Position numbers and translations under genes: made by a program | Notes under the pieces: model-generated | What the model was told of the DNA's origin: nothing | The model's input: the letters and a program-made list of their open reading frames with translations, nothing else | The model's database searches: none | NCBI GenBank assembly: GCA_041742375.1 | Contig: JBGSIU010000044.1 | Coordinates: forward strand, 2,161-66,160 | Reading direction: 5' to 3' | DNA length: 64,000 nucleotides | Source: Patescibacteria group bacterium | GTDB lineage: Bacteria; Patescibacteriota; Microgenomatia; JBGSIU01 | Shown: positions 1 to 64,000 of the stretch, piece after piece | How the letters are laid out: each line of letters begins with the position of its first letter | How positions within the stretch are numbered: position 1 is the first letter of the stretch

Positions 1-403
1 TACTTGGTATTTAAATGACTATTATTTGGTTTACGCCAAAACGCAGGGAAAATATTTTCAATATGGTTACCGTCAAGCCGTGGATTATATTATGGCACAT
101 AAAAATGAATACCGGCAAATTTATTTAACAAGTCATTACGGTCGGCCGTATATTTACGTGCTCTGGTATGGAAAAATTCCGGCAACTGAATTTTTGGCAA
201 ATTCAAATGTGGTTAAAAATGAATTCGGGTTTTATAACGTTTATCGATTTGAAAACATCTATTTTAATATTACGGATCTTGGCGCGGGAAATTCGTTGTT
301 GATTATCGAACCGCAAAAAATGGACGATTCTCCCAATCGGAAAATTCTGGAAAAGATTAATTATCCGAGTGGCGAACCGGCGTTTATAATTTGGGAAACA
401 TAG
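1..403 (+). CDS. 3' end of a GT-C-type membrane glycosyltransferase; the gene starts upstream of the window and the reading frame is open from position 2
   Basis: The frame is open from the window edge. The C-terminal domain (YGYRQAVDY...QIYLTSHYGRPYIYVLWYG) is paralogous to the C-terminus of the next gene (QYGYKQVAEF...NQPYIYMLLYGG). Confidence 0.6.
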   Translation, partial: TWYLNDYYLVYAKTQGKYFQYGYRQAVDYIMAHKNEYRQIYLTSHYGRPYIYVLWYGKIPATEFLANSNVVKNEFGFYNVYRFENIYFNITDLGAGNSLLIIEPQKMDDSPNRKILEKINYPSGEPAFIIWET

Positions 404-550
404 AAAATTTGAAATTTTTAATTTGAAATTCGAAATCAAATCTTAAATATTTTAAATTTAAAAATTAAGACATTAGATATTGATTAAAAATTAAAATTTA
501 AAAATTAAAAATTTCTGAAATCAAAAATAATACTAACTTCGATTGTTCTA

Positions 551-2008
551 TTGGCGTTTGTTTTACGTTTTTACAATCTATCAAGTAACCCACCGTCACT
601 CGATTGGGATGAAGCGGGGAACGCCTGGAGTTCATATTCGATTTTAAAAACGGGTTCTGATGAATACGGTCACAAATTTCCGATCACTCTGCGCTCGTTT
701 AGCGATTACAAGCCGGCCATGTATGCGTATGCCATGATGCCGGCCATCAAACTGTTCGGTTTAAACGAATTCGCCGTGCGTTTTCCGTCGGCGCTTGCTG
801 GTTCTTTGCTGCCGCTGGCAATATATCTTCTTTTTTCGTTGTTATCCTTTTCCTCTATGTCATTCCAGCGAAGGCTGGAATCTTCCGTTCTTCCTCTCCT
901 TGCCGCTTTTCTCACGGCGATTAACCCCTGGATAATTCAATTTTCCCGCGGGGGTTTTGAAGCGAATCTTGGACTTAGTCTGGTTCTATGGGGGATAGTG
1001 ATGATGTTATGCGGACGAAAAACCATAATCTATATTTTGGGTTTGGGTTTATTGGTACTTTCGGTATATGTATATCATGCCAACAAATTTGTCGCACCGG
1101 TTTTTGCCGTACTTCTGACGCTTTATTTATTTAAAAAAAGAAAAATTTCACGGCTTGCGGTTGTCGTGGCCGCGATCATAATGGTACTGTTACTTTTCCC
1201 GTTTAGTTTGACGGTGCAGCGTGGTTATGGTTTATCGCGTTTGAGTGGTGTTGCGGTGGGGAATGTATACGATTCCCTGCAAAATTTTCTTTCTCATTTT
1301 AATTTTGACTTTTTGTTTTTGAACGGGGATGGAAATGCACGCCACCACGTGTTGGGCTTTGGTTTATTTTATGTTTTCGAAGCAATTCTCATGGGAGCAG
1401 GGATAATTTCATTTTCGAAAAACTTTCGTCACCGCGTCATTTTTCTCGTTTTGTTCATTGTGTCTCTCTTGCCGGCCGCGGTGGCCGCCGAGGCGCCGCA
1501 TGCCATTCGCAGTATCTTGTCATTTCCGTTTTTTTTAACACTGGTCGTTTTTGGTTTTGTGATAATCATCAAATATAAATGGGGAAAATTTTTACTCCTT
1601 ACCGCCTATGCATATTTTTTCCTGTTTTACGTGAACGCGCGTTTTAAGCACTATCCGTTTGAAGTTTCGCAATCTTGGCAATACGGCTACAAACAAGTGG
1701 CGGAGTTTCTTTTTGAAGAAAACAATTATCAAAAATACGATAAAATAGTAAGTACCACAGCGTACAACCAGCCGTATATTTATATGTTATTGTATGGGGG
1801 AAACAGATTTCTGGCATCAAAAAATGACGGCACGTTTCAAAACGGTTTTGCCAAATTCGAATTTAAAAAAATAAATTGGCAGGAAGAAAAAAACCGCCAA
1901 AATGTTTTGTTCGTCGGTACGGAAGACGAATTACGTGACGCAATAAACGTGGTCGATACAATATATTTTTTAGATGGAAAAGTGGCATTTAAAATAGTTG
2001 GTAGTTAG
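551..2008 (+). CDS. GT-C fold glycosyltransferase, PMT/ArnT-like (GT39/GT83-type); polytopic membrane protein that appears N-terminally short
   Basis: 485 aa with many hydrophobic helices. A 'LDWDEAGNAWSSYSIL' DE-loop motif, typical of PMT_2/ArnT, follows TM1. The annotated start is TTG, with an in-frame stop 15 nt upstream. The usual first TM helix is only partly present. Confidence 0.65.
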   Translation: MAFVLRFYNLSSNPPSLDWDEAGNAWSSYSILKTGSDEYGHKFPITLRSFSDYKPAMYAYAMMPAIKLFGLNEFAVRFPSALAGSLLPLAIYLLFSLLSFSSMSFQRRLESSVLPLLAAFLTAINPWIIQFSRGGFEANLGLSLVLWGIVMMLCGRKTIIYILGLGLLVLSVYVYHANKFVAPVFAVLLTLYLFKKRKISRLAVVVAAIIMVLLLFPFSLTVQRGYGLSRLSGVAVGNVYDSLQNFLSHFNFDFLFLNGDGNARHHVLGFGLFYVFEAILMGAGIISFSKNFRHRVIFLVLFIVSLLPAAVAAEAPHAIRSILSFPFFLTLVVFGFVIIIKYKWGKFLLLTAYAYFFLFYVNARFKHYPFEVSQSWQYGYKQVAEFLFEENNYQKYDKIVSTTAYNQPYIYMLLYGGNRFLASKNDGTFQNGFAKFEFKKINWQEEKNRQNVLFVGTEDELRDAINVVDTIYFLDGKVAFKIVGS

Positions 2009-2043
2009 CAGTCGGCAGTCAACAGAAAAAAATATTTAATTTT

Positions 2044-2064
2044 CTGCAAACTGTAAACTGCAAA
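2044..2064 (+). repeat. Three tandem imperfect heptamers (CTGCAAA CTGTAAA CTGCAAA), preceded by a GCAGTC(G)GCAGTC direct repeat, in the 65-bp leader upstream of the epimerase gene
   Basis: Read directly from the sequence. They end 9 nt before the ATG at 2074. Confidence 0.8.
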
Positions 2065-2073
2065 CTCTCAATA

Positions 2074-2994
2074 ATGAACATTCTAGTTACGGGCGGCGCG
2101 GGTTTTATCGCCTCCCACGTTACGGATTTATACATCGCAGAGGGGTATAACGTGTTAATTGTTGACGATTTGTCTTCCGGCAGCGAAAAAAATCTTAATC
2201 CCAAAGCGAAATTCGTGAAAATGGATATCCGCGATGCAAAAATCCGTGATTTGATCAAAGAGAATCACATCGAGGTGGTTAATCACCACGCCGCACAATT
2301 AAAAGTGCGCGATTCGGTGGAAAATCCCCTTAATGACGCGGACATTAATATCAAGGGTATACTTAACATTCTGGAAGTCATAAAAACTCATCCTTTGAAA
2401 AAATTCATCTTTGCCTCATCCGGCGGTGCCGTGTATGGCGAAGCGGATGTGATTCCGACGCCGGAAACGTTTATGCCGCGGCCATTGTCACCATATGGCA
2501 TCGCAAAATTGGCCAGTGAAAAATATCTCTTTTATTATCACAAAAATTTCGGGTTGAGTTACACGGCCCTGCGCTATGCAAATGTGTTTGGTCCGCGACA
2601 GGATCCATTCGGCGAAGCCGGCGTGGTCGCGATTTTTGCCAAAAAAATGCTGAAAAATGAAACACCGGTGATTAATGGCGACGGCTTGCAAACCCGCGAC
2701 TATGTTTTCGTGAAAGATGTGGCCGCCGCAAATCTCGCGGTCCTCGAAAAAGATTATTGCGGGGAAATCAATATCGGCACCGCACAAGAAATTAACGTCA
2801 ATGATTTGGCAGAAACGCTCAAAAAAGAAACCGGCTACCTTGGCGAAATCAAGCACGGCGAAGCCAAATTGGGGGAACAAAAAAGAAGTTGTTTAAATAT
2901 CTCCAAAGCAAAAAAGATTTTAAACTGGGAGCCAAAATATTATTTATCACAAGGTTTAAAAGAAACAGTGAAATATTTTAAGAAGAATTTATGA
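2074..2994 (+). CDS. NAD-dependent nucleotide-sugar epimerase/dehydratase (UDP-hexose 4-epimerase family)
   Basis: N-terminal Rossmann motif 'ILVTGGAGFIASHV'. 306 aa, with YxxxK-type SDR architecture (YGIAKLASE). Confidence 0.85.
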   Translation: MNILVTGGAGFIASHVTDLYIAEGYNVLIVDDLSSGSEKNLNPKAKFVKMDIRDAKIRDLIKENHIEVVNHHAAQLKVRDSVENPLNDADINIKGILNILEVIKTHPLKKFIFASSGGAVYGEADVIPTPETFMPRPLSPYGIAKLASEKYLFYYHKNFGLSYTALRYANVFGPRQDPFGEAGVVAIFAKKMLKNETPVINGDGLQTRDYVFVKDVAAANLAVLEKDYCGEINIGTAQEINVNDLAETLKKETGYLGEIKHGEAKLGEQKRSCLNISKAKKILNWEPKYYLSQGLKETVKYFKKNL

Positions 2995-3743
2995 TTAGCG
3001 GTAAAAAAATAATCGTCGTCATGCCCGCGTATAACGCGGAAAAAACCATCGAAAAAACCTACGCCGATTTGCCGAAAAATGTGGTTGACGAAGTGATTGT
3101 GGTGGACGATTGCTCGCGCGATCGGACGGTGGAAATCGCCAAAAAGATGGGTTTAAAAACAGTGGTGCACCAGAAAAACACGGGCTACGGCGGCAACCAG
3201 AAAACTTGTTACGCCGAAGCATTGAAAGACGGCGCGGACGTCGTTGTCATGCTGCACCCCGACTATCAATATGACAGCACGCTCACGCCAGATTTGGTGA
3301 AGCCGATTATCGAAGGAAGATATGATTTGATGTTTGGTTCCCGCATTCGCACGCGTGTTGAGGTTTTGGCCGGCGGCATGCCCTTGAAAAAATATATTTT
3401 GAACAGAATTTTCTGCGTCATTGAAAATCTGGTTCTCGGTGTCAATTTCACCGAGCATTTTAGCGGCTACCGCGCGTATTCAAAAAAAGTTTTGCAAGCC
3501 TTGCCATTCAAAAAATTTTCTGATGATTTTGCCTTTGATCAGGAATTCATGATCTCGGCCATTGCCGCGGGTTTTCGCGTGGGCGAAATTCCGGTCCCTG
3601 TCCGCTATTTTTCCGAAGCCTCGTCCATCAAATGGTGGCGCGGCAGCAAATTCCTTTTGCAAACTCTTTCGACGCTTCTAAAATTTATTATCTTCAAAAT
3701 TGGCAGAGTTAAATTTAAGATTTTTATATCGCAAAAGGCATGA
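2991..3743 (+). CDS. GT2 glycosyltransferase, polyprenol-phosphate-sugar synthase-like (Dpm1/GtrB/ArnC-type)
   Basis: 'IIVVMPAYNAEKTIEKT...VIVVDDCSRDRT' N-terminus. Has a DxD region. The ATGA overlap with the upstream gene indicates an operon. Confidence 0.85.
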   Translation: MISGKKIIVVMPAYNAEKTIEKTYADLPKNVVDEVIVVDDCSRDRTVEIAKKMGLKTVVHQKNTGYGGNQKTCYAEALKDGADVVVMLHPDYQYDSTLTPDLVKPIIEGRYDLMFGSRIRTRVEVLAGGMPLKKYILNRIFCVIENLVLGVNFTEHFSGYRAYSKKVLQALPFKKFSDDFAFDQEFMISAIAAGFRVGEIPVPVRYFSEASSIKWWRGSKFLLQTLSTLLKFIIFKIGRVKFKIFISQKA

Positions 3744-5437
3744 AAAATTTCAAAGCAGATATATTTTTTATTTTCGTATTGCTTATTGTCAGTATTTGGG
3801 CGCTAAAGAGTCTTTTTGGTGGAGCATATTACACGTCTCAAGATGGAATTCATCAAATTGCTAGGCTTTATCATTTTAAGCTTGCTTTGAAGGACGGCGT
3901 GTTCCCGCCGCGATGGGCAAATCAGGCGATGTATGGTTTCGGCTATCCGCTTTTCGAATTTAATTATCATTTGCCCTGGTATGCGGCGATGCCATTAATT
4001 TTCTTGCGGGTGGATCTTTTCGACATCATTAAAATCCTGCATTTTGCCGCGTATTTTTTCTCCGGCGTTTTCATGTATTTTTTCTTAAGGGAGCTTGTAA
4101 AAAAACAATGGGTGGTCGCGGCCGGAACAATATTATTTTTAATTTCGCCGTATCGTTTTTTAAACATTTACGTCCGCAATGCCATGGGGGAAGTTTTTGC
4201 CTTCATGTTCTTTCCGCTGGTTTTTTACGCGCTTTTAAAACTCGCGCGCGCGCCAAAAGCGTGGCATGTGGTGCTTCTCTCAATTTCACTTTATGGCATC
4301 ATTTTGTCGCACGCGTTGTCGTTTGTGATTTTTTTGCCGTCCATCCTCATTTTTGCCGCGTATTGTTTGTTGATTACCCAAAACAAAAAACATTTTGTGG
4401 TTCGCGGAACGGCCGCTTTCTTATTATTCCTGTCTCTTTCGGCATATTATCTTTTTCCGGCATATCTTGAGAAAAGTTACACGATTTTTGATTCCAAGTT
4501 CCAGCAAATCTATGGGGGTGAACTTTTGGACATCAAAAAAGTAATATATACCCCTTGGGGTTACGCTGGCAATGGGAACCCCGCAGACACGGTGATGAGT
4601 TTTCAATTTGGGATTGCCAATTGGGCGGCGGCACTCAGCGGATTGATTGCGGTTTTGTACTTTGTTATCAAAAGAAAAATTAAGGAAAATTTATTGATTG
4701 TGATTTCATCTCTCACAATTTTATTTTCTATTTCTCTTACCATGAAGCAATCTTTGCCATTCTGGGACATGATGGCGAAAATTTTTGCGATTGATTTTCC
4801 GTGGAAGTTGGTGGGAATTGCGGTTTTGTGGTCTGGCATTTTATTGTCTCTGGTTCTTAATAAAATCAAGAATCCCGCCAAATATTTCATTTTGATCGTG
4901 ATTTTGGGACTCGCTTTCTATGCCAACCGCAACCACATTCGTGTCAATAAATATGTTTCGTTTGACATTCCCATGGCCGTCTTTTTCGAAAAAAGCACCA
5001 ACACGGAAGACGAATATCTGCCTCAGAGAGTGAATGGTTTTAATTTTGGCGACGACAAAAATATGACGATCAAGTTAATCGACCGAGTCGAGACAGATAA
5101 AAAAGGAAAAGTGTCTCGCGTTGTGGATAAAAATCAAGAATTCTCTTTTAATTATGTTGGCCCGGAAGCAAATGCCACCGTTAAAAAAATCTACTTTCCT
5201 GGCTGGTCAGTAATGACAAATGATAATCATAAAATAAATTTTACCTTCGAAAATGGTTTTTTTAATTTCAAATTGCCCAAAGGCAACTCGAATATCAAGA
5301 TTATGTATGAGGGAACCCTTCTGGTGAGGACATCAACGCTTCTGTCTGTTTTTGCTTGGGGGTTAACACTCGCATATTTTTTATCCCTTATTGGTACCTA
5401 TGTTAAAAACAAAAGTAAAAAAAATAATCAAAAATAA
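3740..5437 (+). CDS. Large polytopic membrane protein, probable GT-C glycosyltransferase (YfhO/ArnT-like acceptor glycosylase)
   Basis: 565 aa with >10 predicted TM helices and a C-terminal soluble domain. It lies immediately downstream of the GT2, with the start overlapping the upstream stop (ATGA). Confidence 0.6.
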   Translation: MKNFKADIFFIFVLLIVSIWALKSLFGGAYYTSQDGIHQIARLYHFKLALKDGVFPPRWANQAMYGFGYPLFEFNYHLPWYAAMPLIFLRVDLFDIIKILHFAAYFFSGVFMYFFLRELVKKQWVVAAGTILFLISPYRFLNIYVRNAMGEVFAFMFFPLVFYALLKLARAPKAWHVVLLSISLYGIILSHALSFVIFLPSILIFAAYCLLITQNKKHFVVRGTAAFLLFLSLSAYYLFPAYLEKSYTIFDSKFQQIYGGELLDIKKVIYTPWGYAGNGNPADTVMSFQFGIANWAAALSGLIAVLYFVIKRKIKENLLIVISSLTILFSISLTMKQSLPFWDMMAKIFAIDFPWKLVGIAVLWSGILLSLVLNKIKNPAKYFILIVILGLAFYANRNHIRVNKYVSFDIPMAVFFEKSTNTEDEYLPQRVNGFNFGDDKNMTIKLIDRVETDKKGKVSRVVDKNQEFSFNYVGPEANATVKKIYFPGWSVMTNDNHKINFTFENGFFNFKLPKGNSNIKIMYEGTLLVRTSTLLSVFAWGLTLAYFLSLIGTYVKNKSKKNNQK

Positions 5438-6851
5438 TCTTTCACCGATTTTAGTTTCCGTTTTTTGTTTTTTCCTCTTTTTTGATGGTTTTCTAACATA
5501 TTTTCATCAAGACGATTTTATTCAAATGTTTTATTCCCAAAATCTAAAATCAGTTTTAGATGCTTTTAACATTTTTCGCTCCGCAGAATTTGCTTTTTAC
5601 AGACCAATTCCCACCCAGCTATATTTTTTTATCACTAAATCAATTTTTGGTTGGAACCCGCTTGGGTATCACGTGGTTAATTTTTTAATTTTTGCAGTTA
5701 ATATTTTTCTTTTTTATCATTTAGTCAAAACGCTTGTTAATAAAAAAATTGCATCGTTCGCGGTGATTTTTTTTGCCGTCAACACAACTCATTTTGCCCC
5801 GCTCCATGCGGCGTCATACGTACATGAACTTTTTCTGGTTTTATTCTCACTTTTATCATGCTTATCTTTTGCCAAATATTTAAAATCTGCGGTTCGTTTT
5901 AATTTATTCTTAGCGGTTTTGTTTTTTATAGGTGCTTTAATGTCAAAGGAAACCGCGGTCGTCGTCCCGGGGCTTTTGGCAATCGAATATCTGCTTTTTT
6001 CTCCCAAAAAGTCAATGATAAGCTTTTTTAAAATTATTTTATTATTTTTAATTTTTTTAATATCGTATTTATCTTTTCATTTTTTTTTATATGGGATGCC
6101 GGAAAGTTCTTCTTACAGATTAGTTATTGGAAAAGAAAATTTAAAAATGTATTTATGGTATTTTATTTGGGGTCTTTCCGCACCGAATATTTTGATTGAT
6201 TTTATAGAACCCGGATTAAAAATTAAAAATGTTTTTTTTGATATTACAAAAATTAATGGTTATGTATTTTTTATGGGATTTTTTGCATTAATGATCTTTC
6301 TTGGAATATTATTTACCATCAATTTGTTAAAAAAACGAGACAATAATAAGGTTCTAATTTTTTCTTTTCTTTGGTTTTTCCTAAGTTTGATTCCCCTAGT
6401 TGTTTTTCCACTTCATAAACTTGCCATCGAACAAGCGCTTGCCATCCTTGGACTATCTCTTTTTGTTGGTTTTGTTATTTCAAAGTTTTCGAACAAAGTG
6501 GCTTTTTGTTTTATATGTCTATATGTTCTTATTGCTATTAATTCAGCAGTGATCGAAAGACGCACTCATTGGATTATTAGGAGTTCCATTCAGGCAAAAA
6601 ACATCGTTAATTTGATTAAAAATGCAAAAATAGGTTCCAAGAAACAAATATATTTTAAAGATGGCGCGGTGGTGATTCCTGAATATGGTTCGTCAAAACA
6701 GATCTTTCTTGCTTCGGGAAACGGAAAACTGTTTTCCCTGATGTTTGGAATCATAGAGCGGCACGTGCACTTTGAAAGCGTTAATCCGCTACCTCTAAAT
6801 TACACTGGCGAAATTCTGAAAGTTGACTCTTCCAAGCTTCTAGGTTATTGA
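5391..6851 (+). CDS. Polytopic membrane protein, GT-C-like (PMT/ArnT-type, with a 'DD' loop motif)
   Basis: 486 aa, hydrophobic, with the motif 'HQDDF...FYRPIPTQLYFF'. Paralogous to the convergent minus-strand gene 6781..8430. The true start may be the ATG at 5400. Confidence 0.55.
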   Translation: MVPMLKTKVKKIIKNNLSPILVSVFCFFLFFDGFLTYFHQDDFIQMFYSQNLKSVLDAFNIFRSAEFAFYRPIPTQLYFFITKSIFGWNPLGYHVVNFLIFAVNIFLFYHLVKTLVNKKIASFAVIFFAVNTTHFAPLHAASYVHELFLVLFSLLSCLSFAKYLKSAVRFNLFLAVLFFIGALMSKETAVVVPGLLAIEYLLFSPKKSMISFFKIILLFLIFLISYLSFHFFLYGMPESSSYRLVIGKENLKMYLWYFIWGLSAPNILIDFIEPGLKIKNVFFDITKINGYVFFMGFFALMIFLGILFTINLLKKRDNNKVLIFSFLWFFLSLIPLVVFPLHKLAIEQALAILGLSLFVGFVISKFSNKVAFCFICLYVLIAINSAVIERRTHWIIRSSIQAKNIVNLIKNAKIGSKKQIYFKDGAVVIPEYGSSKQIFLASGNGKLFSLMFGIIERHVHFESVNPLPLNYTGEILKVDSSKLLGY

Positions 6852-8430
6852 TTTTTAGAAAATTAAGACCTCCGGTTTTTTCCATAATCAGTTTTTGTTC
6901 ATAAATATTTAAACACCGATCCATGTCATAGTAGTTTTCCTGCAGGTTCTGGGGGAGCAGAGAAGATTTCAGAAGATATCTTTTGCTGAAATCATCGGTT
7001 AAAACATTAAAAGCCACCCCGTCAGCAAGCGTCGCACGTGCACCGGGACTATCTATCCGCCAAACGACATAGTGAATCTTTTTTGGAATTTTCAGCTTTT
7101 CAAAAGCGGTAAACCTGTTTTTCACTTCAAACGGATCGGCAAAAACCCAGTGATTGTTGTCGAGGAATCTCAAAGTTAAAAAACTGGTTAAGATAAATGA
7201 CAAAATCACCAGATATGTCAGCGCATATTTATGGTTTGAATATATCACGGAAGCAAAAGCGATCCAGAAACCAACCTGCGCCAAAAAAGGATAATATGGA
7301 TATACTCTTTTTGGAATCACCAGAATGGGGAGAAGTGCCATAAAAAACCAAAGTACGCCAAAGAGGGTAATTTTATTAAAAATAGATCTTGGATTTTTGA
7401 TTAAAGCCAAAATGCCGGTGATGAACAACAATATAACGTTGAGGCTTAGAATAAGCGGATAGATTTGGAACGTTTCCGTAAACCACTGGTCCGTAAAAGG
7501 AAATTGGCGGGGGGCAAGATGAACCGTGGTTGGCTCGGAAAAATTAAGAAGCCAAGCAAAAAAAACAATAACATTTTTAATTATCATTTGAGGAGAAAAA
7601 CCCAAAGAATATGAATCCGTGGTGGGGATTTTAAAAACGATAAAACGAAAAATAAGATAAAAGAGGACGATACCAAACTGAAAAGTGAGGCGTAGAAAAG
7701 TTTGCTTATTCATTTTTCTGAAAAAAATAACCGTTAAAAACATTATGGTAGGCAAGACCACGGCGGTTTCGATTGACAGTAGTGATAAAACAAGAAAAAG
7801 TTCCGGAAGAAAAAATTTGCAGGCTCGTTTCTTATCAAACAGTAAAAAATAGAGCAAAATATAAAATAAAGCAATCGAGTTAAACGTTGAAGCCACCCAA
7901 GTCAATTCATAAAAATGGGTGGCGCTGATTGAAAAAAGAAACGCGGTAAAAAACCCGGTTAAATTATTCCGGAGAAGTTTTTTGACAAAATAAAAAACCA
8001 AAACTGAATTAACGGAATGAAGAATAAGTTGAAAAAAATGATAATAGTTAGCATTTAAACCGAAAAGCCGGTAGAATGTGAAATAAAACAGTTGCAAAGA
8101 AATCGGACGGTAATAAATCGTGTCGCTTCGCGGAATAAAGAATTGAAAAAACTCTCTTAAATTTGAAGCTCGGGAGATAGAAAAAAGAAAAAAATCATCT
8201 TTAAAAAAATAGACAGAAAAAGATTTACGAAATAATATAAAATTAAGGGAAGAAAAAAAAGCAACCTGCACGAAAAATAAAAATATATGAAAATATCTAT
8301 CCTTATTCCCGTGTTTAACGAAGAGGAAACGATGATGCAAATTCTTGATAAAGTTTCTTCGGTTAATATCTTCCATATAAAAAAAGAAATAATTGTTATT
8401 GATGATTGTTCTACAGACCGAACTGCTCAA
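6781..8430 (-). CDS. Polytopic membrane protein, GT-C-like; inverted paralog of 5391..6851
   Basis: 549 aa. Shares the 'FKDDFF...YYRPISLQLFYF' motif with the upstream + strand gene. Its 3' end overlaps that gene by ~70 bp. Confidence 0.55.
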   Translation of the reverse strand: MSSSVCRTIINNNYFFFYMEDINRRNFIKNLHHRFLFVKHGNKDRYFHIFLFFVQVAFFSSLNFILFRKSFSVYFFKDDFFLFSISRASNLREFFQFFIPRSDTIYYRPISLQLFYFTFYRLFGLNANYYHFFQLILHSVNSVLVFYFVKKLLRNNLTGFFTAFLFSISATHFYELTWVASTFNSIALFYILLYFLLFDKKRACKFFLPELFLVLSLLSIETAVVLPTIMFLTVIFFRKMNKQTFLRLTFQFGIVLFYLIFRFIVFKIPTTDSYSLGFSPQMIIKNVIVFFAWLLNFSEPTTVHLAPRQFPFTDQWFTETFQIYPLILSLNVILLFITGILALIKNPRSIFNKITLFGVLWFFMALLPILVIPKRVYPYYPFLAQVGFWIAFASVIYSNHKYALTYLVILSFILTSFLTLRFLDNNHWVFADPFEVKNRFTAFEKLKIPKKIHYVVWRIDSPGARATLADGVAFNVLTDDFSKRYLLKSSLLPQNLQENYYDMDRCLNIYEQKLIMEKTGGLNFLKINNLEAWKSQLSEFRQCNLEVAD

Positions 8431-8970
8431 ATTTTAATGAAAAGCGGCAATAAAATCAAATATCTGAGAAATGAAAAAAATCGCGGGAAAGGATATTCGG
8501 TGCGACGCGGTATTAAAGTGGCAACGGGTGACGTCATGATCATGCAGGATGCGGATTTGGAATATGACCCCAACGATTATGAAAAGCTTCTAAAACCGAT
8601 TTTCGACGGGAAAGCAAATGTTGTTTTTGGCTCGCGTTTCACCGGAGAACATAACAATCTTTTCTTCACGCATTTCATCGCCAACAAATTTATCACCTTT
8701 TTAATCGACGTCTTTTTTAACACCACCTTATCCGATGTTGAAGTGGGATACAAAGTTTTTAAAAAAAGCTTGCTTGATAAAATTAATCTTCGTGAAGACC
8801 GATTTAGTTTTGAGATTGAAATCACCGCCAAAATTTTAAAACTTAAAGAAAAAATCTTTGAAGTGCCGATTTCGTATACGGGCCGTGGCTATGAAGAAGG
8901 AAAAAAAATCGGATGGAAAGATGGTCTTCAGGCTTTGTGGTGCGTTTTTAAATATCGATTTTTTGTATGA
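8287..8970 (+). CDS. GT2 glycosyltransferase (polyprenol-phosphate sugar synthase-like)
   Basis: 'ISILIPVFNEEETMMQILDKV...IIVIDDCSTDRT' and a 'QDADLEYD' DxD motif. Confidence 0.85.
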   Translation: MKISILIPVFNEEETMMQILDKVSSVNIFHIKKEIIVIDDCSTDRTAQILMKSGNKIKYLRNEKNRGKGYSVRRGIKVATGDVMIMQDADLEYDPNDYEKLLKPIFDGKANVVFGSRFTGEHNNLFFTHFIANKFITFLIDVFFNTTLSDVEVGYKVFKKSLLDKINLREDRFSFEIEITAKILKLKEKIFEVPISYTGRGYEEGKKIGWKDGLQALWCVFKYRFFV

Positions 8971-10487
8971 AAAAATATACGATACTTCTCATCTTGATAC
9001 TCCTTCTTTCGTTCTTTCTTCGCGTTTTCCGGTTCGAAAATCGCGTTTTTATCATCGGTGACGGTGCGCGTGACATTCTTGTTGCGCGCGGCGCACTGCA
9101 GGCGAAAATAATTCCTCAGATTTCGTCTTTTTCTTCAACTGGTCCATTTGTTTTTGGACCTCATTATTATTGGCTTTTAATGGCGGTTTATTTTTTTAGT
9201 CCCGAAAGTTGGTCGATTTTTTATTATTTTCTGATTTTTCAATCCGTGTTTATGGTTTTTATTCTTGTTAAAACGGGGGAGTTGATTTGTAATAAAAAAT
9301 TCGGGCTTTTCTTGGGGCTTGTGGCGGCTGTCTCTCCGGTTTTTATCTCCCGTTCCACGGGAATAGTTCAACACGCAATCATGGCGTTCCTTGCAGCCAT
9401 TTCATTATATTATTTTGTGAAGTTTTCGAAGCGTAAAAGAACGATCGATGCTTTTTGGAGCGGATTCTGGACGGCGATTGCCATTATGATGCATTTTCAA
9501 GCAATGGGACTTCTCGTAATGTCTCTTGCTTTTTTTGTCTCATCGAGATCGATTAAGGAAAAAGTAAAAAATTCATTTTCGTATTTTTTGGGATTAATCT
9601 TGCCCTCCGCAAGTTTTATTTTTTGGGACGCGGCGCAAAACTTTGCCAACGCCCGGAATTTTCTTGATTACGTGTTAATCGGCCAAAACCGAATTTATGT
9701 GGCCAACCGCTGGACGTGGCACATCTTCAAATTTTGGCCTGAATATGCGGCGAGCCTTTTTGGCGGACAAAATCTCGTCGGAGGGATAATTCTGTATTTT
9801 GCGCTTGTGATTAGTGTTTTTCTCATCATCCGCGGTAAATTAAACAAAATCGTAAAATATCTTCTTGTATTTTTCTTGTTTTTTTACATTTATTTAAGAT
9901 TTTACAAAGGAGAAAAATCTGAAGGCTATTTGGCATTTATCCAGCCATTGACAATTATCGTCATGGCATACGGATTTTTCTGGTTGGCAAGATTTAAGAA
10001 ATTATTTTTCGTTGTTTCAACCATTATAATATTTTGCACGATTCGCGTGACACGGGATTATTATATCTCGCAAAATGTCAACGAGTTCCAGGAGCTTTCG
10101 GTCACCTTGTTGTCCCTCGAGAAAGAAACCGGCGCAAAAAAATTCGCCATCTATGATTTTGCAGATATCAAAAATCAAACTCAAACTTGGCAAGTTTCAG
10201 ATGCGTTAGCGGTTTTTTTGGGAAGCGTGAACAAGCTTGATTTTGAAAATGGTTATAAAATCGGCCTTTGTCAGGATTATTGTCCGGAAGAAAATTTGCA
10301 AGAAGTCAGGAGCGGTTTTTTTAAGGACGGCAAAAACCATCTCCTTTTAATCGGCGCGGCAAAAAAGAAATTTAATTTGGTCGCGCGTTCTCCAAAATCA
10401 GTCATGGACGAGGTGATTTTTTGGTGGAAAGATCGTCCCTTAGCTTCGCCATTTAATTTGAGGAAATATATCCTTGAAAAAATATGA
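8967..10487 (+). CDS. Polytopic membrane protein, putative GT-C-type glycosyltransferase (first of a tandem paralog pair)
   Basis: 506 aa. N-terminal TM, then 'FRFENRVFIIGDGARDILVARGALQAKIIPQ...STGPFVFGPHYYWLLMAVYFF'. About 45% identical in this region to the next gene. Confidence 0.55.
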   Translation: MKKYTILLILILLLSFFLRVFRFENRVFIIGDGARDILVARGALQAKIIPQISSFSSTGPFVFGPHYYWLLMAVYFFSPESWSIFYYFLIFQSVFMVFILVKTGELICNKKFGLFLGLVAAVSPVFISRSTGIVQHAIMAFLAAISLYYFVKFSKRKRTIDAFWSGFWTAIAIMMHFQAMGLLVMSLAFFVSSRSIKEKVKNSFSYFLGLILPSASFIFWDAAQNFANARNFLDYVLIGQNRIYVANRWTWHIFKFWPEYAASLFGGQNLVGGIILYFALVISVFLIIRGKLNKIVKYLLVFFLFFYIYLRFYKGEKSEGYLAFIQPLTIIVMAYGFFWLARFKKLFFVVSTIIIFCTIRVTRDYYISQNVNEFQELSVTLLSLEKETGAKKFAIYDFADIKNQTQTWQVSDALAVFLGSVNKLDFENGYKIGLCQDYCPEENLQEVRSGFFKDGKNHLLLIGAAKKKFNLVARSPKSVMDEVIFWWKDRPLASPFNLRKYILEKI

Positions 10488-12046
10488 AAAAAACCAAATT
10501 TTTTCTCATAATCTTCCTCATCTTGTACTTGTCATTATTTCTGAGAATTCATGATTTTGAAAACCATGTTTATGTCTGGGGAGACAGTGCGCGCGATATT
10601 CTGACGGCGCGTGAATCTTTAAGAGTGGGAACGATTCCTTTGACGACGGCTTTTTCCTCCGCCGGCCCTTTTGTTTTCGGTCCGCAATATTATTGGCTTC
10701 TGATGGTGGTATATTTTTTTAATTTTAACTCATGGAATATTTTTTATTACTTTCTCATTATGCAGTCTCTTTTTTTTGTGATCGTGATGATGTTCATCGG
10801 CAAAGAACTTGTGGGTCGGAAATTTGCTCTTGTTTTGGGTCTTGTCACCGCCTTCTCCGGCAGACAAATAATTCGTGCAACGTATTTTTCTCAGCATTCG
10901 TTTGTTGCTCTGCCAAGCGCGCTCGCCGTGTTGTCTTTAATTAAATTTTTCCGGAAAAAAAATAATTCACACGTTTTTTGGTGTGCTTTTTGGGTTTCAA
11001 ACTCCATTCTTCTTCATTATCAAGCGCTTGGGCTTCTTGTTTTAATTTTGCCATTCATATGTGATAAGTCGCCCGTAAAAGAAAAATTTAAACGAATGGC
11101 AACTTTTGTTCTTGGTTTAATTCTTCCGGCAACGCCTTTTTTGGTGTGGGATTATCAAATGCAATTCGCCAACATAAGGAACGTCTTGGATTATGTGCTG
11201 ATCGGTCAATACCGAATTTATATTCCCAACCGGTGGACATGGCATCTTTTTAATTTTTGGCCGGAATATACCGCCGATATTTTTACCGGTAATAATATTT
11301 TCGCGGGAATTTTGCTTTATTTCGCACTTGGGGTTTTACTCATGAAATGCGGCCTCAAAAAAGTTAACCGGAAAATTATTTGGATATTTTTAATTTTTAT
11401 CTTCTATTTTTTTTATTTGAGGTTTTACCGGGGAGAGAAGTTTGAAGGTTATTTAATGTATCTCCATCCGTTTATTTTGTTCATTTTGGCCTGTGGGCTT
11501 TATTTTTTTTCAAAAGCTAAAATTCTATTCCTCGCGCTCTTTTTATTTGCCGCTTTTTCTTCCGCAAACATGCTTAAAGAATATTATGCAAATCCCAAGC
11601 CAAATCAGGAAAGTATGTTTCAGGAAATAGCTGAAAATCTGGTTAAACAATCCGGTTCAAAAAAACGTAAGTTTTCCGTGTTTGATTTTGCCATCTATGA
11701 TAGTCAAACAGAAACTTGGAGTTATTCAGAAGCTTTTTCGCTTTATCTCGACACGAAAAACATGCTTGATGAAAAAAACGGATTTAAGATTGGATTTTGC
11801 TTCAGTTTTTGTCCGAAAAATGCGGTGTTTTTGAAGGATAAAACACTTCAGGAATCGGGGCACAAGATTGTTTTGATAGATTTGGTTAAGAAAAAAAATC
11901 GCGACAAATTCCGATTAGTAAATAGGTCGCCGCACGCGGTTTATGAGGAAATGATTTTTTGGTGGGCAAATCGCCCTTTAGAATCATCTTTCAGTTTGGA
12001 TAAATTTATTTATGAACGGACAATTGGAAAATTTATAAAATCATGA
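10484..12046 (+). CDS. Polytopic membrane protein, putative GT-C-type glycosyltransferase (second of the tandem paralog pair)
   Basis: 520 aa. 'HDFENHVYVWGDSARDILTARESLRVGTIPL...SAGPFVFGPQYYWLLMVVYFF' and a C-terminal 'EEMIFWWANRPL' conserved with its neighbour. Confidence 0.55.
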   Translation: MKKTKFFLIIFLILYLSLFLRIHDFENHVYVWGDSARDILTARESLRVGTIPLTTAFSSAGPFVFGPQYYWLLMVVYFFNFNSWNIFYYFLIMQSLFFVIVMMFIGKELVGRKFALVLGLVTAFSGRQIIRATYFSQHSFVALPSALAVLSLIKFFRKKNNSHVFWCAFWVSNSILLHYQALGLLVLILPFICDKSPVKEKFKRMATFVLGLILPATPFLVWDYQMQFANIRNVLDYVLIGQYRIYIPNRWTWHLFNFWPEYTADIFTGNNIFAGILLYFALGVLLMKCGLKKVNRKIIWIFLIFIFYFFYLRFYRGEKFEGYLMYLHPFILFILACGLYFFSKAKILFLALFLFAAFSSANMLKEYYANPKPNQESMFQEIAENLVKQSGSKKRKFSVFDFAIYDSQTETWSYSEAFSLYLDTKNMLDEKNGFKIGFCFSFCPKNAVFLKDKTLQESGHKIVLIDLVKKKNRDKFRLVNRSPHAVYEEMIFWWANRPLESSFSLDKFIYERTIGKFIKS

Positions 12047-13437
12047 AAATTAAATTTAATTGGGAATATTTTATTGTTATATTTTTCATTATTATTTATG
12101 CGGTGGCGGCACTCGCAGTCTCACTTAACAGATATTGGCAATTTAACGCATTTTGGTATGATTTTGGGATCTTTGATTCAACTATTTGGCAACTTAGTCG
12201 TTTTCATTTTCCTCTTATCATTCAAAAAGCACCACCGACAGGGATAATTGTTTGGGGTGACCATTTCAATCCGAGCGCCATTTTTCTTTCGCCTCTTTAT
12301 TGGCTAACAAGCAAACAGGAAATTTTAATTGCAACACAAGCTATTTTCGTATGCTTAGGAGCAGCAGTGGCATATCTAACAGTAAAGAAAACTGTAAAGA
12401 GTTCAGTTGTTAAAATTGCATTGATTGTAAGTTATCTTGGATTTGTTGGTATGCAAAATGCGCTTTTCACAGATGTTCATAACATAGTTTTTGCAGTTCT
12501 ACCTCTAACTCTTACAATTTGGGCAATTTTTAACAAAAAATGGAATTTGTATTTTATTTTTTTACTTTTAACAATTGGTTTTCAAGAAAATCTGGCATTG
12601 ACTGGGGCAATGCTTGGAGTTTTTCTTGTCCTTTCAAGGAAGAATGTGAAAATAGGCATAATTAGTATACTTGTATGCATCTCTTATTTTTTTATTGTGA
12701 TTAAGTTTATAACTCCGTATTTTAATCACTCACCCTATGCCTATCAACCTGAACCTTTTAACAATCCTTTTGAACTTATCGCAAGATTTTTCATTCCAAG
12801 TATTAAATTGAAAACAATTGTTCTTTCATTTTTGACGTTTGGCCTGCTTCCTGCGGTTTCAATCCCGACATTGCCGCTTATAGTTGAACAATATTTTGAA
12901 AGATTTGTTTTGAATTCTGCGGCAACTCGCTGGGATTTGGGTTTCCACTATAATTCGATCCTGTCACCAATTTTTTTCTTGGGTTCGCTATCGGTGGTTA
13001 TTAAGTTTCAGAATAAACCTATTTTTTCAAAACTAATGAAATTGTGGGGGGTCACAACGATTCTAATTGTAATTTTTCTCCACAGATTCTATCTCCATGG
13101 TCCATTAATGCAGTCAACAATGCCTGCTTTTTACCAAGCGACGAAAGATACAGAATTTCTGTATAAATTCACTGATAAAATTCCAAGAGGGAAATTTCTC
13201 ATGATTCAAAATAATCTTGCCAGTCACTTTACGCATGAGAAGATGATGCTTCTTGATTCAAGGTATAATCAAATTAAGCCTGATATTATTGTGTTTGACA
13301 CGCGCTCAGGACAAAACGCGAACAATTTCTATCCGTTAGAATTTTCCCAGGTCAAAAAAATGATTTCTGCATTGGAAAAAGATAAAAACTATAAAAAAAT
13401 ATTAGTAACCAACGATCAATTCTATTTTGAAAAATAA
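12043..13437 (+). CDS. DUF2079-like polytopic membrane protein (glycosylation-associated)
   Basis: 464 aa. The 'WGDHFNPSAIFLSPLYW' motif resembles DUF2079 'GDHF' proteins. Paralog of 19275..20678. Confidence 0.55.
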   Translation: MKIKFNWEYFIVIFFIIIYAVAALAVSLNRYWQFNAFWYDFGIFDSTIWQLSRFHFPLIIQKAPPTGIIVWGDHFNPSAIFLSPLYWLTSKQEILIATQAIFVCLGAAVAYLTVKKTVKSSVVKIALIVSYLGFVGMQNALFTDVHNIVFAVLPLTLTIWAIFNKKWNLYFIFLLLTIGFQENLALTGAMLGVFLVLSRKNVKIGIISILVCISYFFIVIKFITPYFNHSPYAYQPEPFNNPFELIARFFIPSIKLKTIVLSFLTFGLLPAVSIPTLPLIVEQYFERFVLNSAATRWDLGFHYNSILSPIFFLGSLSVVIKFQNKPIFSKLMKLWGVTTILIVIFLHRFYLHGPLMQSTMPAFYQATKDTEFLYKFTDKIPRGKFLMIQNNLASHFTHEKMMLLDSRYNQIKPDIIVFDTRSGQNANNFYPLEFSQVKKMISALEKDKNYKKILVTNDQFYFEK

Positions 13438-13446
13438 AAAAAACTA

Positions 13447-13481
13447 ATTAGTAATTTGTCATTAGTAATTAGTAATTAATT
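13447..13481 (+). repeat. Direct repeats of ATTAGTAATT (x3, two overlapping) in the junction preceding the GT2 gene that lacks a canonical start
   Basis: 'aATTAGTAATTtgtcATTAGTAATTAGTAATTaattacg'. Confidence 0.8.
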
Positions 13482-14231
13482 ACGAATTTATCTGTTGCAA
13501 TTGCTACATTCAACGAAGAACAAAAAATAGAGAGAACTTTGAAGTCGGTAGAGGGTTGGGCGGATGAAATTGTGGTTGTCGACGGTAACTCCACCGACAA
13601 AACCGTTGAAATCGCAAAAAAGTTCACGGATAAAATTTTCTCTCATAAAAATGAATTAATGTTTCACAAAAACAAAAATTTGGCGATTGAGAAATGCACA
13701 AGTGATTGGATTTTTTTTCTTGATGCGGATGAAGTGGTGACCGATGAATTAAAAAAGGAAATTACCGATATCATAAATAATGCCGCCAATAGTTTTGACG
13801 GTTATGACATGCCACGCTCCAATTATTTTCTTGGAAGATTTTTAAAAAAAGGCGGCCAATATCCGGACACGCGCGTACGTCTTTTTAAAAAGGGTAAAGG
13901 CGTATGGCCGTGCAAATCCGTACACGAACAGATCAACATGAATGGGGAGGTGGGACATCTCAAAAACAACCTTCTCCATTATTCCTACGAATCCCTTGGA
14001 GAATATTGGAAAAAAGCAAACATATACACATTGCTGACCGCAGAAAATATCAAAAAAGAAAGAAGTGGCGTATTCGTAAAATTCCTCAAATATGTTTTTT
14101 ATCTGCCGATCTACACATTTTTCAACATTTTCGTTCGTCACAAGGGCTATGTCGATTCTTGGCAAGGCCTGTTATTCGCCAAATTCTCCGCCCTCCATTT
14201 TCCAATTGCTTATATAAAATCCCTACGGTAA
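13476..14231 (+). CDS. GT2 glycosyltransferase; start codon unresolved
   Basis: The conserved GT2 N-terminus 'LSVAIATFNEEQKIERTL...EIVVVDGNSTDKT' is encoded from 13476, right after an in-frame TAA. There is no ATG/GTG/TTG before the ORF-track TTG at 13539. DxD 'FFLDADEV'. Confidence 0.7.
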   Translation, partial: LITNLSVAIATFNEEQKIERTLKSVEGWADEIVVVDGNSTDKTVEIAKKFTDKIFSHKNELMFHKNKNLAIEKCTSDWIFFLDADEVVTDELKKEITDIINNAANSFDGYDMPRSNYFLGRFLKKGGQYPDTRVRLFKKGKGVWPCKSVHEQINMNGEVGHLKNNLLHYSYESLGEYWKKANIYTLLTAENIKKERSGVFVKFLKYVFYLPIYTFFNIFVRHKGYVDSWQGLLFAKFSALHFPIAYIKSLR

Positions 14232-14254
14232 TTTTTTTGCTAAAATGAAATTGT

Positions 14255-15430
14255 ATGAAATTCAAAACAATTTTTTCTTTCTGGTTTTTGTGGCGAGCGG
14301 GGTCATTTTTAATTTCCGTACTCGCCATAATAATTCTTCCGAATTTTGGAAATAAATTTCCCTACGTGAACGAAATGCTAAAAAATTCCGGTCTGCCTGC
14401 TTGGTTTTGGCAATCTGGCAATTTTGATGGTGTGCATTATGTCGGAATTGCCAAAGATGGTTACATCAGACAGTTCACTCAAGCCTTTTTTCCGGTTTAT
14501 CCAATGATGATAAAAATTATTTCTCCGATATTTTTTAATAACTTTGTTTTTGCCGGAGTTTTTTTGTCGTCAGTTTTTACGCTTTTGGCGGCATGGATGT
14601 TGCGTAATCTATTGATAATTAATGATCTGAACCATTCATTACAACGAAAAAATATTAAATGGGCGTTGCTGTTCTTTTTGTTCTTTCCCATGTCCTTTTT
14701 TTACGGCTCAATATACAATGAATCGTTTTTTTTGTTTTTGGTTTTCTCAGTCTTTTATTTTGCAAAAAAAAGAAACTGGCTAACAGTTGGTATATTGGGA
14801 GCACTGGCGAGTGGAACAAGACTCGTTGGAATATTTTTATTGCCTACAATACTCTATGCATTTATTGTAGGAACGCCCCTACAGACAACAAGATACAAGA
14901 TACAAAATATCGCGTATATTTTCTTAATTCCCCTCGGTTTTCTCATCTACATACTTTTTCTTCAAATTAATTTCGGTGATGCTCTATATTTTTTACATGC
15001 ACAAAGCGCCTTTGGTGCTTCAAGATCAACAGGGATAGTCTTGCCAATAGTCACATTTTGGCGCTACGTTAAAATTTTAACAACTGTTCCAGTTTTTCAA
15101 TATAACTTTTGGGTTGCAGTATGGGAGGCTGGATTTTTTGCCACAGGTGGAGTAATTCTTGCCATACTCAGCTGGATGAAGATAAAAAACAAAGACGGTA
15201 TAAAAGGGGTAGGATCTTCATATCTAATTTTCTCTTGGTTTTGTTTGCTACTCCCAACATTGACCGGAACTCTTTCGTCTTTTCCAAGATATTTGCTTAT
15301 ATGTTTTCCGATCTATATTTTTCTCGGATCTTTACCAAACAAATTTGTTAAACTATCGATATTATTTCTTTTTTTAATTCTCAATTTCATATTTTCGACT
15401 TTATTCCTAAGAGGATATTGGGTTTCGTAA
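14255..15430 (+). CDS. GT-C membrane glycosyltransferase, PIG-V/GT76-like (mannosyltransferase-like)
   Basis: 391 aa, polytopic. 'NFDGVHYVGIAKDGY' resembles the FxDxxHYxxIAxxGY signature of PIG-V-type mannosyltransferases. Confidence 0.55.
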   Translation: MKFKTIFSFWFLWRAGSFLISVLAIIILPNFGNKFPYVNEMLKNSGLPAWFWQSGNFDGVHYVGIAKDGYIRQFTQAFFPVYPMMIKIISPIFFNNFVFAGVFLSSVFTLLAAWMLRNLLIINDLNHSLQRKNIKWALLFFLFFPMSFFYGSIYNESFFLFLVFSVFYFAKKRNWLTVGILGALASGTRLVGIFLLPTILYAFIVGTPLQTTRYKIQNIAYIFLIPLGFLIYILFLQINFGDALYFLHAQSAFGASRSTGIVLPIVTFWRYVKILTTVPVFQYNFWVAVWEAGFFATGGVILAILSWMKIKNKDGIKGVGSSYLIFSWFCLLLPTLTGTLSSFPRYLLICFPIYIFLGSLPNKFVKLSILFLFLILNFIFSTLFLRGYWVS

Positions 15431-15448
15431 AAAAATACTTAAAAATCT

Positions 15449-16054
15449 ATGTCAATAAATGTAACTAGAGGATACGGCTTACTTGAAAAATTTCTCGCCG
15501 AGCGGCGTGTCGCGCAAGCAAATTCTCTCATCGATTTAAAACACAGAAAAGGCAGAGTTTTGGACATTGGTTCCGGAAGTCACCCTTTTTTTCTTTTAAA
15601 CACAATTTTTTTTGAAAAATTCGGTGTCGATCAGCTTATTTCGGAAAACGACAAGAAAAAATATCTCAACGATAAAATTAAGCTTTTCCGATTTGACATT
15701 GACATCAACACAAAACTGGAATTTGCCGATAACTATTTTGATTGCATCATCATGCTGGCGGTGGCGGAGCATTTGAGGGAAAAAGAATTATTGTCTCTTT
15801 TGCACGAGGTTCACCGTGTCTTAAAAAAAGATGGTTGTTTTATCTATACCACTCCGGCGGCTTGGAGTGATATCATTCTAAAAATCGGGTCATACATTGG
15901 TTTTGTGAGCAGAAATGAAATTGAAGAACATAAAGAATATTATGATCATGAAAAAATGAAAAAATTACTGGTTTCTTCGGGTTTCGATAAAAACAAAATG
16001 AAATTTGGATATTTTGAATTTAAACTTAACACCTGGGGGATGGTGACAACATGA
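15449..16054 (+). CDS. Class I SAM-dependent methyltransferase
   Basis: Motif I 'VLDIGSGSHPFF' and post-I 'IIMLAVAEHL'. Confidence 0.75.
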   Translation: MSINVTRGYGLLEKFLAERRVAQANSLIDLKHRKGRVLDIGSGSHPFFLLNTIFFEKFGVDQLISENDKKKYLNDKIKLFRFDIDINTKLEFADNYFDCIIMLAVAEHLREKELLSLLHEVHRVLKKDGCFIYTTPAAWSDIILKIGSYIGFVSRNEIEEHKEYYDHEKMKKLLVSSGFDKNKMKFGYFEFKLNTWGMVTT

Positions 16055-16722
16055 AAAATCAAATTTTAATCGCGCTACCGGCATATAACGAAGGAAAAGT
16101 AATCGTCGCGGTGATTTCAGATGTGAAAAAACAGGGATATAAAAACATCTTAATTATCGATGACGGATCAAGTGATGAAACGAAATTCAAAGCAGAAAAA
16201 TCAGGAGCCATAGTGGTCTCACATTTTAAAAATTGCGGATTGGGAGTTTCTTTGAGAACGGCAATTAAATATGCTAAAAAAAATCAATTTGACGTTTTAG
16301 TGACGATGGATTCCGACGGACAACACCAGGCGGAAGATATAAAAAAATTAATTTCGAAAATTGAAGCCGGATTCGACGTCGTAATTGGCATACGCGATTT
16401 CAGGCGGGGAAAAGTCAATTTTGTCCGAAGGGTGATTCTTGTTCTCTCAGACATATATACTTTCATCCTGTTTGGAATTTTCACTCATGATTCCCAGTCC
16501 GGTTTTCGGGCATTTTCAAAAAATGCAATCCGGAAAATAAATTTAAAAAGTGAAAGGATGGAGGTTTCTTCGGAAATATTTGCGGAAATTAAGCAATTTA
16601 AGTTAAAATATGCCGAAGTGCCGATTAAAGCAATCTATACGAAATATTCGCTCAGCAAGGGCCAAAAAAACTCCAATGTGTTTAGCGTCAGCTGGAAATT
16701 GTTGATTAATATGTTCAGATAG
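16051..16722 (+). CDS. GT2 glycosyltransferase (Dpm1/GtrB-like)
   Basis: 'ILIALPAYNEGKVIVAVISDV...ILIIDDGSSDET' and 'VTMDSDGQH'. Confidence 0.8.
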   Translation: MKNQILIALPAYNEGKVIVAVISDVKKQGYKNILIIDDGSSDETKFKAEKSGAIVVSHFKNCGLGVSLRTAIKYAKKNQFDVLVTMDSDGQHQAEDIKKLISKIEAGFDVVIGIRDFRRGKVNFVRRVILVLSDIYTFILFGIFTHDSQSGFRAFSKNAIRKINLKSERMEVSSEIFAEIKQFKLKYAEVPIKAIYTKYSLSKGQKNSNVFSVSWKLLINMFR

Positions 16723-16749
16723 CGGTAAACTATTAAATATGTATACGAT

Positions 16750-17085
16750 ATGATTCTTCAAGCAATATTAATTCTATTTTTGATTTTTGCCGTGAGCCGG
16801 GTATATCTGCAGTGGAAAAACGGGAATTTAAAAATCGTCAGTTTTATTTTCTGGGTGACAATTTTTTGTGGTGCGATTTTTGGCATTATCCAGCCTGAAA
16901 TGACAAGTAAAATCGCAAGGCTCGTCGGAATTGGCCGGGGAGCCGATGTCGTGTTATATTTTTCGGTGGCAATTTTATTTTATCTTTTATTCAGACTGTA
17001 CATTTATGTTGAAAATCTGCGGCATGAAATTTCCGACATTATTTCTCAGCTTGCTTTAAAAGAAGATAAAAAAAACCAGAAATGA
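16750..17085 (+). CDS. Small 3-TM membrane protein (DUF2304/GtrA-like candidate lipid-linked sugar flippase)
   Basis: 111 aa with three hydrophobic segments and a charged C-terminal tail. It sits immediately downstream of a GT2, as small flippase-like partners often do. Confidence 0.4.
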   Translation: MILQAILILFLIFAVSRVYLQWKNGNLKIVSFIFWVTIFCGAIFGIIQPEMTSKIARLVGIGRGADVVLYFSVAILFYLLFRLYIYVENLRHEISDIISQLALKEDKKNQK

Positions 17086-18197
17086 AAATTTTAATTCTTT
17101 CTGAATTTTTCCCCCAAAGTGAAGATCCTGAATTCACAGGTGGAGTTGAAGCCCGAAACTTCTTCCTTTGTAAATATTTGAGCAAAAATAATGAGTTAAC
17201 TTTATTATGTTCTCGTATCTTGAATACAAAATACAAAATACAAAATGCAAAATGCAAAGTTTCCCCCATTGGTTTTTCCCGTTCCTATCTTCAATCAGGA
17301 GACTTATTTAAGCGTTTAATTTTTATTTTAGCTTGTATTTTTCAGGGTTTAAAAACAGATTTTGATATTGTCGATGGAAGTAATTTTGTCACCCATTTGG
17401 CGGCGATTATTTTGGGGTTTTTAAAAAGAAGACAGGTTTTTCTTTGGTATGCTGATGTTTGGGTGGGAAGATGGATAAAAAACATCGGGTGGACCGGAAT
17501 TATCGGAGAAATTTTGGAAAGATTGGTTTTAACTCTTGGGAAAAACGCAAAATTCATCGCGATTTCAAAATATACAAAAAATAATTTAATAAAAAACGGA
17601 ATTCCGGGCAGGAATATCACCGTTATCCCTTTGGGAGTAGACGAAGAAGAATTAGGCGCGTGCGCGCACAGCAAAAAAAAATATGATCTTATTGCGGTTA
17701 ACCGACTCGTGAAATATAAAAAAACAGAAGAAATAATCGAAGCAATAAATTTCATACGCAAAAACAAACTCCCTAAAGTTATACTCCTTGGTGATGGTCC
17801 AGAAAAAGAAAACCTTCAAAATTCAATTAATAAATATAAACTTCAAAAAAACGTCGAAATCATCAGCGGACAAAATCATAAAGATGTCATGAAATTAATC
17901 TCCCAGTCGAGAATTTTCGTTTCGGCGTCTTCTGTTGAAGGTTTCGGTATTGCACCGGTTGAAGCGGCCGGTTTTGGCTTGCCTTGCCTTCTCAAGAACA
18001 TTGTGCCCTACAAAGAACATGAAAAAAATCTTGGCGGATGCCTAATGTTTGATAATTCAAAAGAACTGAGTGTGAAAACATTGCTTTTGTTAAAAGATAC
18101 CGAAAAATATAAAAAATTGTCGGAAGCTAACAAAAATAACGCGCGAAAATTTTTCTGGAAGAAAATTGCGCAGGAAACGGAGGTTTATTACTCTTGA
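17082..18197 (+). CDS. GT4 (GT-B fold) glycosyltransferase
   Basis: C-terminal 'SSVEGFGIAPVEAAGFGLPCL' EX7E-type motif. Contains an internal 7-bp tandem repeat at 17223-17257. Confidence 0.8.
   Translation: MKILILSEFFPQSEDPEFTGGVEARNFFLCKYLSKNNELTLLCSRILNTKYKIQNAKCKVSPIGFSRSYLQSGDLFKRLIFILACIFQGLKTDFDIVDGSNFVTHLAAIILGFLKRRQVFLWYADVWVGRWIKNIGWTGIIGEILERLVLTLGKNAKFIAISKYTKNNLIKNGIPGRNITVIPLGVDEEELGACAHSKKKYDLIAVNRLVKYKKTEEIIEAINFIRKNKLPKVILLGDGPEKENLQNSINKYKLQKNVEIISGQNHKDVMKLISQSRIFVSASSVEGFGIAPVEAAGFGLPCLLKNIVPYKEHEKNLGGCLMFDNSKELSVKTLLLLKDTEKYKKLSEANKNNARKFFWKKIAQETEVYYS
17223..17257 (+). repeat. Heptanucleotide tandem repeat (AATACAA)x3(AATGCAA)x2 inside the GT4 coding sequence
   Basis: Read directly from the sequence. 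The unit length is not a multiple of 3. Confidence 0.9.
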
Positions 18198-19211
18198 TAG
18201 TGGGACAAATATTAAGGGTGAGAAGCCAATCAGCGTTGGCATGAAAGTAATACCCCAATAATCGTTGTAATTTTGAGCTGCAAAAGGTAAGACAAGGAGC
18301 AAAGACCAAAAAGAGAGCAGCAGATAATTCATATTTTCGCGGCGAATTCTCAAGACACAAAAAAACGTCGAGATAAATGAGATGGCGATCAAAAATATAT
18401 TACTTCGGAAGTTGATTAGGGGAAACTTCCTCATTGAAAAAGCGGTCATATTTAAAAAAGCAATTTTATTAAATTTTAAATAATGCGAGAAAGACAAAGA
18501 TTTAGGTAGGGGATAATTATTGATGTTTTCAACATGAATTAGGTAAAAAATCCCAAAAATGAAAATTGGAATAAAAAAAACAATTCGGTTTTTCTTCAAA
18601 AGAAGTGAATAAATAAACATTGCCAAGACGGGGATTATAAAAATTTCCCGAGTTAAAATTGATAAAGTGGAAAATAATACGGAGGTTGACAATTTATCAT
18701 AAATAAGAAAGAGCAAGGCGAAAATAAAAGCAAACCATCCCCACCATTCGTGAAAAAGAAAAGACGTTGCGTAACTAAAAACATCTCTAAAATAAAAGGA
18801 CACGAGCAATGGTCCAAAAACAGCCATTTGCCACGGAATGAACTTTTTGAGTATTAAAAAAATACCATAAAAAGATAAAAAAGCACCAAGCCAAAATAAA
18901 ATTGCAATTTGTGAGCCGTTTGAAGCAAATAATCTCCAAAAATAATAAACCGTCGGAGGCCTCCACATGAAAGGATCTTTTGTCAGTCCGCCTTGCCGTG
19001 CGTCGTTTCGGAAAGCAATGGGTAATGCTTCGTAATAGTCCTTACCGGATTTAACGAGATAAAAAACTTTCAGATAGAGCATTCCGTCGCTCCTCACGAT
19101 TGTCGGTTCCGGAAAGCGGTTTTCTTTCAAAAAGGAAAATACTAACGTAATACAATTTAGAAAATATATGAAAATGAAAAAGCACAACAGGCAGGAAAGG
19201 ATTTTTTTCAT
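18090..19211 (-). CDS. Polytopic membrane protein of unknown function, on the minus strand
   Basis: 373 aa, strongly hydrophobic. Its 3' end overlaps the convergent GT4 by ~108 bp. Confidence 0.45.
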   Translation of the reverse strand: MKKILSCLLCFFIFIYFLNCITLVFSFLKENRFPEPTIVRSDGMLYLKVFYLVKSGKDYYEALPIAFRNDARQGGLTKDPFMWRPPTVYYFWRLFASNGSQIAILFWLGAFLSFYGIFLILKKFIPWQMAVFGPLLVSFYFRDVFSYATSFLFHEWWGWFAFIFALLFLIYDKLSTSVLFSTLSILTREIFIIPVLAMFIYSLLLKKNRIVFFIPIFIFGIFYLIHVENINNYPLPKSLSFSHYLKFNKIAFLNMTAFSMRKFPLINFRSNIFLIAISFISTFFCVLRIRRENMNYLLLSFWSLLLVLPFAAQNYNDYWGITFMPTLIGFSPLIFVPLSRVINLRFLRNFLPEKFSRVIFVSFRQFFIFFGIF

Positions 19212-19274
19212 GAGTTAAGTATACCAGTTTATACATTTTAAGGCGAAATTTAGTAAAATTAACGAAGAACAATA

Positions 19275-20678
19275 ATGTTTAATAAAATAATCAATCACAA
19301 ATATATTATTCCGTTTCTGATTATCATCTTTTTCTCAACCTGCGACGTCATTTTGCTTCTTAACAAGTTTTGGCAAGGTGAGTTTTACGCGGTAGATAAC
19401 GTATATTTTGACACCGCCATCTGGAAAGCGTCGCGTTTTCAAGCTCCAATCGTGCAGCATTTTGCTCTTGGCCGAGTAAACATTCTGGGCGATCATTTTC
19501 ATCCGACAATTTTTCTCTTGTCTCCTCTTTATTGGTTTTCGTCTTCGCCAGCGGTGATTCTTGTCGGCATGGTGCTTGCTTATGCGGCAAGCGCGGTTAT
19601 TCTGGCCATGACCGGATACAAACTCGTGAAAAATAAATTAATCGTTAATATTCTTTTGATTTCATATTTTTTATATATCGGAACACAGAATGCGTTTCTT
19701 TATGGGTTTCATGAATTAAATTTGATGCCTCTATTTTTCTCGCTGGTGTTTTATTCTTTAATTTCCGGCAAAAATAAACTTTTCTGGATTTCAATTTCTC
19801 TTCTCCTGTTAACAAAAGAAACAATGGCTCCAGTTATGATTGGTGTTGGAATATATATATTTTTCTGGTATCCTCAAAAACGAAAAACTGCAATTTTTTC
19901 AATCGTTCTTTCTGTTGTATATTTTTTAATCGTCACCCGATTTGTTATCCCCGTTTTTTCCGGTAAATTTTTTTATCAAAATATTTCTCACCCAAATTCC
20001 GTTGGTGAAGTATTTACTCATTTTTTTAATCCTGCTGAAAAGAGAGATGTTATTTTTAAAACATTTGCTTCTTTTGGTTTCCTGCCAATTTTTAATTTGC
20101 CATTCCTGCCGATTATTCTTCAAGATTTATTAATAAGATTTTTATTTTCTCCAAATTGGGTGGTGCAATACACAATTAATTATCATTACAATATTGTTCT
20201 TGCGCCAATGATGTTTGTTTCATTTATATATATGGCGGCGAAAATTCAAACAAGAAAAATAGGAAGAATGATATCAACGATTTTTGTTTTTATCGGCTTA
20301 TTATCAAGCCTGATAATGTTTAGACAATGTCCCCTGCGGCTCGTGTCTAACCCTTTTTTCTACGAGCAAACGGCAAAAACCTTTGAAATGAGAAATTTTG
20401 TTAACAAAGTTCCCGTCCGAGGAAGGATTATGGCGCAAAATAATTTAGCATATTATTTTTCTCATACCGATGTCTTTCTTTTTGTTATGAATGAAAAAGA
20501 ATTTAATAAAATAGATCCTGACATTGTTGTTTGTGATTTGACAAAAGGACAGTTTCCAAAGAATTATTTGCCTTTGACTGAAAGAGAAATGGGATTATTT
20601 GTCAAAAAACTTACGCAAAATCATGAATACAGGTTATTATATAAAGAGAAAAGTAGATATATTTTTACCAAAAAATGA
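19275..20678 (+). CDS. DUF2079-like polytopic membrane protein (paralog of 12043..13437)
   Basis: 'ILGDHFHPTIFLLSPLYW' motif and an overall N-terminal alignment to the 12043 gene. Confidence 0.55.
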   Translation: MFNKIINHKYIIPFLIIIFFSTCDVILLLNKFWQGEFYAVDNVYFDTAIWKASRFQAPIVQHFALGRVNILGDHFHPTIFLLSPLYWFSSSPAVILVGMVLAYAASAVILAMTGYKLVKNKLIVNILLISYFLYIGTQNAFLYGFHELNLMPLFFSLVFYSLISGKNKLFWISISLLLLTKETMAPVMIGVGIYIFFWYPQKRKTAIFSIVLSVVYFLIVTRFVIPVFSGKFFYQNISHPNSVGEVFTHFFNPAEKRDVIFKTFASFGFLPIFNLPFLPIILQDLLIRFLFSPNWVVQYTINYHYNIVLAPMMFVSFIYMAAKIQTRKIGRMISTIFVFIGLLSSLIMFRQCPLRLVSNPFFYEQTAKTFEMRNFVNKVPVRGRIMAQNNLAYYFSHTDVFLFVMNEKEFNKIDPDIVVCDLTKGQFPKNYLPLTEREMGLFVKKLTQNHEYRLLYKEKSRYIFTKK

Positions 20679-21766
20679 AAAAAATAATTATTCTTGTCGA
20701 TGTTTATTTGCCATTTGTTGGGGGTGGGCAAATTTGGGTTAAGGAAATTTCAGAATATCTTGTGAAAAATAAAGATATTGCAATCGAAATCGTCACCCGA
20801 AAGCTAAGGTGGAATGGCACAATCGCGTCATCTTCAGAAAACCTGCTTGGCGGAAAATTAAAAATAACGCGGCTTGGATTTGTTTCGTCCTGGAATAATA
20901 TCTTCTCAAGGCTTGCGTTTATTGTCCAGTCATTTATTTATCTTATATTTTTGGATTTTGACCTAATAGATGTGCAGGTTTTTGTTTCCGCAATTCCCGG
21001 CAAGTTTGCGGCATTAATTAAAGGTAAGCCGATCATCCTGACGGTTCACGGTACATCCCTTGAGAAAGAAAACTGCAGTTTGCTTGAAAAAATCATTTTA
21101 ACTGGAATAAAATACGATGCCGAGATAACGGTGGCATCTAACTTTCTTAAGTTCGCGAACGTCAACTCACAAATTAAGGTTATTCATCCGGGAATAGACG
21201 CGGAAAATTTTAAATCCGGCCCGAAGCAACATAAAAAAAGTAAAATTATATTTGTCGGAAGATTGGAACCGGAAAAGGGTATAGACATTTTGAAAAAAAT
21301 CATATCTTGTTATAAACAGCAAGGGGTTGATTTTGCGATTGTTGGGGAAGGATCGCTGAAAAATGATTTGAAAAATTATATTTTCTTGAAAAATATCAAC
21401 AACGCTCATTTTCTTGGCGTTCTTTCTCAAAAAGATCTGGCAAAAGAATATGCAAGATCGAATATATTTTTAATGACCTCATACACGGAGGGATATCCGT
21501 TAACTATCATCGAGGCAATGGCTTCCGGTCTGCCGATTGTGGCATCAAACGTTGGCGACATAGGAAAAATCGTCCAAAACAGAGTGAATGGATTTCTGGT
21601 GGATGACTTTCAGGTTGGCAGTTATACTAAGCATATCGATACTTTACTGGAAAATAAAAGCATGCGGGAAATAATGGGACGCACGAATTTGAAAAAATCA
21701 AAAAACTATTCTTGGCATAAAACTGCCGCATCGGTTTATGACATTTATCAAGTTTTATTGAAATGA
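20675..21766 (+). CDS. GT4 (GT-B) glycosyltransferase
   Basis: 'SYTEGYPLTIIEAMASGLPIVASNVGD'. Confidence 0.85.
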   Translation: MKKIIILVDVYLPFVGGGQIWVKEISEYLVKNKDIAIEIVTRKLRWNGTIASSSENLLGGKLKITRLGFVSSWNNIFSRLAFIVQSFIYLIFLDFDLIDVQVFVSAIPGKFAALIKGKPIILTVHGTSLEKENCSLLEKIILTGIKYDAEITVASNFLKFANVNSQIKVIHPGIDAENFKSGPKQHKKSKIIFVGRLEPEKGIDILKKIISCYKQQGVDFAIVGEGSLKNDLKNYIFLKNINNAHFLGVLSQKDLAKEYARSNIFLMTSYTEGYPLTIIEAMASGLPIVASNVGDIGKIVQNRVNGFLVDDFQVGSYTKHIDTLLENKSMREIMGRTNLKKSKNYSWHKTAASVYDIYQVLLK

Positions 21767-23184
21767 AAAAAACGTTTGCGATTTTTATCTATTTAATACT
21801 TTTTTCTTTGCTTCCGGTCATATTCTTCTGGCACATTGTGGAAGACGATTTTATGGACACTATTGCCACTGCCGATGGTCTATTTAAGCTTCATGAGTTG
21901 TGTTATGCGTATTATCATAACTTTGCGGGGGTGGTTGGGATGACCGGTTTCTCTCTGCGCCCGCCCCTGCCAGCGATGAGCTTGGCATTATTTTTTAACC
22001 TTTTTGGGCACAAAACCGTTGCTATTTTTTTCGCATATCTGCTGCCGAGAATTTTAGTGATACCTTTGGTTTTTTTGGTGGCCGAGGAAATAATGAGTAA
22101 ATTTAAAGCTTATCTGGCCGCAACGATAACCGGTTTTTTCTTATTTTTCCAAACATATGCACTGTCGACTTTGAAAGCGGATTCTTTTGTTGTCTTGTTT
22201 ACGCTGGCGAGTCTTTATTTTTATCTTTGCTGGAAAAGAAAAAAAGCGAATTTATATTTATGTTTAAGCGGACTATTTTTGGCTTTCAATCTCCTTTCAA
22301 AAGAAACGGCCATGCCTTTGTCGCTCGTTCTATTTGGTGCAGTGGCGTTTGATGTCGTGCGGCAGAAAAAAATAACCCGATTAATATATTTTCTGATTCC
22401 CGGTGTGATTTTTTATGGATCGTATTTCCTAGTTAATTTTATGTTAACCAAACAAGCGTCTCCGAGTTTTTTCGCATCAAAACTCTACGTTTCGACTTTT
22501 TTCGGCAGTTTCAAAACCTACTTTATGACCGTTTTTTATTATGCCGGTGTTAATTTTAATTATGGGAAACTGTATTCCTTGCAAAGCCTGATTGTTTTTA
22601 TATTTCTGTCTGCGGGAGTTTTATTTTTAATAAAAAGTAAAAAATACATGTTGGTACTCGTTCCTTTCGGATTAATTTTTTTTATTTGTTTTTTAAATTA
22701 CAAAAATATTCAATCCGGTGTTGTTGGTAACAGAGAAATACTTCATCGGATATCGCCGGTCGTGCCCTTTTTGTCGATTTATCTTTTTTGTGGAGCAGAA
22801 TATCTCGCAAAAATAATGCACCGGTTTTTAAAAAAGATTTCCCGGAGAAATTTAGCCATTTGTTTTTCGTTATTCATTTCTTTTACTTTCATATTTAATT
22901 ATTTCCGTTCTCCCTTTGCGCTTGATTATACGGATGAAGAATTTTATGTTAACGCACAGACGATGTTAACCAACAAGCGCGAAATCCGGCCAAGCGATTT
23001 TACATTGAAAAGAAACATCTGCGTTGTTATAAGTTATCCTCAAAAAGAATTCATGGTTAGGAATTTGAGAAAATACCGAGTGAGTGCTTTCCCAAAAAAT
23101 TATAAGGAAATAATTATTTTTTTCTGGGCGATTCCGGCGATTTTTCTGTTATTTTTTGAGAGAAAATATAAAAAATATGATTGA
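21763..23184 (+). CDS. GT-C glycosyltransferase, PMT_2/ArnT-like
   Basis: 473 aa, polytopic. An N-terminal TM followed by the acidic loop 'HIVEDDFMDT'. Confidence 0.6.
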   Translation: MKKTFAIFIYLILFSLLPVIFFWHIVEDDFMDTIATADGLFKLHELCYAYYHNFAGVVGMTGFSLRPPLPAMSLALFFNLFGHKTVAIFFAYLLPRILVIPLVFLVAEEIMSKFKAYLAATITGFFLFFQTYALSTLKADSFVVLFTLASLYFYLCWKRKKANLYLCLSGLFLAFNLLSKETAMPLSLVLFGAVAFDVVRQKKITRLIYFLIPGVIFYGSYFLVNFMLTKQASPSFFASKLYVSTFFGSFKTYFMTVFYYAGVNFNYGKLYSLQSLIVFIFLSAGVLFLIKSKKYMLVLVPFGLIFFICFLNYKNIQSGVVGNREILHRISPVVPFLSIYLFCGAEYLAKIMHRFLKKISRRNLAICFSLFISFTFIFNYFRSPFALDYTDEEFYVNAQTMLTNKREIRPSDFTLKRNICVVISYPQKEFMVRNLRKYRVSAFPKNYKEIIIFFWAIPAIFLLFFERKYKKYD

Positions 23185-23959
23185 CATTCTGACAAGCGTA
23201 AGAAACGGCGAAGAATATATCGCGCTTGCGATTAAAAGCGTTTTGGAACAGACATGTGCCGACTTTTCTTTTTATATCGTCGATGATGCGTCTGATGACA
23301 GCACTTCTGTCGTCATCAGAAGTTTCAAAGATTGTCGAATTAAATTTTTTCAAAACATGAAGCCACGCGGATTGACAGAAAATTTAAATTTTCTTCTTGG
23401 GCAGAGTAAGGGGGAACATATCGCAAGATTCGACGCGGATGACATTTGTCAGAAAGACAGGTTGGAAAAAGAGATGCAATTTATGGCCAAAAATAAGCTT
23501 GACATTATCGGAAGCGATGCGTTCATCATCGATCGCGTGGGGAAAGTAAAAGGAGAAATTAGATATAAGGGAAAAGACATTAAAAAAGACATGTTTGTCG
23601 CAAATGTTTTTCTCCACTCTTCTGTTTTAATGAAAAGAAAAATTTTTGGGAAATTATGTTCGTATCGTGAAAAATATCCAAGAAATGAAGATTATGATCT
23701 CTGGCTTCGGGCATTAAAAGAGGGATTTCGACTGGGTGTTTGCCGGGAGAAATTGATTAATTTCCGAGTTTATCCTTCCTCGGTCTCTCTTGTCAATCTA
23801 AAAGAGCAGCAAATCAATTCGATAAAACTGCGATTTTCGATGATTCAAAATAAAACATATCCGGTGTTTTATGCGCTTTGTCTTGTCCCCCAACTAATTT
23901 CATATCTCCTGCCAAAAAATATCAATCTGCTGATTCATAAATCAATATATCATTCTTAA
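23156..23959 (+). CDS. GT2 glycosyltransferase
   Basis: 'ILTSVRNGEEYIALAIKSVLEQTCADFSFYIVDDASDDST' and 'RFDADD'. Confidence 0.8.
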   Translation: MRENIKNMIDILTSVRNGEEYIALAIKSVLEQTCADFSFYIVDDASDDSTSVVIRSFKDCRIKFFQNMKPRGLTENLNFLLGQSKGEHIARFDADDICQKDRLEKEMQFMAKNKLDIIGSDAFIIDRVGKVKGEIRYKGKDIKKDMFVANVFLHSSVLMKRKIFGKLCSYREKYPRNEDYDLWLRALKEGFRLGVCREKLINFRVYPSSVSLVNLKEQQINSIKLRFSMIQNKTYPVFYALCLVPQLISYLLPKNINLLIHKSIYHS

Positions 23960-23963
23960 TTTT

Positions 23964-25088
23964 ATGTTAAGCGATAAAATCTTAGTTTTATTTTTAATGC
24001 GGGGAATGTCTCTTGAAAAATGGAAAGAGGTGGGAATTTATGATCGTGAAATAGAAACATATAAACGACTGTCGCGTCGGTTTAAAAAAATATACATTGT
24101 GTCATATGGTAACAAAGAGGAAAAAAAATTTGAAAAAAAACTTCCGGAAAATATCGAAATACTTCCGAAGGGCAGGCATATTAATAGTTATGTCTATTCT
24201 TTTCTTTCACCCCTTTTGCATTATTCGAAAATAGTGAAAGCAGATTACATAAAAACCGAACAAATGGATGGCGCGTGGAGCGGGGTTATTACGAAGCTTA
24301 TATCTAAAGGAAAATTCATTTTGCGAACCGGATATATTTGGTCAAGATTTCACGCACAAAAAACAAAAAAAACTTTCTTCGACCCTATTGTTCAACTGGG
24401 GATAGAGCTTATCGAAAGAATCTGTTGCTTTTTTGCAGATTATGTAGTCGTTGTCTCTTTGGAGGATAAAAAATATTTAATCGAAAAGCATGCATTTATC
24501 AAAAATAAAATTTACCTGATCCCAAACTATATAAATACGGACATATTTAAAAATAGCAATGTAAACAAAGACAAAGATATCATTTTTGTGGGTAGATTAT
24601 CTCCCCAAAAAAATATTACCTACCTTCTTGAGGCGCTTTCTGGTTTGCCATATAAACTAACAATTATTGGTCAGGGAGACTTGGAAACTGAAATAAAAAG
24701 CGCGGCAGAAAAACTACAGGTCAAAGTAAATTTCATCAAGAATGTTAATAACTACGGGCTTGCGGACATTTTAAACCGACACAAAATCTTTGTTTTGCCT
24801 TCGTTTTTTGAAGGTATGCCAAAAGCACTCCTCGAAGCGATGAGCTGCGGTCTTTGTTGTCTTGTGTCCAATGCTCCGGGTAATCGAGAAGTAATCAAAT
24901 CAGAGAAAAACGGCATTCTTTTTCCGATTAATCAGTCTGATTATCTAAGGAAAACAATTGTCAGATTGATGGAAGATGAAAAAATAAGGGAAGAGCTGGG
25001 AAGAAATGCGCAAGAATGTATTATAAAAAATTATTCGCTGGCTAAAAATATTAGTTTAGAAATTCAAATATATGAATCCGCTAAATAA
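23964..25088 (+). CDS. GT4 (GT-B) glycosyltransferase
   Basis: 'PSFFEGMPKALLEAMSCGLCCLVSNAPGNREVI'. Confidence 0.8.
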   Translation: MLSDKILVLFLMRGMSLEKWKEVGIYDREIETYKRLSRRFKKIYIVSYGNKEEKKFEKKLPENIEILPKGRHINSYVYSFLSPLLHYSKIVKADYIKTEQMDGAWSGVITKLISKGKFILRTGYIWSRFHAQKTKKTFFDPIVQLGIELIERICCFFADYVVVVSLEDKKYLIEKHAFIKNKIYLIPNYINTDIFKNSNVNKDKDIIFVGRLSPQKNITYLLEALSGLPYKLTIIGQGDLETEIKSAAEKLQVKVNFIKNVNNYGLADILNRHKIFVLPSFFEGMPKALLEAMSCGLCCLVSNAPGNREVIKSEKNGILFPINQSDYLRKTIVRLMEDEKIREELGRNAQECIIKNYSLAKNISLEIQIYESAK

Positions 25089-25722
25089 CGAAAAAATTAA
25101 TTACTGGCTTACGAGAATATTTGTATTTTTATATAATTTTTCCTATGCGGCGTTGTCCAGTCTTGCGGTTAGGTTTGGCAGAGGGGTTCATCCGAAATAC
25201 CGGATTTTAAAATATCACGAATTTTTTCTTGAGAATATTTTAAGCGAAGATAGTGTTGTTGACATTGGTTCGGGAAGCGGATTGATCGCTTTTGAAGTTT
25301 CCAAAAAAGTTAAAAATGTTGTTGGGATTGAAATTGATGAAAACAAGATTAAGCTTGCCAAAAAAACATATAAACGCCACAATCTTGAGTTCATTCAGGG
25401 AGATGCCATCACTTATCCATTTAAAGAAAAGTTTGACGCGGTTATCTTGTCAAATGTTTTAGAACATATTGAGAAAAGAATAAACTTTTTACAATCATTA
25501 CATAAAATATCCGACAAAATACTGCTTCGTGTTCCGCTTGTCACTCGTGATTGGCTTCCGGTCTATCTTAAATCGCGCGGTTTCGAATATCGTCTTGATA
25601 AAACCCATTTCATTGAATACACAATCGATAATTTAAATAAAGAGCTGAAAAAGTCTTGTTGGAAAATTTCTTTCTCCGAAATATGTTTTGGCGAAATTTG
25701 GGGAGTCGTAAAACCAGTATAA
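25072..25722 (+). CDS. Class I SAM-dependent methyltransferase
   Basis: 'VVDIGSGSGLIAFEVSKK...VVGIEIDE...AVILSNVLEHI'. Confidence 0.75.
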   Translation: MNPLNNEKINYWLTRIFVFLYNFSYAALSSLAVRFGRGVHPKYRILKYHEFFLENILSEDSVVDIGSGSGLIAFEVSKKVKNVVGIEIDENKIKLAKKTYKRHNLEFIQGDAITYPFKEKFDAVILSNVLEHIEKRINFLQSLHKISDKILLRVPLVTRDWLPVYLKSRGFEYRLDKTHFIEYTIDNLNKELKKSCWKISFSEICFGEIWGVVKPV

Positions 25723-25728
25723 AACAAT

Positions 25729-26784
25729 ATGAACTATTTAATATATTCGGCAAGTATCGGCACTAATTTTCTTTCCAATTTTCAAAGATATTATTTAAGT
25801 TATTTGGTGGAGGATTCGGACTGGGTGATTAAAAGGGTTGGTGAGAATTTGGTTAAAAGCCTCAAGGAGATGAAGCCGAATTTTAAAACGAGAATCAGTT
25901 TGTCCCCATTTTTACTCAATAACCAGATTGTTCACTATGGTTCGGAAAATGTTTTTTTCGGAAAAAATAGATGCTATTTGCCTTCATCTTCGTGCAAAAT
26001 AATTCTCACATGGTTTCATTTTGGGGAGAGAGACAAGAGATTGAAACTGCTTCTTGAAAATCAGGATAAAATTGCCTTTCTTCACACGGCGTGTTCAGAA
26101 ATGAAAAATCGATTTGTGAAAGCAGGCTTTGATAATAATAAAATTGTGGTAATTCCCCTTGGCGTTGATCTTTCGAAATTCAAACAATACAAAGAAGATG
26201 TCCGTAAGTTTTTGCGCACGAAATACAAAATTCCGTCACGTCGTTTGATTATCGGTTCTTTTCAGAAAGACGGCACCGGTTGGCAAGAGGGAAATCGCCC
26301 TAAAATGATCAAAGGGCCGGACATTTTGGTTGACACGCTGATTAAATTGAAAAAACATCATCCCTTTGTTTTGCTTTCCGGTCCGGCACGCGGCTATGTC
26401 ATCCAAAATCTGAAAAAGAATAAAATTGAACACGTTCATATTTTTTTGAATGACCACTCAAAAATGCCGGAACTTTATCAATGTCTTGACACGTATTTAA
26501 TTACCTCTCGTGAAGAAGGCGGACCAATGGCGCTTCTGGAAGCGATGGCATGCGGTGTGCCGGTTGTTTCGACACGCGTCGGAATGTCAAACGATTTGAT
26601 AAAAGACGGAGTAAACGGTTTTTTTGCCGACTTTAATCCCGAAAATATCGCCGCAAAAGCAATAAAATTAATAAATAATACGTCTCTGAAGGAAAAAATA
26701 ATAGATAGCTCGAAAAAAACAATTATGGATTTCGACGAAAAAAAAATCACAAAAAGGTATTTTAATGAAATTTATAGCAAATAA
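25729..26784 (+). CDS. GT4 (GT-B) glycosyltransferase
   Basis: 'TSREEGGPMALLEAMACGVPVVSTRVGMSNDLI'. Confidence 0.8.
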   Translation: MNYLIYSASIGTNFLSNFQRYYLSYLVEDSDWVIKRVGENLVKSLKEMKPNFKTRISLSPFLLNNQIVHYGSENVFFGKNRCYLPSSSCKIILTWFHFGERDKRLKLLLENQDKIAFLHTACSEMKNRFVKAGFDNNKIVVIPLGVDLSKFKQYKEDVRKFLRTKYKIPSRRLIIGSFQKDGTGWQEGNRPKMIKGPDILVDTLIKLKKHHPFVLLSGPARGYVIQNLKKNKIEHVHIFLNDHSKMPELYQCLDTYLITSREEGGPMALLEAMACGVPVVSTRVGMSNDLIKDGVNGFFADFNPENIAAKAIKLINNTSLKEKIIDSSKKTIMDFDEKKITKRYFNEIYSK

Positions 26785-26808
26785 TAGATATCATATAATA
26801 TTAAAGAT

Positions 26809-28275
26809 ATGAAATTTCTCCAAAAGAAAAACTTGGCGATCATCTGTTTAATTGCGATTATTATCTTTTCAATAATTATTCGATTTTGGTTTTTCTGGGA
26901 CGGCAATTTTTCCGGTGATGAATCTGCACACGCAATGAAAGCAATAAGCGTTGGCATAGGCATTAAAGATTTAATTACGATTAAAAATACGCAAATCGCC
27001 CTTCATAATGTTTTTGATCCAATTATGTCCCATGCTCATCCTCCCCTTGAATTTTTAATCGTTGTTCCTTTTGTGATCTTTCAACCGAGAGAGTTTTTTG
27101 TTAGGTTGCCGTTTATTCTTGTTAATTTGGTGACTTTAATTTTAGGCTGTGTATTAGTTGGAAAAAAACAGAACAAGATCAAAACAATATCGTTTTTGAT
27201 ATTTTTCGGGACGTCTCTGTATGTTGTTTGGTGGAGTCAAACTGCAATGTACCAGAGTTTGGCAATTTCAGTCGGATTTTTTATTTCCCTTTCTTTTATT
27301 AAACTGTCAAAGCAACCTACGAAAAAGATATTATTCACGAATTCTGTTTTACTGGGAATTGGCTTAATGGTGTTTTCTGATTTTTTTCTGTATATCCCAG
27401 TTTTTCTGTTTATTTTATATGAAAAACGATCGTATTTCTCAAAAAATGACATGCTTTTCGCGTTAACAATTTTTATTTTGATTTGTGGGCCGTTTTATTT
27501 AACCTGGATTATTTACGGTTTTTTGCCGGGTACGGAAAAAATCGGCTTTAACTATTTTATTCATAATAAATTCAGTGGGCAGATAAATATTTTTCGGAAT
27601 ACCGAAAGTTACGCAAGGAATTTTTTTCTTTTTCCTGGAGTTTTTGTTCTCTTTCCCGCAGTCATCTATTCTTTGTTTAAAAAGACGAGAGAATCGAAAT
27701 ATCTAATACCTGTTTTTTTATCGTATTATATTATTTATGTTTTAAAACCAACCGCCCCATATTTTTATTTTTGTGCGGTTTTTGGACCTTTATGTTTAAT
27801 CGCGATTTCAGGAATATCGAAAATGAAAAAAAGACACGCATTAATTTTATTGATACTGACTTTATTAGTTAATATTTTCACTCTTTCGCCTATTTTTAAT
27901 AGACAATTTAATGGTTTAATTTTTTTCGATACGAATCCGAAAGATCGAGTTAAATATTTTGGAGATATCATCAAAAGATGTACTTTGCAAGATAATGAAA
28001 CCTATCTAAGTACCTCCGATCCTTGGCGAACAAATTATTATTTCGGCAGGCCTAGTCTATATGAATCCGAGAACTTTACAGGTGTCAAAAAAAAACTCAA
28101 GTTATTTTTATCCAAAAAAGATAATTATATTAACTTAACAGTAAAATTCATACATTTCCAAAATGGATTATTGGATGACAATTTGCAAAGCGAGTTAGAG
28201 AAAAAAGCATTAAAGATTCTATTTTTTGGCAATGAAAAACTGCTATTATTTCGCGACTGTAATATTCAAAAATGA
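26809..28275 (+). CDS. GT-C glycosyltransferase, PMT_2/ArnT-like
   Basis: 488 aa, polytopic, with 'RFWFFWDGNFSGDESAHAMKA' after TM1. Its N-terminal region is similar to the gene at 551. Confidence 0.65.
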   Translation: MKFLQKKNLAIICLIAIIIFSIIIRFWFFWDGNFSGDESAHAMKAISVGIGIKDLITIKNTQIALHNVFDPIMSHAHPPLEFLIVVPFVIFQPREFFVRLPFILVNLVTLILGCVLVGKKQNKIKTISFLIFFGTSLYVVWWSQTAMYQSLAISVGFFISLSFIKLSKQPTKKILFTNSVLLGIGLMVFSDFFLYIPVFLFILYEKRSYFSKNDMLFALTIFILICGPFYLTWIIYGFLPGTEKIGFNYFIHNKFSGQINIFRNTESYARNFFLFPGVFVLFPAVIYSLFKKTRESKYLIPVFLSYYIIYVLKPTAPYFYFCAVFGPLCLIAISGISKMKKRHALILLILTLLVNIFTLSPIFNRQFNGLIFFDTNPKDRVKYFGDIIKRCTLQDNETYLSTSDPWRTNYYFGRPSLYESENFTGVKKKLKLFLSKKDNYINLTVKFIHFQNGLLDDNLQSELEKKALKILFFGNEKLLLFRDCNIQK

Positions 28276-29273
28276 AAATTCATATTCTTTTTCCATTTGT
28301 TAACGGTCCATATGGAGGTGCCAATCAATTTCTTAAATCATTACGTAAAGAACTAAAAATAAGAAATGCATATGAAAACGATCCAAAGAAAACAGAGATA
28401 ATTCTTTTTAATTCCTTCCAAAATTTATCCAAGATTTTACTTTATAAATTAATATATCCACAGAAAATTTTTATCCACCGTGTCGATGGACCGATTTCAG
28501 ATTACCGAGGGCAGGACGAAGAAATTGACAAACAAATATATCAAGTAAACGAATTAATTGCCGACGGTACCATTTTACAGTCGGATTGGAGCAAAAAAAA
28601 TAATTACGCAAAAGGGATGCGTAAAAGTAAAGATTCGGTCGTTATTTTAAACTCGTGCGATAAATCAATTTTCAATAATAGAGGATCCGTTTTCTTTGAT
28701 CGTAAAAAGAAAATAAAATTAATTGCAGTTAGTTGGTCAAATAATAAGAATAAAGGCTTTAAATATTATGAATATTTAGACAAGAATTTGGATTTTTCAA
28801 AATTTGAAATGACGTTTATCGGTAATTCGCGAGTAAAGTTTAAAAACATCAGAATTTTGCCGCCTCTAACAAGTGATGGGCTATCCCACGAATTAAAAAA
28901 TCACCACATATATGTCATTGCCTCCAAGAACGATCCGTGTTCAAATTCCCTGATTGAAGCTCTGAGTTGTGGTTTACCCGCGGTCTATTTAAAAAGCGGC
29001 GGGCATGTTGAAATTGTCAAAAATGCCGGTGTTGGGTTTGCCAATGAACATGAATTGAAACAAGCTATTAAAAAAATTGTCAATAATTATTTTATATATA
29101 AAAACAGAATACATATTTCAGATATGCAAATGGTTGCAAAAGCTTATTCTGACTTTGCAAAATATCTCGAGGGGAAAAAACAATATAAAAGTATCAGATT
29201 TGGCGAAACGATAAAAATATTTCTCGAAATTAATACTTATAAATTAAGGAAAATCATGAAAATTACTATTTAA
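28272..29273 (+). CDS. GT4-like (GT-B) glycosyltransferase
   Basis: 'SNSLIEALSCGLPAVYLKSGGHVEIV'. The start overlaps the upstream stop. Confidence 0.6.
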   Translation: MKIHILFPFVNGPYGGANQFLKSLRKELKIRNAYENDPKKTEIILFNSFQNLSKILLYKLIYPQKIFIHRVDGPISDYRGQDEEIDKQIYQVNELIADGTILQSDWSKKNNYAKGMRKSKDSVVILNSCDKSIFNNRGSVFFDRKKKIKLIAVSWSNNKNKGFKYYEYLDKNLDFSKFEMTFIGNSRVKFKNIRILPPLTSDGLSHELKNHHIYVIASKNDPCSNSLIEALSCGLPAVYLKSGGHVEIVKNAGVGFANEHELKQAIKKIVNNYFIYKNRIHISDMQMVAKAYSDFAKYLEGKKQYKSIRFGETIKIFLEINTYKLRKIMKITI

Positions 29274-29279
29274 AAACAT

Positions 29280-30050
29280 ATGAAAATAGACGAAATCAAA
29301 TTTTTAAAATATAAAACAAAGGGGGCAGACTATCATTACCGTGAAATAAACAAATATAGGGTCTTTTCATTTAATGCATTTTTGTTTGCACGATACGAAA
29401 ATTTTATATATTGCATTGAAGAATATGTTTTAAAAATCAAGGACAAGGAGCGACCGCTAAAGATTTTGGATGTTGGGTGTGGTGATGCGGTGCTTTTCTA
29501 TTTGATGAAAAAGAAATTTGAAAACGTGAATTTATTATTTTACGGAACAGATTTATCGCGTGAAGCAATTTCTGTGGCAAAAAGAAAAAATGGGCAAGGT
29601 ATTTTTAAGGTTGCAAACGCTTATATGCTTCCTTTCAAATCCGAAGAATTTGATATTGTGATTTCAACCGACGTGATAGAACATGTGAATCATCCAAGAA
29701 AGATGATTTCAGAGATGTGCCGCGTATTGAAGAAAAAATGCCTCGTCGTCGTCGGAACGCCAATAAAATATACTGAAAGACCGTTGGATTCAATGCATGT
29801 ACACGAATTTTTCCCAGAAGAATTTGTTGGGTTGATGTCAAACTATTTTAGAGATTGTAAAATTATCAAAACACACGATTTAATCCCGCATTATCTATAT
29901 CTTTCAACGGTCAACATCTGGAAATATAAATTTACACTCTGGAAGTATTTTTTCAATTTATTAAATATATTTTTCGGATGGAATATTTTTTTATCGAAAA
30001 GAAAAAACATAAAGTATCCGTCGTATATGTTTGTTAAAGGATTTAAATGA
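29280..30050 (+). CDS. Class I SAM-dependent methyltransferase (type 11)
   Basis: 'ILDVGCGDAVLFYLMKK...IVISTDVIEHV'. Confidence 0.75.
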   Translation: MKIDEIKFLKYKTKGADYHYREINKYRVFSFNAFLFARYENFIYCIEEYVLKIKDKERPLKILDVGCGDAVLFYLMKKKFENVNLLFYGTDLSREAISVAKRKNGQGIFKVANAYMLPFKSEEFDIVISTDVIEHVNHPRKMISEMCRVLKKKCLVVVGTPIKYTERPLDSMHVHEFFPEEFVGLMSNYFRDCKIIKTHDLIPHYLYLSTVNIWKYKFTLWKYFFNLLNIFFGWNIFLSKRKNIKYPSYMFVKGFK

Positions 30051-31153
30051 AAAGAAAAAAAATTCTCTATATATTTGCAAAAGATAGGAGTAAATATTTG
30101 GAATCAAAGGAAGATTTTCCGAACAATCTTTTATATGGTTATGATTTTCTGAAAAAGCACGAATATAATCCCGGTATTTTAACAAAAAGAACAAGGCTCC
30201 TTCGTTATCTTGATTTGCCATTGAATTTTTTATTCAATTGTTATTTCGGAGTCGGATTTAACATTTTTTTCATTCTTTTTAATTTGAAAACAATTAAGGA
30301 ATACGATCTTGTCATATGTGTTCATGATTCGGTTGCCTTGCCGCTTCTTTTATTTAAAAAAATCGGCATTTTTAATGGAGATATCTGTGACATATCAATT
30401 GGTCTGGCACCGTTTTTAACAAATAGCATTTTTAATATAAAGGAAAAATTGATTAGAAAGTTGCTTGGCGCGGCAAAATACGTTTTTGTTTTTTCAAAAG
30501 ACGAACAGACCATAATTAAAGATTGTCTTGGTATCAAGTGCGATTTGATAAGATATGGTGTTGATACCAATTTCTTTTTCCCCAACAAAAAAAAGTTTCT
30601 CAATAGAGATAAAATAATTATCTCAAGCGGCGATGATAGTCAAAGAGACTATGAAGCATTGGTTAGAGCTTGGAAAATTATTCAGAACAAAAAAAACACA
30701 AATTTAAATCTTTTGATTGTTACCTCAAAAATTCATAAAGAAAAAATAGATAAAGAAATCATCAGTAACAAAGTTAACAATGTGACTGTAAAGCTAAGCG
30801 TTGATTACTCGTTGCCGGAAATGAGAGATTTGTACTCAAGAATGCTTCTGGGTGTTATTCCGATAAAAAGTACAAAAAGATCCGTTGGACAAATTGCCGT
30901 TCTTTCGATGCTTGCCATGGGAAAAAACGTTATAACCGGGGTAAACTCCTGGCAGAATCAGTATTGTTTAAATGAGCAGAATGGGCTATACACATACTTA
31001 ACGGAAAACTATATTGACCTGTCTGATAAAATTCTTTGTTTATTGAGGAAAAATCAAACAAAAAAACAAAAAAACAGCTTTGAAACTATCAGAAATAAAT
31101 ATTCATCAGAAATAATGGTGCGCGATATTTTAAAAAAGATACAAACATTGTAA
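30047..31153 (+). CDS. GT-B fold glycosyltransferase (group 1-like)
   Basis: 368 aa with a C-terminal 'SVGQIAVLSMLAMGKNVITGV' nucleotide-binding-half pattern. Lies in an operon with the GT4 genes. Confidence 0.5.
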   Translation: MKRKKILYIFAKDRSKYLESKEDFPNNLLYGYDFLKKHEYNPGILTKRTRLLRYLDLPLNFLFNCYFGVGFNIFFILFNLKTIKEYDLVICVHDSVALPLLLFKKIGIFNGDICDISIGLAPFLTNSIFNIKEKLIRKLLGAAKYVFVFSKDEQTIIKDCLGIKCDLIRYGVDTNFFFPNKKKFLNRDKIIISSGDDSQRDYEALVRAWKIIQNKKNTNLNLLIVTSKIHKEKIDKEIISNKVNNVTVKLSVDYSLPEMRDLYSRMLLGVIPIKSTKRSVGQIAVLSMLAMGKNVITGVNSWQNQYCLNEQNGLYTYLTENYIDLSDKILCLLRKNQTKKQKNSFETIRNKYSSEIMVRDILKKIQTL

Positions 31154-31167
31154 AATAAGCAAGTTTT

Positions 31168-32016
31168 ATGAAAGAAGGAAAAATTGTTGTTTACGATTCT
31201 ATAAGTTTATATTCCCGCGGAATTCGTTATTTGATTTTCGATATGGTTTCATCGGTTTGGAAGAGCCGAGAATTGATTTATCGTTTATTTCTTCGAAACT
31301 TTGTCGTGAGATATAAGCAGTCGCTCATAAATTGGGGATGGATTTTTCTGATGCCGTTCATAACGATGTTAACTTTTTTGCTTCTTAACATTTCTGGAAT
31401 TTTAAAAATCGGAGATTTAAAAGTTCCATATCCAATTTATGGAATGCTCGGTGTTTCCCTGTGGAATCTCTTTTCAAACGGTTTGCCTAGCACTACTCTC
31501 AGCGTGGATTCTCTCGGGGGTTTAATCGGAAAGATAAATTTTCCAAAAAGTGCAATTATTTTTGCTGCCTCCGGTCAGGTTCTTGTTGATTTTTATATCA
31601 GAATGCTTGTTATCCTGCCGGTTTTTTTAATTTATATGCGGTTTCCATCTTGGTTAATAATTCTTTTTCCAATATATATCATGCCGTTAGTTTTGTTGAT
31701 GCTGGGATGCGGATTCTTTTTTGCGATTGTCCAGGTGATTTTTAAAGATACCCAACATATTATTAATCTTGGACTCTCCTTTTTTCTTTTTTTAATGCCG
31801 ATAATGTATGATATGCCAAAAAAAGGGCTTCTTGTTGTTTTGAGCAGATATAATCCGATTTATTATTTAATTTCAGTGCCGCGCGATTTAATAATTTTCG
31901 GGACGACAAATAATTTTATCCCTTATTTTTTGTCAACGCTTATTTCTTTATTTATTTTTACCATCGGATGGTTTGTTTTTTATCTCTCCGAAACCAAACT
32001 TGCCGAAAGAATATAA
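31168..32016 (+). CDS. ABC-2 type polysaccharide exporter permease (Wzm/TagG-like)
   Basis: 282 aa with six hydrophobic segments. Immediately followed by an ABC ATPase. Confidence 0.7.
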   Translation: MKEGKIVVYDSISLYSRGIRYLIFDMVSSVWKSRELIYRLFLRNFVVRYKQSLINWGWIFLMPFITMLTFLLLNISGILKIGDLKVPYPIYGMLGVSLWNLFSNGLPSTTLSVDSLGGLIGKINFPKSAIIFAASGQVLVDFYIRMLVILPVFLIYMRFPSWLIILFPIYIMPLVLLMLGCGFFFAIVQVIFKDTQHIINLGLSFFLFLMPIMYDMPKKGLLVVLSRYNPIYYLISVPRDLIIFGTTNNFIPYFLSTLISLFIFTIGWFVFYLSETKLAERI

Positions 32017-32021
32017 ATTCT

Positions 32022-32786
32022 ATGAATATCAACTCAGCCATTGAATTTGAAAACGTTTCCAAGAAATTTTGTATCAGATTGGAAGAACAAATGTGGTATG
32101 GGTTTTCAGATATTCTAAGAAACATTTTAAACATGCGGAAAACTAACACTTTGCGCAAGGATGAATTTTGGAGCATTAACAAAGTCAATTTTAAAATTAA
32201 AAAAGGCGAATCAGTTGGAATTGTGGGACTAAACGGATCAGGTAAGAGTACAACACTCAAAATGATCAACGGAATTTTTATGCCGGATTTGGGAAAAATT
32301 TCTATAAGAGGAAGAGTTGGAGCATTGATTGAAGTTGGCGCCGGATTTCATCCATATTTAACAGGTAAAGAAAATATCTATTTAAGCGGCGCGATCTTTG
32401 GTATGCCGAAGAAATATATCGATCAAAAATTTGATGAAATCGTTGAGTTTTCAGAAATAGAAAAATTTCTTGATATGCCTGTTAAAAACTACTCAAGCGG
32501 AATGTATGTACGACTTGGCTTTGCAGTAGCCGCGCATATGCAAACAGACATTTTGCTTATCGACGAGATTTTTGCCGTCGGTGATGTTGATTATCAGAAA
32601 AAGTGCTTAACGAAAATCCAAGAATTAAAAAATATCGGTAAAACAATCGTATTTGTAAGTCACAACGAAAAAAACTTGAAAGAAATTTGCAGCAAAGGAA
32701 TATTGCTTCATGAAGGTAAAATGGTCTATCGTGGGAATATTGACGATGTTTTGAAAAAATATAAAGAGTATAATCTAAAAAATTAA
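32022..32786 (+). CDS. ABC transporter ATP-binding protein (Wzt/TagH-like, short form without a C-terminal carbohydrate-binding domain)
   Basis: Walker A 'GIVGLNGSGKST', signature 'YSSGMYVRLGF' and Walker B 'LLIDEIFAVGD'. The ATG at 32022 is preferred over the ORF-track start at 31968, which overlaps the permease. Confidence 0.85.
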   Translation: MNINSAIEFENVSKKFCIRLEEQMWYGFSDILRNILNMRKTNTLRKDEFWSINKVNFKIKKGESVGIVGLNGSGKSTTLKMINGIFMPDLGKISIRGRVGALIEVGAGFHPYLTGKENIYLSGAIFGMPKKYIDQKFDEIVEFSEIEKFLDMPVKNYSSGMYVRLGFAVAAHMQTDILLIDEIFAVGDVDYQKKCLTKIQELKNIGKTIVFVSHNEKNLKEICSKGILLHEGKMVYRGNIDDVLKKYKEYNLKN

Positions 32787-32822
32787 CAAAAAATACAAGA
32801 CCGGCATTTATACTAATTAATT

Positions 32823-33839
32823 ATGAACATTAACGGTAAAAGCATTTTAGTGACTGGTGGAACAGGATCTTTTGGTAGAGAAGTAACTCAGGTTCTTCTC
32901 GAACAATATAAACCGAGAAAAATAGTGATATTTTCGCGGGACGAATATAAGCAATATCTTTTGAAAAATGAACTTGGGAGAAAATATGGAAAACGGCTCA
33001 GATTTTTTCTTGGAGATGTTCGCGACAAAGAAAGGTTAATGAGGGCATTTGACGGAATCGATATTGTTATTCACGCGGCGGCTTTAAAACAAGTTCCTGC
33101 GCTTGAATACAATCCGATTGAAGCGATTAAAACAAACATTAATGGGGCGATTAATGTGATCGATGTAGCAATCGAAAGGCAAGTTGAAAAAGTTATTGCT
33201 TTGTCAACCGATAAAGCTGTTCATCCAATAAGTTTATACGGTGGGACGAAGCTTGTTTCTGATAAAATGTTTATATCGGCAAGTGCTTACGCAGGAAACA
33301 AGAATATCTCGTTTTCTGTTGTCCGATACGGTAATGTAGCGGGAAGCAGAGGATCTGTTGTCCCCTTTTTTAAACATTTGATTGAACAAAAAGCAAAATT
33401 TTTTCCCATAACTGATTTTCGTATGACAAGATTTTGGTTGTCGCTTGAAAGAGCCGTGAGTTTGGTAATCGAAGCAATAAAAAACGGTCAAGGAGGGGAA
33501 GTATATGTTGCAAAATGTCCATCTTTTAAGATTATAGATTTGGCAAAAGCAATGGACAGCAAAATGGAAATAAGGGAGGTTGGCATTAGACCGGGAGAAA
33601 AACTGCACGAGGTGATGTTGACTGATGATGATGCGGCAAGAACCTACGAATATAAAAATTATTTCATCACTTATTACGCACTTGATTGGTGGAGCAAAAA
33701 GAAAATTATTCCGAAAGGCGGGAAAAAAATAAAGAATAGCTTTAATTATTCCTCCGGGACAAATAGTGTCTGGCTAGAAACTGCGGAAATAAATAAACAA
33801 TTGAAAAATGTCAAAATTGACAACCATAATAAACTGTGA
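32823..33839 (+). CDS. pseB: UDP-N-acetylglucosamine 4,6-dehydratase (inverting), PseB/FlaA1-type
   Basis: The full length aligns with PseB/FlaA1: 'ILVTGGTGSFG', 'SRDEYKQ', 'IHAAALKQVP', 'YGGTKL', 'VVRYGNVAGSRGSVVPFF', 'ITDFRMTRFW', 'GIRPGEKLHE'. Confidence 0.85.
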   Translation: MNINGKSILVTGGTGSFGREVTQVLLEQYKPRKIVIFSRDEYKQYLLKNELGRKYGKRLRFFLGDVRDKERLMRAFDGIDIVIHAAALKQVPALEYNPIEAIKTNINGAINVIDVAIERQVEKVIALSTDKAVHPISLYGGTKLVSDKMFISASAYAGNKNISFSVVRYGNVAGSRGSVVPFFKHLIEQKAKFFPITDFRMTRFWLSLERAVSLVIEAIKNGQGGEVYVAKCPSFKIIDLAKAMDSKMEIREVGIRPGEKLHEVMLTDDDAARTYEYKNYFITYYALDWWSKKKIIPKGGKKIKNSFNYSSGTNSVWLETAEINKQLKNVKIDNHNKL

Positions 33840-34978
33840 AAAATTATCCATACGGAAAACAATCAATAAGCCGTCATGATATTAAGGAAGTTGTGCGTGT
33901 TTTAAAATCAGATTTTCTAACACAGGGTTCTGAGGTGGATAATTTTGAAAAAAAACTTGCCAAAAATACCAATGCAAAATTTGCAGTTTGTTTTAATTCC
34001 GGAACCGCGGCCCTTCATGCGGCGTATTTTGCCGCAGGTATCGGCAAGAATGATGAATTCATAACATCTCCGATGACATTCGCGGCAACAGCAAATGCCG
34101 GTCTTTATCTTGGCGCGCGCCCTGTTTTTGTTGATATATTAACGAACGGGAACATTAATCCGGGTCTTATCGAAGAAAAAATAACTAAAAAAACAAAAAT
34201 AATTATTCCGGTTCATTATGGTGGGTTGCCCTGCGAAATGGTAGCTATTCAAAAAATTGCCCGAAAGCATAAACTGATTATTATCGAGGATGCTTGCCAC
34301 GCACTTGGAGCAAAATATAAAGACACAAAAGTGGGAGGTTGTGCATATTCTGACATGGCAGCTTTCAGTTTTCATCCTGTTAAACATATTACAACAGGGG
34401 AAGGCGGCGCAGTTACAACCAATAGCAAAGAGTACTATGAGAAAATGAAAATTTTCCGAACACACGGAATAACAAAAAAAACTTTCTCATCAAAAACAAG
34501 AAATGACGGAGATTGGTATTATGAAATGCAGCATCTTGGGTATAATTATCGCCTGACTGATTTTCAGGCGGCACTTGGGAGTTCTCAGCTCGAAAAACTG
34601 GATAAATATGTCAAAAAAAGAAGAGAAATTGCAATAATCTATCAAGAGAAATTTAAAAATAACAATTTTTTCGATCTTATTTCTGAAGAAAAAAATGTCA
34701 AGAATTCATTTCATCTTTTCCCGATTTTATTAAAAAATGTTTTGAGTCGAAAAATAATTTTTGAGAAGTTAAGAGAAAAAGGTATCGGGGTGCAAGTACA
34801 TTATATCCCAATATATTTTCATCCCTATTATCAAAGACTAGGATACAAAAAAGGTTTATGTCCAAGGGCGGAAGATTTTTACGAAAGAGAAATAAGTCTT
34901 CCTATGTATTTTTCACTAAGCGATAATGAAGTTGATCACGTAATTTCTATCATGCTTAAAGCTTTTAATAACATATGA
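33836..34978 (+). CDS. pseC: DegT/DnrJ/EryC1-family PLP aminotransferase, PseC-like
   Basis: 380 aa in the DegT family. It lies directly downstream of pseB, with an ATGA overlap. The N-terminus 'YGKQSISRHDIKEVVRVLKSDFLTQG' is typical of PseC-type enzymes. Confidence 0.7.
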   Translation: MKNYPYGKQSISRHDIKEVVRVLKSDFLTQGSEVDNFEKKLAKNTNAKFAVCFNSGTAALHAAYFAAGIGKNDEFITSPMTFAATANAGLYLGARPVFVDILTNGNINPGLIEEKITKKTKIIIPVHYGGLPCEMVAIQKIARKHKLIIIEDACHALGAKYKDTKVGGCAYSDMAAFSFHPVKHITTGEGGAVTTNSKEYYEKMKIFRTHGITKKTFSSKTRNDGDWYYEMQHLGYNYRLTDFQAALGSSQLEKLDKYVKKRREIAIIYQEKFKNNNFFDLISEEKNVKNSFHLFPILLKNVLSRKIIFEKLREKGIGVQVHYIPIYFHPYYQRLGYKKGLCPRAEDFYEREISLPMYFSLSDNEVDHVISIMLKAFNNI

Positions 34979-35982
34979 TAAGAATAGGCATTATTGGTTT
35001 TGGCTATTGGGGGCCGAATTTGGTCAGAAATTTTTCGCTTGTCGATGGTTGTTCCATCAAAATCGTGTCAGATCTGCGAAAAGACAGACTCGACCTTTTA
35101 AAAAGACAATATCCGGGTGTCGCAACTGTTAACTTGAGTGATAATGTTATAAACAATAAAAACATTGATGCGGTGGTTGTCGCGACTCCGGTTTCTTCTC
35201 ATTTTGATCTCGCGTCTGCTGCTTTGAGCCACGGCAAGCATGTTTTAATTGAAAAACCGATGGCAACATCGGTTGCGGAAGCCAAGATGTTAATTGATTT
35301 GGCGAAAAAGCAAAAGAAGATTTTAATGGTTGACCACACCTTCCTGTACGCCGGCGCGGTTCAGAAAATCAAGAGTCTAATTGATAAAAATGAGCTTGGG
35401 AATATTAACTATTTTGACTCGACGCGTATCAATTTGGGATTATTTCAAAAAGACGTCAATGTTTTATGGGATCTTGCCCCCCATGACATTTCGATTTTCA
35501 GCTATCTATTTAATAAAAATCCACTAAGTGTTCAAGCGATTGGTGTTTCACATCTGAAAAACGGCATCGAAGATGTCGCATACTTAACCCTCCGTTATCG
35601 ATCAGACCTAATTGCCCATTTTAATTGTTCCTGGTCCTCGCCAATTAAAATAAGAATGATGTTAATCGGAGGGGATAAGAAAATGATTGTTTATAATGAT
35701 ATGGAACCGACAGAAAAGGTTAAGGTTTATGATAGCGGTTATATATTGAAAACAGATGAAGACAAGAGAAAAATTTTGGTCGATTATCGCGTGGGCGACA
35801 TTTTTATCCCAAAAGTTGAAATACGAGAAGCACTGTTTGAAATGGCGAAAGATTTTATAAAATCGATAAATGCAGGGAGTGATCCGATTTCAAACGGCGC
35901 TCTCGGTTTAAAAGTTGTAAAAATATTAGAAATGTCCCAAAAATCAATAAAACAGCACGGAAGAGAAATTCCGTTTAAATAA
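34975..35982 (+). CDS. Gfo/Idh/MocA-family NAD(P)-dependent oxidoreductase (WbpB-like sugar dehydrogenase candidate)
   Basis: 'IGIIGFGYWGPNLVRN', 'EKPMATS' and 'DHTFLY' motifs. Confidence 0.8.
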   Translation: MIRIGIIGFGYWGPNLVRNFSLVDGCSIKIVSDLRKDRLDLLKRQYPGVATVNLSDNVINNKNIDAVVVATPVSSHFDLASAALSHGKHVLIEKPMATSVAEAKMLIDLAKKQKKILMVDHTFLYAGAVQKIKSLIDKNELGNINYFDSTRINLGLFQKDVNVLWDLAPHDISIFSYLFNKNPLSVQAIGVSHLKNGIEDVAYLTLRYRSDLIAHFNCSWSSPIKIRMMLIGGDKKMIVYNDMEPTEKVKVYDSGYILKTDEDKRKILVDYRVGDIFIPKVEIREALFEMAKDFIKSINAGSDPISNGALGLKVVKILEMSQKSIKQHGREIPFK

Positions 35983-35984
35983 TA

Positions 35985-36464
35985 ATGAAAAATGGTTCGC
36001 TTACGAGTCTTAATAATGTGTCTCTTGGAAATAATGTAAAAATATCGAAATTTGTAAATCTATACGGGTGCAAAATCGGCGATAATACAAAAATTGGCGC
36101 TTTTGTCGAAATTCAAAAAGGTGTTGTTGTCGGAAAAAACTGTAAAATTTCAAGTCATACATTTATCTGCGAAGGGGTTGAAATTAAGGATAATGTTTTC
36201 ATCGGACACAATGTTACGTTTATTAATGATAGATATCCCCGCTCAGTGAATGACATGGGATTCCTGAAAAGCGATAAGGATTGGAAACTAGAGAAAACAT
36301 TTATCAATAATAATGTTTCAATTGGTTCATCCGTTACAATTCTTTGTGGATTAACAATAAGTGAAGGATCAATGATTGGCGCGGGATCAGTTGTCACAAA
36401 AGATGTCCCACCTAAAACTTTAGTTATGGGAAATCCTGCGCGAGTTCGAAGCAAAATTAAATAA
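35985..36464 (+). CDS. Left-handed beta-helix (hexapeptide-repeat) N-acetyltransferase (WbpD-like)
   Basis: 159 aa with repeated [LIV]Gx4 hexapeptides. Confidence 0.75.
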   Translation: MKNGSLTSLNNVSLGNNVKISKFVNLYGCKIGDNTKIGAFVEIQKGVVVGKNCKISSHTFICEGVEIKDNVFIGHNVTFINDRYPRSVNDMGFLKSDKDWKLEKTFINNNVSIGSSVTILCGLTISEGSMIGAGSVVTKDVPPKTLVMGNPARVRSKIK

Positions 36465-36470
36465 TTAATT

Positions 36471-37568
36471 ATGAAACCTATTCCTTTTGCCGATCTGAAA
36501 AGACAATATATAGATATTAAAAGCGAAGTTTTGTTGGCTATAAAAAAAGTGTGTGAGGAAACGGCTTTTTCCGGAGGTAAATTTTCCGAAAAATTTGAAA
36601 AGGAGTTTGCGAAATATTCCGACGCAAAATATTTTTCCGGACTTAATAATGGGACAAATGCCATATTTCTTGCGCTTAAAGTTTTAGGCATTGGTTCTCT
36701 TGACGAAGTTATCGTTCCCACAAGCACGTTTATTGCAACTGCATCTGCCGTAAGCTGCACGGGGGCAGTTCCTGTTTTTGTGGACTGTGATCCTGACACT
36801 TGGGAAATTGACGCGGGTAAACTGGAAAAGTCTCTAACTAAAAAAACAAAAGCCGTGATTGGCGTACATCTCTATGGCCAGCCATTCGATGTCGATGTGG
36901 TAGCAAGAATATGCCGGAAACATAAATTATACTTGGTTGAAGATTGTGCACAGGCACATGGAGCAAAATATAAAAATATAATTGTCGGAGCATTTGGCGA
37001 AATGGGTTGTTTTTCATTTTATCCGGGTAAAAATTTGGGTTGTTATGGTGAAGGCGGCGGCGTTTTAACCAATAATAAAATATATTTTGAGCACATTACT
37101 AAATTAAAAAACCATGGGAGTACTTCAAAATACTTCCATGATGAAATTGGTTACAACATGAGAATGGAGGGGATACAGGGGGCAGTTTTAAGCGTAAAAC
37201 TAAAACATCTTGATAAATGGAATGCAAGACGCAAAGAAATTGCGGAAATATACCGCAGCTTGATAAAGAACCCAAAAATAAAAATGCAGTATCGGCCAAA
37301 GTGGGCAGATTCTGTCTTCCATTTATTTGTGGTCATTACAGAAGATAGAGACGATTTGAAAAAATATCTCGAGAAGCATAATATTTTTCCGGCGATGCAT
37401 TACCCGGTTCCGTGTCATTTACAGAAAGCATATAGTTTTTTAAAATATAAAAAAGGCGATTTTCCCAACACGGAATATTTGGCTGCGCATTGTTTGTCAC
37501 TGCCAATGTATCCGGAGCTAACTGACAACGAAGTTAAAAAAATTATTAAAATCATCAATCGATATTAA
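36471..37568 (+). CDS. DegT/DnrJ/EryC1-family PLP aminotransferase (WbpE-like)
   Basis: 365 aa in the DegT family. Confidence 0.85.
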   Translation: MKPIPFADLKRQYIDIKSEVLLAIKKVCEETAFSGGKFSEKFEKEFAKYSDAKYFSGLNNGTNAIFLALKVLGIGSLDEVIVPTSTFIATASAVSCTGAVPVFVDCDPDTWEIDAGKLEKSLTKKTKAVIGVHLYGQPFDVDVVARICRKHKLYLVEDCAQAHGAKYKNIIVGAFGEMGCFSFYPGKNLGCYGEGGGVLTNNKIYFEHITKLKNHGSTSKYFHDEIGYNMRMEGIQGAVLSVKLKHLDKWNARRKEIAEIYRSLIKNPKIKMQYRPKWADSVFHLFVVITEDRDDLKKYLEKHNIFPAMHYPVPCHLQKAYSFLKYKKGDFPNTEYLAAHCLSLPMYPELTDNEVKKIIKIINRY

Positions 37569-37571
37569 TAT

Positions 37572-38198
37572 ATGAAAACTAAACTGCTTATCTTTCCATA
37601 TAACGGCAATGGTTTGGAAGCCTTGGGATGCTTAGACGGAAATTACGAATTTATCGGGTTTATTGATGATGAATCAACTAAGCAGGGAAAGAAAAAAGAG
37701 GGATTCACGGTTTTTTCCCGTGAAGTACTGCAAAAATATCGAGAGGCAAAATTGCTGGCGGTTCCCGGTAGTCCGACGACATATTTAAATCGAAAAAAAG
37801 TGATTGCTAGTTTAAAAATACCCCAAACACGATTTGCCACGGTTATTCATAAAAACGCGTACATATCTCCTTTGGTAAAAATTGGGTTTAATGTTTTAAT
37901 TATGGCGGGGGTTGTTCTGACGAGCAATGCCATTATCGGGAATCATGTTTGTATTTTGCCAAACAGCGTTATCCATCATGATGTTGTGCTGGCTGATTAT
38001 ATACTTGTGGGATCACAGGTGGTCATTGCCGGATATGTAAAAATACACGATAATTGTTATATTGGCAGTCAAAGTTCTCTTATCAATCAGATAGAGATTG
38101 GTAAAAATTCTCTTGTTGGAATTGGATCGAACGTTATCAAATCTTTTCCTCCTAATTCAAGAATTGTTGGGAATCCTGCCCGATTAATAAATAATTAA
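37572..38198 (+). CDS. NeuD/PglD-family sugar N-acetyltransferase (hexapeptide)
   Basis: N-terminal Rossmann-like 'LLIFPYNGNGLEALGCLD...FIGFIDDE' and a C-terminal hexapeptide beta-helix. Confidence 0.75.
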   Translation: MKTKLLIFPYNGNGLEALGCLDGNYEFIGFIDDESTKQGKKKEGFTVFSREVLQKYREAKLLAVPGSPTTYLNRKKVIASLKIPQTRFATVIHKNAYISPLVKIGFNVLIMAGVVLTSNAIIGNHVCILPNSVIHHDVVLADYILVGSQVVIAGYVKIHDNCYIGSQSSLINQIEIGKNSLVGIGSNVIKSFPPNSRIVGNPARLINN

Positions 38199-38201
38199 GA
38201 T

Positions 38202-38217
38202 CCCCGCTTTCGCGGGG
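38202..38217 (+). terminator. GC-rich hairpin CCCCGC-TTTC-GCGGGG between the acetyltransferase and the GT2; possible terminator or attenuator lacking a U-tract
   Basis: A perfect 6-bp GC stem with a 4-nt loop in an otherwise AT-rich genome. Confidence 0.4.
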
Positions 38218-38225
38218 ACAAGCTT

Positions 38226-39155
38226 ATGGAACACAATATTAGCATAATAATCCCCATATATAATGAAGAGAAAGGTATCGATCGGCTTGTTAAAAATCTC
38301 AATGCATATTTTCAAAAGCACGCGAACTTAGAACCAGAAGTTATTTTTGTTGACGATGGATCAAGTGATAATTCGGTTAAAGCGATAAAAAAACTGAAAC
38401 ACGTAAATTATTCGGCAAAGCTTATCAAACTCACAAGAAATTACGGATCCCACTTGGCAATTCGTGCGGGGATACAAGTTGCCGCCGCGTCTGTGGTGAC
38501 GTTCATTTCAAGTGACCTTCAGGATCCGCTTTCATTAATCGGCAACATGTATGCTGAAATGAAAGAGGGCAATGATTTAATTTGGGCAAAAAGAAGAAAA
38601 ATCGAAAACAAATTTATCGCCAATTTTTCGACAAAACTTTATGCGAAATTAATGAAACTTTTTGTATTTTGTGATTTTCCCGAAAATGGATTCGATGTGG
38701 TTATGTTTAGCGATAAAATCAAAAATGAACTTAATCGAAATATTGAAGCAAACTCATCAATTTTTTTACAAATTATGAATATGGGTTTTCATAGCTCAAC
38801 AATTACATATGATAAAAAAGCGCGACAGATCGGCGGCTCAAAATGGAATTTCTCAAAAAAAATCAAATTATTAATCGATTCATTCGTGTCATTTTCTTAT
38901 GCGCCGATTAGGTTTGTGAGTGTGATGGGGCTAGTTCTTTCGACAGTGGGTTTTATCTGGGCGATATATATTTCCTTGAGGGCAATCATGTCAGGGAATT
39001 TAAATCCGGGATGGCCATCTTTAATTGCGATTTTAACCATTGGTTTTGGCGTGACCAATCTTTCGCTCGGGATTATCGCCGAATATTTATGGCGAACCCT
39101 AGATATTTCAAGAAAAAGAAGCGCCTTCTTAATCGATGAAATGATAAATCTATGA
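38226..39155 (+). CDS. GT2 polyprenol-phosphate glycosyltransferase with C-terminal TM helices (ArnC/GtrB/DPM1-like)
   Basis: 'ISIIIPIYNEEKGIDRLV...VIFVDDGSSDNS' and two C-terminal TM helices 'GLVLSTVGFIWAIYI...LIAILTIGFGVTNLSLGIIAEY'. Confidence 0.8.
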   Translation: MEHNISIIIPIYNEEKGIDRLVKNLNAYFQKHANLEPEVIFVDDGSSDNSVKAIKKLKHVNYSAKLIKLTRNYGSHLAIRAGIQVAAASVVTFISSDLQDPLSLIGNMYAEMKEGNDLIWAKRRKIENKFIANFSTKLYAKLMKLFVFCDFPENGFDVVMFSDKIKNELNRNIEANSSIFLQIMNMGFHSSTITYDKKARQIGGSKWNFSKKIKLLIDSFVSFSYAPIRFVSVMGLVLSTVGFIWAIYISLRAIMSGNLNPGWPSLIAILTIGFGVTNLSLGIIAEYLWRTLDISRKRSAFLIDEMINL

Positions 39156-40147
39156 AAAAACAAAAAATATTAATCACAGGTGGGGCCGGTTTTATCGGCT
39201 CTCACCTTGTCGATGAGCTTCTTGCAAAAAATTACATTGTGATCTGTTTAGATAATTTAGTAAATGGCTCTTTGAGTAATTTAAAAACTGCCCTGACTAA
39301 CCCAAATTTTCAATTTATCAAAGGAGATATTTTAAAAGAGCAGGACGCCTTAAAATCAACAAAAATAGTAGATATCGTGTTTCATTTGGCATGCCTTGGC
39401 GTTCGCCATTCGATCCATAGTCCGCTTGCGAATCATCGCGTGAATGCCGAAGGAACACTACGGATGCTTCAGGCGGCAAGAGTAAATAAAATAAAAAAAT
39501 TTTTTTATATCTCGAGTTCTGAAATCTATGGCGACGTGAAGCATTTCCCGATCGCGGAAGATTATGTCCCGGCACCAACTACGATATACGGCGCCAGTAA
39601 GCTTGCCGGCGAACATTATTCGATTGCATATAATAAATGTTACGGTTTAAAGACGACGATTCTGAGAATTTTTAATAACTATGGTCCGCGTGCCCATTAT
39701 GAAAGTGATGCCGGAGAAATTATTCCAAGAACAATTGTGATGGCCATATATAATAAACCACCAACGGTTTTTGGTGACGGGAAAACCACCCGTGATTATT
39801 TTTATGTGAGAGATACGGTGCGGGCGCTGGCTGACTTAATTAATTATCCCAATCTAACCGGTGAAATAATCAATATTGGCGCGGGGCTGGAAACGAAAAT
39901 AATCGATATTGTTAGAAAGATATTAAACTTGATGGATAAACAAAATCTTGAAATCATCCATGCCGGCAACCGCCCGGCTGATTTACCGAGATTGTGGGTT
40001 AATGCCAATAAATTTTATGAAATGACGCGTTTTGCACCGGCTTATGATTTCGAACAAGGCTTAAAAGAAACAATTGTTTATTATAAAAAATTATCTCAAG
40101 GAAAATTATTATATAAAAAAATTAAATTAAGAAACTGGGAGAAATAA
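39152..40147 (+). CDS. NAD-dependent nucleotide-sugar epimerase/dehydratase
   Basis: 'ILITGGAGFIGSHLVDELL', 'YGASKLAGE'. Confidence 0.85.
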   Translation: MKKQKILITGGAGFIGSHLVDELLAKNYIVICLDNLVNGSLSNLKTALTNPNFQFIKGDILKEQDALKSTKIVDIVFHLACLGVRHSIHSPLANHRVNAEGTLRMLQAARVNKIKKFFYISSSEIYGDVKHFPIAEDYVPAPTTIYGASKLAGEHYSIAYNKCYGLKTTILRIFNNYGPRAHYESDAGEIIPRTIVMAIYNKPPTVFGDGKTTRDYFYVRDTVRALADLINYPNLTGEIINIGAGLETKIIDIVRKILNLMDKQNLEIIHAGNRPADLPRLWVNANKFYEMTRFAPAYDFEQGLKETIVYYKKLSQGKLLYKKIKLRNWEK

Positions 40148-40148
40148 T

Positions 40149-41903
40149 ATGATTCCTGTCGCAAAACCATATTTGACAAAAACGGAGGCAGAAACGGCGG
40201 CGGATGTGATTCTGTCGGGATGGGTAACGCAAGGATCTAAAGTTGAAGAATTTGAAAAGAAATTCGCGAGCTTTGTCGGATCAAAATATGCCGTTTGTGT
40301 TTCAAACTGCACCGCCGCTCTCCATTTGTCGCTCATCGTTTCAGGTGTCCGCGCGGGTGATGAGATCATCTGTCCTTCGATGAGTTTTATTGCAACGGCA
40401 AATTCTATTCGTCACGCGGGAGGAGTTCCGGTTTTCGCAGATTGTGAAAAAGAAACATACAATATCGACCCAATAAGCGCAGAAAAATTAATCACCAAGA
40501 GAACAAAAGGTATTTTAATCGTCCATCAGATGGGTTGGCCGGCCGATATTGATGCCTTTAAAAAAATTTGCCTGAAGCATAGTCTCGTTCTAATAGAAGA
40601 TGCGGCCTGTGCCGTCGGCTCAGAATATAAAGGTAAAAAAATAGGTTCACATTCTGATTTGGTTTGTTTTTCATTCCATCCGAGAAAAGTAATCACGACT
40701 GGCGACGGGGGCATGATCACCACTTCAAACAAAGATTATTATGAGCGGCTAAAAAGATTAAGGCAACATGGAATGAGTGTGAATGACAGAGAGCGTCATT
40801 TTTCAAACAGGATTATTAATGAAGATTATCTTGAACTCGGTTATAACTATAGAATGACAGATATTCAGGCGGCCGTAGGCATTAAGCAACTTGAAAAGAT
40901 TAATTACTTGATTAAAGAGAGAACCAAATTGGCCGAGTTTTACAATAAAGCATTTGCAAAAACCGAAAAAATTATTTTGCCAAAAATTGATCCAAAAAAT
41001 AAACCAAACTTTCAGTCGTATCCGATCTATTTTGCCGGAATCAATGAAAACAAAAGAGATGAAATTATGCAAAAACTACTTGATGTGGGAATCAGTACTC
41101 GGCGCGGAATAATGCTTGCTCATAAAACATCCGCATATTGTAAATATAAACTTCGTGGCAAACTGTCTGCTTCCGAAGATTTATCATCAAAAAGCATTCT
41201 TTTGCCGCTTTATAACGGTTTTACAAAAAATGAAGCAAGCTTTGTTATTAAAAATTTGAAAAAAACGCTTGAGATAAACGAAACGGATAGATTTCAAAGT
41301 CTAAAAGGAAGAATGCCCCAAATTTTAGAACGACCTTTTCTTTATAATTTGATTCAAGATATTTTAGGTTATGGGTCAGAAAAACTTATTTTAAAAAAGC
41401 TAAAAGAAATATTTAGATTCGTCTCGCCAGATGAGAATATTCTTGATGTTGGGTGCGGACCAAGCTCCCGACTGTGGAAGCTTGGGTATAAACCTTTTGG
41501 TCTTGATATTTCAAAATCATATGTGTCAGAGTTTAATAAAACATGCGACAAAGCAAAACTTGGATCTGCCGACACCCTTCCTTTTAAAAAACAAGAATTT
41601 AAAATAGTTTGGTCGTTTGGTTTACTTCATCATTTGGAAGATAACGTTGCTCGAAAATCTATTTTAGAAATGATAAGGGTGTGTAAAAAAAATGGAGAGG
41701 TATTAATTTTTGACGCAGTTTTACCTGTTTCTTTTTGGTTTTATCCTTTTGCTTCTATAATTCGAAAATTTGACAGAGGATGCTATATGCGAACAGAAGC
41801 AGATTTTGACAGTATTCTTCCCCAAAAATCCAAATGGGAAAAAGAAAGGTATATTTATGCCAAAACGGGCCTTGAGCTTTTGATTCTGACTTATAGAAAA
41901 TAA
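40149..41903 (+). CDS. Fusion protein: N-terminal DegT-family aminotransferase, C-terminal class I SAM methyltransferase
   Basis: Residues ~1-370 are DegT-like. Residues ~400-584 contain 'ILDVGCGPSSRLWKLGYKPFGLDIS...GLLHHLED'. Confidence 0.75.
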   Translation: MIPVAKPYLTKTEAETAADVILSGWVTQGSKVEEFEKKFASFVGSKYAVCVSNCTAALHLSLIVSGVRAGDEIICPSMSFIATANSIRHAGGVPVFADCEKETYNIDPISAEKLITKRTKGILIVHQMGWPADIDAFKKICLKHSLVLIEDAACAVGSEYKGKKIGSHSDLVCFSFHPRKVITTGDGGMITTSNKDYYERLKRLRQHGMSVNDRERHFSNRIINEDYLELGYNYRMTDIQAAVGIKQLEKINYLIKERTKLAEFYNKAFAKTEKIILPKIDPKNKPNFQSYPIYFAGINENKRDEIMQKLLDVGISTRRGIMLAHKTSAYCKYKLRGKLSASEDLSSKSILLPLYNGFTKNEASFVIKNLKKTLEINETDRFQSLKGRMPQILERPFLYNLIQDILGYGSEKLILKKLKEIFRFVSPDENILDVGCGPSSRLWKLGYKPFGLDISKSYVSEFNKTCDKAKLGSADTLPFKKQEFKIVWSFGLLHHLEDNVARKSILEMIRVCKKNGEVLIFDAVLPVSFWFYPFASIIRKFDRGCYMRTEADFDSILPQKSKWEKERYIYAKTGLELLILTYRK

Positions 41904-41908
41904 AATAC

Positions 41909-42775
41909 ATGCAAAAATTAATTTTAGGTTCAGCTCAATTTGGACTGAATTATGGGATTAATAACAAAAACGGAAAAATTAAAATACCTGAAGTTTTCAA
42001 AATTCTTGATTACGCCATATCTCATGGAATTAAAGAAATCGACACGGCAACTGCCTACGGGAATGCTCAGCAAGTTATCGGTGAATATCTGAGAAAAAGA
42101 AAGCAGAGATTAAAAATCATAACAAAATGCAGTGGAACAAATGCTTCAGAGATAGAAAATGAAGTAAATACCAGTTTATCAAACCTAGGAATGGAGAAAA
42201 TCCACGGACTTCTAATTCACAAATTCGATAGTTATAAAAGAAATAAAGAAATATATAAAAAATTAATCGCATTAAAAAGAGAAAAATGTGTTGATAAAAT
42301 TGGTTTCTCTCTATATTTTCCGAAAGAAGCAGAATATTTGTTAAAACAAAAAATACCCATTGATATTTTGGAAATTCCGTATAACCTTTTTGACAGAAGA
42401 TTTGAGGTTTTGTTTAAAGAGTTTAAACGTAAAAAAATTAAAATTTACGCACGATCTATTTTTTTACAGGGACTTTTTTTTAAGAAAGAAAATGAGCTTG
42501 GAGTTTTTTTCAAGAGGATGGGAGACAGAATAAAATCTCTAAATGAAATTGCGTATAAAAATAGTTTGCCGCTTTCAGTAATTTGTCTTAATTTTGTTCA
42601 ACTAAATAAAAATATAGATAAGATATTGGTTGGGGTTGACAGCTTGGACAATCTAAAAGAAAATGCTGAGGCATTCAATGCAGTTAAAAAAGTAAAACGG
42701 ATATATAATGATTTGCTATGTCTAAAATTAGATAACGAAAAAATTATACTTCCTATTAATTGGGAAAAAACATGA
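41909..42775 (+). CDS. Aldo/keto reductase family oxidoreductase
   Basis: 'LILGSAQFGLNYGINNKNGK...IDTATAYGNAQQVIGE'. Confidence 0.65.
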   Translation: MQKLILGSAQFGLNYGINNKNGKIKIPEVFKILDYAISHGIKEIDTATAYGNAQQVIGEYLRKRKQRLKIITKCSGTNASEIENEVNTSLSNLGMEKIHGLLIHKFDSYKRNKEIYKKLIALKREKCVDKIGFSLYFPKEAEYLLKQKIPIDILEIPYNLFDRRFEVLFKEFKRKKIKIYARSIFLQGLFFKKENELGVFFKRMGDRIKSLNEIAYKNSLPLSVICLNFVQLNKNIDKILVGVDSLDNLKENAEAFNAVKKVKRIYNDLLCLKLDNEKIILPINWEKT

Positions 42776-43548
42776 AAATAAAAAATTTAGCAATTATTCA
42801 AGCTCGAGTTAGGTCAACAAGGTTGCCGGGAAAAGTGTTGCTGAAAATTTTTGACAAAACAATTCTTGAACATGTCGTAAGCCGTATTAAAAAATGTAGA
42901 TTAGTTAATCTTGTTGTCGTTGCAACAACAACAAATAGTGCTGATTCAAAAATAGCGTCTTTATGTAAAAAAAACAAAATCCCCATTTACCGAGGAAGTG
43001 AAGAAGATGTGCTGGACAGATATTATCAAGTGGCAAAGCTATATCACGCAAAAAATATTATTCGTATCACCTCGGATTGCCCATTGATAGACCCAATAAT
43101 AATTGATGATGTAATTAACGCTCATCTGAAATACAAAGTTGATTACACGTCAAACACTCTTCTCGAAAAATTTCCGGACGGAGAAGATATAGAGATTTTT
43201 AAATTTGCGACGCTTGAAAAAGCCTGGGTAAATGCAAAACTTAAATCAGAAAGAGAGCATGTTACGCCATATATGAGAAAACATTGTGAAATTTTTAAAC
43301 TTCATAGTGTTGGAGCTAAAAAAGATTATAGTGGAAAAAGATGGACACTTGATGAAGCAAAGGATTTTTTATTTATTGAAAAAATATATAAATATTTATA
43401 TAAAAATAGCAATTATTTCGGAATGAAAGAAATTTTGAAGTTATTATATATACGCCCCGAACTAGAAAGAATAAATTCAAATATTACCAGGAATGAAGGC
43501 TATCTCAAATCTTTGCAAAACGATAAAATAGTGAAAAATATATTATGA
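42772..43548 (+). CDS. Cytidylyltransferase of the SpsF/FlmC (CMP-KDO synthetase-like) family
   Basis: 'LAIIQARVRSTRLPGKVLLKI'. The ATG at 42772 gives an ATGA overlap with the upstream stop; the ORF-track start at 42760 is TTG. Confidence 0.7.
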   Translation: MKIKNLAIIQARVRSTRLPGKVLLKIFDKTILEHVVSRIKKCRLVNLVVVATTTNSADSKIASLCKKNKIPIYRGSEEDVLDRYYQVAKLYHAKNIIRITSDCPLIDPIIIDDVINAHLKYKVDYTSNTLLEKFPDGEDIEIFKFATLEKAWVNAKLKSEREHVTPYMRKHCEIFKLHSVGAKKDYSGKRWTLDEAKDFLFIEKIYKYLYKNSNYFGMKEILKLLYIRPELERINSNITRNEGYLKSLQNDKIVKNIL

Positions 43549-44855
43549 ACAAAACGCAAAAATTATACGAAGAGGCGAAGAAAATAATTCCCGGAGGTAC
43601 TCAGCTTTTGTCAAAACGCCAAGAGATGTATGCTCCGGGATTGTGGCCGGCATATTATAAAAAAGCTAAAGGTTGCGAGGTTTGGGATCTAGATGGAAAA
43701 AAATATTTAGACATGAGTTCAATGGGTATTGGTTCATGTATCCTGGGCTATGCCGACCCAGATGTTAACAGGCAGGTAAAAAGAGCAATTGATAAAGCTT
43801 CGATAACCACATTAAACTGTTTTGAGGAAGTTGAATTGGCAAAAATTTTGCTTGACCTTCATCCTTGGGCAGAAAAAGTCAGATTTGCGAGGTGTGGTGG
43901 TGAAGCGATGGCCATTGCGGTTCGAATTGCACGAGCAAAAACAAAGAAAGATGTTGTTTTATTTTGTGGCTATCACGGATGGCATGATTGGTATCTTTCG
44001 GCTAATTTAGCGGACGATAAAAATCTTGACGGTCATCTGCTCGCCGGTTTGAATCCTCTGGGTGTGCCGCGAGGACTTAAAGGAACAGCAATTCCTTTTC
44101 AATATAATAATGCGAAAGAATTTATAAGAGTTTTTAAAGAAAATATAAATAATGTAGGGGCAATTATTCTTGAGCCGATTAGAAATATTTACCCACACAA
44201 AGAATTTATCGACAAGATTCATACAGTCTGCCTTCAATATTCAATTCCGTTGATTGTCGACGAAGTTTCAACCGGATTCAGGCTTTGTCTTGGCGGCGCA
44301 CATCTTATTTTGGGCATTAAACCAGATATCGCGGTCTTTGCCAAAGCCATGAGTAACGGTTTTCCCATGGGAGCAATCATTGGGAAAAAGAATGTTATGA
44401 ATATCGCTCAGGATACATTCATAAGCAGTACATACTGGACTGAAAGAATTGGCCCAACTGCGGCAATTGCCACCATAAGTAAAATGAAAGCCCGTAAGGT
44501 AGATTCTCATTTAAAAAAGATTGGAGAATTAATCATGGAAGGCTGGAAAAAGGCAGCTAAAAAAAATAATATCAAAATTCATATTTCAGGATTTGCAACT
44601 CTTTCCCACTTTGATTTTGTTTGCGAGAACAAACTTGCGGCAAAAACATTTTTTGTGCAGGAAATGTTGAAAAAAGGATTTCTTGCAACAAACGGATTTT
44701 ATCCTTCGTTTGCTCATAAGGAAAAGCATGTGAAACGATACCTTTCAGCTTTAAATTTAGTATTTATCGGATTATCCGCTTCTCTTAAAAAAAGAGATTT
44801 GGCAAAAAGACTAAAGGGTCAGGTTTGTCAATCCGGATTTCAAAGATTAAATTAA
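43545..44855 (+). CDS. Class III PLP aminotransferase (glutamate-1-semialdehyde aminomutase-like)
   Basis: 436 aa with 'GYADPDVNRQVKRAI', 'VDEVSTGFRL' and 'AKAMSNGFPMGA' (PLP lysine region). Confidence 0.8.
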   Translation: MNKTQKLYEEAKKIIPGGTQLLSKRQEMYAPGLWPAYYKKAKGCEVWDLDGKKYLDMSSMGIGSCILGYADPDVNRQVKRAIDKASITTLNCFEEVELAKILLDLHPWAEKVRFARCGGEAMAIAVRIARAKTKKDVVLFCGYHGWHDWYLSANLADDKNLDGHLLAGLNPLGVPRGLKGTAIPFQYNNAKEFIRVFKENINNVGAIILEPIRNIYPHKEFIDKIHTVCLQYSIPLIVDEVSTGFRLCLGGAHLILGIKPDIAVFAKAMSNGFPMGAIIGKKNVMNIAQDTFISSTYWTERIGPTAAIATISKMKARKVDSHLKKIGELIMEGWKKAAKKNNIKIHISGFATLSHFDFVCENKLAAKTFFVQEMLKKGFLATNGFYPSFAHKEKHVKRYLSALNLVFIGLSASLKKRDLAKRLKGQVCQSGFQRLN

Positions 44856-44858
44856 ATT

Positions 44859-45935
44859 ATGCTTGAAATAGTTGAAAAAAAACATCGTAATTTCAATAAA
44901 ATGTGGAATTCCTATCTCCAAACCAATCCGACGGTTTCCTGGCGATATTTAAATGACTGGATTGTCTACCAAAAAGAGTATTCAAAATCGTTTCAAAAAG
45001 ACTTATCGTTTTTGATTAAAGAAGGACAGAATGTTTTAGCAATTTGCCCTTTGCTGATAGAGAATAATAATTCACATTTTCAAGCTTCATCAGGGGATGA
45101 TTATATGCCGTCGCCCGATGTTTCAATGAAATATGACAAAAAATTCAGAAAAAAAATAGAAAATTTTTGTTTTTACCAAATAGATCATTATGCGAAAACA
45201 AAAAAAATTAAAAAAATAAAGATGATGACAGATCCTTGTTCACAGAATTGGGATTTTAATCATTTAACGCAATACGGTTTTCTTGATTCGTCAATCGCCA
45301 CGGAAATTATAGATTTACGTAATTCAGTTTCTGAGATAAAAAGTTCCTTTAGGTCAAGTTATAAATCAATTATTAATCAATCATCAAAAATATATCAAAT
45401 TAAAATAATCGATTGTAAAAATCCGGAATATCAAATTCATGAAGAATATAGAAAATTACACCATAAATCAGCCGGCAGAATTACCAGAAATATAAAAACT
45501 TTTGATCTGCAGTTTGAATTGTTAAAAAAAGACAACGCGATGCTTATAGGTTTAATGTTTGAAAAGAAATTTATTGCCTTCAGCTATTTTTTCCATCATA
45601 ATAGAAATATTTATTATGCATCGTCTTCCGACAACCCCAATTTTAAAGTAAAAGTACCAATTGAACACCTAATCATTTGGTCGGCGATTGAATATTACGT
45701 AAACCGAAAGTTTTCAAAAATGGAGATTGGTTGGCAGCAATTCGGTCCCCAACTTTTTGATTTTCCATCGAACAAAGATATTAATATTTCCTTTTTTAAG
45801 CGCGGATTTGGAGGATCAACAGTTTCTCTATTCCGAGGGGTTAAATATTACGAAACAGGCTTGATGAAAAGAGAAATTAATGAGCAATCAGAAAAAATAA
45901 TTCAGTTATATGAAAAAACAAAACGTAAAAAATAG
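44859..45935 (+). CDS. Hypothetical protein, possibly a FemAB-like/acyl-CoA N-acyltransferase fold
   Basis: 358 aa, soluble, no strong motif recognised. Assigned by context only. Confidence 0.3.
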   Translation: MLEIVEKKHRNFNKMWNSYLQTNPTVSWRYLNDWIVYQKEYSKSFQKDLSFLIKEGQNVLAICPLLIENNNSHFQASSGDDYMPSPDVSMKYDKKFRKKIENFCFYQIDHYAKTKKIKKIKMMTDPCSQNWDFNHLTQYGFLDSSIATEIIDLRNSVSEIKSSFRSSYKSIINQSSKIYQIKIIDCKNPEYQIHEEYRKLHHKSAGRITRNIKTFDLQFELLKKDNAMLIGLMFEKKFIAFSYFFHHNRNIYYASSSDNPNFKVKVPIEHLIIWSAIEYYVNRKFSKMEIGWQQFGPQLFDFPSNKDINISFFKRGFGGSTVSLFRGVKYYETGLMKREINEQSEKIIQLYEKTKRKK

Positions 45936-46629
45936 TCCGGAAAAGTGGTACGAAAATTCATATCAGGAAATGGGTGATTCCGCTCAAAGGAAATACCCAA
46001 ATGAAGAATTGATCAGATTTCTAGGTCGGGATTTTTTTGGAACAAACAAAAAAGTCAGGCAAAAAATTAAAATGCTTGAAGTTGGTTGTGGAATGGGAGC
46101 AAATTTATGGCCGATTGCTCGCGAGGGATTCAGCACTTACGGGATTGACATTTCAGAAAAATCAATTAAATTAGCGAGAAAATATCTTATGTCTTGGGGA
46201 GTAAATGCCGATTTAAGAAAAGCGAACATGGTCAAACTTCCATACAAACAGAATTTCTTTGAGGTTGTCTTTGACGTATTTTCGTCTTATTGTTTAACAA
46301 CGAAAGAATACGAAATTTTTTTACATGAAGTCAGAAGAGTTCTTAAAAAAGGAGGGAAATTTTTTTCCTACACTCCTTCTGTAACGTCACAAGCATTTAT
46401 CAATTATTTGCCATCTGAAAAAATTGATGAGTTTACAATAAATGGTATTAAAAGAAAAACCTCCCCTTTCTATGGAAATGATTATCCATGTCGTTTCACC
46501 AATCAATTTTATCTTGCAAAAAAGCTTAAAGAAAATAATTTTAAAATAGAATATTTAGAAACAGTGTCCAGAAGTTATAATTCTCAATCGGAGAATTTTG
46601 ATTTTCTAGTTGTTGTTGCAATTAAATGA
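45910..46629 (+). CDS. Class I SAM-dependent methyltransferase
   Basis: 'MLEVGCGMGANLWPIAREGFSTYGIDISEKSIKLARK'. Confidence 0.75.
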   Translation: MKKQNVKNSPEKWYENSYQEMGDSAQRKYPNEELIRFLGRDFFGTNKKVRQKIKMLEVGCGMGANLWPIAREGFSTYGIDISEKSIKLARKYLMSWGVNADLRKANMVKLPYKQNFFEVVFDVFSSYCLTTKEYEIFLHEVRRVLKKGGKFFSYTPSVTSQAFINYLPSEKIDEFTINGIKRKTSPFYGNDYPCRFTNQFYLAKKLKENNFKIEYLETVSRSYNSQSENFDFLVVVAIK

Positions 46630-46663
46630 AAAAAACACATATATTATCCGTTGTGTGAATAAT

Positions 46664-47344
46664 ATGAAAAATAATATTCTTATCATTGCCGCTCATCCGG
46701 ATGATGAAGTTTTAGGCTGTGGTGGAACAATTGCGAGATTGTCGTCTGAAGGACAGGAAGTCAATGTTTTGATTTTGGGTGAAGGAATTACCGCAAGAGA
46801 CAGAAGACGAAACTCAGCAAAAAGAAAAAAAGAGATATGGACTCTGCATAAGCAAACGGATAAGGCAAATTTACTTCTCGGGGTAAAGAAAGTCATAAAT
46901 CTTGGTCTTCCCGACAATAGATTTGATGAACTTCCGCTTATTGAAATCGTGAAAAAAATTGAAGAAGTGAAAAATAAAATTAATCCAAAAGTTATTTTTA
47001 CCCACTATAGAAATGATTTGAATATAGACCACAGGACAACATACAGAGCAGTTATAACTGCAACACGACCGATTAAAGGAGAACTTGTCCAAGAAATATA
47101 TTCTTTTGAAACAATTTCATCCACTGAATGGAATTTTCCGCAAACATTTTCACCAAACGTTTTTTTTGATATTTCAAAATTTATCGATATCAAAATAAAA
47201 GCCATGGAGCAGTATCTAAGCGAAATCAAGAAAAACATCCATCCGCGCTCTTCAAGAGGAATAAAACTCGAAGCCGAAAGTCATGGAATTAAAACTGGCT
47301 TCGATTTTGTCGAGGCCTTTGAAGCAGTTAGGATCATGAAATGA
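46664..47344 (+). CDS. PIG-L/LmbE-family N-acetyl-sugar deacetylase
   Basis: 'ILIIAAHPDDEVLGCGGTIARL'. The ATG at 46664 is preferred; the ORF-track start at 46610 overlaps the upstream gene. Confidence 0.8.
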   Translation: MKNNILIIAAHPDDEVLGCGGTIARLSSEGQEVNVLILGEGITARDRRRNSAKRKKEIWTLHKQTDKANLLLGVKKVINLGLPDNRFDELPLIEIVKKIEEVKNKINPKVIFTHYRNDLNIDHRTTYRAVITATRPIKGELVQEIYSFETISSTEWNFPQTFSPNVFFDISKFIDIKIKAMEQYLSEIKKNIHPRSSRGIKLEAESHGIKTGFDFVEAFEAVRIMK

Positions 47345-48042
47345 ATACTATTTTGATTGTCACTATTAAATCTTGGAACATAAAAAATGCGCGAATTTTA
47401 AAACAAAAATTGAGTAAAAAGATAAAAGTAGAGATAATAACCGAAAAAGACGGATTAACGATTGAAAAAGTAAAAAAAATAGCCCCAAAATACATTTTTT
47501 TCCCTCACTGGTCGTGGATTGTTCAAAAAGAAATTTACGAAAACTTTTTATGTGTCAATTTCCATGAAACAGATTTACCATTTGGCCGTGGTGGAAGTCC
47601 CCTGCAAAATTTAATTTCGCGAAAAATTTATAAAACAAAAATCACAGCCCATAAGATAACCAAAGAAATTGACGCAGGGGATATTTATCTTCAAACGGGA
47701 ATAAACATCAAGAGAGGATCAGCACAAGAGTTGTTTTCGAAAATATCTAAAATCATTTTTTTCAGAATGATAACCGAAATTTTAGAAAAAGGCCTTTATC
47801 CTGAACCGCAAAAAGGGAAAATCGTTATTTTCAAAAGGCGAAAATCAGAAGAAAGCAATTTGGCAGAATTTAACGGAAAAAGTCTAAATAATTTATATGA
47901 TTTTATCCGTATGCTCGATGCCGAAGGATATCCAAAAGCGTTTATTAAATTAAATAATATGAAAATTCTTTGCTCTGATGTAAAATACGCTCATAATTCC
48001 CTTTTGGGAAAATTTGAAGTAGTCAAAAATGAAACAAATTAA
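47341..48042 (+). CDS. Formyltransferase-family protein (Fmt/PurN-like catalytic domain)
   Basis: 'VNFHETDLPFGRGGSPLQNLI' matches the HxSLLPxxRG formyltransferase signature. Confidence 0.65.
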   Translation: MNTILIVTIKSWNIKNARILKQKLSKKIKVEIITEKDGLTIEKVKKIAPKYIFFPHWSWIVQKEIYENFLCVNFHETDLPFGRGGSPLQNLISRKIYKTKITAHKITKEIDAGDIYLQTGINIKRGSAQELFSKISKIIFFRMITEILEKGLYPEPQKGKIVIFKRRKSEESNLAEFNGKSLNNLYDFIRMLDAEGYPKAFIKLNNMKILCSDVKYAHNSLLGKFEVVKNETN

Positions 48043-49078
48043 GATTGGCAACAAGACAATAAACGAAAATTCTCCGGTATATTTTGTGGCAGAAATGTCG
48101 GCCAATCATTTGCAGAAATATGACCTGGCTGTTGAAACGATTCATGCCATGAAAAAAGCGGGGGCTGACGCAGTTAAGCTTCAAACCTACACCCCTGATA
48201 CAATAACTCTTGACTGCGATAATAAATATTTTACACTCCATCAAGGCACAATTTGGGACGGACAAAAATTTTATGAGCTATATAAAACAGCATACACGCC
48301 ATGGGCTTGGCACTCGAAGCTTCAAAAAGTTGCCCACAACCTTGGTATGGAATTTTTTTCCACACCGTTTGACGAATCTGCAGTTGATTTTTTGGAAAAA
48401 TTAAAAGTTCCCGCATATAAAATTGCTTCTTTCGAAATTGTCGATATTCCCTTAATTGAAAAAACTGCCTCAAAAGGTAAACCCATGATAATTCCAACCG
48501 GTGTCGCTGGGATTTCTGATATTGCAGAAGCAGTCGAAGCATGCAGGCGTCAAGGAAACGATCAAATAATCCTTCTCATCTGCTCGTCATCATATCCTGC
48601 TTTGCTCGAAGAGATGAATTTAAAAACATTGCCGAATATGGCGAGTACTTTCGGAACTCTAATCGGTTTATCCGACCATACACTTGGGCAAACCGTTTCA
48701 ATTGCTGCAGTCGCGCTTGGAGCAAAAATGATAGAAAAACATTTTACCCTAGATAAGAAGCTTAGCGGTCCAGATTCAGCTTTTTCCTTAGAGCCAAAAG
48801 AGTTTAAAGAGATGGTTACGGCTGTTAGAGAAGCTGAAAAGGCATTAGGAAGAGTAACGTATGAAATAACTGATAAGAAAAGGAAAAACCGCGAACTTTG
48901 TCCCTCTCTTTTTGTGTCAGAAAATGTAAAAAAAGGAGATATTTTAACAAATAAAAATATTCGGTCCGTGAGACCGGGATTTGGTTTGCCGCCAAAATAT
49001 TTAAGCCAATTATTGGGTAAAAAAATGCGTTTCAATTTAAAAAGGGGCACGCCTCTTAAATGGGAGCATGTAGAATAA
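48029..49078 (+). CDS. NeuB-family nonulosonic acid synthase (pseudaminic acid synthase PseI-like) with a C-terminal SAF domain
   Basis: 'IGNKTINENSPVYFVAEMSANH...AGADAVKLQTY', 'IGLSDHTLG' and C-terminal 'IRSVRPGFGLPPKY'. Confidence 0.85.
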   Translation: MKQIKIGNKTINENSPVYFVAEMSANHLQKYDLAVETIHAMKKAGADAVKLQTYTPDTITLDCDNKYFTLHQGTIWDGQKFYELYKTAYTPWAWHSKLQKVAHNLGMEFFSTPFDESAVDFLEKLKVPAYKIASFEIVDIPLIEKTASKGKPMIIPTGVAGISDIAEAVEACRRQGNDQIILLICSSSYPALLEEMNLKTLPNMASTFGTLIGLSDHTLGQTVSIAAVALGAKMIEKHFTLDKKLSGPDSAFSLEPKEFKEMVTAVREAEKALGRVTYEITDKKRKNRELCPSLFVSENVKKGDILTNKNIRSVRPGFGLPPKYLSQLLGKKMRFNLKRGTPLKWEHVE

Positions 49079-49093
49079 AAACCTTCTATTTAT

Positions 49094-49585
49094 ATGTTGT
49101 CTATAAATCATACTATTATCCGTACAGTCACGAAAGATGATTCGCAATTAATTTTGAGCATAAGAAACGATAAAGAGTTACGTAAATTTTCTTTTAACGA
49201 CAAAAAAATATCTAAACAAGCTCATAAAAGATGGTTTGATAAAATGATCTCAGAGGAAAATAATATCCATTTAATATTAGAATATAATTCTAAAACAGCC
49301 GGACTCATTCGTTTAGATATATTAAATATAGATAAAAAATCTGCTCTTGTAGGAATTATTGTAATTGTAAAAGAATTTAGAGGGAAGGGATTAGGAAAAA
49401 TTCTTTTTAATGAGGCAATTAAAAAGCTTCGTGAAACATTTCCCAATATAAAAAGCATTAAAGCATATGTTTTAACAACGAATGTAAAATCAATGAATTA
49501 TTTTTTAGCCCTAGGTTTTAAAAATAAAAAAAGTGTGTTAAGAAAAGGTAAAAGTGCAATCGAATATGAACTTACAAATATATGA
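49094..49585 (+). CDS. GNAT N-acetyltransferase, PseH-like
   Basis: 163 aa GNAT fold ('VGIIVIVKEFRGKGLGKILFNEAIK...KAYVLTTN'). Lies between the NeuB-family gene and the CMP-synthetase gene. Confidence 0.6.
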   Translation: MLSINHTIIRTVTKDDSQLILSIRNDKELRKFSFNDKKISKQAHKRWFDKMISEENNIHLILEYNSKTAGLIRLDILNIDKKSALVGIIVIVKEFRGKGLGKILFNEAIKKLRETFPNIKSIKAYVLTTNVKSMNYFLALGFKNKKSVLRKGKSAIEYELTNI

Positions 49586-50295
49586 ATAAAATATTGTTGA
49601 CAATTTGTGCACGAGGTGGGTCAAAAGGTGTTAAAAATAAAAATATAAAAAATTTAAACGGTTCTCCTTTAATTTACTACACGATTCAACAAGCACGAGA
49701 ATGGGGAAGAGCTAAACACATTGTGGTCAGTACGGATTCGGAAAAAATCGCAAAAATAGCAAAAACTTGCGGAGCTGAAGTTCCGTTTTTACGACCAAAA
49801 GAGCTTGCTGAAGATAAAAGTCCAAAATTACCAGTCATTCGCCACGCACTTCTGGAATGTGAAAAAATATATCGTGAAAAATATGATTTTGTTGTTGATT
49901 TGCAGCCGACATCGCCCGTGAGGAAAATTAAAGATTTAAAAAATTGCTTAAAGCTTTTTCTTAAAGCGAAACCGCACATGCTTATCAGTGTCTCAAATTC
50001 AGACAAAAATCCATATTTCAATTTAGTTGAACAAGTTAACAGAATGGAAATTCGTCTGTGTAAAAACGCCGACAGACAAATAACCAGACGTCAGGATGCG
50101 CCAAAAATTTATGCAATTAACGGATCGATTTACATCTATGACAGAAGTTATCTCCTGAAAAAGGAAAATCTTTCACCGATTAGCGACAAAACTGTCATAT
50201 ATCAAATGGATGAATACTCTTCAATTGATATAGATAATGAAATTGATTTCAGATTTGTTGAATTTTTAATTAAAGAAAAATATATTTCTATATAG
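49582..50295 (+). CDS. CMP-nonulosonate synthetase (acylneuraminate cytidylyltransferase family, NeuA/PseF/LegF-like)
   Basis: 'ILLTICARGGSKGVKNKNIKNLNGSPLIYYTI'. Confidence 0.8.
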   Translation: MNKILLTICARGGSKGVKNKNIKNLNGSPLIYYTIQQAREWGRAKHIVVSTDSEKIAKIAKTCGAEVPFLRPKELAEDKSPKLPVIRHALLECEKIYREKYDFVVDLQPTSPVRKIKDLKNCLKLFLKAKPHMLISVSNSDKNPYFNLVEQVNRMEIRLCKNADRQITRRQDAPKIYAINGSIYIYDRSYLLKKENLSPISDKTVIYQMDEYSSIDIDNEIDFRFVEFLIKEKYISI

Positions 50296-50298
50296 CAT

Positions 50299-51153
50299 AT
50301 GCTTCATAGGATTATCGCGCGACTTGATATTAAAGGTCCTAATTTGGTTAAGGGGATACATCTTGAAGGTTTGAGAGTGTTGGGAAAACCGGAAGAGTTT
50401 GCTAAATATTACTTTAATGAAGGAATTGATGAGTTAATTTACGTTGACACGGTTGCAAGTTTATATGGCAGAAATAGTTTGGATGATATTATTTCTAAAA
50501 CAGCCGCCAAAATTTTTATTCCACTAACGGTTGGTGGGGGTATACGTTCAATAGAAGATATAAAGAGAATTCTAAGAGCGGGGGCAGACAAAGTTGCGTT
50601 AAACACGGCGGCCATCAAAAACCCAAAAATTATAAGTGAGGCAGCCAATATTTTTGGTTCATCAACGATTACTGTTTCCATAGAAGCACTAAAACAAAAT
50701 AATGGTGAATATCTGGCATATACCGACAACGGAAGAGAATATACGGGGATTGAAGTTGTTGCCTGGGCAAAAAAAGTTGAAAAATTGGGAGCCGGAGAAA
50801 TTCTTTTAACCTCAATTGATAATGAGGGGACAGGGAAAGGATATGATTTGGAATTAATTAAAAAGGTCGCGCGTAGAGTTTCGATCACAACTGTTGCCTG
50901 TGGTGGAGCAGGTTCAATGAAAGATCTCTCCGAAGCGATTATTTTTGCAGGGGCCGATGCAGTTTCTGTTTCATCGATACTGCATTATAGTTATATCAAA
51001 AAACATAAACGCATTGATGGTTATGAAGATGAAGGGAATATCGAATTTTTAAAGAATGAAAATTTAAACCCGGATGCTTCTTTTGTTGAAGCCAATATTG
51101 AATCGATTAAATTTTTTTTATCTAAGAAAAAAATACCAGTACGTCTGTCCTGA
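50299..51153 (+). CDS. HisF-like cyclase subunit paralog (WbuZ/HisF2-type; acetamidino-group biosynthesis)
   Basis: 'IIARLDIKGPNLVKGIHLEGLRVLG...VDTVAS' with a (beta/alpha)8 HisF pattern. Sits in a glycan cluster next to HisH-like and WbuX-like genes. Confidence 0.85.
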   Translation: MLHRIIARLDIKGPNLVKGIHLEGLRVLGKPEEFAKYYFNEGIDELIYVDTVASLYGRNSLDDIISKTAAKIFIPLTVGGGIRSIEDIKRILRAGADKVALNTAAIKNPKIISEAANIFGSSTITVSIEALKQNNGEYLAYTDNGREYTGIEVVAWAKKVEKLGAGEILLTSIDNEGTGKGYDLELIKKVARRVSITTVACGGAGSMKDLSEAIIFAGADAVSVSSILHYSYIKKHKRIDGYEDEGNIEFLKNENLNPDASFVEANIESIKFFLSKKKIPVRLS

Positions 51154-51180
51154 AAATTATACCAATATTTATAAAAATTA

Positions 51181-51834
51181 ATGATTAAACCGAAAATCGC
51201 GATTATTGATTATAAAATGAGCAATTTATTCAGTATAAAACATGCCTGTGATTTTGTCGGCGGCGCGTCTTCCATCACTTCAGACAAAAAAGATATTAAA
51301 AATGCCGATGCAATCATTCTTCCGGGAGTTGGTGCCTTCGGCGCGGCAATGCAAAATCTAAAAAAGTTAGATTTATTAGATTTGATTATTCAGTTGGTTG
51401 AAAAGAAAAAACCTTTTATGGGCGTCTGTTTGGGAATGCAGCTCTTTTTCTCCCAAAGCGAAGAATTTGGGATTCATAAAGGACTTAATTTAATTCAAGG
51501 CAAAATAATGAGGTTTCCTTCATCTTATGGATCTAAAAACAAAATTAAAGTTCCACAAATCGGCTGGAATAAAATTTATCACGTTAAAAAGAAAAAAAAA
51601 CAATGGGGGCTTTCGCCATTAAGCGATGTGAAAGAATTTGCGTATATGTATTTTGTTCACTATTACTATTGTTGCCCAAGCAACAAAGAAGACGAAGTTT
51701 GCGCAACTTCTTACGAAGGGGTTGAATATTGTTCGGGCATCCTGCATAATAATATTTTTGCAGTACAATTTCATCCGGAGAAAAGTGGGCAGATTGGATT
51801 ACAAATTTACAAAAATTGGATACATAATTTATAA
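51181..51834 (+). CDS. HisH-like class I glutamine amidotransferase subunit (WbuY/HisH2-type)
   Basis: 'IAIIDYKMSNLFSI...AIILPGVGAFG', catalytic 'GVCLGMQL' and 'FAVQFHPEKS'. Confidence 0.85.
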   Translation: MIKPKIAIIDYKMSNLFSIKHACDFVGGASSITSDKKDIKNADAIILPGVGAFGAAMQNLKKLDLLDLIIQLVEKKKPFMGVCLGMQLFFSQSEEFGIHKGLNLIQGKIMRFPSSYGSKNKIKVPQIGWNKIYHVKKKKKQWGLSPLSDVKEFAYMYFVHYYYCCPSNKEDEVCATSYEGVEYCSGILHNNIFAVQFHPEKSGQIGLQIYKNWIHNL

Positions 51835-51840
51835 ATTAAT

Positions 51841-53064
51841 ATGAAAAAAGTTAAAACTAAATTTGGCTTGCCGAGAAAAGTTGTCTTTTGCACGAATTGT
51901 GTCATATCGAATCAGCGTCCAGCGTCATCAATTGAATTTTTCAACAAGAAGGAAAGCAAAAAAGCCACAATGCATATAGACGAGAGCGGAGTTTGCGATG
52001 CGTGTTTGGCCGCAAAGCAGAAAGAAAAAATTGATTGGAAAGAGAGAGAAAAAGAACTGATGAGACTGCTTGACAAATATCGCCGAAATGACGGGAATTA
52101 CGACTGTGTCGTGCCTGGAAGCGGAGGAAAGGATAGTGCTTGTCAAGCTCACCTTTTAAAATATAAATATGGCATGCATCCATTAACCGTGACATGGTCA
52201 CCAATCCTTTACACCGATTATGGATACAAAAATTTCAAAAATTGGATAGAAATCGGAGGTTTTGACAACATAGCTTTCAAACCAAATGGTCGGGTTATGA
52301 AGCTTTTAACAAAACTTGCGATTGAAAATCTTCTGCATCCATTTCATACTTTTATCCTCGGCCAAAAAAATTTAGGGCCCAAAATCGCTCTTAAATATAA
52401 AATCCCCCTCATTTTTTATGGTGAGAACGAAGCGGAATATGGAAACCCAATCGCAGACAACTCAACATCGTTGAGAACAAAATCATATTATTCCATTTCT
52501 AATCTCGATAATATTTTTTTAAGCGGAGTAAAAATCAGTAGACTAATCGAAAAATATAAAATCGCACTTTCGGATTTGATGGCATTTTTACCGGTGCATT
52601 ATAACGAGCTTAAAAATCGTAATTTACAAGTTCACTATCTCGGTTATTATCTTAAATGGGTTCCGCAAGAAGCATATTACTTTGCAGTTAAACACACAGG
52701 TTTTCAGCCCAGACCTTTTCGAACTCAGGGAACATATAGTAAATATAACAGTATTGATGATAAAATTGACGACCTTCATTATTACACAACATATATAAAG
52801 TTTGGAATTGGTAGGGCGACATATGATGCTTCTCAGGAGATCAGAAATAAACATTTAACTCGTGAAGAAGGTGTTGCTTTGGTAAAAAAATTTGACGGAG
52901 AATTCCCAGACAAGTATTTTCAGGAGGTAATGGATTACTTGGAAATTAAACCTGAATTTTTTCATAAACTTTGTAATAAATTCAGATCTCCGCATCTTTG
53001 GAAAATAGTTGGAAATCAATGGAGGTTACGGCACAATGTTTGGAATGGAGGTACAGACGATTAA
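51841..53064 (+). CDS. N-acetyl sugar amidotransferase (WbuX/WbpG-like, PP-loop ATP-pyrophosphatase)
   Basis: N-terminal Cys cluster 'CTNCVISNQRP...CDAC' and PP-loop 'VVPGSGGKDS'. Confidence 0.8.
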   Translation: MKKVKTKFGLPRKVVFCTNCVISNQRPASSIEFFNKKESKKATMHIDESGVCDACLAAKQKEKIDWKEREKELMRLLDKYRRNDGNYDCVVPGSGGKDSACQAHLLKYKYGMHPLTVTWSPILYTDYGYKNFKNWIEIGGFDNIAFKPNGRVMKLLTKLAIENLLHPFHTFILGQKNLGPKIALKYKIPLIFYGENEAEYGNPIADNSTSLRTKSYYSISNLDNIFLSGVKISRLIEKYKIALSDLMAFLPVHYNELKNRNLQVHYLGYYLKWVPQEAYYFAVKHTGFQPRPFRTQGTYSKYNSIDDKIDDLHYYTTYIKFGIGRATYDASQEIRNKHLTREEGVALVKKFDGEFPDKYFQEVMDYLEIKPEFFHKLCNKFRSPHLWKIVGNQWRLRHNVWNGGTDD

Positions 53065-53108
53065 AATATTGTTAATTATAATGCTTACAGTATTATAATG
53101 TTGTTGAT

Positions 53109-54494
53109 ATGAAAGTATTATTGGTGGTTTATGATAATGATTCGTATATTTCTTGGTTTCCGCAAGGCTTGGCGTATGTGGCAACCGTTTTGAGGAAAAA
53201 AGGGCATGAGGTGACAATTTATAGCCAGGATGTTTATCATTGGAAAGAATCACATCTAAGAAAGTTCCTTGATAAAAGAAAATTTGACGTGGTCGGAGTT
53301 AGTGTGATCGCCGGATATTATCAATATCGTAAACTTCTTCAAATATCAAAAGCAATAAATCGATCAAAGTACAGACCTTTTTACATTCTGGGCGGTCATG
53401 GACCGGCACCTGAACCGGAATATTTTATGAAAAAAACTAAAGCTGATATCATTGTAATTGGAGAAGGTGAAATTACAACAGTCGAAATCATGGAAGCTTT
53501 GGAGAAGAAAAGAAAATTTTCTTCAGTGAAAGGAATAGCATACAGGGATGGCAAAAAAATTATCGTTAACGAAAGAAGACCATTAATCGCCAATATTGAC
53601 CAAATTGATTTTCCTGCTTATGATCTGTTTCCCTTAGATCACTATGCTTTGATGCGTACTCTTCCGGGTCTTGAGAATAATGAGCGTTGTATGCCGATGT
53701 TGTCTGGAAGGGGATGTATCTTTCAGTGCAATTTTTGTTACAGAATGGATAAAGGGTTCAGACCCCGTTCGATTAAAAATATTCTTGAAGAAGTGGAAAA
53801 GCTGCAGAAAGACTATGCCATTACTTCAATTGTTTTCTCAGACGAATTACTGATGAGTTCAGTAGACAGAACGATTGAAGTTTGTGAAGGATTGCTGAAA
53901 TCAAAAGTCAAATTCAAATGGGGTTGCAACGGACGCTTGAATTTTGCAAAGTTTGACGTTTTAAAATTAATGAAAAAAGCAGGCTGCACATTCATTAATT
54001 ACGGAATTGAATCAATGGATCAAGATGCTTTGAATGTCATGAAAAAAGGATTAACAGTTAAAATGATTCACGATGGCATTAAAAACACATTGCAGGTTGG
54101 TATCAATCCGGGTTTAAATATTATTTTTGGCAACATCGGTGAAACGAAAGCAGTCTTAAAAAAAGACGTTGAATTTCTCCTGAAATACGACGATCACGCG
54201 CAAAGAAGAACTATCCGTCCGGTGACACCTTACCCAGGTTCACCTCTTTATTATTATGCAATAGAAAAAGGATTGCTTAAAGATTGCCAAGATTTTTACG
54301 AGAATAAACATGTTAACTCCGATCTTTTAGCGGTTAACTTCACCAATATGTCAGACGACGAATTCCACAAGGCTTTATTTCGGGCTAATAAAAAATTGCT
54401 CACCGCATACTTCGAAGATTCTAAACAAAAAATCATTGAAAGCGCGAGACAACTTTACACAGGAAAAAATAATGCGTTTCGAGGTTTCCGCTAA
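53109..54494 (+). CDS. B12-binding domain radical SAM enzyme (class B radical SAM, methyltransferase-like)
   Basis: N-terminal B12-binding Rossmann region, then 'LSGRGCIFQCNFCY' (CxxxCxxC). 461 aa. Confidence 0.8.
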   Translation: MKVLLVVYDNDSYISWFPQGLAYVATVLRKKGHEVTIYSQDVYHWKESHLRKFLDKRKFDVVGVSVIAGYYQYRKLLQISKAINRSKYRPFYILGGHGPAPEPEYFMKKTKADIIVIGEGEITTVEIMEALEKKRKFSSVKGIAYRDGKKIIVNERRPLIANIDQIDFPAYDLFPLDHYALMRTLPGLENNERCMPMLSGRGCIFQCNFCYRMDKGFRPRSIKNILEEVEKLQKDYAITSIVFSDELLMSSVDRTIEVCEGLLKSKVKFKWGCNGRLNFAKFDVLKLMKKAGCTFINYGIESMDQDALNVMKKGLTVKMIHDGIKNTLQVGINPGLNIIFGNIGETKAVLKKDVEFLLKYDDHAQRRTIRPVTPYPGSPLYYYAIEKGLLKDCQDFYENKHVNSDLLAVNFTNMSDDEFHKALFRANKKLLTAYFEDSKQKIIESARQLYTGKNNAFRGFR

Positions 54495-54512
54495 TTTCCT
54501 CGAGTAATTAAA

Positions 54513-54572
54513 AATTAATATCAATTTTATGTTGATGAATAAGTTTATATCAGTATAATATTGATATTAATT
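54513..54572 (+). promoter_or_regulatory. Nested inverted repeats (AATTAATATCAAT ... ATTGATATTAATT, inner ATATCA-gtataat-TGATAT) containing a TATAAT box, upstream of the second NeuB gene
   Basis: A perfect 13-bp inverted repeat with an inner 6-bp inverted repeat. TATAAT at 54553-54558. Confidence 0.45.
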
Positions 54573-54580
54573 AAGCGTAA

Positions 54581-55627
54581 ACGATTACTATTAAAAATAA
54601 AAAGATCGGTCAAGGTCATCCTTGCTTCATTATCGCCGAAGCAGGAGTTAATCATAACGGAAATTTGGATTTGGCGTTTAAATTAGTTGACGCAGCAAAA
54701 GAAGCTGGTGCCGATGCAGTCAAGTTTCAAACATTTAAAGCAGAAAATGTTGTTATTCCGCGAGGGAAAATGGTCGGTTATCAAATTAAAAATATTGGTC
54801 AAGAAAAAAGTCAACTGGAGATGATTAGGAAAATTGAGTTAAAAGATAAAGATTTTGGTAAAATTAACGAATATTGTAAAAAAAAAGAGATCATATTTCT
54901 TTCCACACCGCACGGTGGTAAACAAAGCGTTGATATGCTTGCTTCTTTGCGTATGCCAGCCTATAAGATAGCTTCAGGAGATTTAACAAATTACATCATG
55001 TTGGAAAAAATTGCTAAACTTGGCAAGCCTGTCATTCTGAGTACGGGTATGGCAACTTTAAAAGAAATTAGAAATACGGTTGCTTATCTTCAATCGAAGG
55101 GCAATGATCAAATTATTGTTTTACAATGCACAACTAGCTACCCATGCCCAGCAGATGAGGCAAATGTAAGATCGATGTTAACCATCGCCCAAAAAGTCAA
55201 CGTTTTAGTTGGTTATTCCGATCACACTTTGGGAAATGAAGCTGCCATAGCCGCGACTACTCTCGGAGCCATGATGTACGAGTGTCATTTTACTCTTGAT
55301 AAAAAGTTACCGGGACCGGATCACATTGCTTCAGCAAGTCCCCAAGAATTGAAATCGCGAATCAAAGCTATAAGAATAACAGAAAAGATTCTTGGAAATT
55401 GGCAAAAGGAACCGACTAAGAGTGAAACAGGGGAAATGTTGGAAACGATGAGGAAAAGTGTCGTTGCGGCACACAGGATGAAAAAGGGGCATATTATATC
55501 TACTAATGATTTAGAAGCCAAAAGACCAGGAGATGGTTTATCTCCGGTTTATTTTGAAAAGCTTATCGGACTGGTTCTAAAAAGAAATATAAAGAAAAAT
55601 GAGCAGTTATTAATATCTCATTTCTAA
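54581..55627 (+). CDS. Second NeuB-family nonulosonic acid synthase (LegI/NeuB-like) with SAF domain; start codon unresolved
   Basis: The conserved N-terminus 'IGQGHPCFIIAEAGVNHNGNLDLA' is encoded upstream of the ORF-track TTG at 54665. The frame is open back to the TAA at 54578-80 with no ATG/GTG/TTG. 'VGYSDHTLG' and a C-terminal SAF 'LEAKRPGDGLSP'. Confidence 0.75.
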   Translation, partial: TITIKNKKIGQGHPCFIIAEAGVNHNGNLDLAFKLVDAAKEAGADAVKFQTFKAENVVIPRGKMVGYQIKNIGQEKSQLEMIRKIELKDKDFGKINEYCKKKEIIFLSTPHGGKQSVDMLASLRMPAYKIASGDLTNYIMLEKIAKLGKPVILSTGMATLKEIRNTVAYLQSKGNDQIIVLQCTTSYPCPADEANVRSMLTIAQKVNVLVGYSDHTLGNEAAIAATTLGAMMYECHFTLDKKLPGPDHIASASPQELKSRIKAIRITEKILGNWQKEPTKSETGEMLETMRKSVVAAHRMKKGHIISTNDLEAKRPGDGLSPVYFEKLIGLVLKRNIKKNEQLLISHF

Positions 55628-55633
55628 TAATAT

Positions 55634-56785
55634 TTGATGAATTCTAATAAAAAAACAATTGCTTTTATAACAGGAACAAGAGCGGATTATGGTATCATGC
55701 AGCCTGTTTTGCAAAAAATTCAGCAAAGCCCGAAATTAAAACTCCAACTATACGCGACAGGCATGCATTTAATGTCTGATTATGGCCATACAATTGATAT
55801 TGTTAAACGTGATTTCCCAGAAGTTTCGACAATTAACGTTGTTTTTAAAACCAATAATCGTTTAGGCATGGCTCGTTTTACTTCTCAACTCCTCAGTAAA
55901 CTGACAGAAATTTTTGCAAAAAATCGCCCAGATCTGTCTTTAGTATTTAGTGATCGATCCGAGATGCTGTGCGTAGCGATTACTTCTTTATATTTTGGTA
56001 TACCTATTGTTCATATTCATGGAGGCGATATAACAAACACTATTGATGATTCGACTCGTCATGCCATTAGCAAAATGTCTCATATCCATTTTCCTCCAAC
56101 AGAAGAAGCAAAAAATCGACTAATTAACATGGGAGAAGAAAAATGGCGAATTCATGTTGTTGGTGCTCTTGGTCTTGATTCATCTGCCAATAAAAATCTT
56201 TTAGCAAGAAAAGAATTGTTTGAGAAATTTAAAATTGCCACAGGATCAAAATTTGTTTTAGTCACTCAACATCCGGTCAGCGAAGAAATAAATGAAGCTG
56301 CAAAGCAGATGAAAGAAACGATAGAAGCGATTAAAAAAATAAATTTGCCGGTAATAGTTATATACCCAAATGCTGATGCAGGTAGCCGTGATATGATAAA
56401 AATCATAAATAAAGAAAAAAATAATCCAGTATTCCATATTTTCCCCAACATCGATCATAAAATTTTTCTTTCTCTGGAAAAGGAAGCAAATGTTTGGGTA
56501 GGTAATAGTAGCGCCGGAATTGTGGACTCATCTTTTTATAAAACGCCCGTTGTTAATATTGGTATCAGACAGCTTGGTCGACCGCAAGGAGAAAACATTA
56601 TCAATGTTAACCATGATGCAGGAGAAATATATAAGGCGATGAAAAAATCATTATATGATAAAAAGTTTTTAAAAAAAATATCTTTTTGTCATAACTCTTG
56701 GGGCAACGGGTCTGGAACGCCAAAAATTATAAAAATATTAGAAAATCTTATAATTAATAAGAGAATGTTGATAAAACATGCATGA
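55634..56785 (+). CDS. UDP-N-acetylglucosamine 2-epimerase (hydrolysing), NeuC/LegG-like
   Basis: 'IAFITGTRADYGIMQPVLQKI...ATGMHLMSDYGHT' and 'VHIHGGDITNTIDDSTRHAISKMSHIHF'. Confidence 0.85.
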   Translation: MMNSNKKTIAFITGTRADYGIMQPVLQKIQQSPKLKLQLYATGMHLMSDYGHTIDIVKRDFPEVSTINVVFKTNNRLGMARFTSQLLSKLTEIFAKNRPDLSLVFSDRSEMLCVAITSLYFGIPIVHIHGGDITNTIDDSTRHAISKMSHIHFPPTEEAKNRLINMGEEKWRIHVVGALGLDSSANKNLLARKELFEKFKIATGSKFVLVTQHPVSEEINEAAKQMKETIEAIKKINLPVIVIYPNADAGSRDMIKIINKEKNNPVFHIFPNIDHKIFLSLEKEANVWVGNSSAGIVDSSFYKTPVVNIGIRQLGRPQGENIINVNHDAGEIYKAMKKSLYDKKFLKKISFCHNSWGNGSGTPKIIKILENLIINKRMLIKHA

Positions 56786-56791
56786 TTATAT

Positions 56792-57811
56792 ATGAAAAGT
56801 AATCTCATAAAAATTGCTGTGACAAGTGTTGGTGGGGGAGTCGGACAAAGTATTGTGAAAGCGTTAAGTGATTCTGATTATCATCTAATTGGTTTAGATG
56901 CAAATATTTTAAGCGCAGGTTTATATGCTGTTCCAGTGGCTTATATTATTCCTCGGGCAAATGAGCTCCATTATATCAGTTCACTATTAAAAATCTGTGA
57001 AAAGGAAAAATGCCGTATAATTTTTCCCGGCTCCGACACTGAATTATCAATTCTTTCGAAAAATACAAAAAGATTTGAAAAAATTGGAACAACCGTGGTC
57101 ATCAGTCGTCCAGCAGTGATTGATGCCTGTGATGACAAACTGCAGACGTATTTATTATTAAAGGATAGAATTTCCATATCTAAAACGAGAGAAGCTGAAG
57201 ATTTTTTTAATAAAAAGGCTAAATTTGACTATCCGGTCATTATTAAACAAAAAATTGGCGGTTCAAGATCAAAAAATGTTTTCTTAGTAAAAAATGAAAA
57301 CGGTCTGACAAATCTTTTTTCAAAAGATGGTTTTTATGTCAAAGACTATATTGTGCAAGAATATATTGAATGGGACGAATACACCTGTGGGAGCATAAAT
57401 CTGAACGGAAAATGTTATGGTGTCATCGTGATGAGACGGATATTAAGAGATGGTGACACGTATAAATGTTTCGTTGAAAAAAATCAAAAAATCGAAGATC
57501 TCGTATTTAAAATAATGAAGATTCTTAAACCATTTGGAGCTTGTAACGTTCAACTGCGCCTGAAGAAAAATATCCCCTATATTTTTGAAATTAATGCCCG
57601 CTGTTCTGGCACGACCGCAGCAAGAGCTATTTGTGGTTTTAATGAACCGAAAATGGTTGCTGACTATATTTGTTATGGTAAAAAGCCCTCGTTCTCTATA
57701 AAAGAACTGTCAATCTTAAGATACTGGAAAGAATTAGTTATTGAACCAAAACAGATAGAGGAAATTATAAAGACAAATAAGCTTAATAATGAGTTTTTCA
57801 CACGATTATAA
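56792..57811 (+). CDS. ATP-grasp domain protein (carboxylate-amine ligase-like)
   Basis: 339 aa. A PreATP-grasp N-terminus, then 'YPVIIKQKIGGSRSKNVFLV', 'NVQLRL' and 'IFEINARCSGTT'. Confidence 0.7.
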   Translation: MKSNLIKIAVTSVGGGVGQSIVKALSDSDYHLIGLDANILSAGLYAVPVAYIIPRANELHYISSLLKICEKEKCRIIFPGSDTELSILSKNTKRFEKIGTTVVISRPAVIDACDDKLQTYLLLKDRISISKTREAEDFFNKKAKFDYPVIIKQKIGGSRSKNVFLVKNENGLTNLFSKDGFYVKDYIVQEYIEWDEYTCGSINLNGKCYGVIVMRRILRDGDTYKCFVEKNQKIEDLVFKIMKILKPFGACNVQLRLKKNIPYIFEINARCSGTTAARAICGFNEPKMVADYICYGKKPSFSIKELSILRYWKELVIEPKQIEEIIKTNKLNNEFFTRL

Positions 57812-57821
57812 AACTACAAAT

Positions 57822-58655
57822 ATGAAAGTATTAATTGTCGGAGCAAACGGTTTCCTCGGCAGGCATCTTGTTGAAAAATGTTTAGCATATCGATGGAAAG
57901 TATCAGTCGTGTATTCTAAAAACAGAAACAATTTGCCGGCAAACTGCGAACAAATACATATTGATAACATTGATAATCTTGATGATAATTACGAAATGAT
58001 TTTTTTATCAACGGGAAATTTTTCCCTGAGTTACCACGATTTGATTAAAGCTAATGTGGAAACGATTTTAATTCTACTGAAAAAGTTTAGGAAGTCAAAA
58101 ATAATTTTTATTTCTAGTGTATCGGTATATGGCGATCAAAAAAAAATAATAAATGAGGAGACATGCTTTAATAATCCCACTATTTACGGTTTATCTAAGA
58201 TTGCAGGTGAATTCGTCACTGCGAGTTTTCGGCGATATGCGATTATCAGATTAAGTTATTTATATGGTAAAGACATGATGCCCAAATCTTTTCTGCCAAT
58301 TATATTAAGAGATGCAAAAAGAAATAGAAAAATTATATTAACTAATCAAGGAAAAAGATTGCAGGATTATCTTCATGTTGATGATGCGGCGACAATTTGC
58401 CTAAAAGCAGCTCTCCATAATAAAAACGGGATTTTTTTAGGAGCAACGGGAAAATCATACTCAAATCTTAAAGTCGCGCAAGTGATTAGTAATGACATTG
58501 AGAGATGTGAAATAGTTTTTTCTCAACTGAATAAATATTCCCCTTCGTATGTTATTAACAATAAAAAAACAAAAGATGCTTTAAACTGGTCACCTGAACA
58601 TTTATTGATTAATGACCTGCATGAATTAATTAAAAATGAAAATTGCAATTTTTAG
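57822..58655 (+). CDS. NAD-dependent epimerase/dehydratase family protein
   Basis: 'MKVLIVGANGFLGRHLVEKC' and 'YGLSKIAGE'. The ATG at 57822 avoids overlap with the upstream gene; the ORF-track start is 57789. Confidence 0.7.
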   Translation: MKVLIVGANGFLGRHLVEKCLAYRWKVSVVYSKNRNNLPANCEQIHIDNIDNLDDNYEMIFLSTGNFSLSYHDLIKANVETILILLKKFRKSKIIFISSVSVYGDQKKIINEETCFNNPTIYGLSKIAGEFVTASFRRYAIIRLSYLYGKDMMPKSFLPIILRDAKRNRKIILTNQGKRLQDYLHVDDAATICLKAALHNKNGIFLGATGKSYSNLKVAQVISNDIERCEIVFSQLNKYSPSYVINNKKTKDALNWSPEHLLINDLHELIKNENCNF

Positions 58656-59271
58656 TGACATACATGGTAATTTGCCTGCGTTTGAAATCCTCTTAAAAAC
58701 TCTTGGGAAAGTAGATCAGTATATTTTTCTTGGTGACGTTGTTAACTATGGTCCGTGGAACAATGAATGTCTTGAGCTTCTCGCAAGTTTAAACAACTGT
58801 ATTAAAATATTTGGTAATCACGATAAATATTTCATTAACAAAAAGTGCATGGGAAATACGCCTCTAGTTCAGCTATTTTTTTCATTTTGCATAAAAGAAT
58901 TTTCAGCCTTTTCCTATTTTTCTGATTTCGTGGAAAGTTACGAATTTAATCATTATTACTTTCAGCATACCATTAACCAAGAACGCGTTTACCCGGACGA
59001 TCATCTATCTCTGGAGAAGAACACAGTAATTGGTCATTCTCACTATATGTTTCATATGCAGTCAAATGGTTTCCAATTTTATAATGCAGGTAGCGTTGGG
59101 CAGAATAGAAAGTATATCAATGTAATTAACTATCTTTTATACTATCCGGATAAAGGAAAAATAGAAATGAAAAACATTGTATATAATGTTGATCGTGTTA
59201 TTAATGAGATGAAAAAGAAGGGGTATCCCAAGTTATGTATCGATTATTATTTAAATAAAAACAGATATTAA
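58636..59271 (+). CDS. Calcineurin-like metallophosphoesterase (YfcE-like)
   Basis: 'MKIAIFSDIHGNLPAF...GDVVNYGPWNNEC...GNHD'. Confidence 0.7.
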   Translation: MKIAIFSDIHGNLPAFEILLKTLGKVDQYIFLGDVVNYGPWNNECLELLASLNNCIKIFGNHDKYFINKKCMGNTPLVQLFFSFCIKEFSAFSYFSDFVESYEFNHYYFQHTINQERVYPDDHLSLEKNTVIGHSHYMFHMQSNGFQFYNAGSVGQNRKYINVINYLLYYPDKGKIEMKNIVYNVDRVINEMKKKGYPKLCIDYYLNKNRY

Positions 59272-59272
59272 C

Positions 59273-60376
59273 ATGAAGCAGTATCAAGTTGCAAAACCAT
59301 TTATCACGGACAAAGACAAAAAAAATGTTTTAAGCGTATTAAATTCAGCCAAATTGTCTCTAGGACCGAAATATCTGGAATTTGAATCAAATATAAAAAA
59401 ATACATTGGTTGTAAATATGCTTGCGCGGTGGCGAATGGCACCTGCGGTTTACATCTTGCGGTTAAAGCGCTTTCTTTAAAAAAAGGGGACGAGGTTGTT
59501 ACCTCGCCGTTTTCTTTCATTTCTTCCTCAAATTGCCTTTTATATGAACGTGTAAAACCAATATTTGTTGATATTGAGGAAGAAACATATAATATTGATC
59601 CGGATAAAATTGAGAAAGCCATAACTAGGAAAACGAAGGCAATTTTAGTTGTTCACATTTTTGGCCAAACGGCAGCGATGGATAAAATAACGCAACTGGC
59701 GAAAAAACATAATTTAAAAATTATTGAAGATGCTTGTGAAAGCATAGGGGCGGCCTACAAAAGAAAAATGGCTGGAACATTTGGACAGGTTGGTGTCTAT
59801 GCTTTTTATCCAAATAAACAGATGACGACAGGCGAGGGAGGGATGATCGTGACAAATTCAAAAAAGATAGATGCTCTTTGCAAAAGTTTGAGGAATCAGG
59901 GCAGAAACGTAAAGGGAGATTGGCTAATTCACGAGCGACTTGGATTTAATTACCGAATGGACGAAATGAGTTCGGCCCTTGGCATTACACAGCTTGAAAA
60001 ATTAAATTGGATGATTGAGGAAAAACGGAAAATAGCTGGATTGTATAATCGGCAATTAGCAAATATTCACCAAGTTATTACTCCCAAAGTTGCTGCGGAC
60101 AGGACTCATTCTTGGTTTGTCTACGTAATACGAGTTAAATATGGAGAAAGAAATAATTTGATGAAAAAATTAATGTCGCATGGTATCCAAACAAAACCTT
60201 ATTTACCCGTGATCCATCTCCAGCCATTCATGAGAAAAATGTTCCATTATAAATTGGGAGATTTTCCCGTTGCTGAGAAAATTTCTTCACAAACGCTTGC
60301 CCTGCCTTTTTATATTGGTTTAAAGGTAAAAGATATTAACAATATCTCTTCTTTAATTACAAAAATTTTGCATTAG
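59273..60376 (+). CDS. DegT/DnrJ/EryC1-family PLP aminotransferase (fourth in the window)
   Basis: 367 aa in the DegT family ('ACAVANGTCGLHLAVKAL'). Confidence 0.85.
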   Translation: MKQYQVAKPFITDKDKKNVLSVLNSAKLSLGPKYLEFESNIKKYIGCKYACAVANGTCGLHLAVKALSLKKGDEVVTSPFSFISSSNCLLYERVKPIFVDIEEETYNIDPDKIEKAITRKTKAILVVHIFGQTAAMDKITQLAKKHNLKIIEDACESIGAAYKRKMAGTFGQVGVYAFYPNKQMTTGEGGMIVTNSKKIDALCKSLRNQGRNVKGDWLIHERLGFNYRMDEMSSALGITQLEKLNWMIEEKRKIAGLYNRQLANIHQVITPKVAADRTHSWFVYVIRVKYGERNNLMKKLMSHGIQTKPYLPVIHLQPFMRKMFHYKLGDFPVAEKISSQTLALPFYIGLKVKDINNISSLITKILH

Positions 60377-60381
60377 AAAAT

Positions 60382-61824
60382 ATGAATATTTTAGTTTATG
60401 GATATTACGATGAGAAAGATACGATTTCGCTGAATGAAACCCTGAAAACTATTATGAAAAAATTCCGCGTCAGGAAATATTACATAAATGCCGATTATGA
60501 TGAAAAGCTCGAACTTACACCCTTCAAAGAATTAAATAATCATGATAATCCCAGCGTTGATTGGTCGGTATTAAAACCACTTGATGGAGAATTGCTGAAA
60601 AAAATGGCAGATTGTGAAGTAACCGTGTTAAAGATGATGGATAGGCTGGAATGCGAGCAAATAAAACATGTTACCTATGCTGAAAGAAAGAGATTGTATC
60701 TGAGATACTTGAGATATTGCAACGATTTTCTCAAAAATAATAAAATCAACATGCTTCTTCATGGCAACGTTCCGCATTCGGTTTATGATTTCATTATATA
60801 TTCTCTCTGTCGAGTGAAAGGAATTCCGGTTATTTTTGTCTATCAGGTGATGGAAGATATGATGTTTTTTGAAAGTAAGTGGGAAAATCTTGGAGATGAT
60901 ATTCGGAAAGAATACGCGAGAATGGAAAAAGGGACGAACGTCACCCTTGCATATCCGTATTCTACTTTGTTCAACAAACAGACGTCGAAGAAGAACCCGG
61001 TACAATTCTATATGATAAAAGAGAATGCTATTAAAAAGTATTTTCGTGATTTGCTCATCGGCGTAAGGACCAACCCAAAAATTTTTATTAGAAAGATGAG
61101 CTCTTTGACATATTGGAAGACACAGGGAAAAGAAAGAATAAATAAATTTATTCATCTGCTTAAATCAAAAATTTTGTTTACATATTATAACGCACGAGCT
61201 GAAGTTCCTGATTTGCAGAGAAAATACATATATATCCCCTTGCATTATCAACCCGAGAGATCGACGTCGCCACTCGCAGGATCATTCGTCAACCAACTGT
61301 TAATAATTGAGATGCTTTCTGTACTTATTCCCGAAAACACATTATTATTTGTTAAAGAACATCCAAGACAGCATGACATTGGCCGCGATCGCCACTTTTA
61401 TCAAGATCTAAAGAAATACAGAAATGTAAAGTTAATGCCAAGAGATTTTGATTCGTTTACTCTCATCAATCATTGTCTTGCCGTAGCAACAGCTACGGGA
61501 ATGGCTGGTATTGAAGGATTGTTCAGAGAAAAACCTGTTATCTGGTTTGGACATGATTTTTTCCAATTCGCCCCCGGATCTTTTAGAGTTTCAAAATTGA
61601 AAGATTGTGAATATGCCTTAAACCAAATCATCAACAAACAGGTAAAACCAAAACTTTGCGATATTAAATTATATTTAAAAGCGATGGAAAAAATTGGAAT
61701 TGTTGGTTATGTAAGCCCTGATTACCGTAAAGTTTCGCTTTTGTCAACTTATGAGAACAATAGGAATATTACGGAAGGTTTAATTAGAAAAATGAAACAA
61801 CTTGGTTTTAAAACATATGAATAA
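60382..61824 (+). CDS. GT-B-like transferase (capsule-polysaccharide KpsC/KpsS/LpsZ-like or TagB/F-like); candidate CMP-sugar or CDP-alditol transferase
   Basis: 480 aa. 'YIYIPLHYQPERSTSP' and C-terminal 'NHCLAVATATGMAGIEGLFREKPVIWFGHDFF'. The family assignment is tentative. Confidence 0.35.
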   Translation: MNILVYGYYDEKDTISLNETLKTIMKKFRVRKYYINADYDEKLELTPFKELNNHDNPSVDWSVLKPLDGELLKKMADCEVTVLKMMDRLECEQIKHVTYAERKRLYLRYLRYCNDFLKNNKINMLLHGNVPHSVYDFIIYSLCRVKGIPVIFVYQVMEDMMFFESKWENLGDDIRKEYARMEKGTNVTLAYPYSTLFNKQTSKKNPVQFYMIKENAIKKYFRDLLIGVRTNPKIFIRKMSSLTYWKTQGKERINKFIHLLKSKILFTYYNARAEVPDLQRKYIYIPLHYQPERSTSPLAGSFVNQLLIIEMLSVLIPENTLLFVKEHPRQHDIGRDRHFYQDLKKYRNVKLMPRDFDSFTLINHCLAVATATGMAGIEGLFREKPVIWFGHDFFQFAPGSFRVSKLKDCEYALNQIINKQVKPKLCDIKLYLKAMEKIGIVGYVSPDYRKVSLLSTYENNRNITEGLIRKMKQLGFKTYE

Positions 61825-63121
61825 AAAAATTTCTATTATTTCTTTAGCGTGCGCGCCCTTTGCAGTTGAAGCGTATGACGAAACAGTAAAATGCTTGGAA
61901 AAAAAAGGGTGCGAAATTACACATATCGGTTTTTCCGTGAAAAACTGGATTCCTTCAGATTATCATGATGTTTCGATGACCTACCGGAAATTTAATTATC
62001 CCGTTTTTGTTATCCCGCGAGTTAATCCAGAAAGCATGCAAATTGCGTGCGTTCCCGATTATAGATTTGAGTTTCAGCGCTCGTTTGCTGAAATTCATAA
62101 ATGGTTAGTGGCTATGATACGACAGTATCACCCCGATATATTTTTAATCGATAACGAACGTCCGGTAACAATTCTTATTGCTAAAATGTTGAAGGAAGAT
62201 GCCAGGATTCCGGTTATTGCCTTTGGCTACCATAGCTTCATTTATAGTTATAACAGAATATACCGGAATATATATTGGAAAAAAATAATTGATTTGTTCC
62301 GTTTGTTCAAATATGGCATTCCCAAGAGGATAAAAAGATTATTAGGGAAAAACGATTGGGAAATTTTCGTATCATGCCCCAAGGTGGATTTATTTGGAGA
62401 AAATGAGAGCGATATTATCTGTTCAGCCTCAGGAATTGATACAAAAACGATGATCAAATATGGAGTTTCGGCATCAAAAATTATCGAGGTTGGATCTCCG
62501 TATTTTGATAAAGCGGTTAATTATAAAAACAAATTTAGAACTTTAGTAGACAAAAGAAGCAAGAAGAAAATATTGATTATCTCAAGCGCGTTTGCTTATG
62601 GAAATAAATCGAAAATCATTAACAACTATTATGAATTGGTATGCCGGATGGTTAACAAGTTAAGCGATAAATATGATTTTTATCTGCGTTTCAAACCGTC
62701 AGTTATGCTTCCTGATTTTTTACCGAAAAGGATAAAAAAAATCATTAACAAGATAAAAACTGACGATAATTCAAAAACAGCCTATGAAGCAATCTATCAT
62801 TACGATTTGATAATGGGTGATGTTTCTTTTGTTTTGTATGAAGCGTTGATTGGTAAAAGACCGATCGCGATGTTTAATTATCGCCAACCACAAAATGTTT
62901 CCGAGATAAATTTCCTGAAAAAAGAAGTAGGTATTAAAGAAATAAAAATAGAAAATACTGATTCAGAGATCGATTCAATTATATCGGTGGCTTTTTCAAA
63001 AAAATATCTTGAGCTGATATTAAAAAATTTTAAAAATCAAGAGTATAACTTATTTTATAAACTTGACGGCAAATGCGGCGAAAGAGCGGCTGCGATAATA
63101 ACTAAAACTCTTTCAAATTGA
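61802..63121 (+). CDS. TagB/TagF-like (CDP-glycerol glycerophosphotransferase-type) GT-B transferase, tentative
   Basis: C-terminal 'YDLIMGDVSFVLYEALIGKRPIAMFNY' resembles the TagF 'DxLITDYSSxxFDxxxLxKPIIF' signature. Confidence 0.35.
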   Translation: MVLKHMNKKISIISLACAPFAVEAYDETVKCLEKKGCEITHIGFSVKNWIPSDYHDVSMTYRKFNYPVFVIPRVNPESMQIACVPDYRFEFQRSFAEIHKWLVAMIRQYHPDIFLIDNERPVTILIAKMLKEDARIPVIAFGYHSFIYSYNRIYRNIYWKKIIDLFRLFKYGIPKRIKRLLGKNDWEIFVSCPKVDLFGENESDIICSASGIDTKTMIKYGVSASKIIEVGSPYFDKAVNYKNKFRTLVDKRSKKKILIISSAFAYGNKSKIINNYYELVCRMVNKLSDKYDFYLRFKPSVMLPDFLPKRIKKIINKIKTDDNSKTAYEAIYHYDLIMGDVSFVLYEALIGKRPIAMFNYRQPQNVSEINFLKKEVGIKEIKIENTDSEIDSIISVAFSKKYLELILKNFKNQEYNLFYKLDGKCGERAAAIITKTLSN

Positions 63122-64000
63122 TTTTCGTGCCGTGATTTCCATGCCGTCAGATAATTTAAAAAAATTAAGAAAGCGGAGCAATAAACTTAACGGGTAAGTT
63201 AAAGAGCCAAACTTTTTTTCTACATTGTCAAAACCAAAAAGATAGAATAGACTCCATAGAAACGAATAGGTTGATTGATTATATTCGATTTTTATGTTGG
63301 TAAAACCGTTTGTTTGTAAAAGGCGAGTAATTGTCTTACGTGTAAATTGGAATAAATGGCGCGGCGGCTCCAGTGGGAACCAATATGATTTAAATATTTT
63401 AAAAAATAAGCTGTCGATATTCGGAACTTTGATGACGACCAAACCACCAGATTTTAATATTTTTGCCGTTTTTTTCAAAACTTGTGTCGGAGACGAGGTA
63501 TGTTCTAAAACTTGAGAAAAATTAACAACGTCAAAAAAATTCTTATTATAAAGAGTTTTTTCAAAATCGCCGCATTTAATGTTTTTTATACCATTTTCTT
63601 TGGCGGATAAAACTGCTTTTTTATTTATTTCTATCCCGAATGTATCCCACCCCCAGCCGTTAAGAATTTGTAAATATTTCCCAGATCCGCACCCAACGTC
63701 CAGGATTTTCCCCCTTTTATCGGCAAAAAACAACTGATCCTTGATCAATATCCTCGCAAGTAATTTATTATTTTTTATCAGTTTTCTGACGAATCTTTGA
63801 ATGATGGTGGGTTTGGTTTGCGAGGAGTATGCGGTATATCCAGAAGGATAGTAATTCGCCAAATATTCCTTTTTAGGTCTTGGAGATAATCTTACCAACC
63901 CGCATTTGTCGCAGGAAACGTAAATGTATTCGCCGGTGCGGAAATTTAAATCCCTTGATTTGATAAAAAGTTTATATTTATAACTTCCGCACGAGTCGCA
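63113..64000 (-). CDS. Class I SAM methyltransferase with an N-terminal zinc-ribbon (partial; its 5' end lies beyond the window edge)
   Basis: Minus-strand frame open to the window end, encoding 'CDSCGSYKYK...YIYVSCDKCG' (CxxC...CxxC) before 'ILDVGCGSGKYLQILNGWGWDTFGIEINKK'. Confidence 0.65.
   Translation of the reverse strand, partial: CDSCGSYKYKLFIKSRDLNFRTGEYIYVSCDKCGLVRLSPRPKKEYLANYYPSGYTAYSSQTKPTIIQRFVRKLIKNNKLLARILIKDQLFFADKRGKILDVGCGSGKYLQILNGWGWDTFGIEINKKAVLSAKENGIKNIKCGDFEKTLYNKNFFDVVNFSQVLEHTSSPTQVLKKTAKILKSGGLVVIKVPNIDSLFFKIFKSYWFPLEPPRHLFQFTRKTITRLLQTNGFTNIKIEYNQSTYSFLWSLFYLFGFDNVEKKFGSLTYPLSLLLRFLNFFKLSDGMEITARKSI

Follow-up and report, generated by a model that had tools for sequence, protein, structure and literature searches.

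The window, a stretch of 64,000 nucleotides from an uncultured Patescibacteria group bacterium, raises the question of whether a sugar-coat locus with what looks like a complete pseudaminic acid (Pse) set (PseB and PseC at 32823-34978, together with the synthase PseI) also makes a second nonulosonic acid, and what part an ATP-grasp ligase would have in its synthesis. Positions 54581-57811 hold three co-directional open reading frames, for a second NeuB-family synthase (NeuB2), a NeuC-type epimerase and the ATP-grasp enzyme, which an earlier sequence-only reading had taken for a three-gene module (Table 1).

Table 1. Positions of the features discussed and the basis for their assignment
Feature	Position	Strand	Basis or remark
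SpsF-like second cytidylyltransferase and adjoining aldo-keto reductase	41909-43548		
PseI, synthase of the first (pseudaminic acid) pathway	48029..49078	+	TIGR03586, 483.7 bits (cut-off 340.25)
CTP_transf_3 cytidylyltransferase	49582..50295	+	Family match, identity to NeuB-adjacent homologues
WbuZ (HisF-like), HisH-like and WbuX trio	50299..53064	+	TIGR03572 269 bits, TIGR01855 203 bits, TIGR03573 362 bits
Promoter-like site TTGATG-16-TATAAT	54532..54559	+	10/12 consensus matches
NeuB2, NeuB/LegI-type nonulosonate synthase with SAF domain	54584..55627	+	Pfam, NCBIfam, intact catalytic motifs
NeuC/LegG-type hydrolysing NDP-HexNAc 2-epimerase	55634..56785	+	Pfam Epimerase_2, TIGR03568
ATP-grasp carboxylate-amine ligase, PRK12767.1-1 family, first cassette gene	56792..57811	+	Pfam, NCBIfam, fold
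Extended SDR, 288 aa	57789..58655	+	GANGFLG and YGLSK motifs; overlaps ATP-grasp by 23 nt
Metallophosphoesterase, YfcE/Ap4A-hydrolase-like	58636..59271	+	Overlaps SDR by 20 nt
DegT-family sugar aminotransferase (DegT_c)	59273..60376	+	Family matches, orthologues in nonulosonate (NulO)-linked loci

The two synthases belong to different families, as the sequence-only reading had claimed. NeuB2 matches Pfam NeuB (293 bits) and a C-terminal SAF domain, and over its full length it exceeds the cut-off of NCBIfam TIGR03569 NeuB_NnaB (413 bits; cut-off 399.65), whereas on TIGR03586, the model that PseI passes, it scores 278.8 bits and stays below the cut-off. The residue diagnostic of C2 specificity in Pse synthases is a phenylalanine, in the motif KIASFE (PMC7371886); PseI carries this motif and NeuB2 has KIASGD, with glycine at the diagnostic position. 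The identity between the two is about 43-47%. The PEP-, metal- and sugar-binding residues of NeuB2 are all kept (N. meningitidis NeuB numbering), in AEAGVNHNG, AVKFQT (K53/Q55), YKIASGD (K129/S132) and LSTG (S154), and the motifs SDHT, HFT, PDH and KRPG are likewise intact.

The beginning of the gene is less regular. Its open frame (54581-55627, 348 codons) opens directly after a TAA at 54578-54580, and a check of the in-frame codons between this stop and the conserved N-terminal motif found no ATG, GTG or TTG; the earliest is a TTG at 54665, and starting there would remove the conserved IIAEAGVNHNG strand. Translation would have to start at an ATT, at 54584 or 54590, unless the gene is damaged at its 5' end. 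ATT is a permitted rare start codon in table 11. The missing start, together with the use of ATG or GTG by all 28 of the other genes checked here and the fact that orthologues of NeuB2 have their 'MK..' start 6-11 residues ahead of the point where the window has the TAA, speaks for a reading in which damage at the 5' end has made NeuB2 a pseudogene and put the second nonulosonate module out of use, leaving just the Pse pathway and the cassette described below at work; this is very improbable, as the frame is otherwise open with every catalytic motif kept, ATT is an allowed start, and NeuC and the genes downstream are intact. The promoter-like site upstream of NeuB2 sits in the sole sizeable intergenic gap of the gene run (54495-54580) and is weak evidence of a promoter, because this AT-rich region gives 52 such sites against 33 expected.

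NeuC follows NeuB2 directly; its gene call is 382 aa long and its start is likely the ATG at 55637. A full-length match to TIGR03568 NeuC_NnaA (400 bits; cut-off 235.9) and the presence of both ITGTRADYG and HIHGGD in the translation confirm the hydrolysing 2-epimerase of NeuC/LegG type that had been proposed. A non-hydrolysing WecB was rejected, the score on the wecB model being 115 bits, below the cut-off of 210.15. For activation of the product, the CTP_transf_3 cytidylyltransferase resembles counterparts adjacent to NeuB genes in other loci (45% identity in L004, 39% in L048 and 35% in an Acinetobacter Leg-type locus) and is likely the CMP-nonulosonate synthetase of the second pathway. Because a non-Pse NeuB2/NeuC pair stands beside a complete-looking Pse set and two cytidylyltransferases, the window likely encodes the synthesis of two different nonulosonic acids. 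This sustains one half of an either-or proposal in the sequence-only reading, two acids or a legionaminic (Leg) derivative made with a NeuD/PglD-like acetyltransferase and the DegT aminotransferase at 36471-37568. The part assigned to this DegT in the other half is not supported: its resemblance is to the C3-aminotransferases QdtB, DesV and WbpE, and its neighbours are a hexapeptide acetyltransferase and a dehydrogenase of the GFO type, which makes it an unpromising choice for C4-amination in a Leg route.

Whether the second acid is Neu5Ac or of legionaminic type is not separated by sequence alone. The closest solved relatives of NeuC are the epimerase domain of human GNE (206.4 bits) and Acinetobacter LegG 5xvs (205.6 bits; 39% identity), and NeuB2 is 46-49% identical to the NeuB of E. 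coli O104. In neighbour-joining (NJ) trees, from which C. jejuni LegI and Legionella NeuB were left out, the NeuB2 clade adjoins the E. coli O104 Neu5Ac synthase (support 81% and 61%) and lies apart from both the Leg and the Neu types; the Acinetobacter Leg-type enzymes, synthase and LegG alike, fall with the Neu5Ac enzymes of E. coli in those trees, so that tree position is no guide to the product. NeuB2 has threonine at position 184, which fits neither published pattern.

The surrounding genes lend slight weight to a 5,7-diamino, Leg-like product. NeuA, NeuB and NeuC suffice for Neu5Ac, and the same three enzyme families are found in the E. coli O104 O-antigen cluster (L086), whereas in the window they are set amid WbuXYZ, DegT and ATP-grasp genes that have no role in Neu5Ac synthesis. 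The WbuZ/HisH-like/WbuX trio turns N-acetyl sugars into acetamidino sugars, and in L004 and L017 too it lies next to the block of NeuB, NeuC and ATP-grasp. With the legionaminic pathway (PglF/LegB, PglE/LegC, PglD/LegH, LegG, LegI and LegF; Acinetobacter lga locus L087, 5xvs) the window shares a NeuC-type epimerase, a NeuB-type synthase, a CTP_transf_3 enzyme and a nearby DegT, but it differs in that no PglD-type acetyltransferase or PglF-type dehydratase adjoins the module, and between DegT_c and the aminotransferase of Acinetobacter the identity is only 27%.

The ATP-grasp enzyme matches six Pfam families, PylC-like_N, ATP-grasp_3 and ATPgrasp_Ter among them, and over its full length NF009402 'carbamoyl phosphate synthase-like protein' (288.8 bits; cut-off 218). 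Its AlphaFold model (pLDDT 91.6) has the ATP-grasp fold, and the Mg site E266-x-N268 and K152 are invariant across 20 homologues. In sequence and fold the best match is PDB 2pn1, a structural-genomics 'carbamoylphosphate synthase large subunit' from Exiguobacterium with the same Pfam architecture (phmmer E=1.4e-19; Foldseek E=6.5e-26, TM 0.76-0.83; identity about 20-25%), followed in the fold search by CPS, PurK, PurT and L-amino-acid ligases. Relatives of 2pn1 adjoin Polysacc_synt_2 dehydratases, DegT and FemAB-like genes, but the two loci inspected have no pair of SDR and phosphoesterase alongside. A housekeeping PurK or PurT, the assignment that would have undone a role in sugar modification, was rejected: PurK is matched among PDB sequences only at E=6e-5 over 90 residues, neither family is among the Pfam and NCBIfam matches, the likeness in fold is generic (12-18% identity), and the family stands in glycan loci. 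A TupA-like amidoligase, as in the C-terminal domain of Cj1438, was also rejected, as no TupA-like model is among the six Pfam families matched.

Relatives of the ligase were taken from 80 species-level genomes of many phyla, and their neighbourhoods, counted in 77 loci, move the boundary of the module. The ligase gene opens a conserved cassette, ATP-grasp-SDR-metallophosphoesterase, usually with a DegT aminotransferase. An SDR follows it in about 70 of the 77 loci, a metallophosphoesterase, its most constant partner, adjoins it in 66, and 55 have a DegT no more than 5 kb away (in about 25 cases directly upstream). NeuC is found in eight loci and NeuB in six; fewer than 10% of analysed loci carry NeuB or NeuC. 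The three-gene unit first proposed thus does not hold, since the ligase goes with the SDR, phosphoesterase and DegT downstream of it and the cassette mostly occurs without NeuB and NeuC. The conserved partner is DegT_c, with orthologues in L004 (63% identity) and L048 (60%), both NulO-linked, and not the DegT at 36471-37568.

Natural fusions support a functional coupling of the cassette parts. They join ATP-grasp to an SDR (P0250 and P0322, the SDR domain of the latter aligning to that of the window at E=8e-14), to a PHP phosphoesterase unrelated to the window's metallophosphoesterase (P0258 and P0296), to a FemAB-like acyltransferase and to a Bac_transf sugar-phosphate (phosphoglycosyl) transferase (P0367). 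The type of DegT shifts with context (DesI-like in Bacteroidota, DegT_c where the locus is NulO-linked), yet the ligase remains 50-57% identical, a pattern that fits an enzyme acylating whichever amine the local DegT makes; in the window, DegT_c is the candidate source of that amine. The three core genes are a widespread, uncharacterised cassette whose probable task is to attach an unusual acyl group to an amino sugar.

Since more than 90% of cassette loci are without NeuB or NeuC, it is conceivable that two independent units have come to be neighbours here, NeuB2, NeuC and the cytidylyltransferase making ordinary CMP-Neu5Ac and the cassette an N-acylated amino hexose of its own that goes into the same glycan, as presumably in Bacteroidota. 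The sufficiency of these three enzyme types for Neu5Ac, the place of the NeuB2 clade next to the E. coli O104 synthase and the equal likeness of NeuC to human GNE and LegG all agree with this, although the Acinetobacter Leg-type enzymes hold a similar place in the trees. The order NeuB-NeuC-ATP-grasp-SDR, however, recurs in three other loci, L004, L017 (Candidatus Daviesbacteria) and L048 (a gammaproteobacterial MAG), although protein identity to the window is no higher than 48-57%; in these loci NeuC and ATP-grasp overlap by 14, 1 and 11 nt respectively, where the window has a 6-nt gap. These loci also carry DegT_c and WbuXYZ, and L004 a UDP-GlcNAc 4,6-dehydratase homologue of the PseB/PglF family and a cytidylyltransferase; the aminotransferase, the trio and the dehydratase do not serve Neu5Ac synthesis. 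No hexapeptide acetyltransferase was found within 10 kb on either side in L004. On this evidence independent units are unlikely.

The closest biochemical precedent for the ligase is the Pat/Pyl system of B. cereus ATCC 14579, in which the ATP-grasp enzyme Pyl (Bc5272), in the account of UDP-Yelosamine synthesis cited in PMC11626204, ligates 2-oxoglutarate to UDP-4-amino-FucNAc (Hwang et al. 2014, J Biol Chem 289:35620). The likeness is one of gene context: in both systems an ATP-grasp enzyme adjoins a DegT-type aminotransferase in a glycan locus, and both are tied to small phosphoglycosyl transferases, here through the Bac_transf fusion. The cassette differs in adding an SDR and a phosphoesterase, and in being joined to NeuB and NeuC in the window and the three other loci. 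An amide-forming ligase acting on an amino group, as the sequence-only reading had suggested, is consistent with this precedent.

By analogy, the best explanation, held with somewhat less than even confidence, is that a second, non-Pse nonulosonate pathway, made up of NeuB2, NeuC and the cytidylyltransferase at 49582-50295, stands beside the Pse pathway, and that the cassette N-acylates an amino sugar which then feeds this second pathway. The acylated amine would probably be the amino sugar made by DegT, here the precursor of the second nonulosonate. A 4,6-dehydratase and DegT would yield an NDP-4-amino-4,6-dideoxy-HexNAc, to whose amino group the ligase would join a carboxylic acid with ATP, in place of the PglD/LegH acetyltransferase; the SDR might modify either the acyl group once it is in place or the sugar itself, as in the reduction of an oxo to a hydroxy group, and the metallophosphoesterase would take a phosphate off some pathway intermediate. 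NeuC and NeuB2 could then convert the N-acylated precursor to a 7-N-acyl legionaminic-type acid, which WbuXYZ may give an acetamidino form before CMP activation. In favour of this explanation, a PseB-like dehydratase is able to feed the D-gluco series too in B. cereus (PMC4514872). The gene identities are observed directly, as are the cassette, its fusions and the repeated gene order; we infer the substrates, the step order, which acyl group is attached and that the product is of Leg type.

Some observations count against this explanation. NeuB2, NeuC and the cytidylyltransferase would by themselves be enough for plain Neu5Ac, NeuB2 is without a canonical start, and no retaining 4,6-dehydratase lies beside the module, the window holding only PseB and an RmlB-like SDR, both elsewhere. 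The four NulO-linked ATP-grasps form a clade in one NJ tree, but with a 34-taxon subset only 17 of 200 bootstraps recovered it. The metallophosphoesterase, moreover, is not accounted for by a simple Pyl-like acylation.

A different chemistry is offered by C. jejuni, where Cj1438C, Cj1437 and Cj1435 serve glucuronamide formation with serinol phosphate (PMC11800379). There too an ATP-grasp amide ligase, an aminotransferase and a phosphatase share a capsule locus, and on this model the ligase of the window would activate a sugar carboxylate, of a uronic or ulosonic acid, and join it to a phosphorylated amine, the phosphoesterase then removing the phosphate. Besides the agreement in enzyme classes, this would suit the tight partnership with the phosphoesterase (66 of 77 loci) and its replacement by an unrelated PHP domain in P0258 and P0296, as well as the UDP-sugar 6-dehydrogenases of some loci. 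Yet these dehydrogenases occur in five loci only, and the DegT is not one conserved orthologue but varies with the sugar context and looks like a nucleotide-sugar aminotransferase. The ligase of the window has PylC-like_N, ATP-grasp_3 and ATPgrasp_Ter where Cj1438C is TupA-like, the phosphatase of C. jejuni is of the HAD type whereas that of the cassette is a metallophosphoesterase or PHP enzyme, and only the cassette has an SDR. Since the FemAB-like and phosphoglycosyl transferase fusions also suit an amino-sugar substrate better, amidation of this kind is distinctly unlikely.

Acylation of an amino sugar, the preferred reading, can be taken a step further, if only tentatively and with a good deal of doubt: the triad of ATP-grasp, SDR and phosphoesterase may be a multi-phylum module that puts a non-acetyl N-acyl group on NDP-4-amino sugars, recruited here in place of PglD/LegH to give a legionaminic-type acid acylated at N7. 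A hydroxy-acid is one candidate for the group, an acyl that comes from a phosphorylated acid another. The biosynthesis of non-acetyl N-acyl nonulosonic acids has been described as an open problem (PMC5378307), and the triad, if it does act in this way, would provide a genetic basis for them.

A second NeuB-family synthase (NeuB2) followed by a NeuC-like hydrolysing epimerase and an ATP-grasp enzyme had been read from the sequence alone, and the three are present as tightly packed ORFs. The strings ‘ITGTRADYG’ and ‘HIHGGD’ are both found in the epimerase, and together with the family matches (see table) they confirm this observation. NeuB2 falls below the NCBIfam cut-off for PseI (TIGR03586; 278.8 bits vs 340.25), and NeuC scores only 115 bits on the non-hydrolysing WecB family (cut-off 210). 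Both are ordinary members of known families. The ATP-grasp enzyme had been counted as part of the same module; it belongs instead to a separate conserved unit, in which it is accompanied by a short-chain-type (SDR) protein, a metallophosphoesterase and, usually, a DegT protein.

Features of the nonulosonate region and its surroundings (window coordinates)
Feature	Coordinates	Strand	Remarks
ABC exporter pair	31168-32786		
PseB	32823-33839		
PseC	33836-34978		
GFO-type dehydrogenase, hexapeptide acetyltransferase, DegT, NeuD-family acetyltransferase	34975-38198		hexapeptide acetyltransferase of 159 aa
RmlB/LegB-like SDR and DegT-methyltransferase fusion	39152-41903		
Aldo-keto reductase and SpsF-like CTP_transf_3 cytidylyltransferase	41909-43548		
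Class-III (GSA-like) aminotransferase, FemAB-family protein, methyltransferase, PIG-L deacetylase, formyltransferase	within 41909-48042		between Pse genes
PseI	48029-49078		483.7 bits
PseH-like GNAT			listed with PseI
Second cytidylyltransferase	49582-50295		
WbuZ (HisF-like), HisH-like, WbuX	50299-53064		acetamidino trio, between cytidylyltransferase and radical SAM gene
B12-binding radical SAM protein	53109-54494		directly upstream of NeuB2
NeuB2	54581-55627	+	Pfam NeuB and SAF; NCBIfam equivalog TIGR03569, 413 bits (cut-off 399.65)
NeuC/LegG-type epimerase	55634-56785	+	Epimerase_2; TIGR03568 NeuC_NnaA, 400 bits (cut-off 235.9)
ATP-grasp	56792-57811	+	PylC-like_N, ATP-grasp_3, ATPgrasp_Ter; NF009402 (‘carbamoyl phosphate synthase-like protein’), 288.8 bits (cut-off 218)
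SDR	57789-58655		23-nt overlap with ATP-grasp
Phosphoesterase	58636-59271		20-nt overlap with SDR
DegT_c	59273-60376		after phosphoesterase

A word-indexed search returned more than 1,200 homologues of the ATP-grasp enzyme at E<=1e-10, and an exhaustive search of a 1.8-billion-protein library gave 175 clusters of relatives (50% identity) at E<=1e-30. In Pedobacter and Lutibacter its neighbourhood comprises DegT, ATP-grasp, short SDR and metallophosphoesterase genes, and these loci are without NeuB or NeuC. Eighty species-level loci were fetched from Bacteroidota, Patescibacteria, Actinomycetota (including Mycobacterium), Planctomycetota, Proteobacteria, Chloroflexota and archaea, and their ORFs were clustered. 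Of the 77 loci with the ATP-grasp gene, about 70 have an SDR gene after it, 66 encode a member of the phosphoesterase family and 55 have a DegT gene no more than 5 kb away; 8 have NeuC and 6 have NeuB. The coupling of the cassette parts is confirmed by natural fusions, which join the ATP-grasp domain to an SDR (P0250 and P0322, the SDR domain of the latter aligning to the window SDR at E=8e-14), to a PHP-family phosphoesterase (P0258, P0296), a functional counterpart from an unrelated phosphatase family, to FemAB/Acetyltransf_6 (P0269, P0302), to a methyltransferase (P0313) and to a Bac_transf phosphoglycosyl transferase (P0367). The cassette is widespread and is here joined to a nonulosonate pathway; we found no characterisation of the ATP-grasp/SDR/phosphoesterase/DegT combination in the literature.

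The company of the cassette differs in some loci. A 34%-identical ATP-grasp and SDR pair on the Sinorhizobium medicae megaplasmid pSMED01 (L085, 8899-10928) is immediately preceded by PAPS-synthesis genes and a CysQ-like phosphatase and lacks the metallophosphoesterase, and sulfate-activation and sulfotransferase genes lie upstream in the metagenome contig L004 (514-5033); a connection of the cassette with sulfated glycans is possible. A polysaccharide deacetylase and a formyltransferase-like gene accompany it in L004 (18643-20369) and in the gammaproteobacterial MAG locus L048 (11800-13517), where the deacetylase occupies the position of the metallophosphoesterase.

The order NeuB-NeuC-ATP-grasp-SDR is also found in L004, L048 and L017 (Candidatus Daviesbacteria), the best-matching arrangement being that of a Candidatus Daviesbacteria MAG. 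The NeuC and ATP-grasp genes overlap by 14 nt in L004, 11 nt in L048 and 1 nt in L017, and are 6 nt apart in the window. That the order and the tight junctions recur although the proteins are only 48-57% identical to those of the window argues for probable co-expression of the four genes and for selection on their arrangement. As a possible subfamily, the four nonulosonate-linked ATP-grasp enzymes group together in a 74-taxon neighbour-joining (NJ) tree, but only 17 of 200 bootstraps on a 34-taxon subset recovered this clade.

The type of DegT protein varies, being DesI-like in Bacteroidota and DegT_c in the nonulosonate-linked loci, whereas the ATP-grasp enzyme is 50-57% identical throughout, as would suit a ligase that acylates the amine made by the local DegT. 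In L004 the 10 kb to each side contain no hexapeptide acetyltransferase of the PglD/LegH type, so that the ATP-grasp enzyme could fill the N-acylation step in a Leg-type route. In this scheme the ATP-grasp enzyme would N-acylate an NDP-amino sugar, and NeuC and then NeuB2 would convert the N-acylated precursor; we hold this specific mechanism with moderate to low confidence. It leaves the phosphoesterase unexplained; in a rival reading the acid or an intermediate may be phosphorylated, with the phosphoesterase removing the phosphate, after the glucuronamide logic of C. jejuni Cj1438C/Cj1435/Cj1437. For N-acylation there is a parallel in the B. cereus Pat/Pyl pair, a DegT-type aminotransferase and an ATP-grasp enzyme that ligates 2-oxoglutarate to a UDP-4-amino sugar. 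The resulting polymer reportedly bears a 2-hydroxyglutar-5-ylamido group, which would imply a later reduction that an SDR could perform. Hydroxyglutaryl-amido sugars also occur in a flavobacterial O-antigen, and glutamyl-substituted legionaminic acid on clostridial flagellin. Pat/Pyl, the one relevant biochemical precedent found, is cited in PMC11626204, which also associates this ATP-grasp enzyme with small phosphoglycosyl transferases. On the strength of this precedent and of the variation of DegT, N-acylation of an NDP-amino sugar is our preferred reading. A review names E. coli O161 Lea3 as an ‘alanyltransferase’ and gives no family for it. The best solved-structure or fold match of the ATP-grasp enzyme is the uncharacterised 2pn1, whose Firmicute relatives likewise adjoin Polysacc_synt_2 dehydratases, DegT and FemAB-like genes; as a guide to the substrate, the fold search gave beyond 2pn1 only generic matches (CPS, PurK, PurT and L-amino-acid ligases).

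As to the sugar itself, NeuC is equally similar to human GNE (206.4 bits) and Acinetobacter LegG (205.6 bits). The references for NJ trees were NeuB and NeuC from the E. coli O104 O-antigen cluster (Neu5Ac), N. meningitidis NeuB, B. subtilis SpsE, human GNE and, for the Leg type, LegG and the neighbouring synthase of the Acinetobacter locus reached through it. Phylogeny against characterised enzymes, which the sequence-only reading had proposed, placed the NeuB2 and NeuC orthologues of the window, L004, L017 and L048 in clades of their own; it did not separate Neu from Leg, because proteobacterial enzymes group whatever their product. The E. coli enzymes for Neu5Ac cluster with those of Leg type from Acinetobacter (100% for NeuC, 77% for NeuB), and tree position therefore tracks lineage, not product. 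The E. coli genomes searched held only Neu5Ac-type neuB genes and one pseI, and no Leg-type reference. Published NeuB active-site discriminators split only Pse from non-Pse enzymes, and position 184 of NeuB2 is Thr, which fits neither published pattern (PMC7371886).

As to gene context, WbuXYZ and DegT flank the NeuB-NeuC module in the window and related loci, the acetamidino trio also flanking the NeuB-NeuC-ATP-grasp block in L004 and L017; L004 also has a PseB/PglF-family UDP-GlcNAc 4,6-dehydratase (310 bits on PseB, below the cut-off), and GFO-type oxidoreductases surround the cytidylyltransferase in L004 and L048, as in the Acinetobacter locus. These features lean towards a 5,7-diamino sugar, and on this context we lean slightly towards a Leg-like second nonulosonate. 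The DegT at 36471-37568, which had been offered as the aminotransferase of a Leg route, fits that role poorly: it resembles the C3-aminotransferases QdtB (337 bits), DesV (305 bits) and WbpE (214 bits), adjoins a 3-dehydrogenase-like GFO protein and more likely serves a 3-amino sugar.

The proposal of two different nonulosonic acids stands as the simplest reading of one Pse synthase, one non-Pse NeuB-type synthase and two cytidylyltransferases. Recent duplication does not account for the pair of synthases, which are about 43-47% identical, fall in different equivalog families and differ at the Pse-diagnostic residue (‘KIASFE’ in PseI, ‘KIASGD’ in NeuB2). Several bacteria have two or three nonulosonate pathways, and it is not unusual for one locus to encode a second route.

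The whole window, from a metagenome contig (run SRR28170473), is a glycan-biosynthesis region. Its first part (1-31000) is rich in GT-C-type multi-pass membrane proteins (PMT_2, PIG-V-like, DUF2079) and GT4 transferases and holds several large ORFs without a family match; this upstream half and the ABC exporter are consistent with a surface-glycan locus of very large size in a Patescibacteria-like organism. The four-gene set inserted directly after PseB and PseC resembles a 3-amino (2,3-diacetamido) sugar branch. A 584-aa protein (40149-41903) joins DegT (residues 9-370) to a SAM methyltransferase domain (about 427-524), which points to N-methylation of an amino sugar, and the genes within 41909-48042 suggest that the Pse sugar is de-N-acetylated and then re-acylated, formylated or aminoacylated; the pairing of aldo-keto reductase and cytidylyltransferase is known from Pse clusters (PMC7371886). 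The radical SAM protein, which weakly resembles BchE, HpnJ and P-methyltransferases, is not conserved in the related nonulosonate-linked loci and may act on the glycan as a C- or P-methylase. Downstream of the cassette (60382-63121), two large proteins of 480 and 439 aa are candidate ulosonic-acid transferases; they match no family, or at most part of Capsule_synth (KpsS-like).

The start of NeuB2 is unusual. A TAA stop occupies 54578-54580, and use of the earliest in-frame canonical start, TTG at 54665, would cost the protein its conserved ‘IIAEAGVNHNG’ strand; in orthologues the initial ‘MK..’ lies 6-11 residues before the site of this stop. There is no ATG, GTG or TTG 5' of the conserved N-terminal motif, so either translation begins at an ATT codon (54584 or 54590) or a 5' lesion has removed the start. 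The catalytic motifs are all intact. All 28 other gene starts inspected in the window have ATG or GTG, and a Shine-Dalgarno sequence is absent from all 28. A promoter-like site (54532-54559) lies in the only sizeable intergenic gap, but matches of this kind are frequent in such AT-rich sequence.

Nonulosonic acids and other amino sugars can carry N-acyl groups other than acetyl, among them glyceroyl, hydroxybutyryl, alanyl, glutamyl and hydroxyglutaryl, and these affect antigenicity and host recognition. To our knowledge, most of the enzymes responsible for attaching them are unknown. For nonulosonates with such groups, PMC5378307 describes the genetic basis as unknown and ‘a major challenge’. 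The value of the finding thus lies in the cassette, not in the NeuB and NeuC genes: if this small set of three to four genes is the acylating machinery, it would provide a searchable genomic marker for such modifications.
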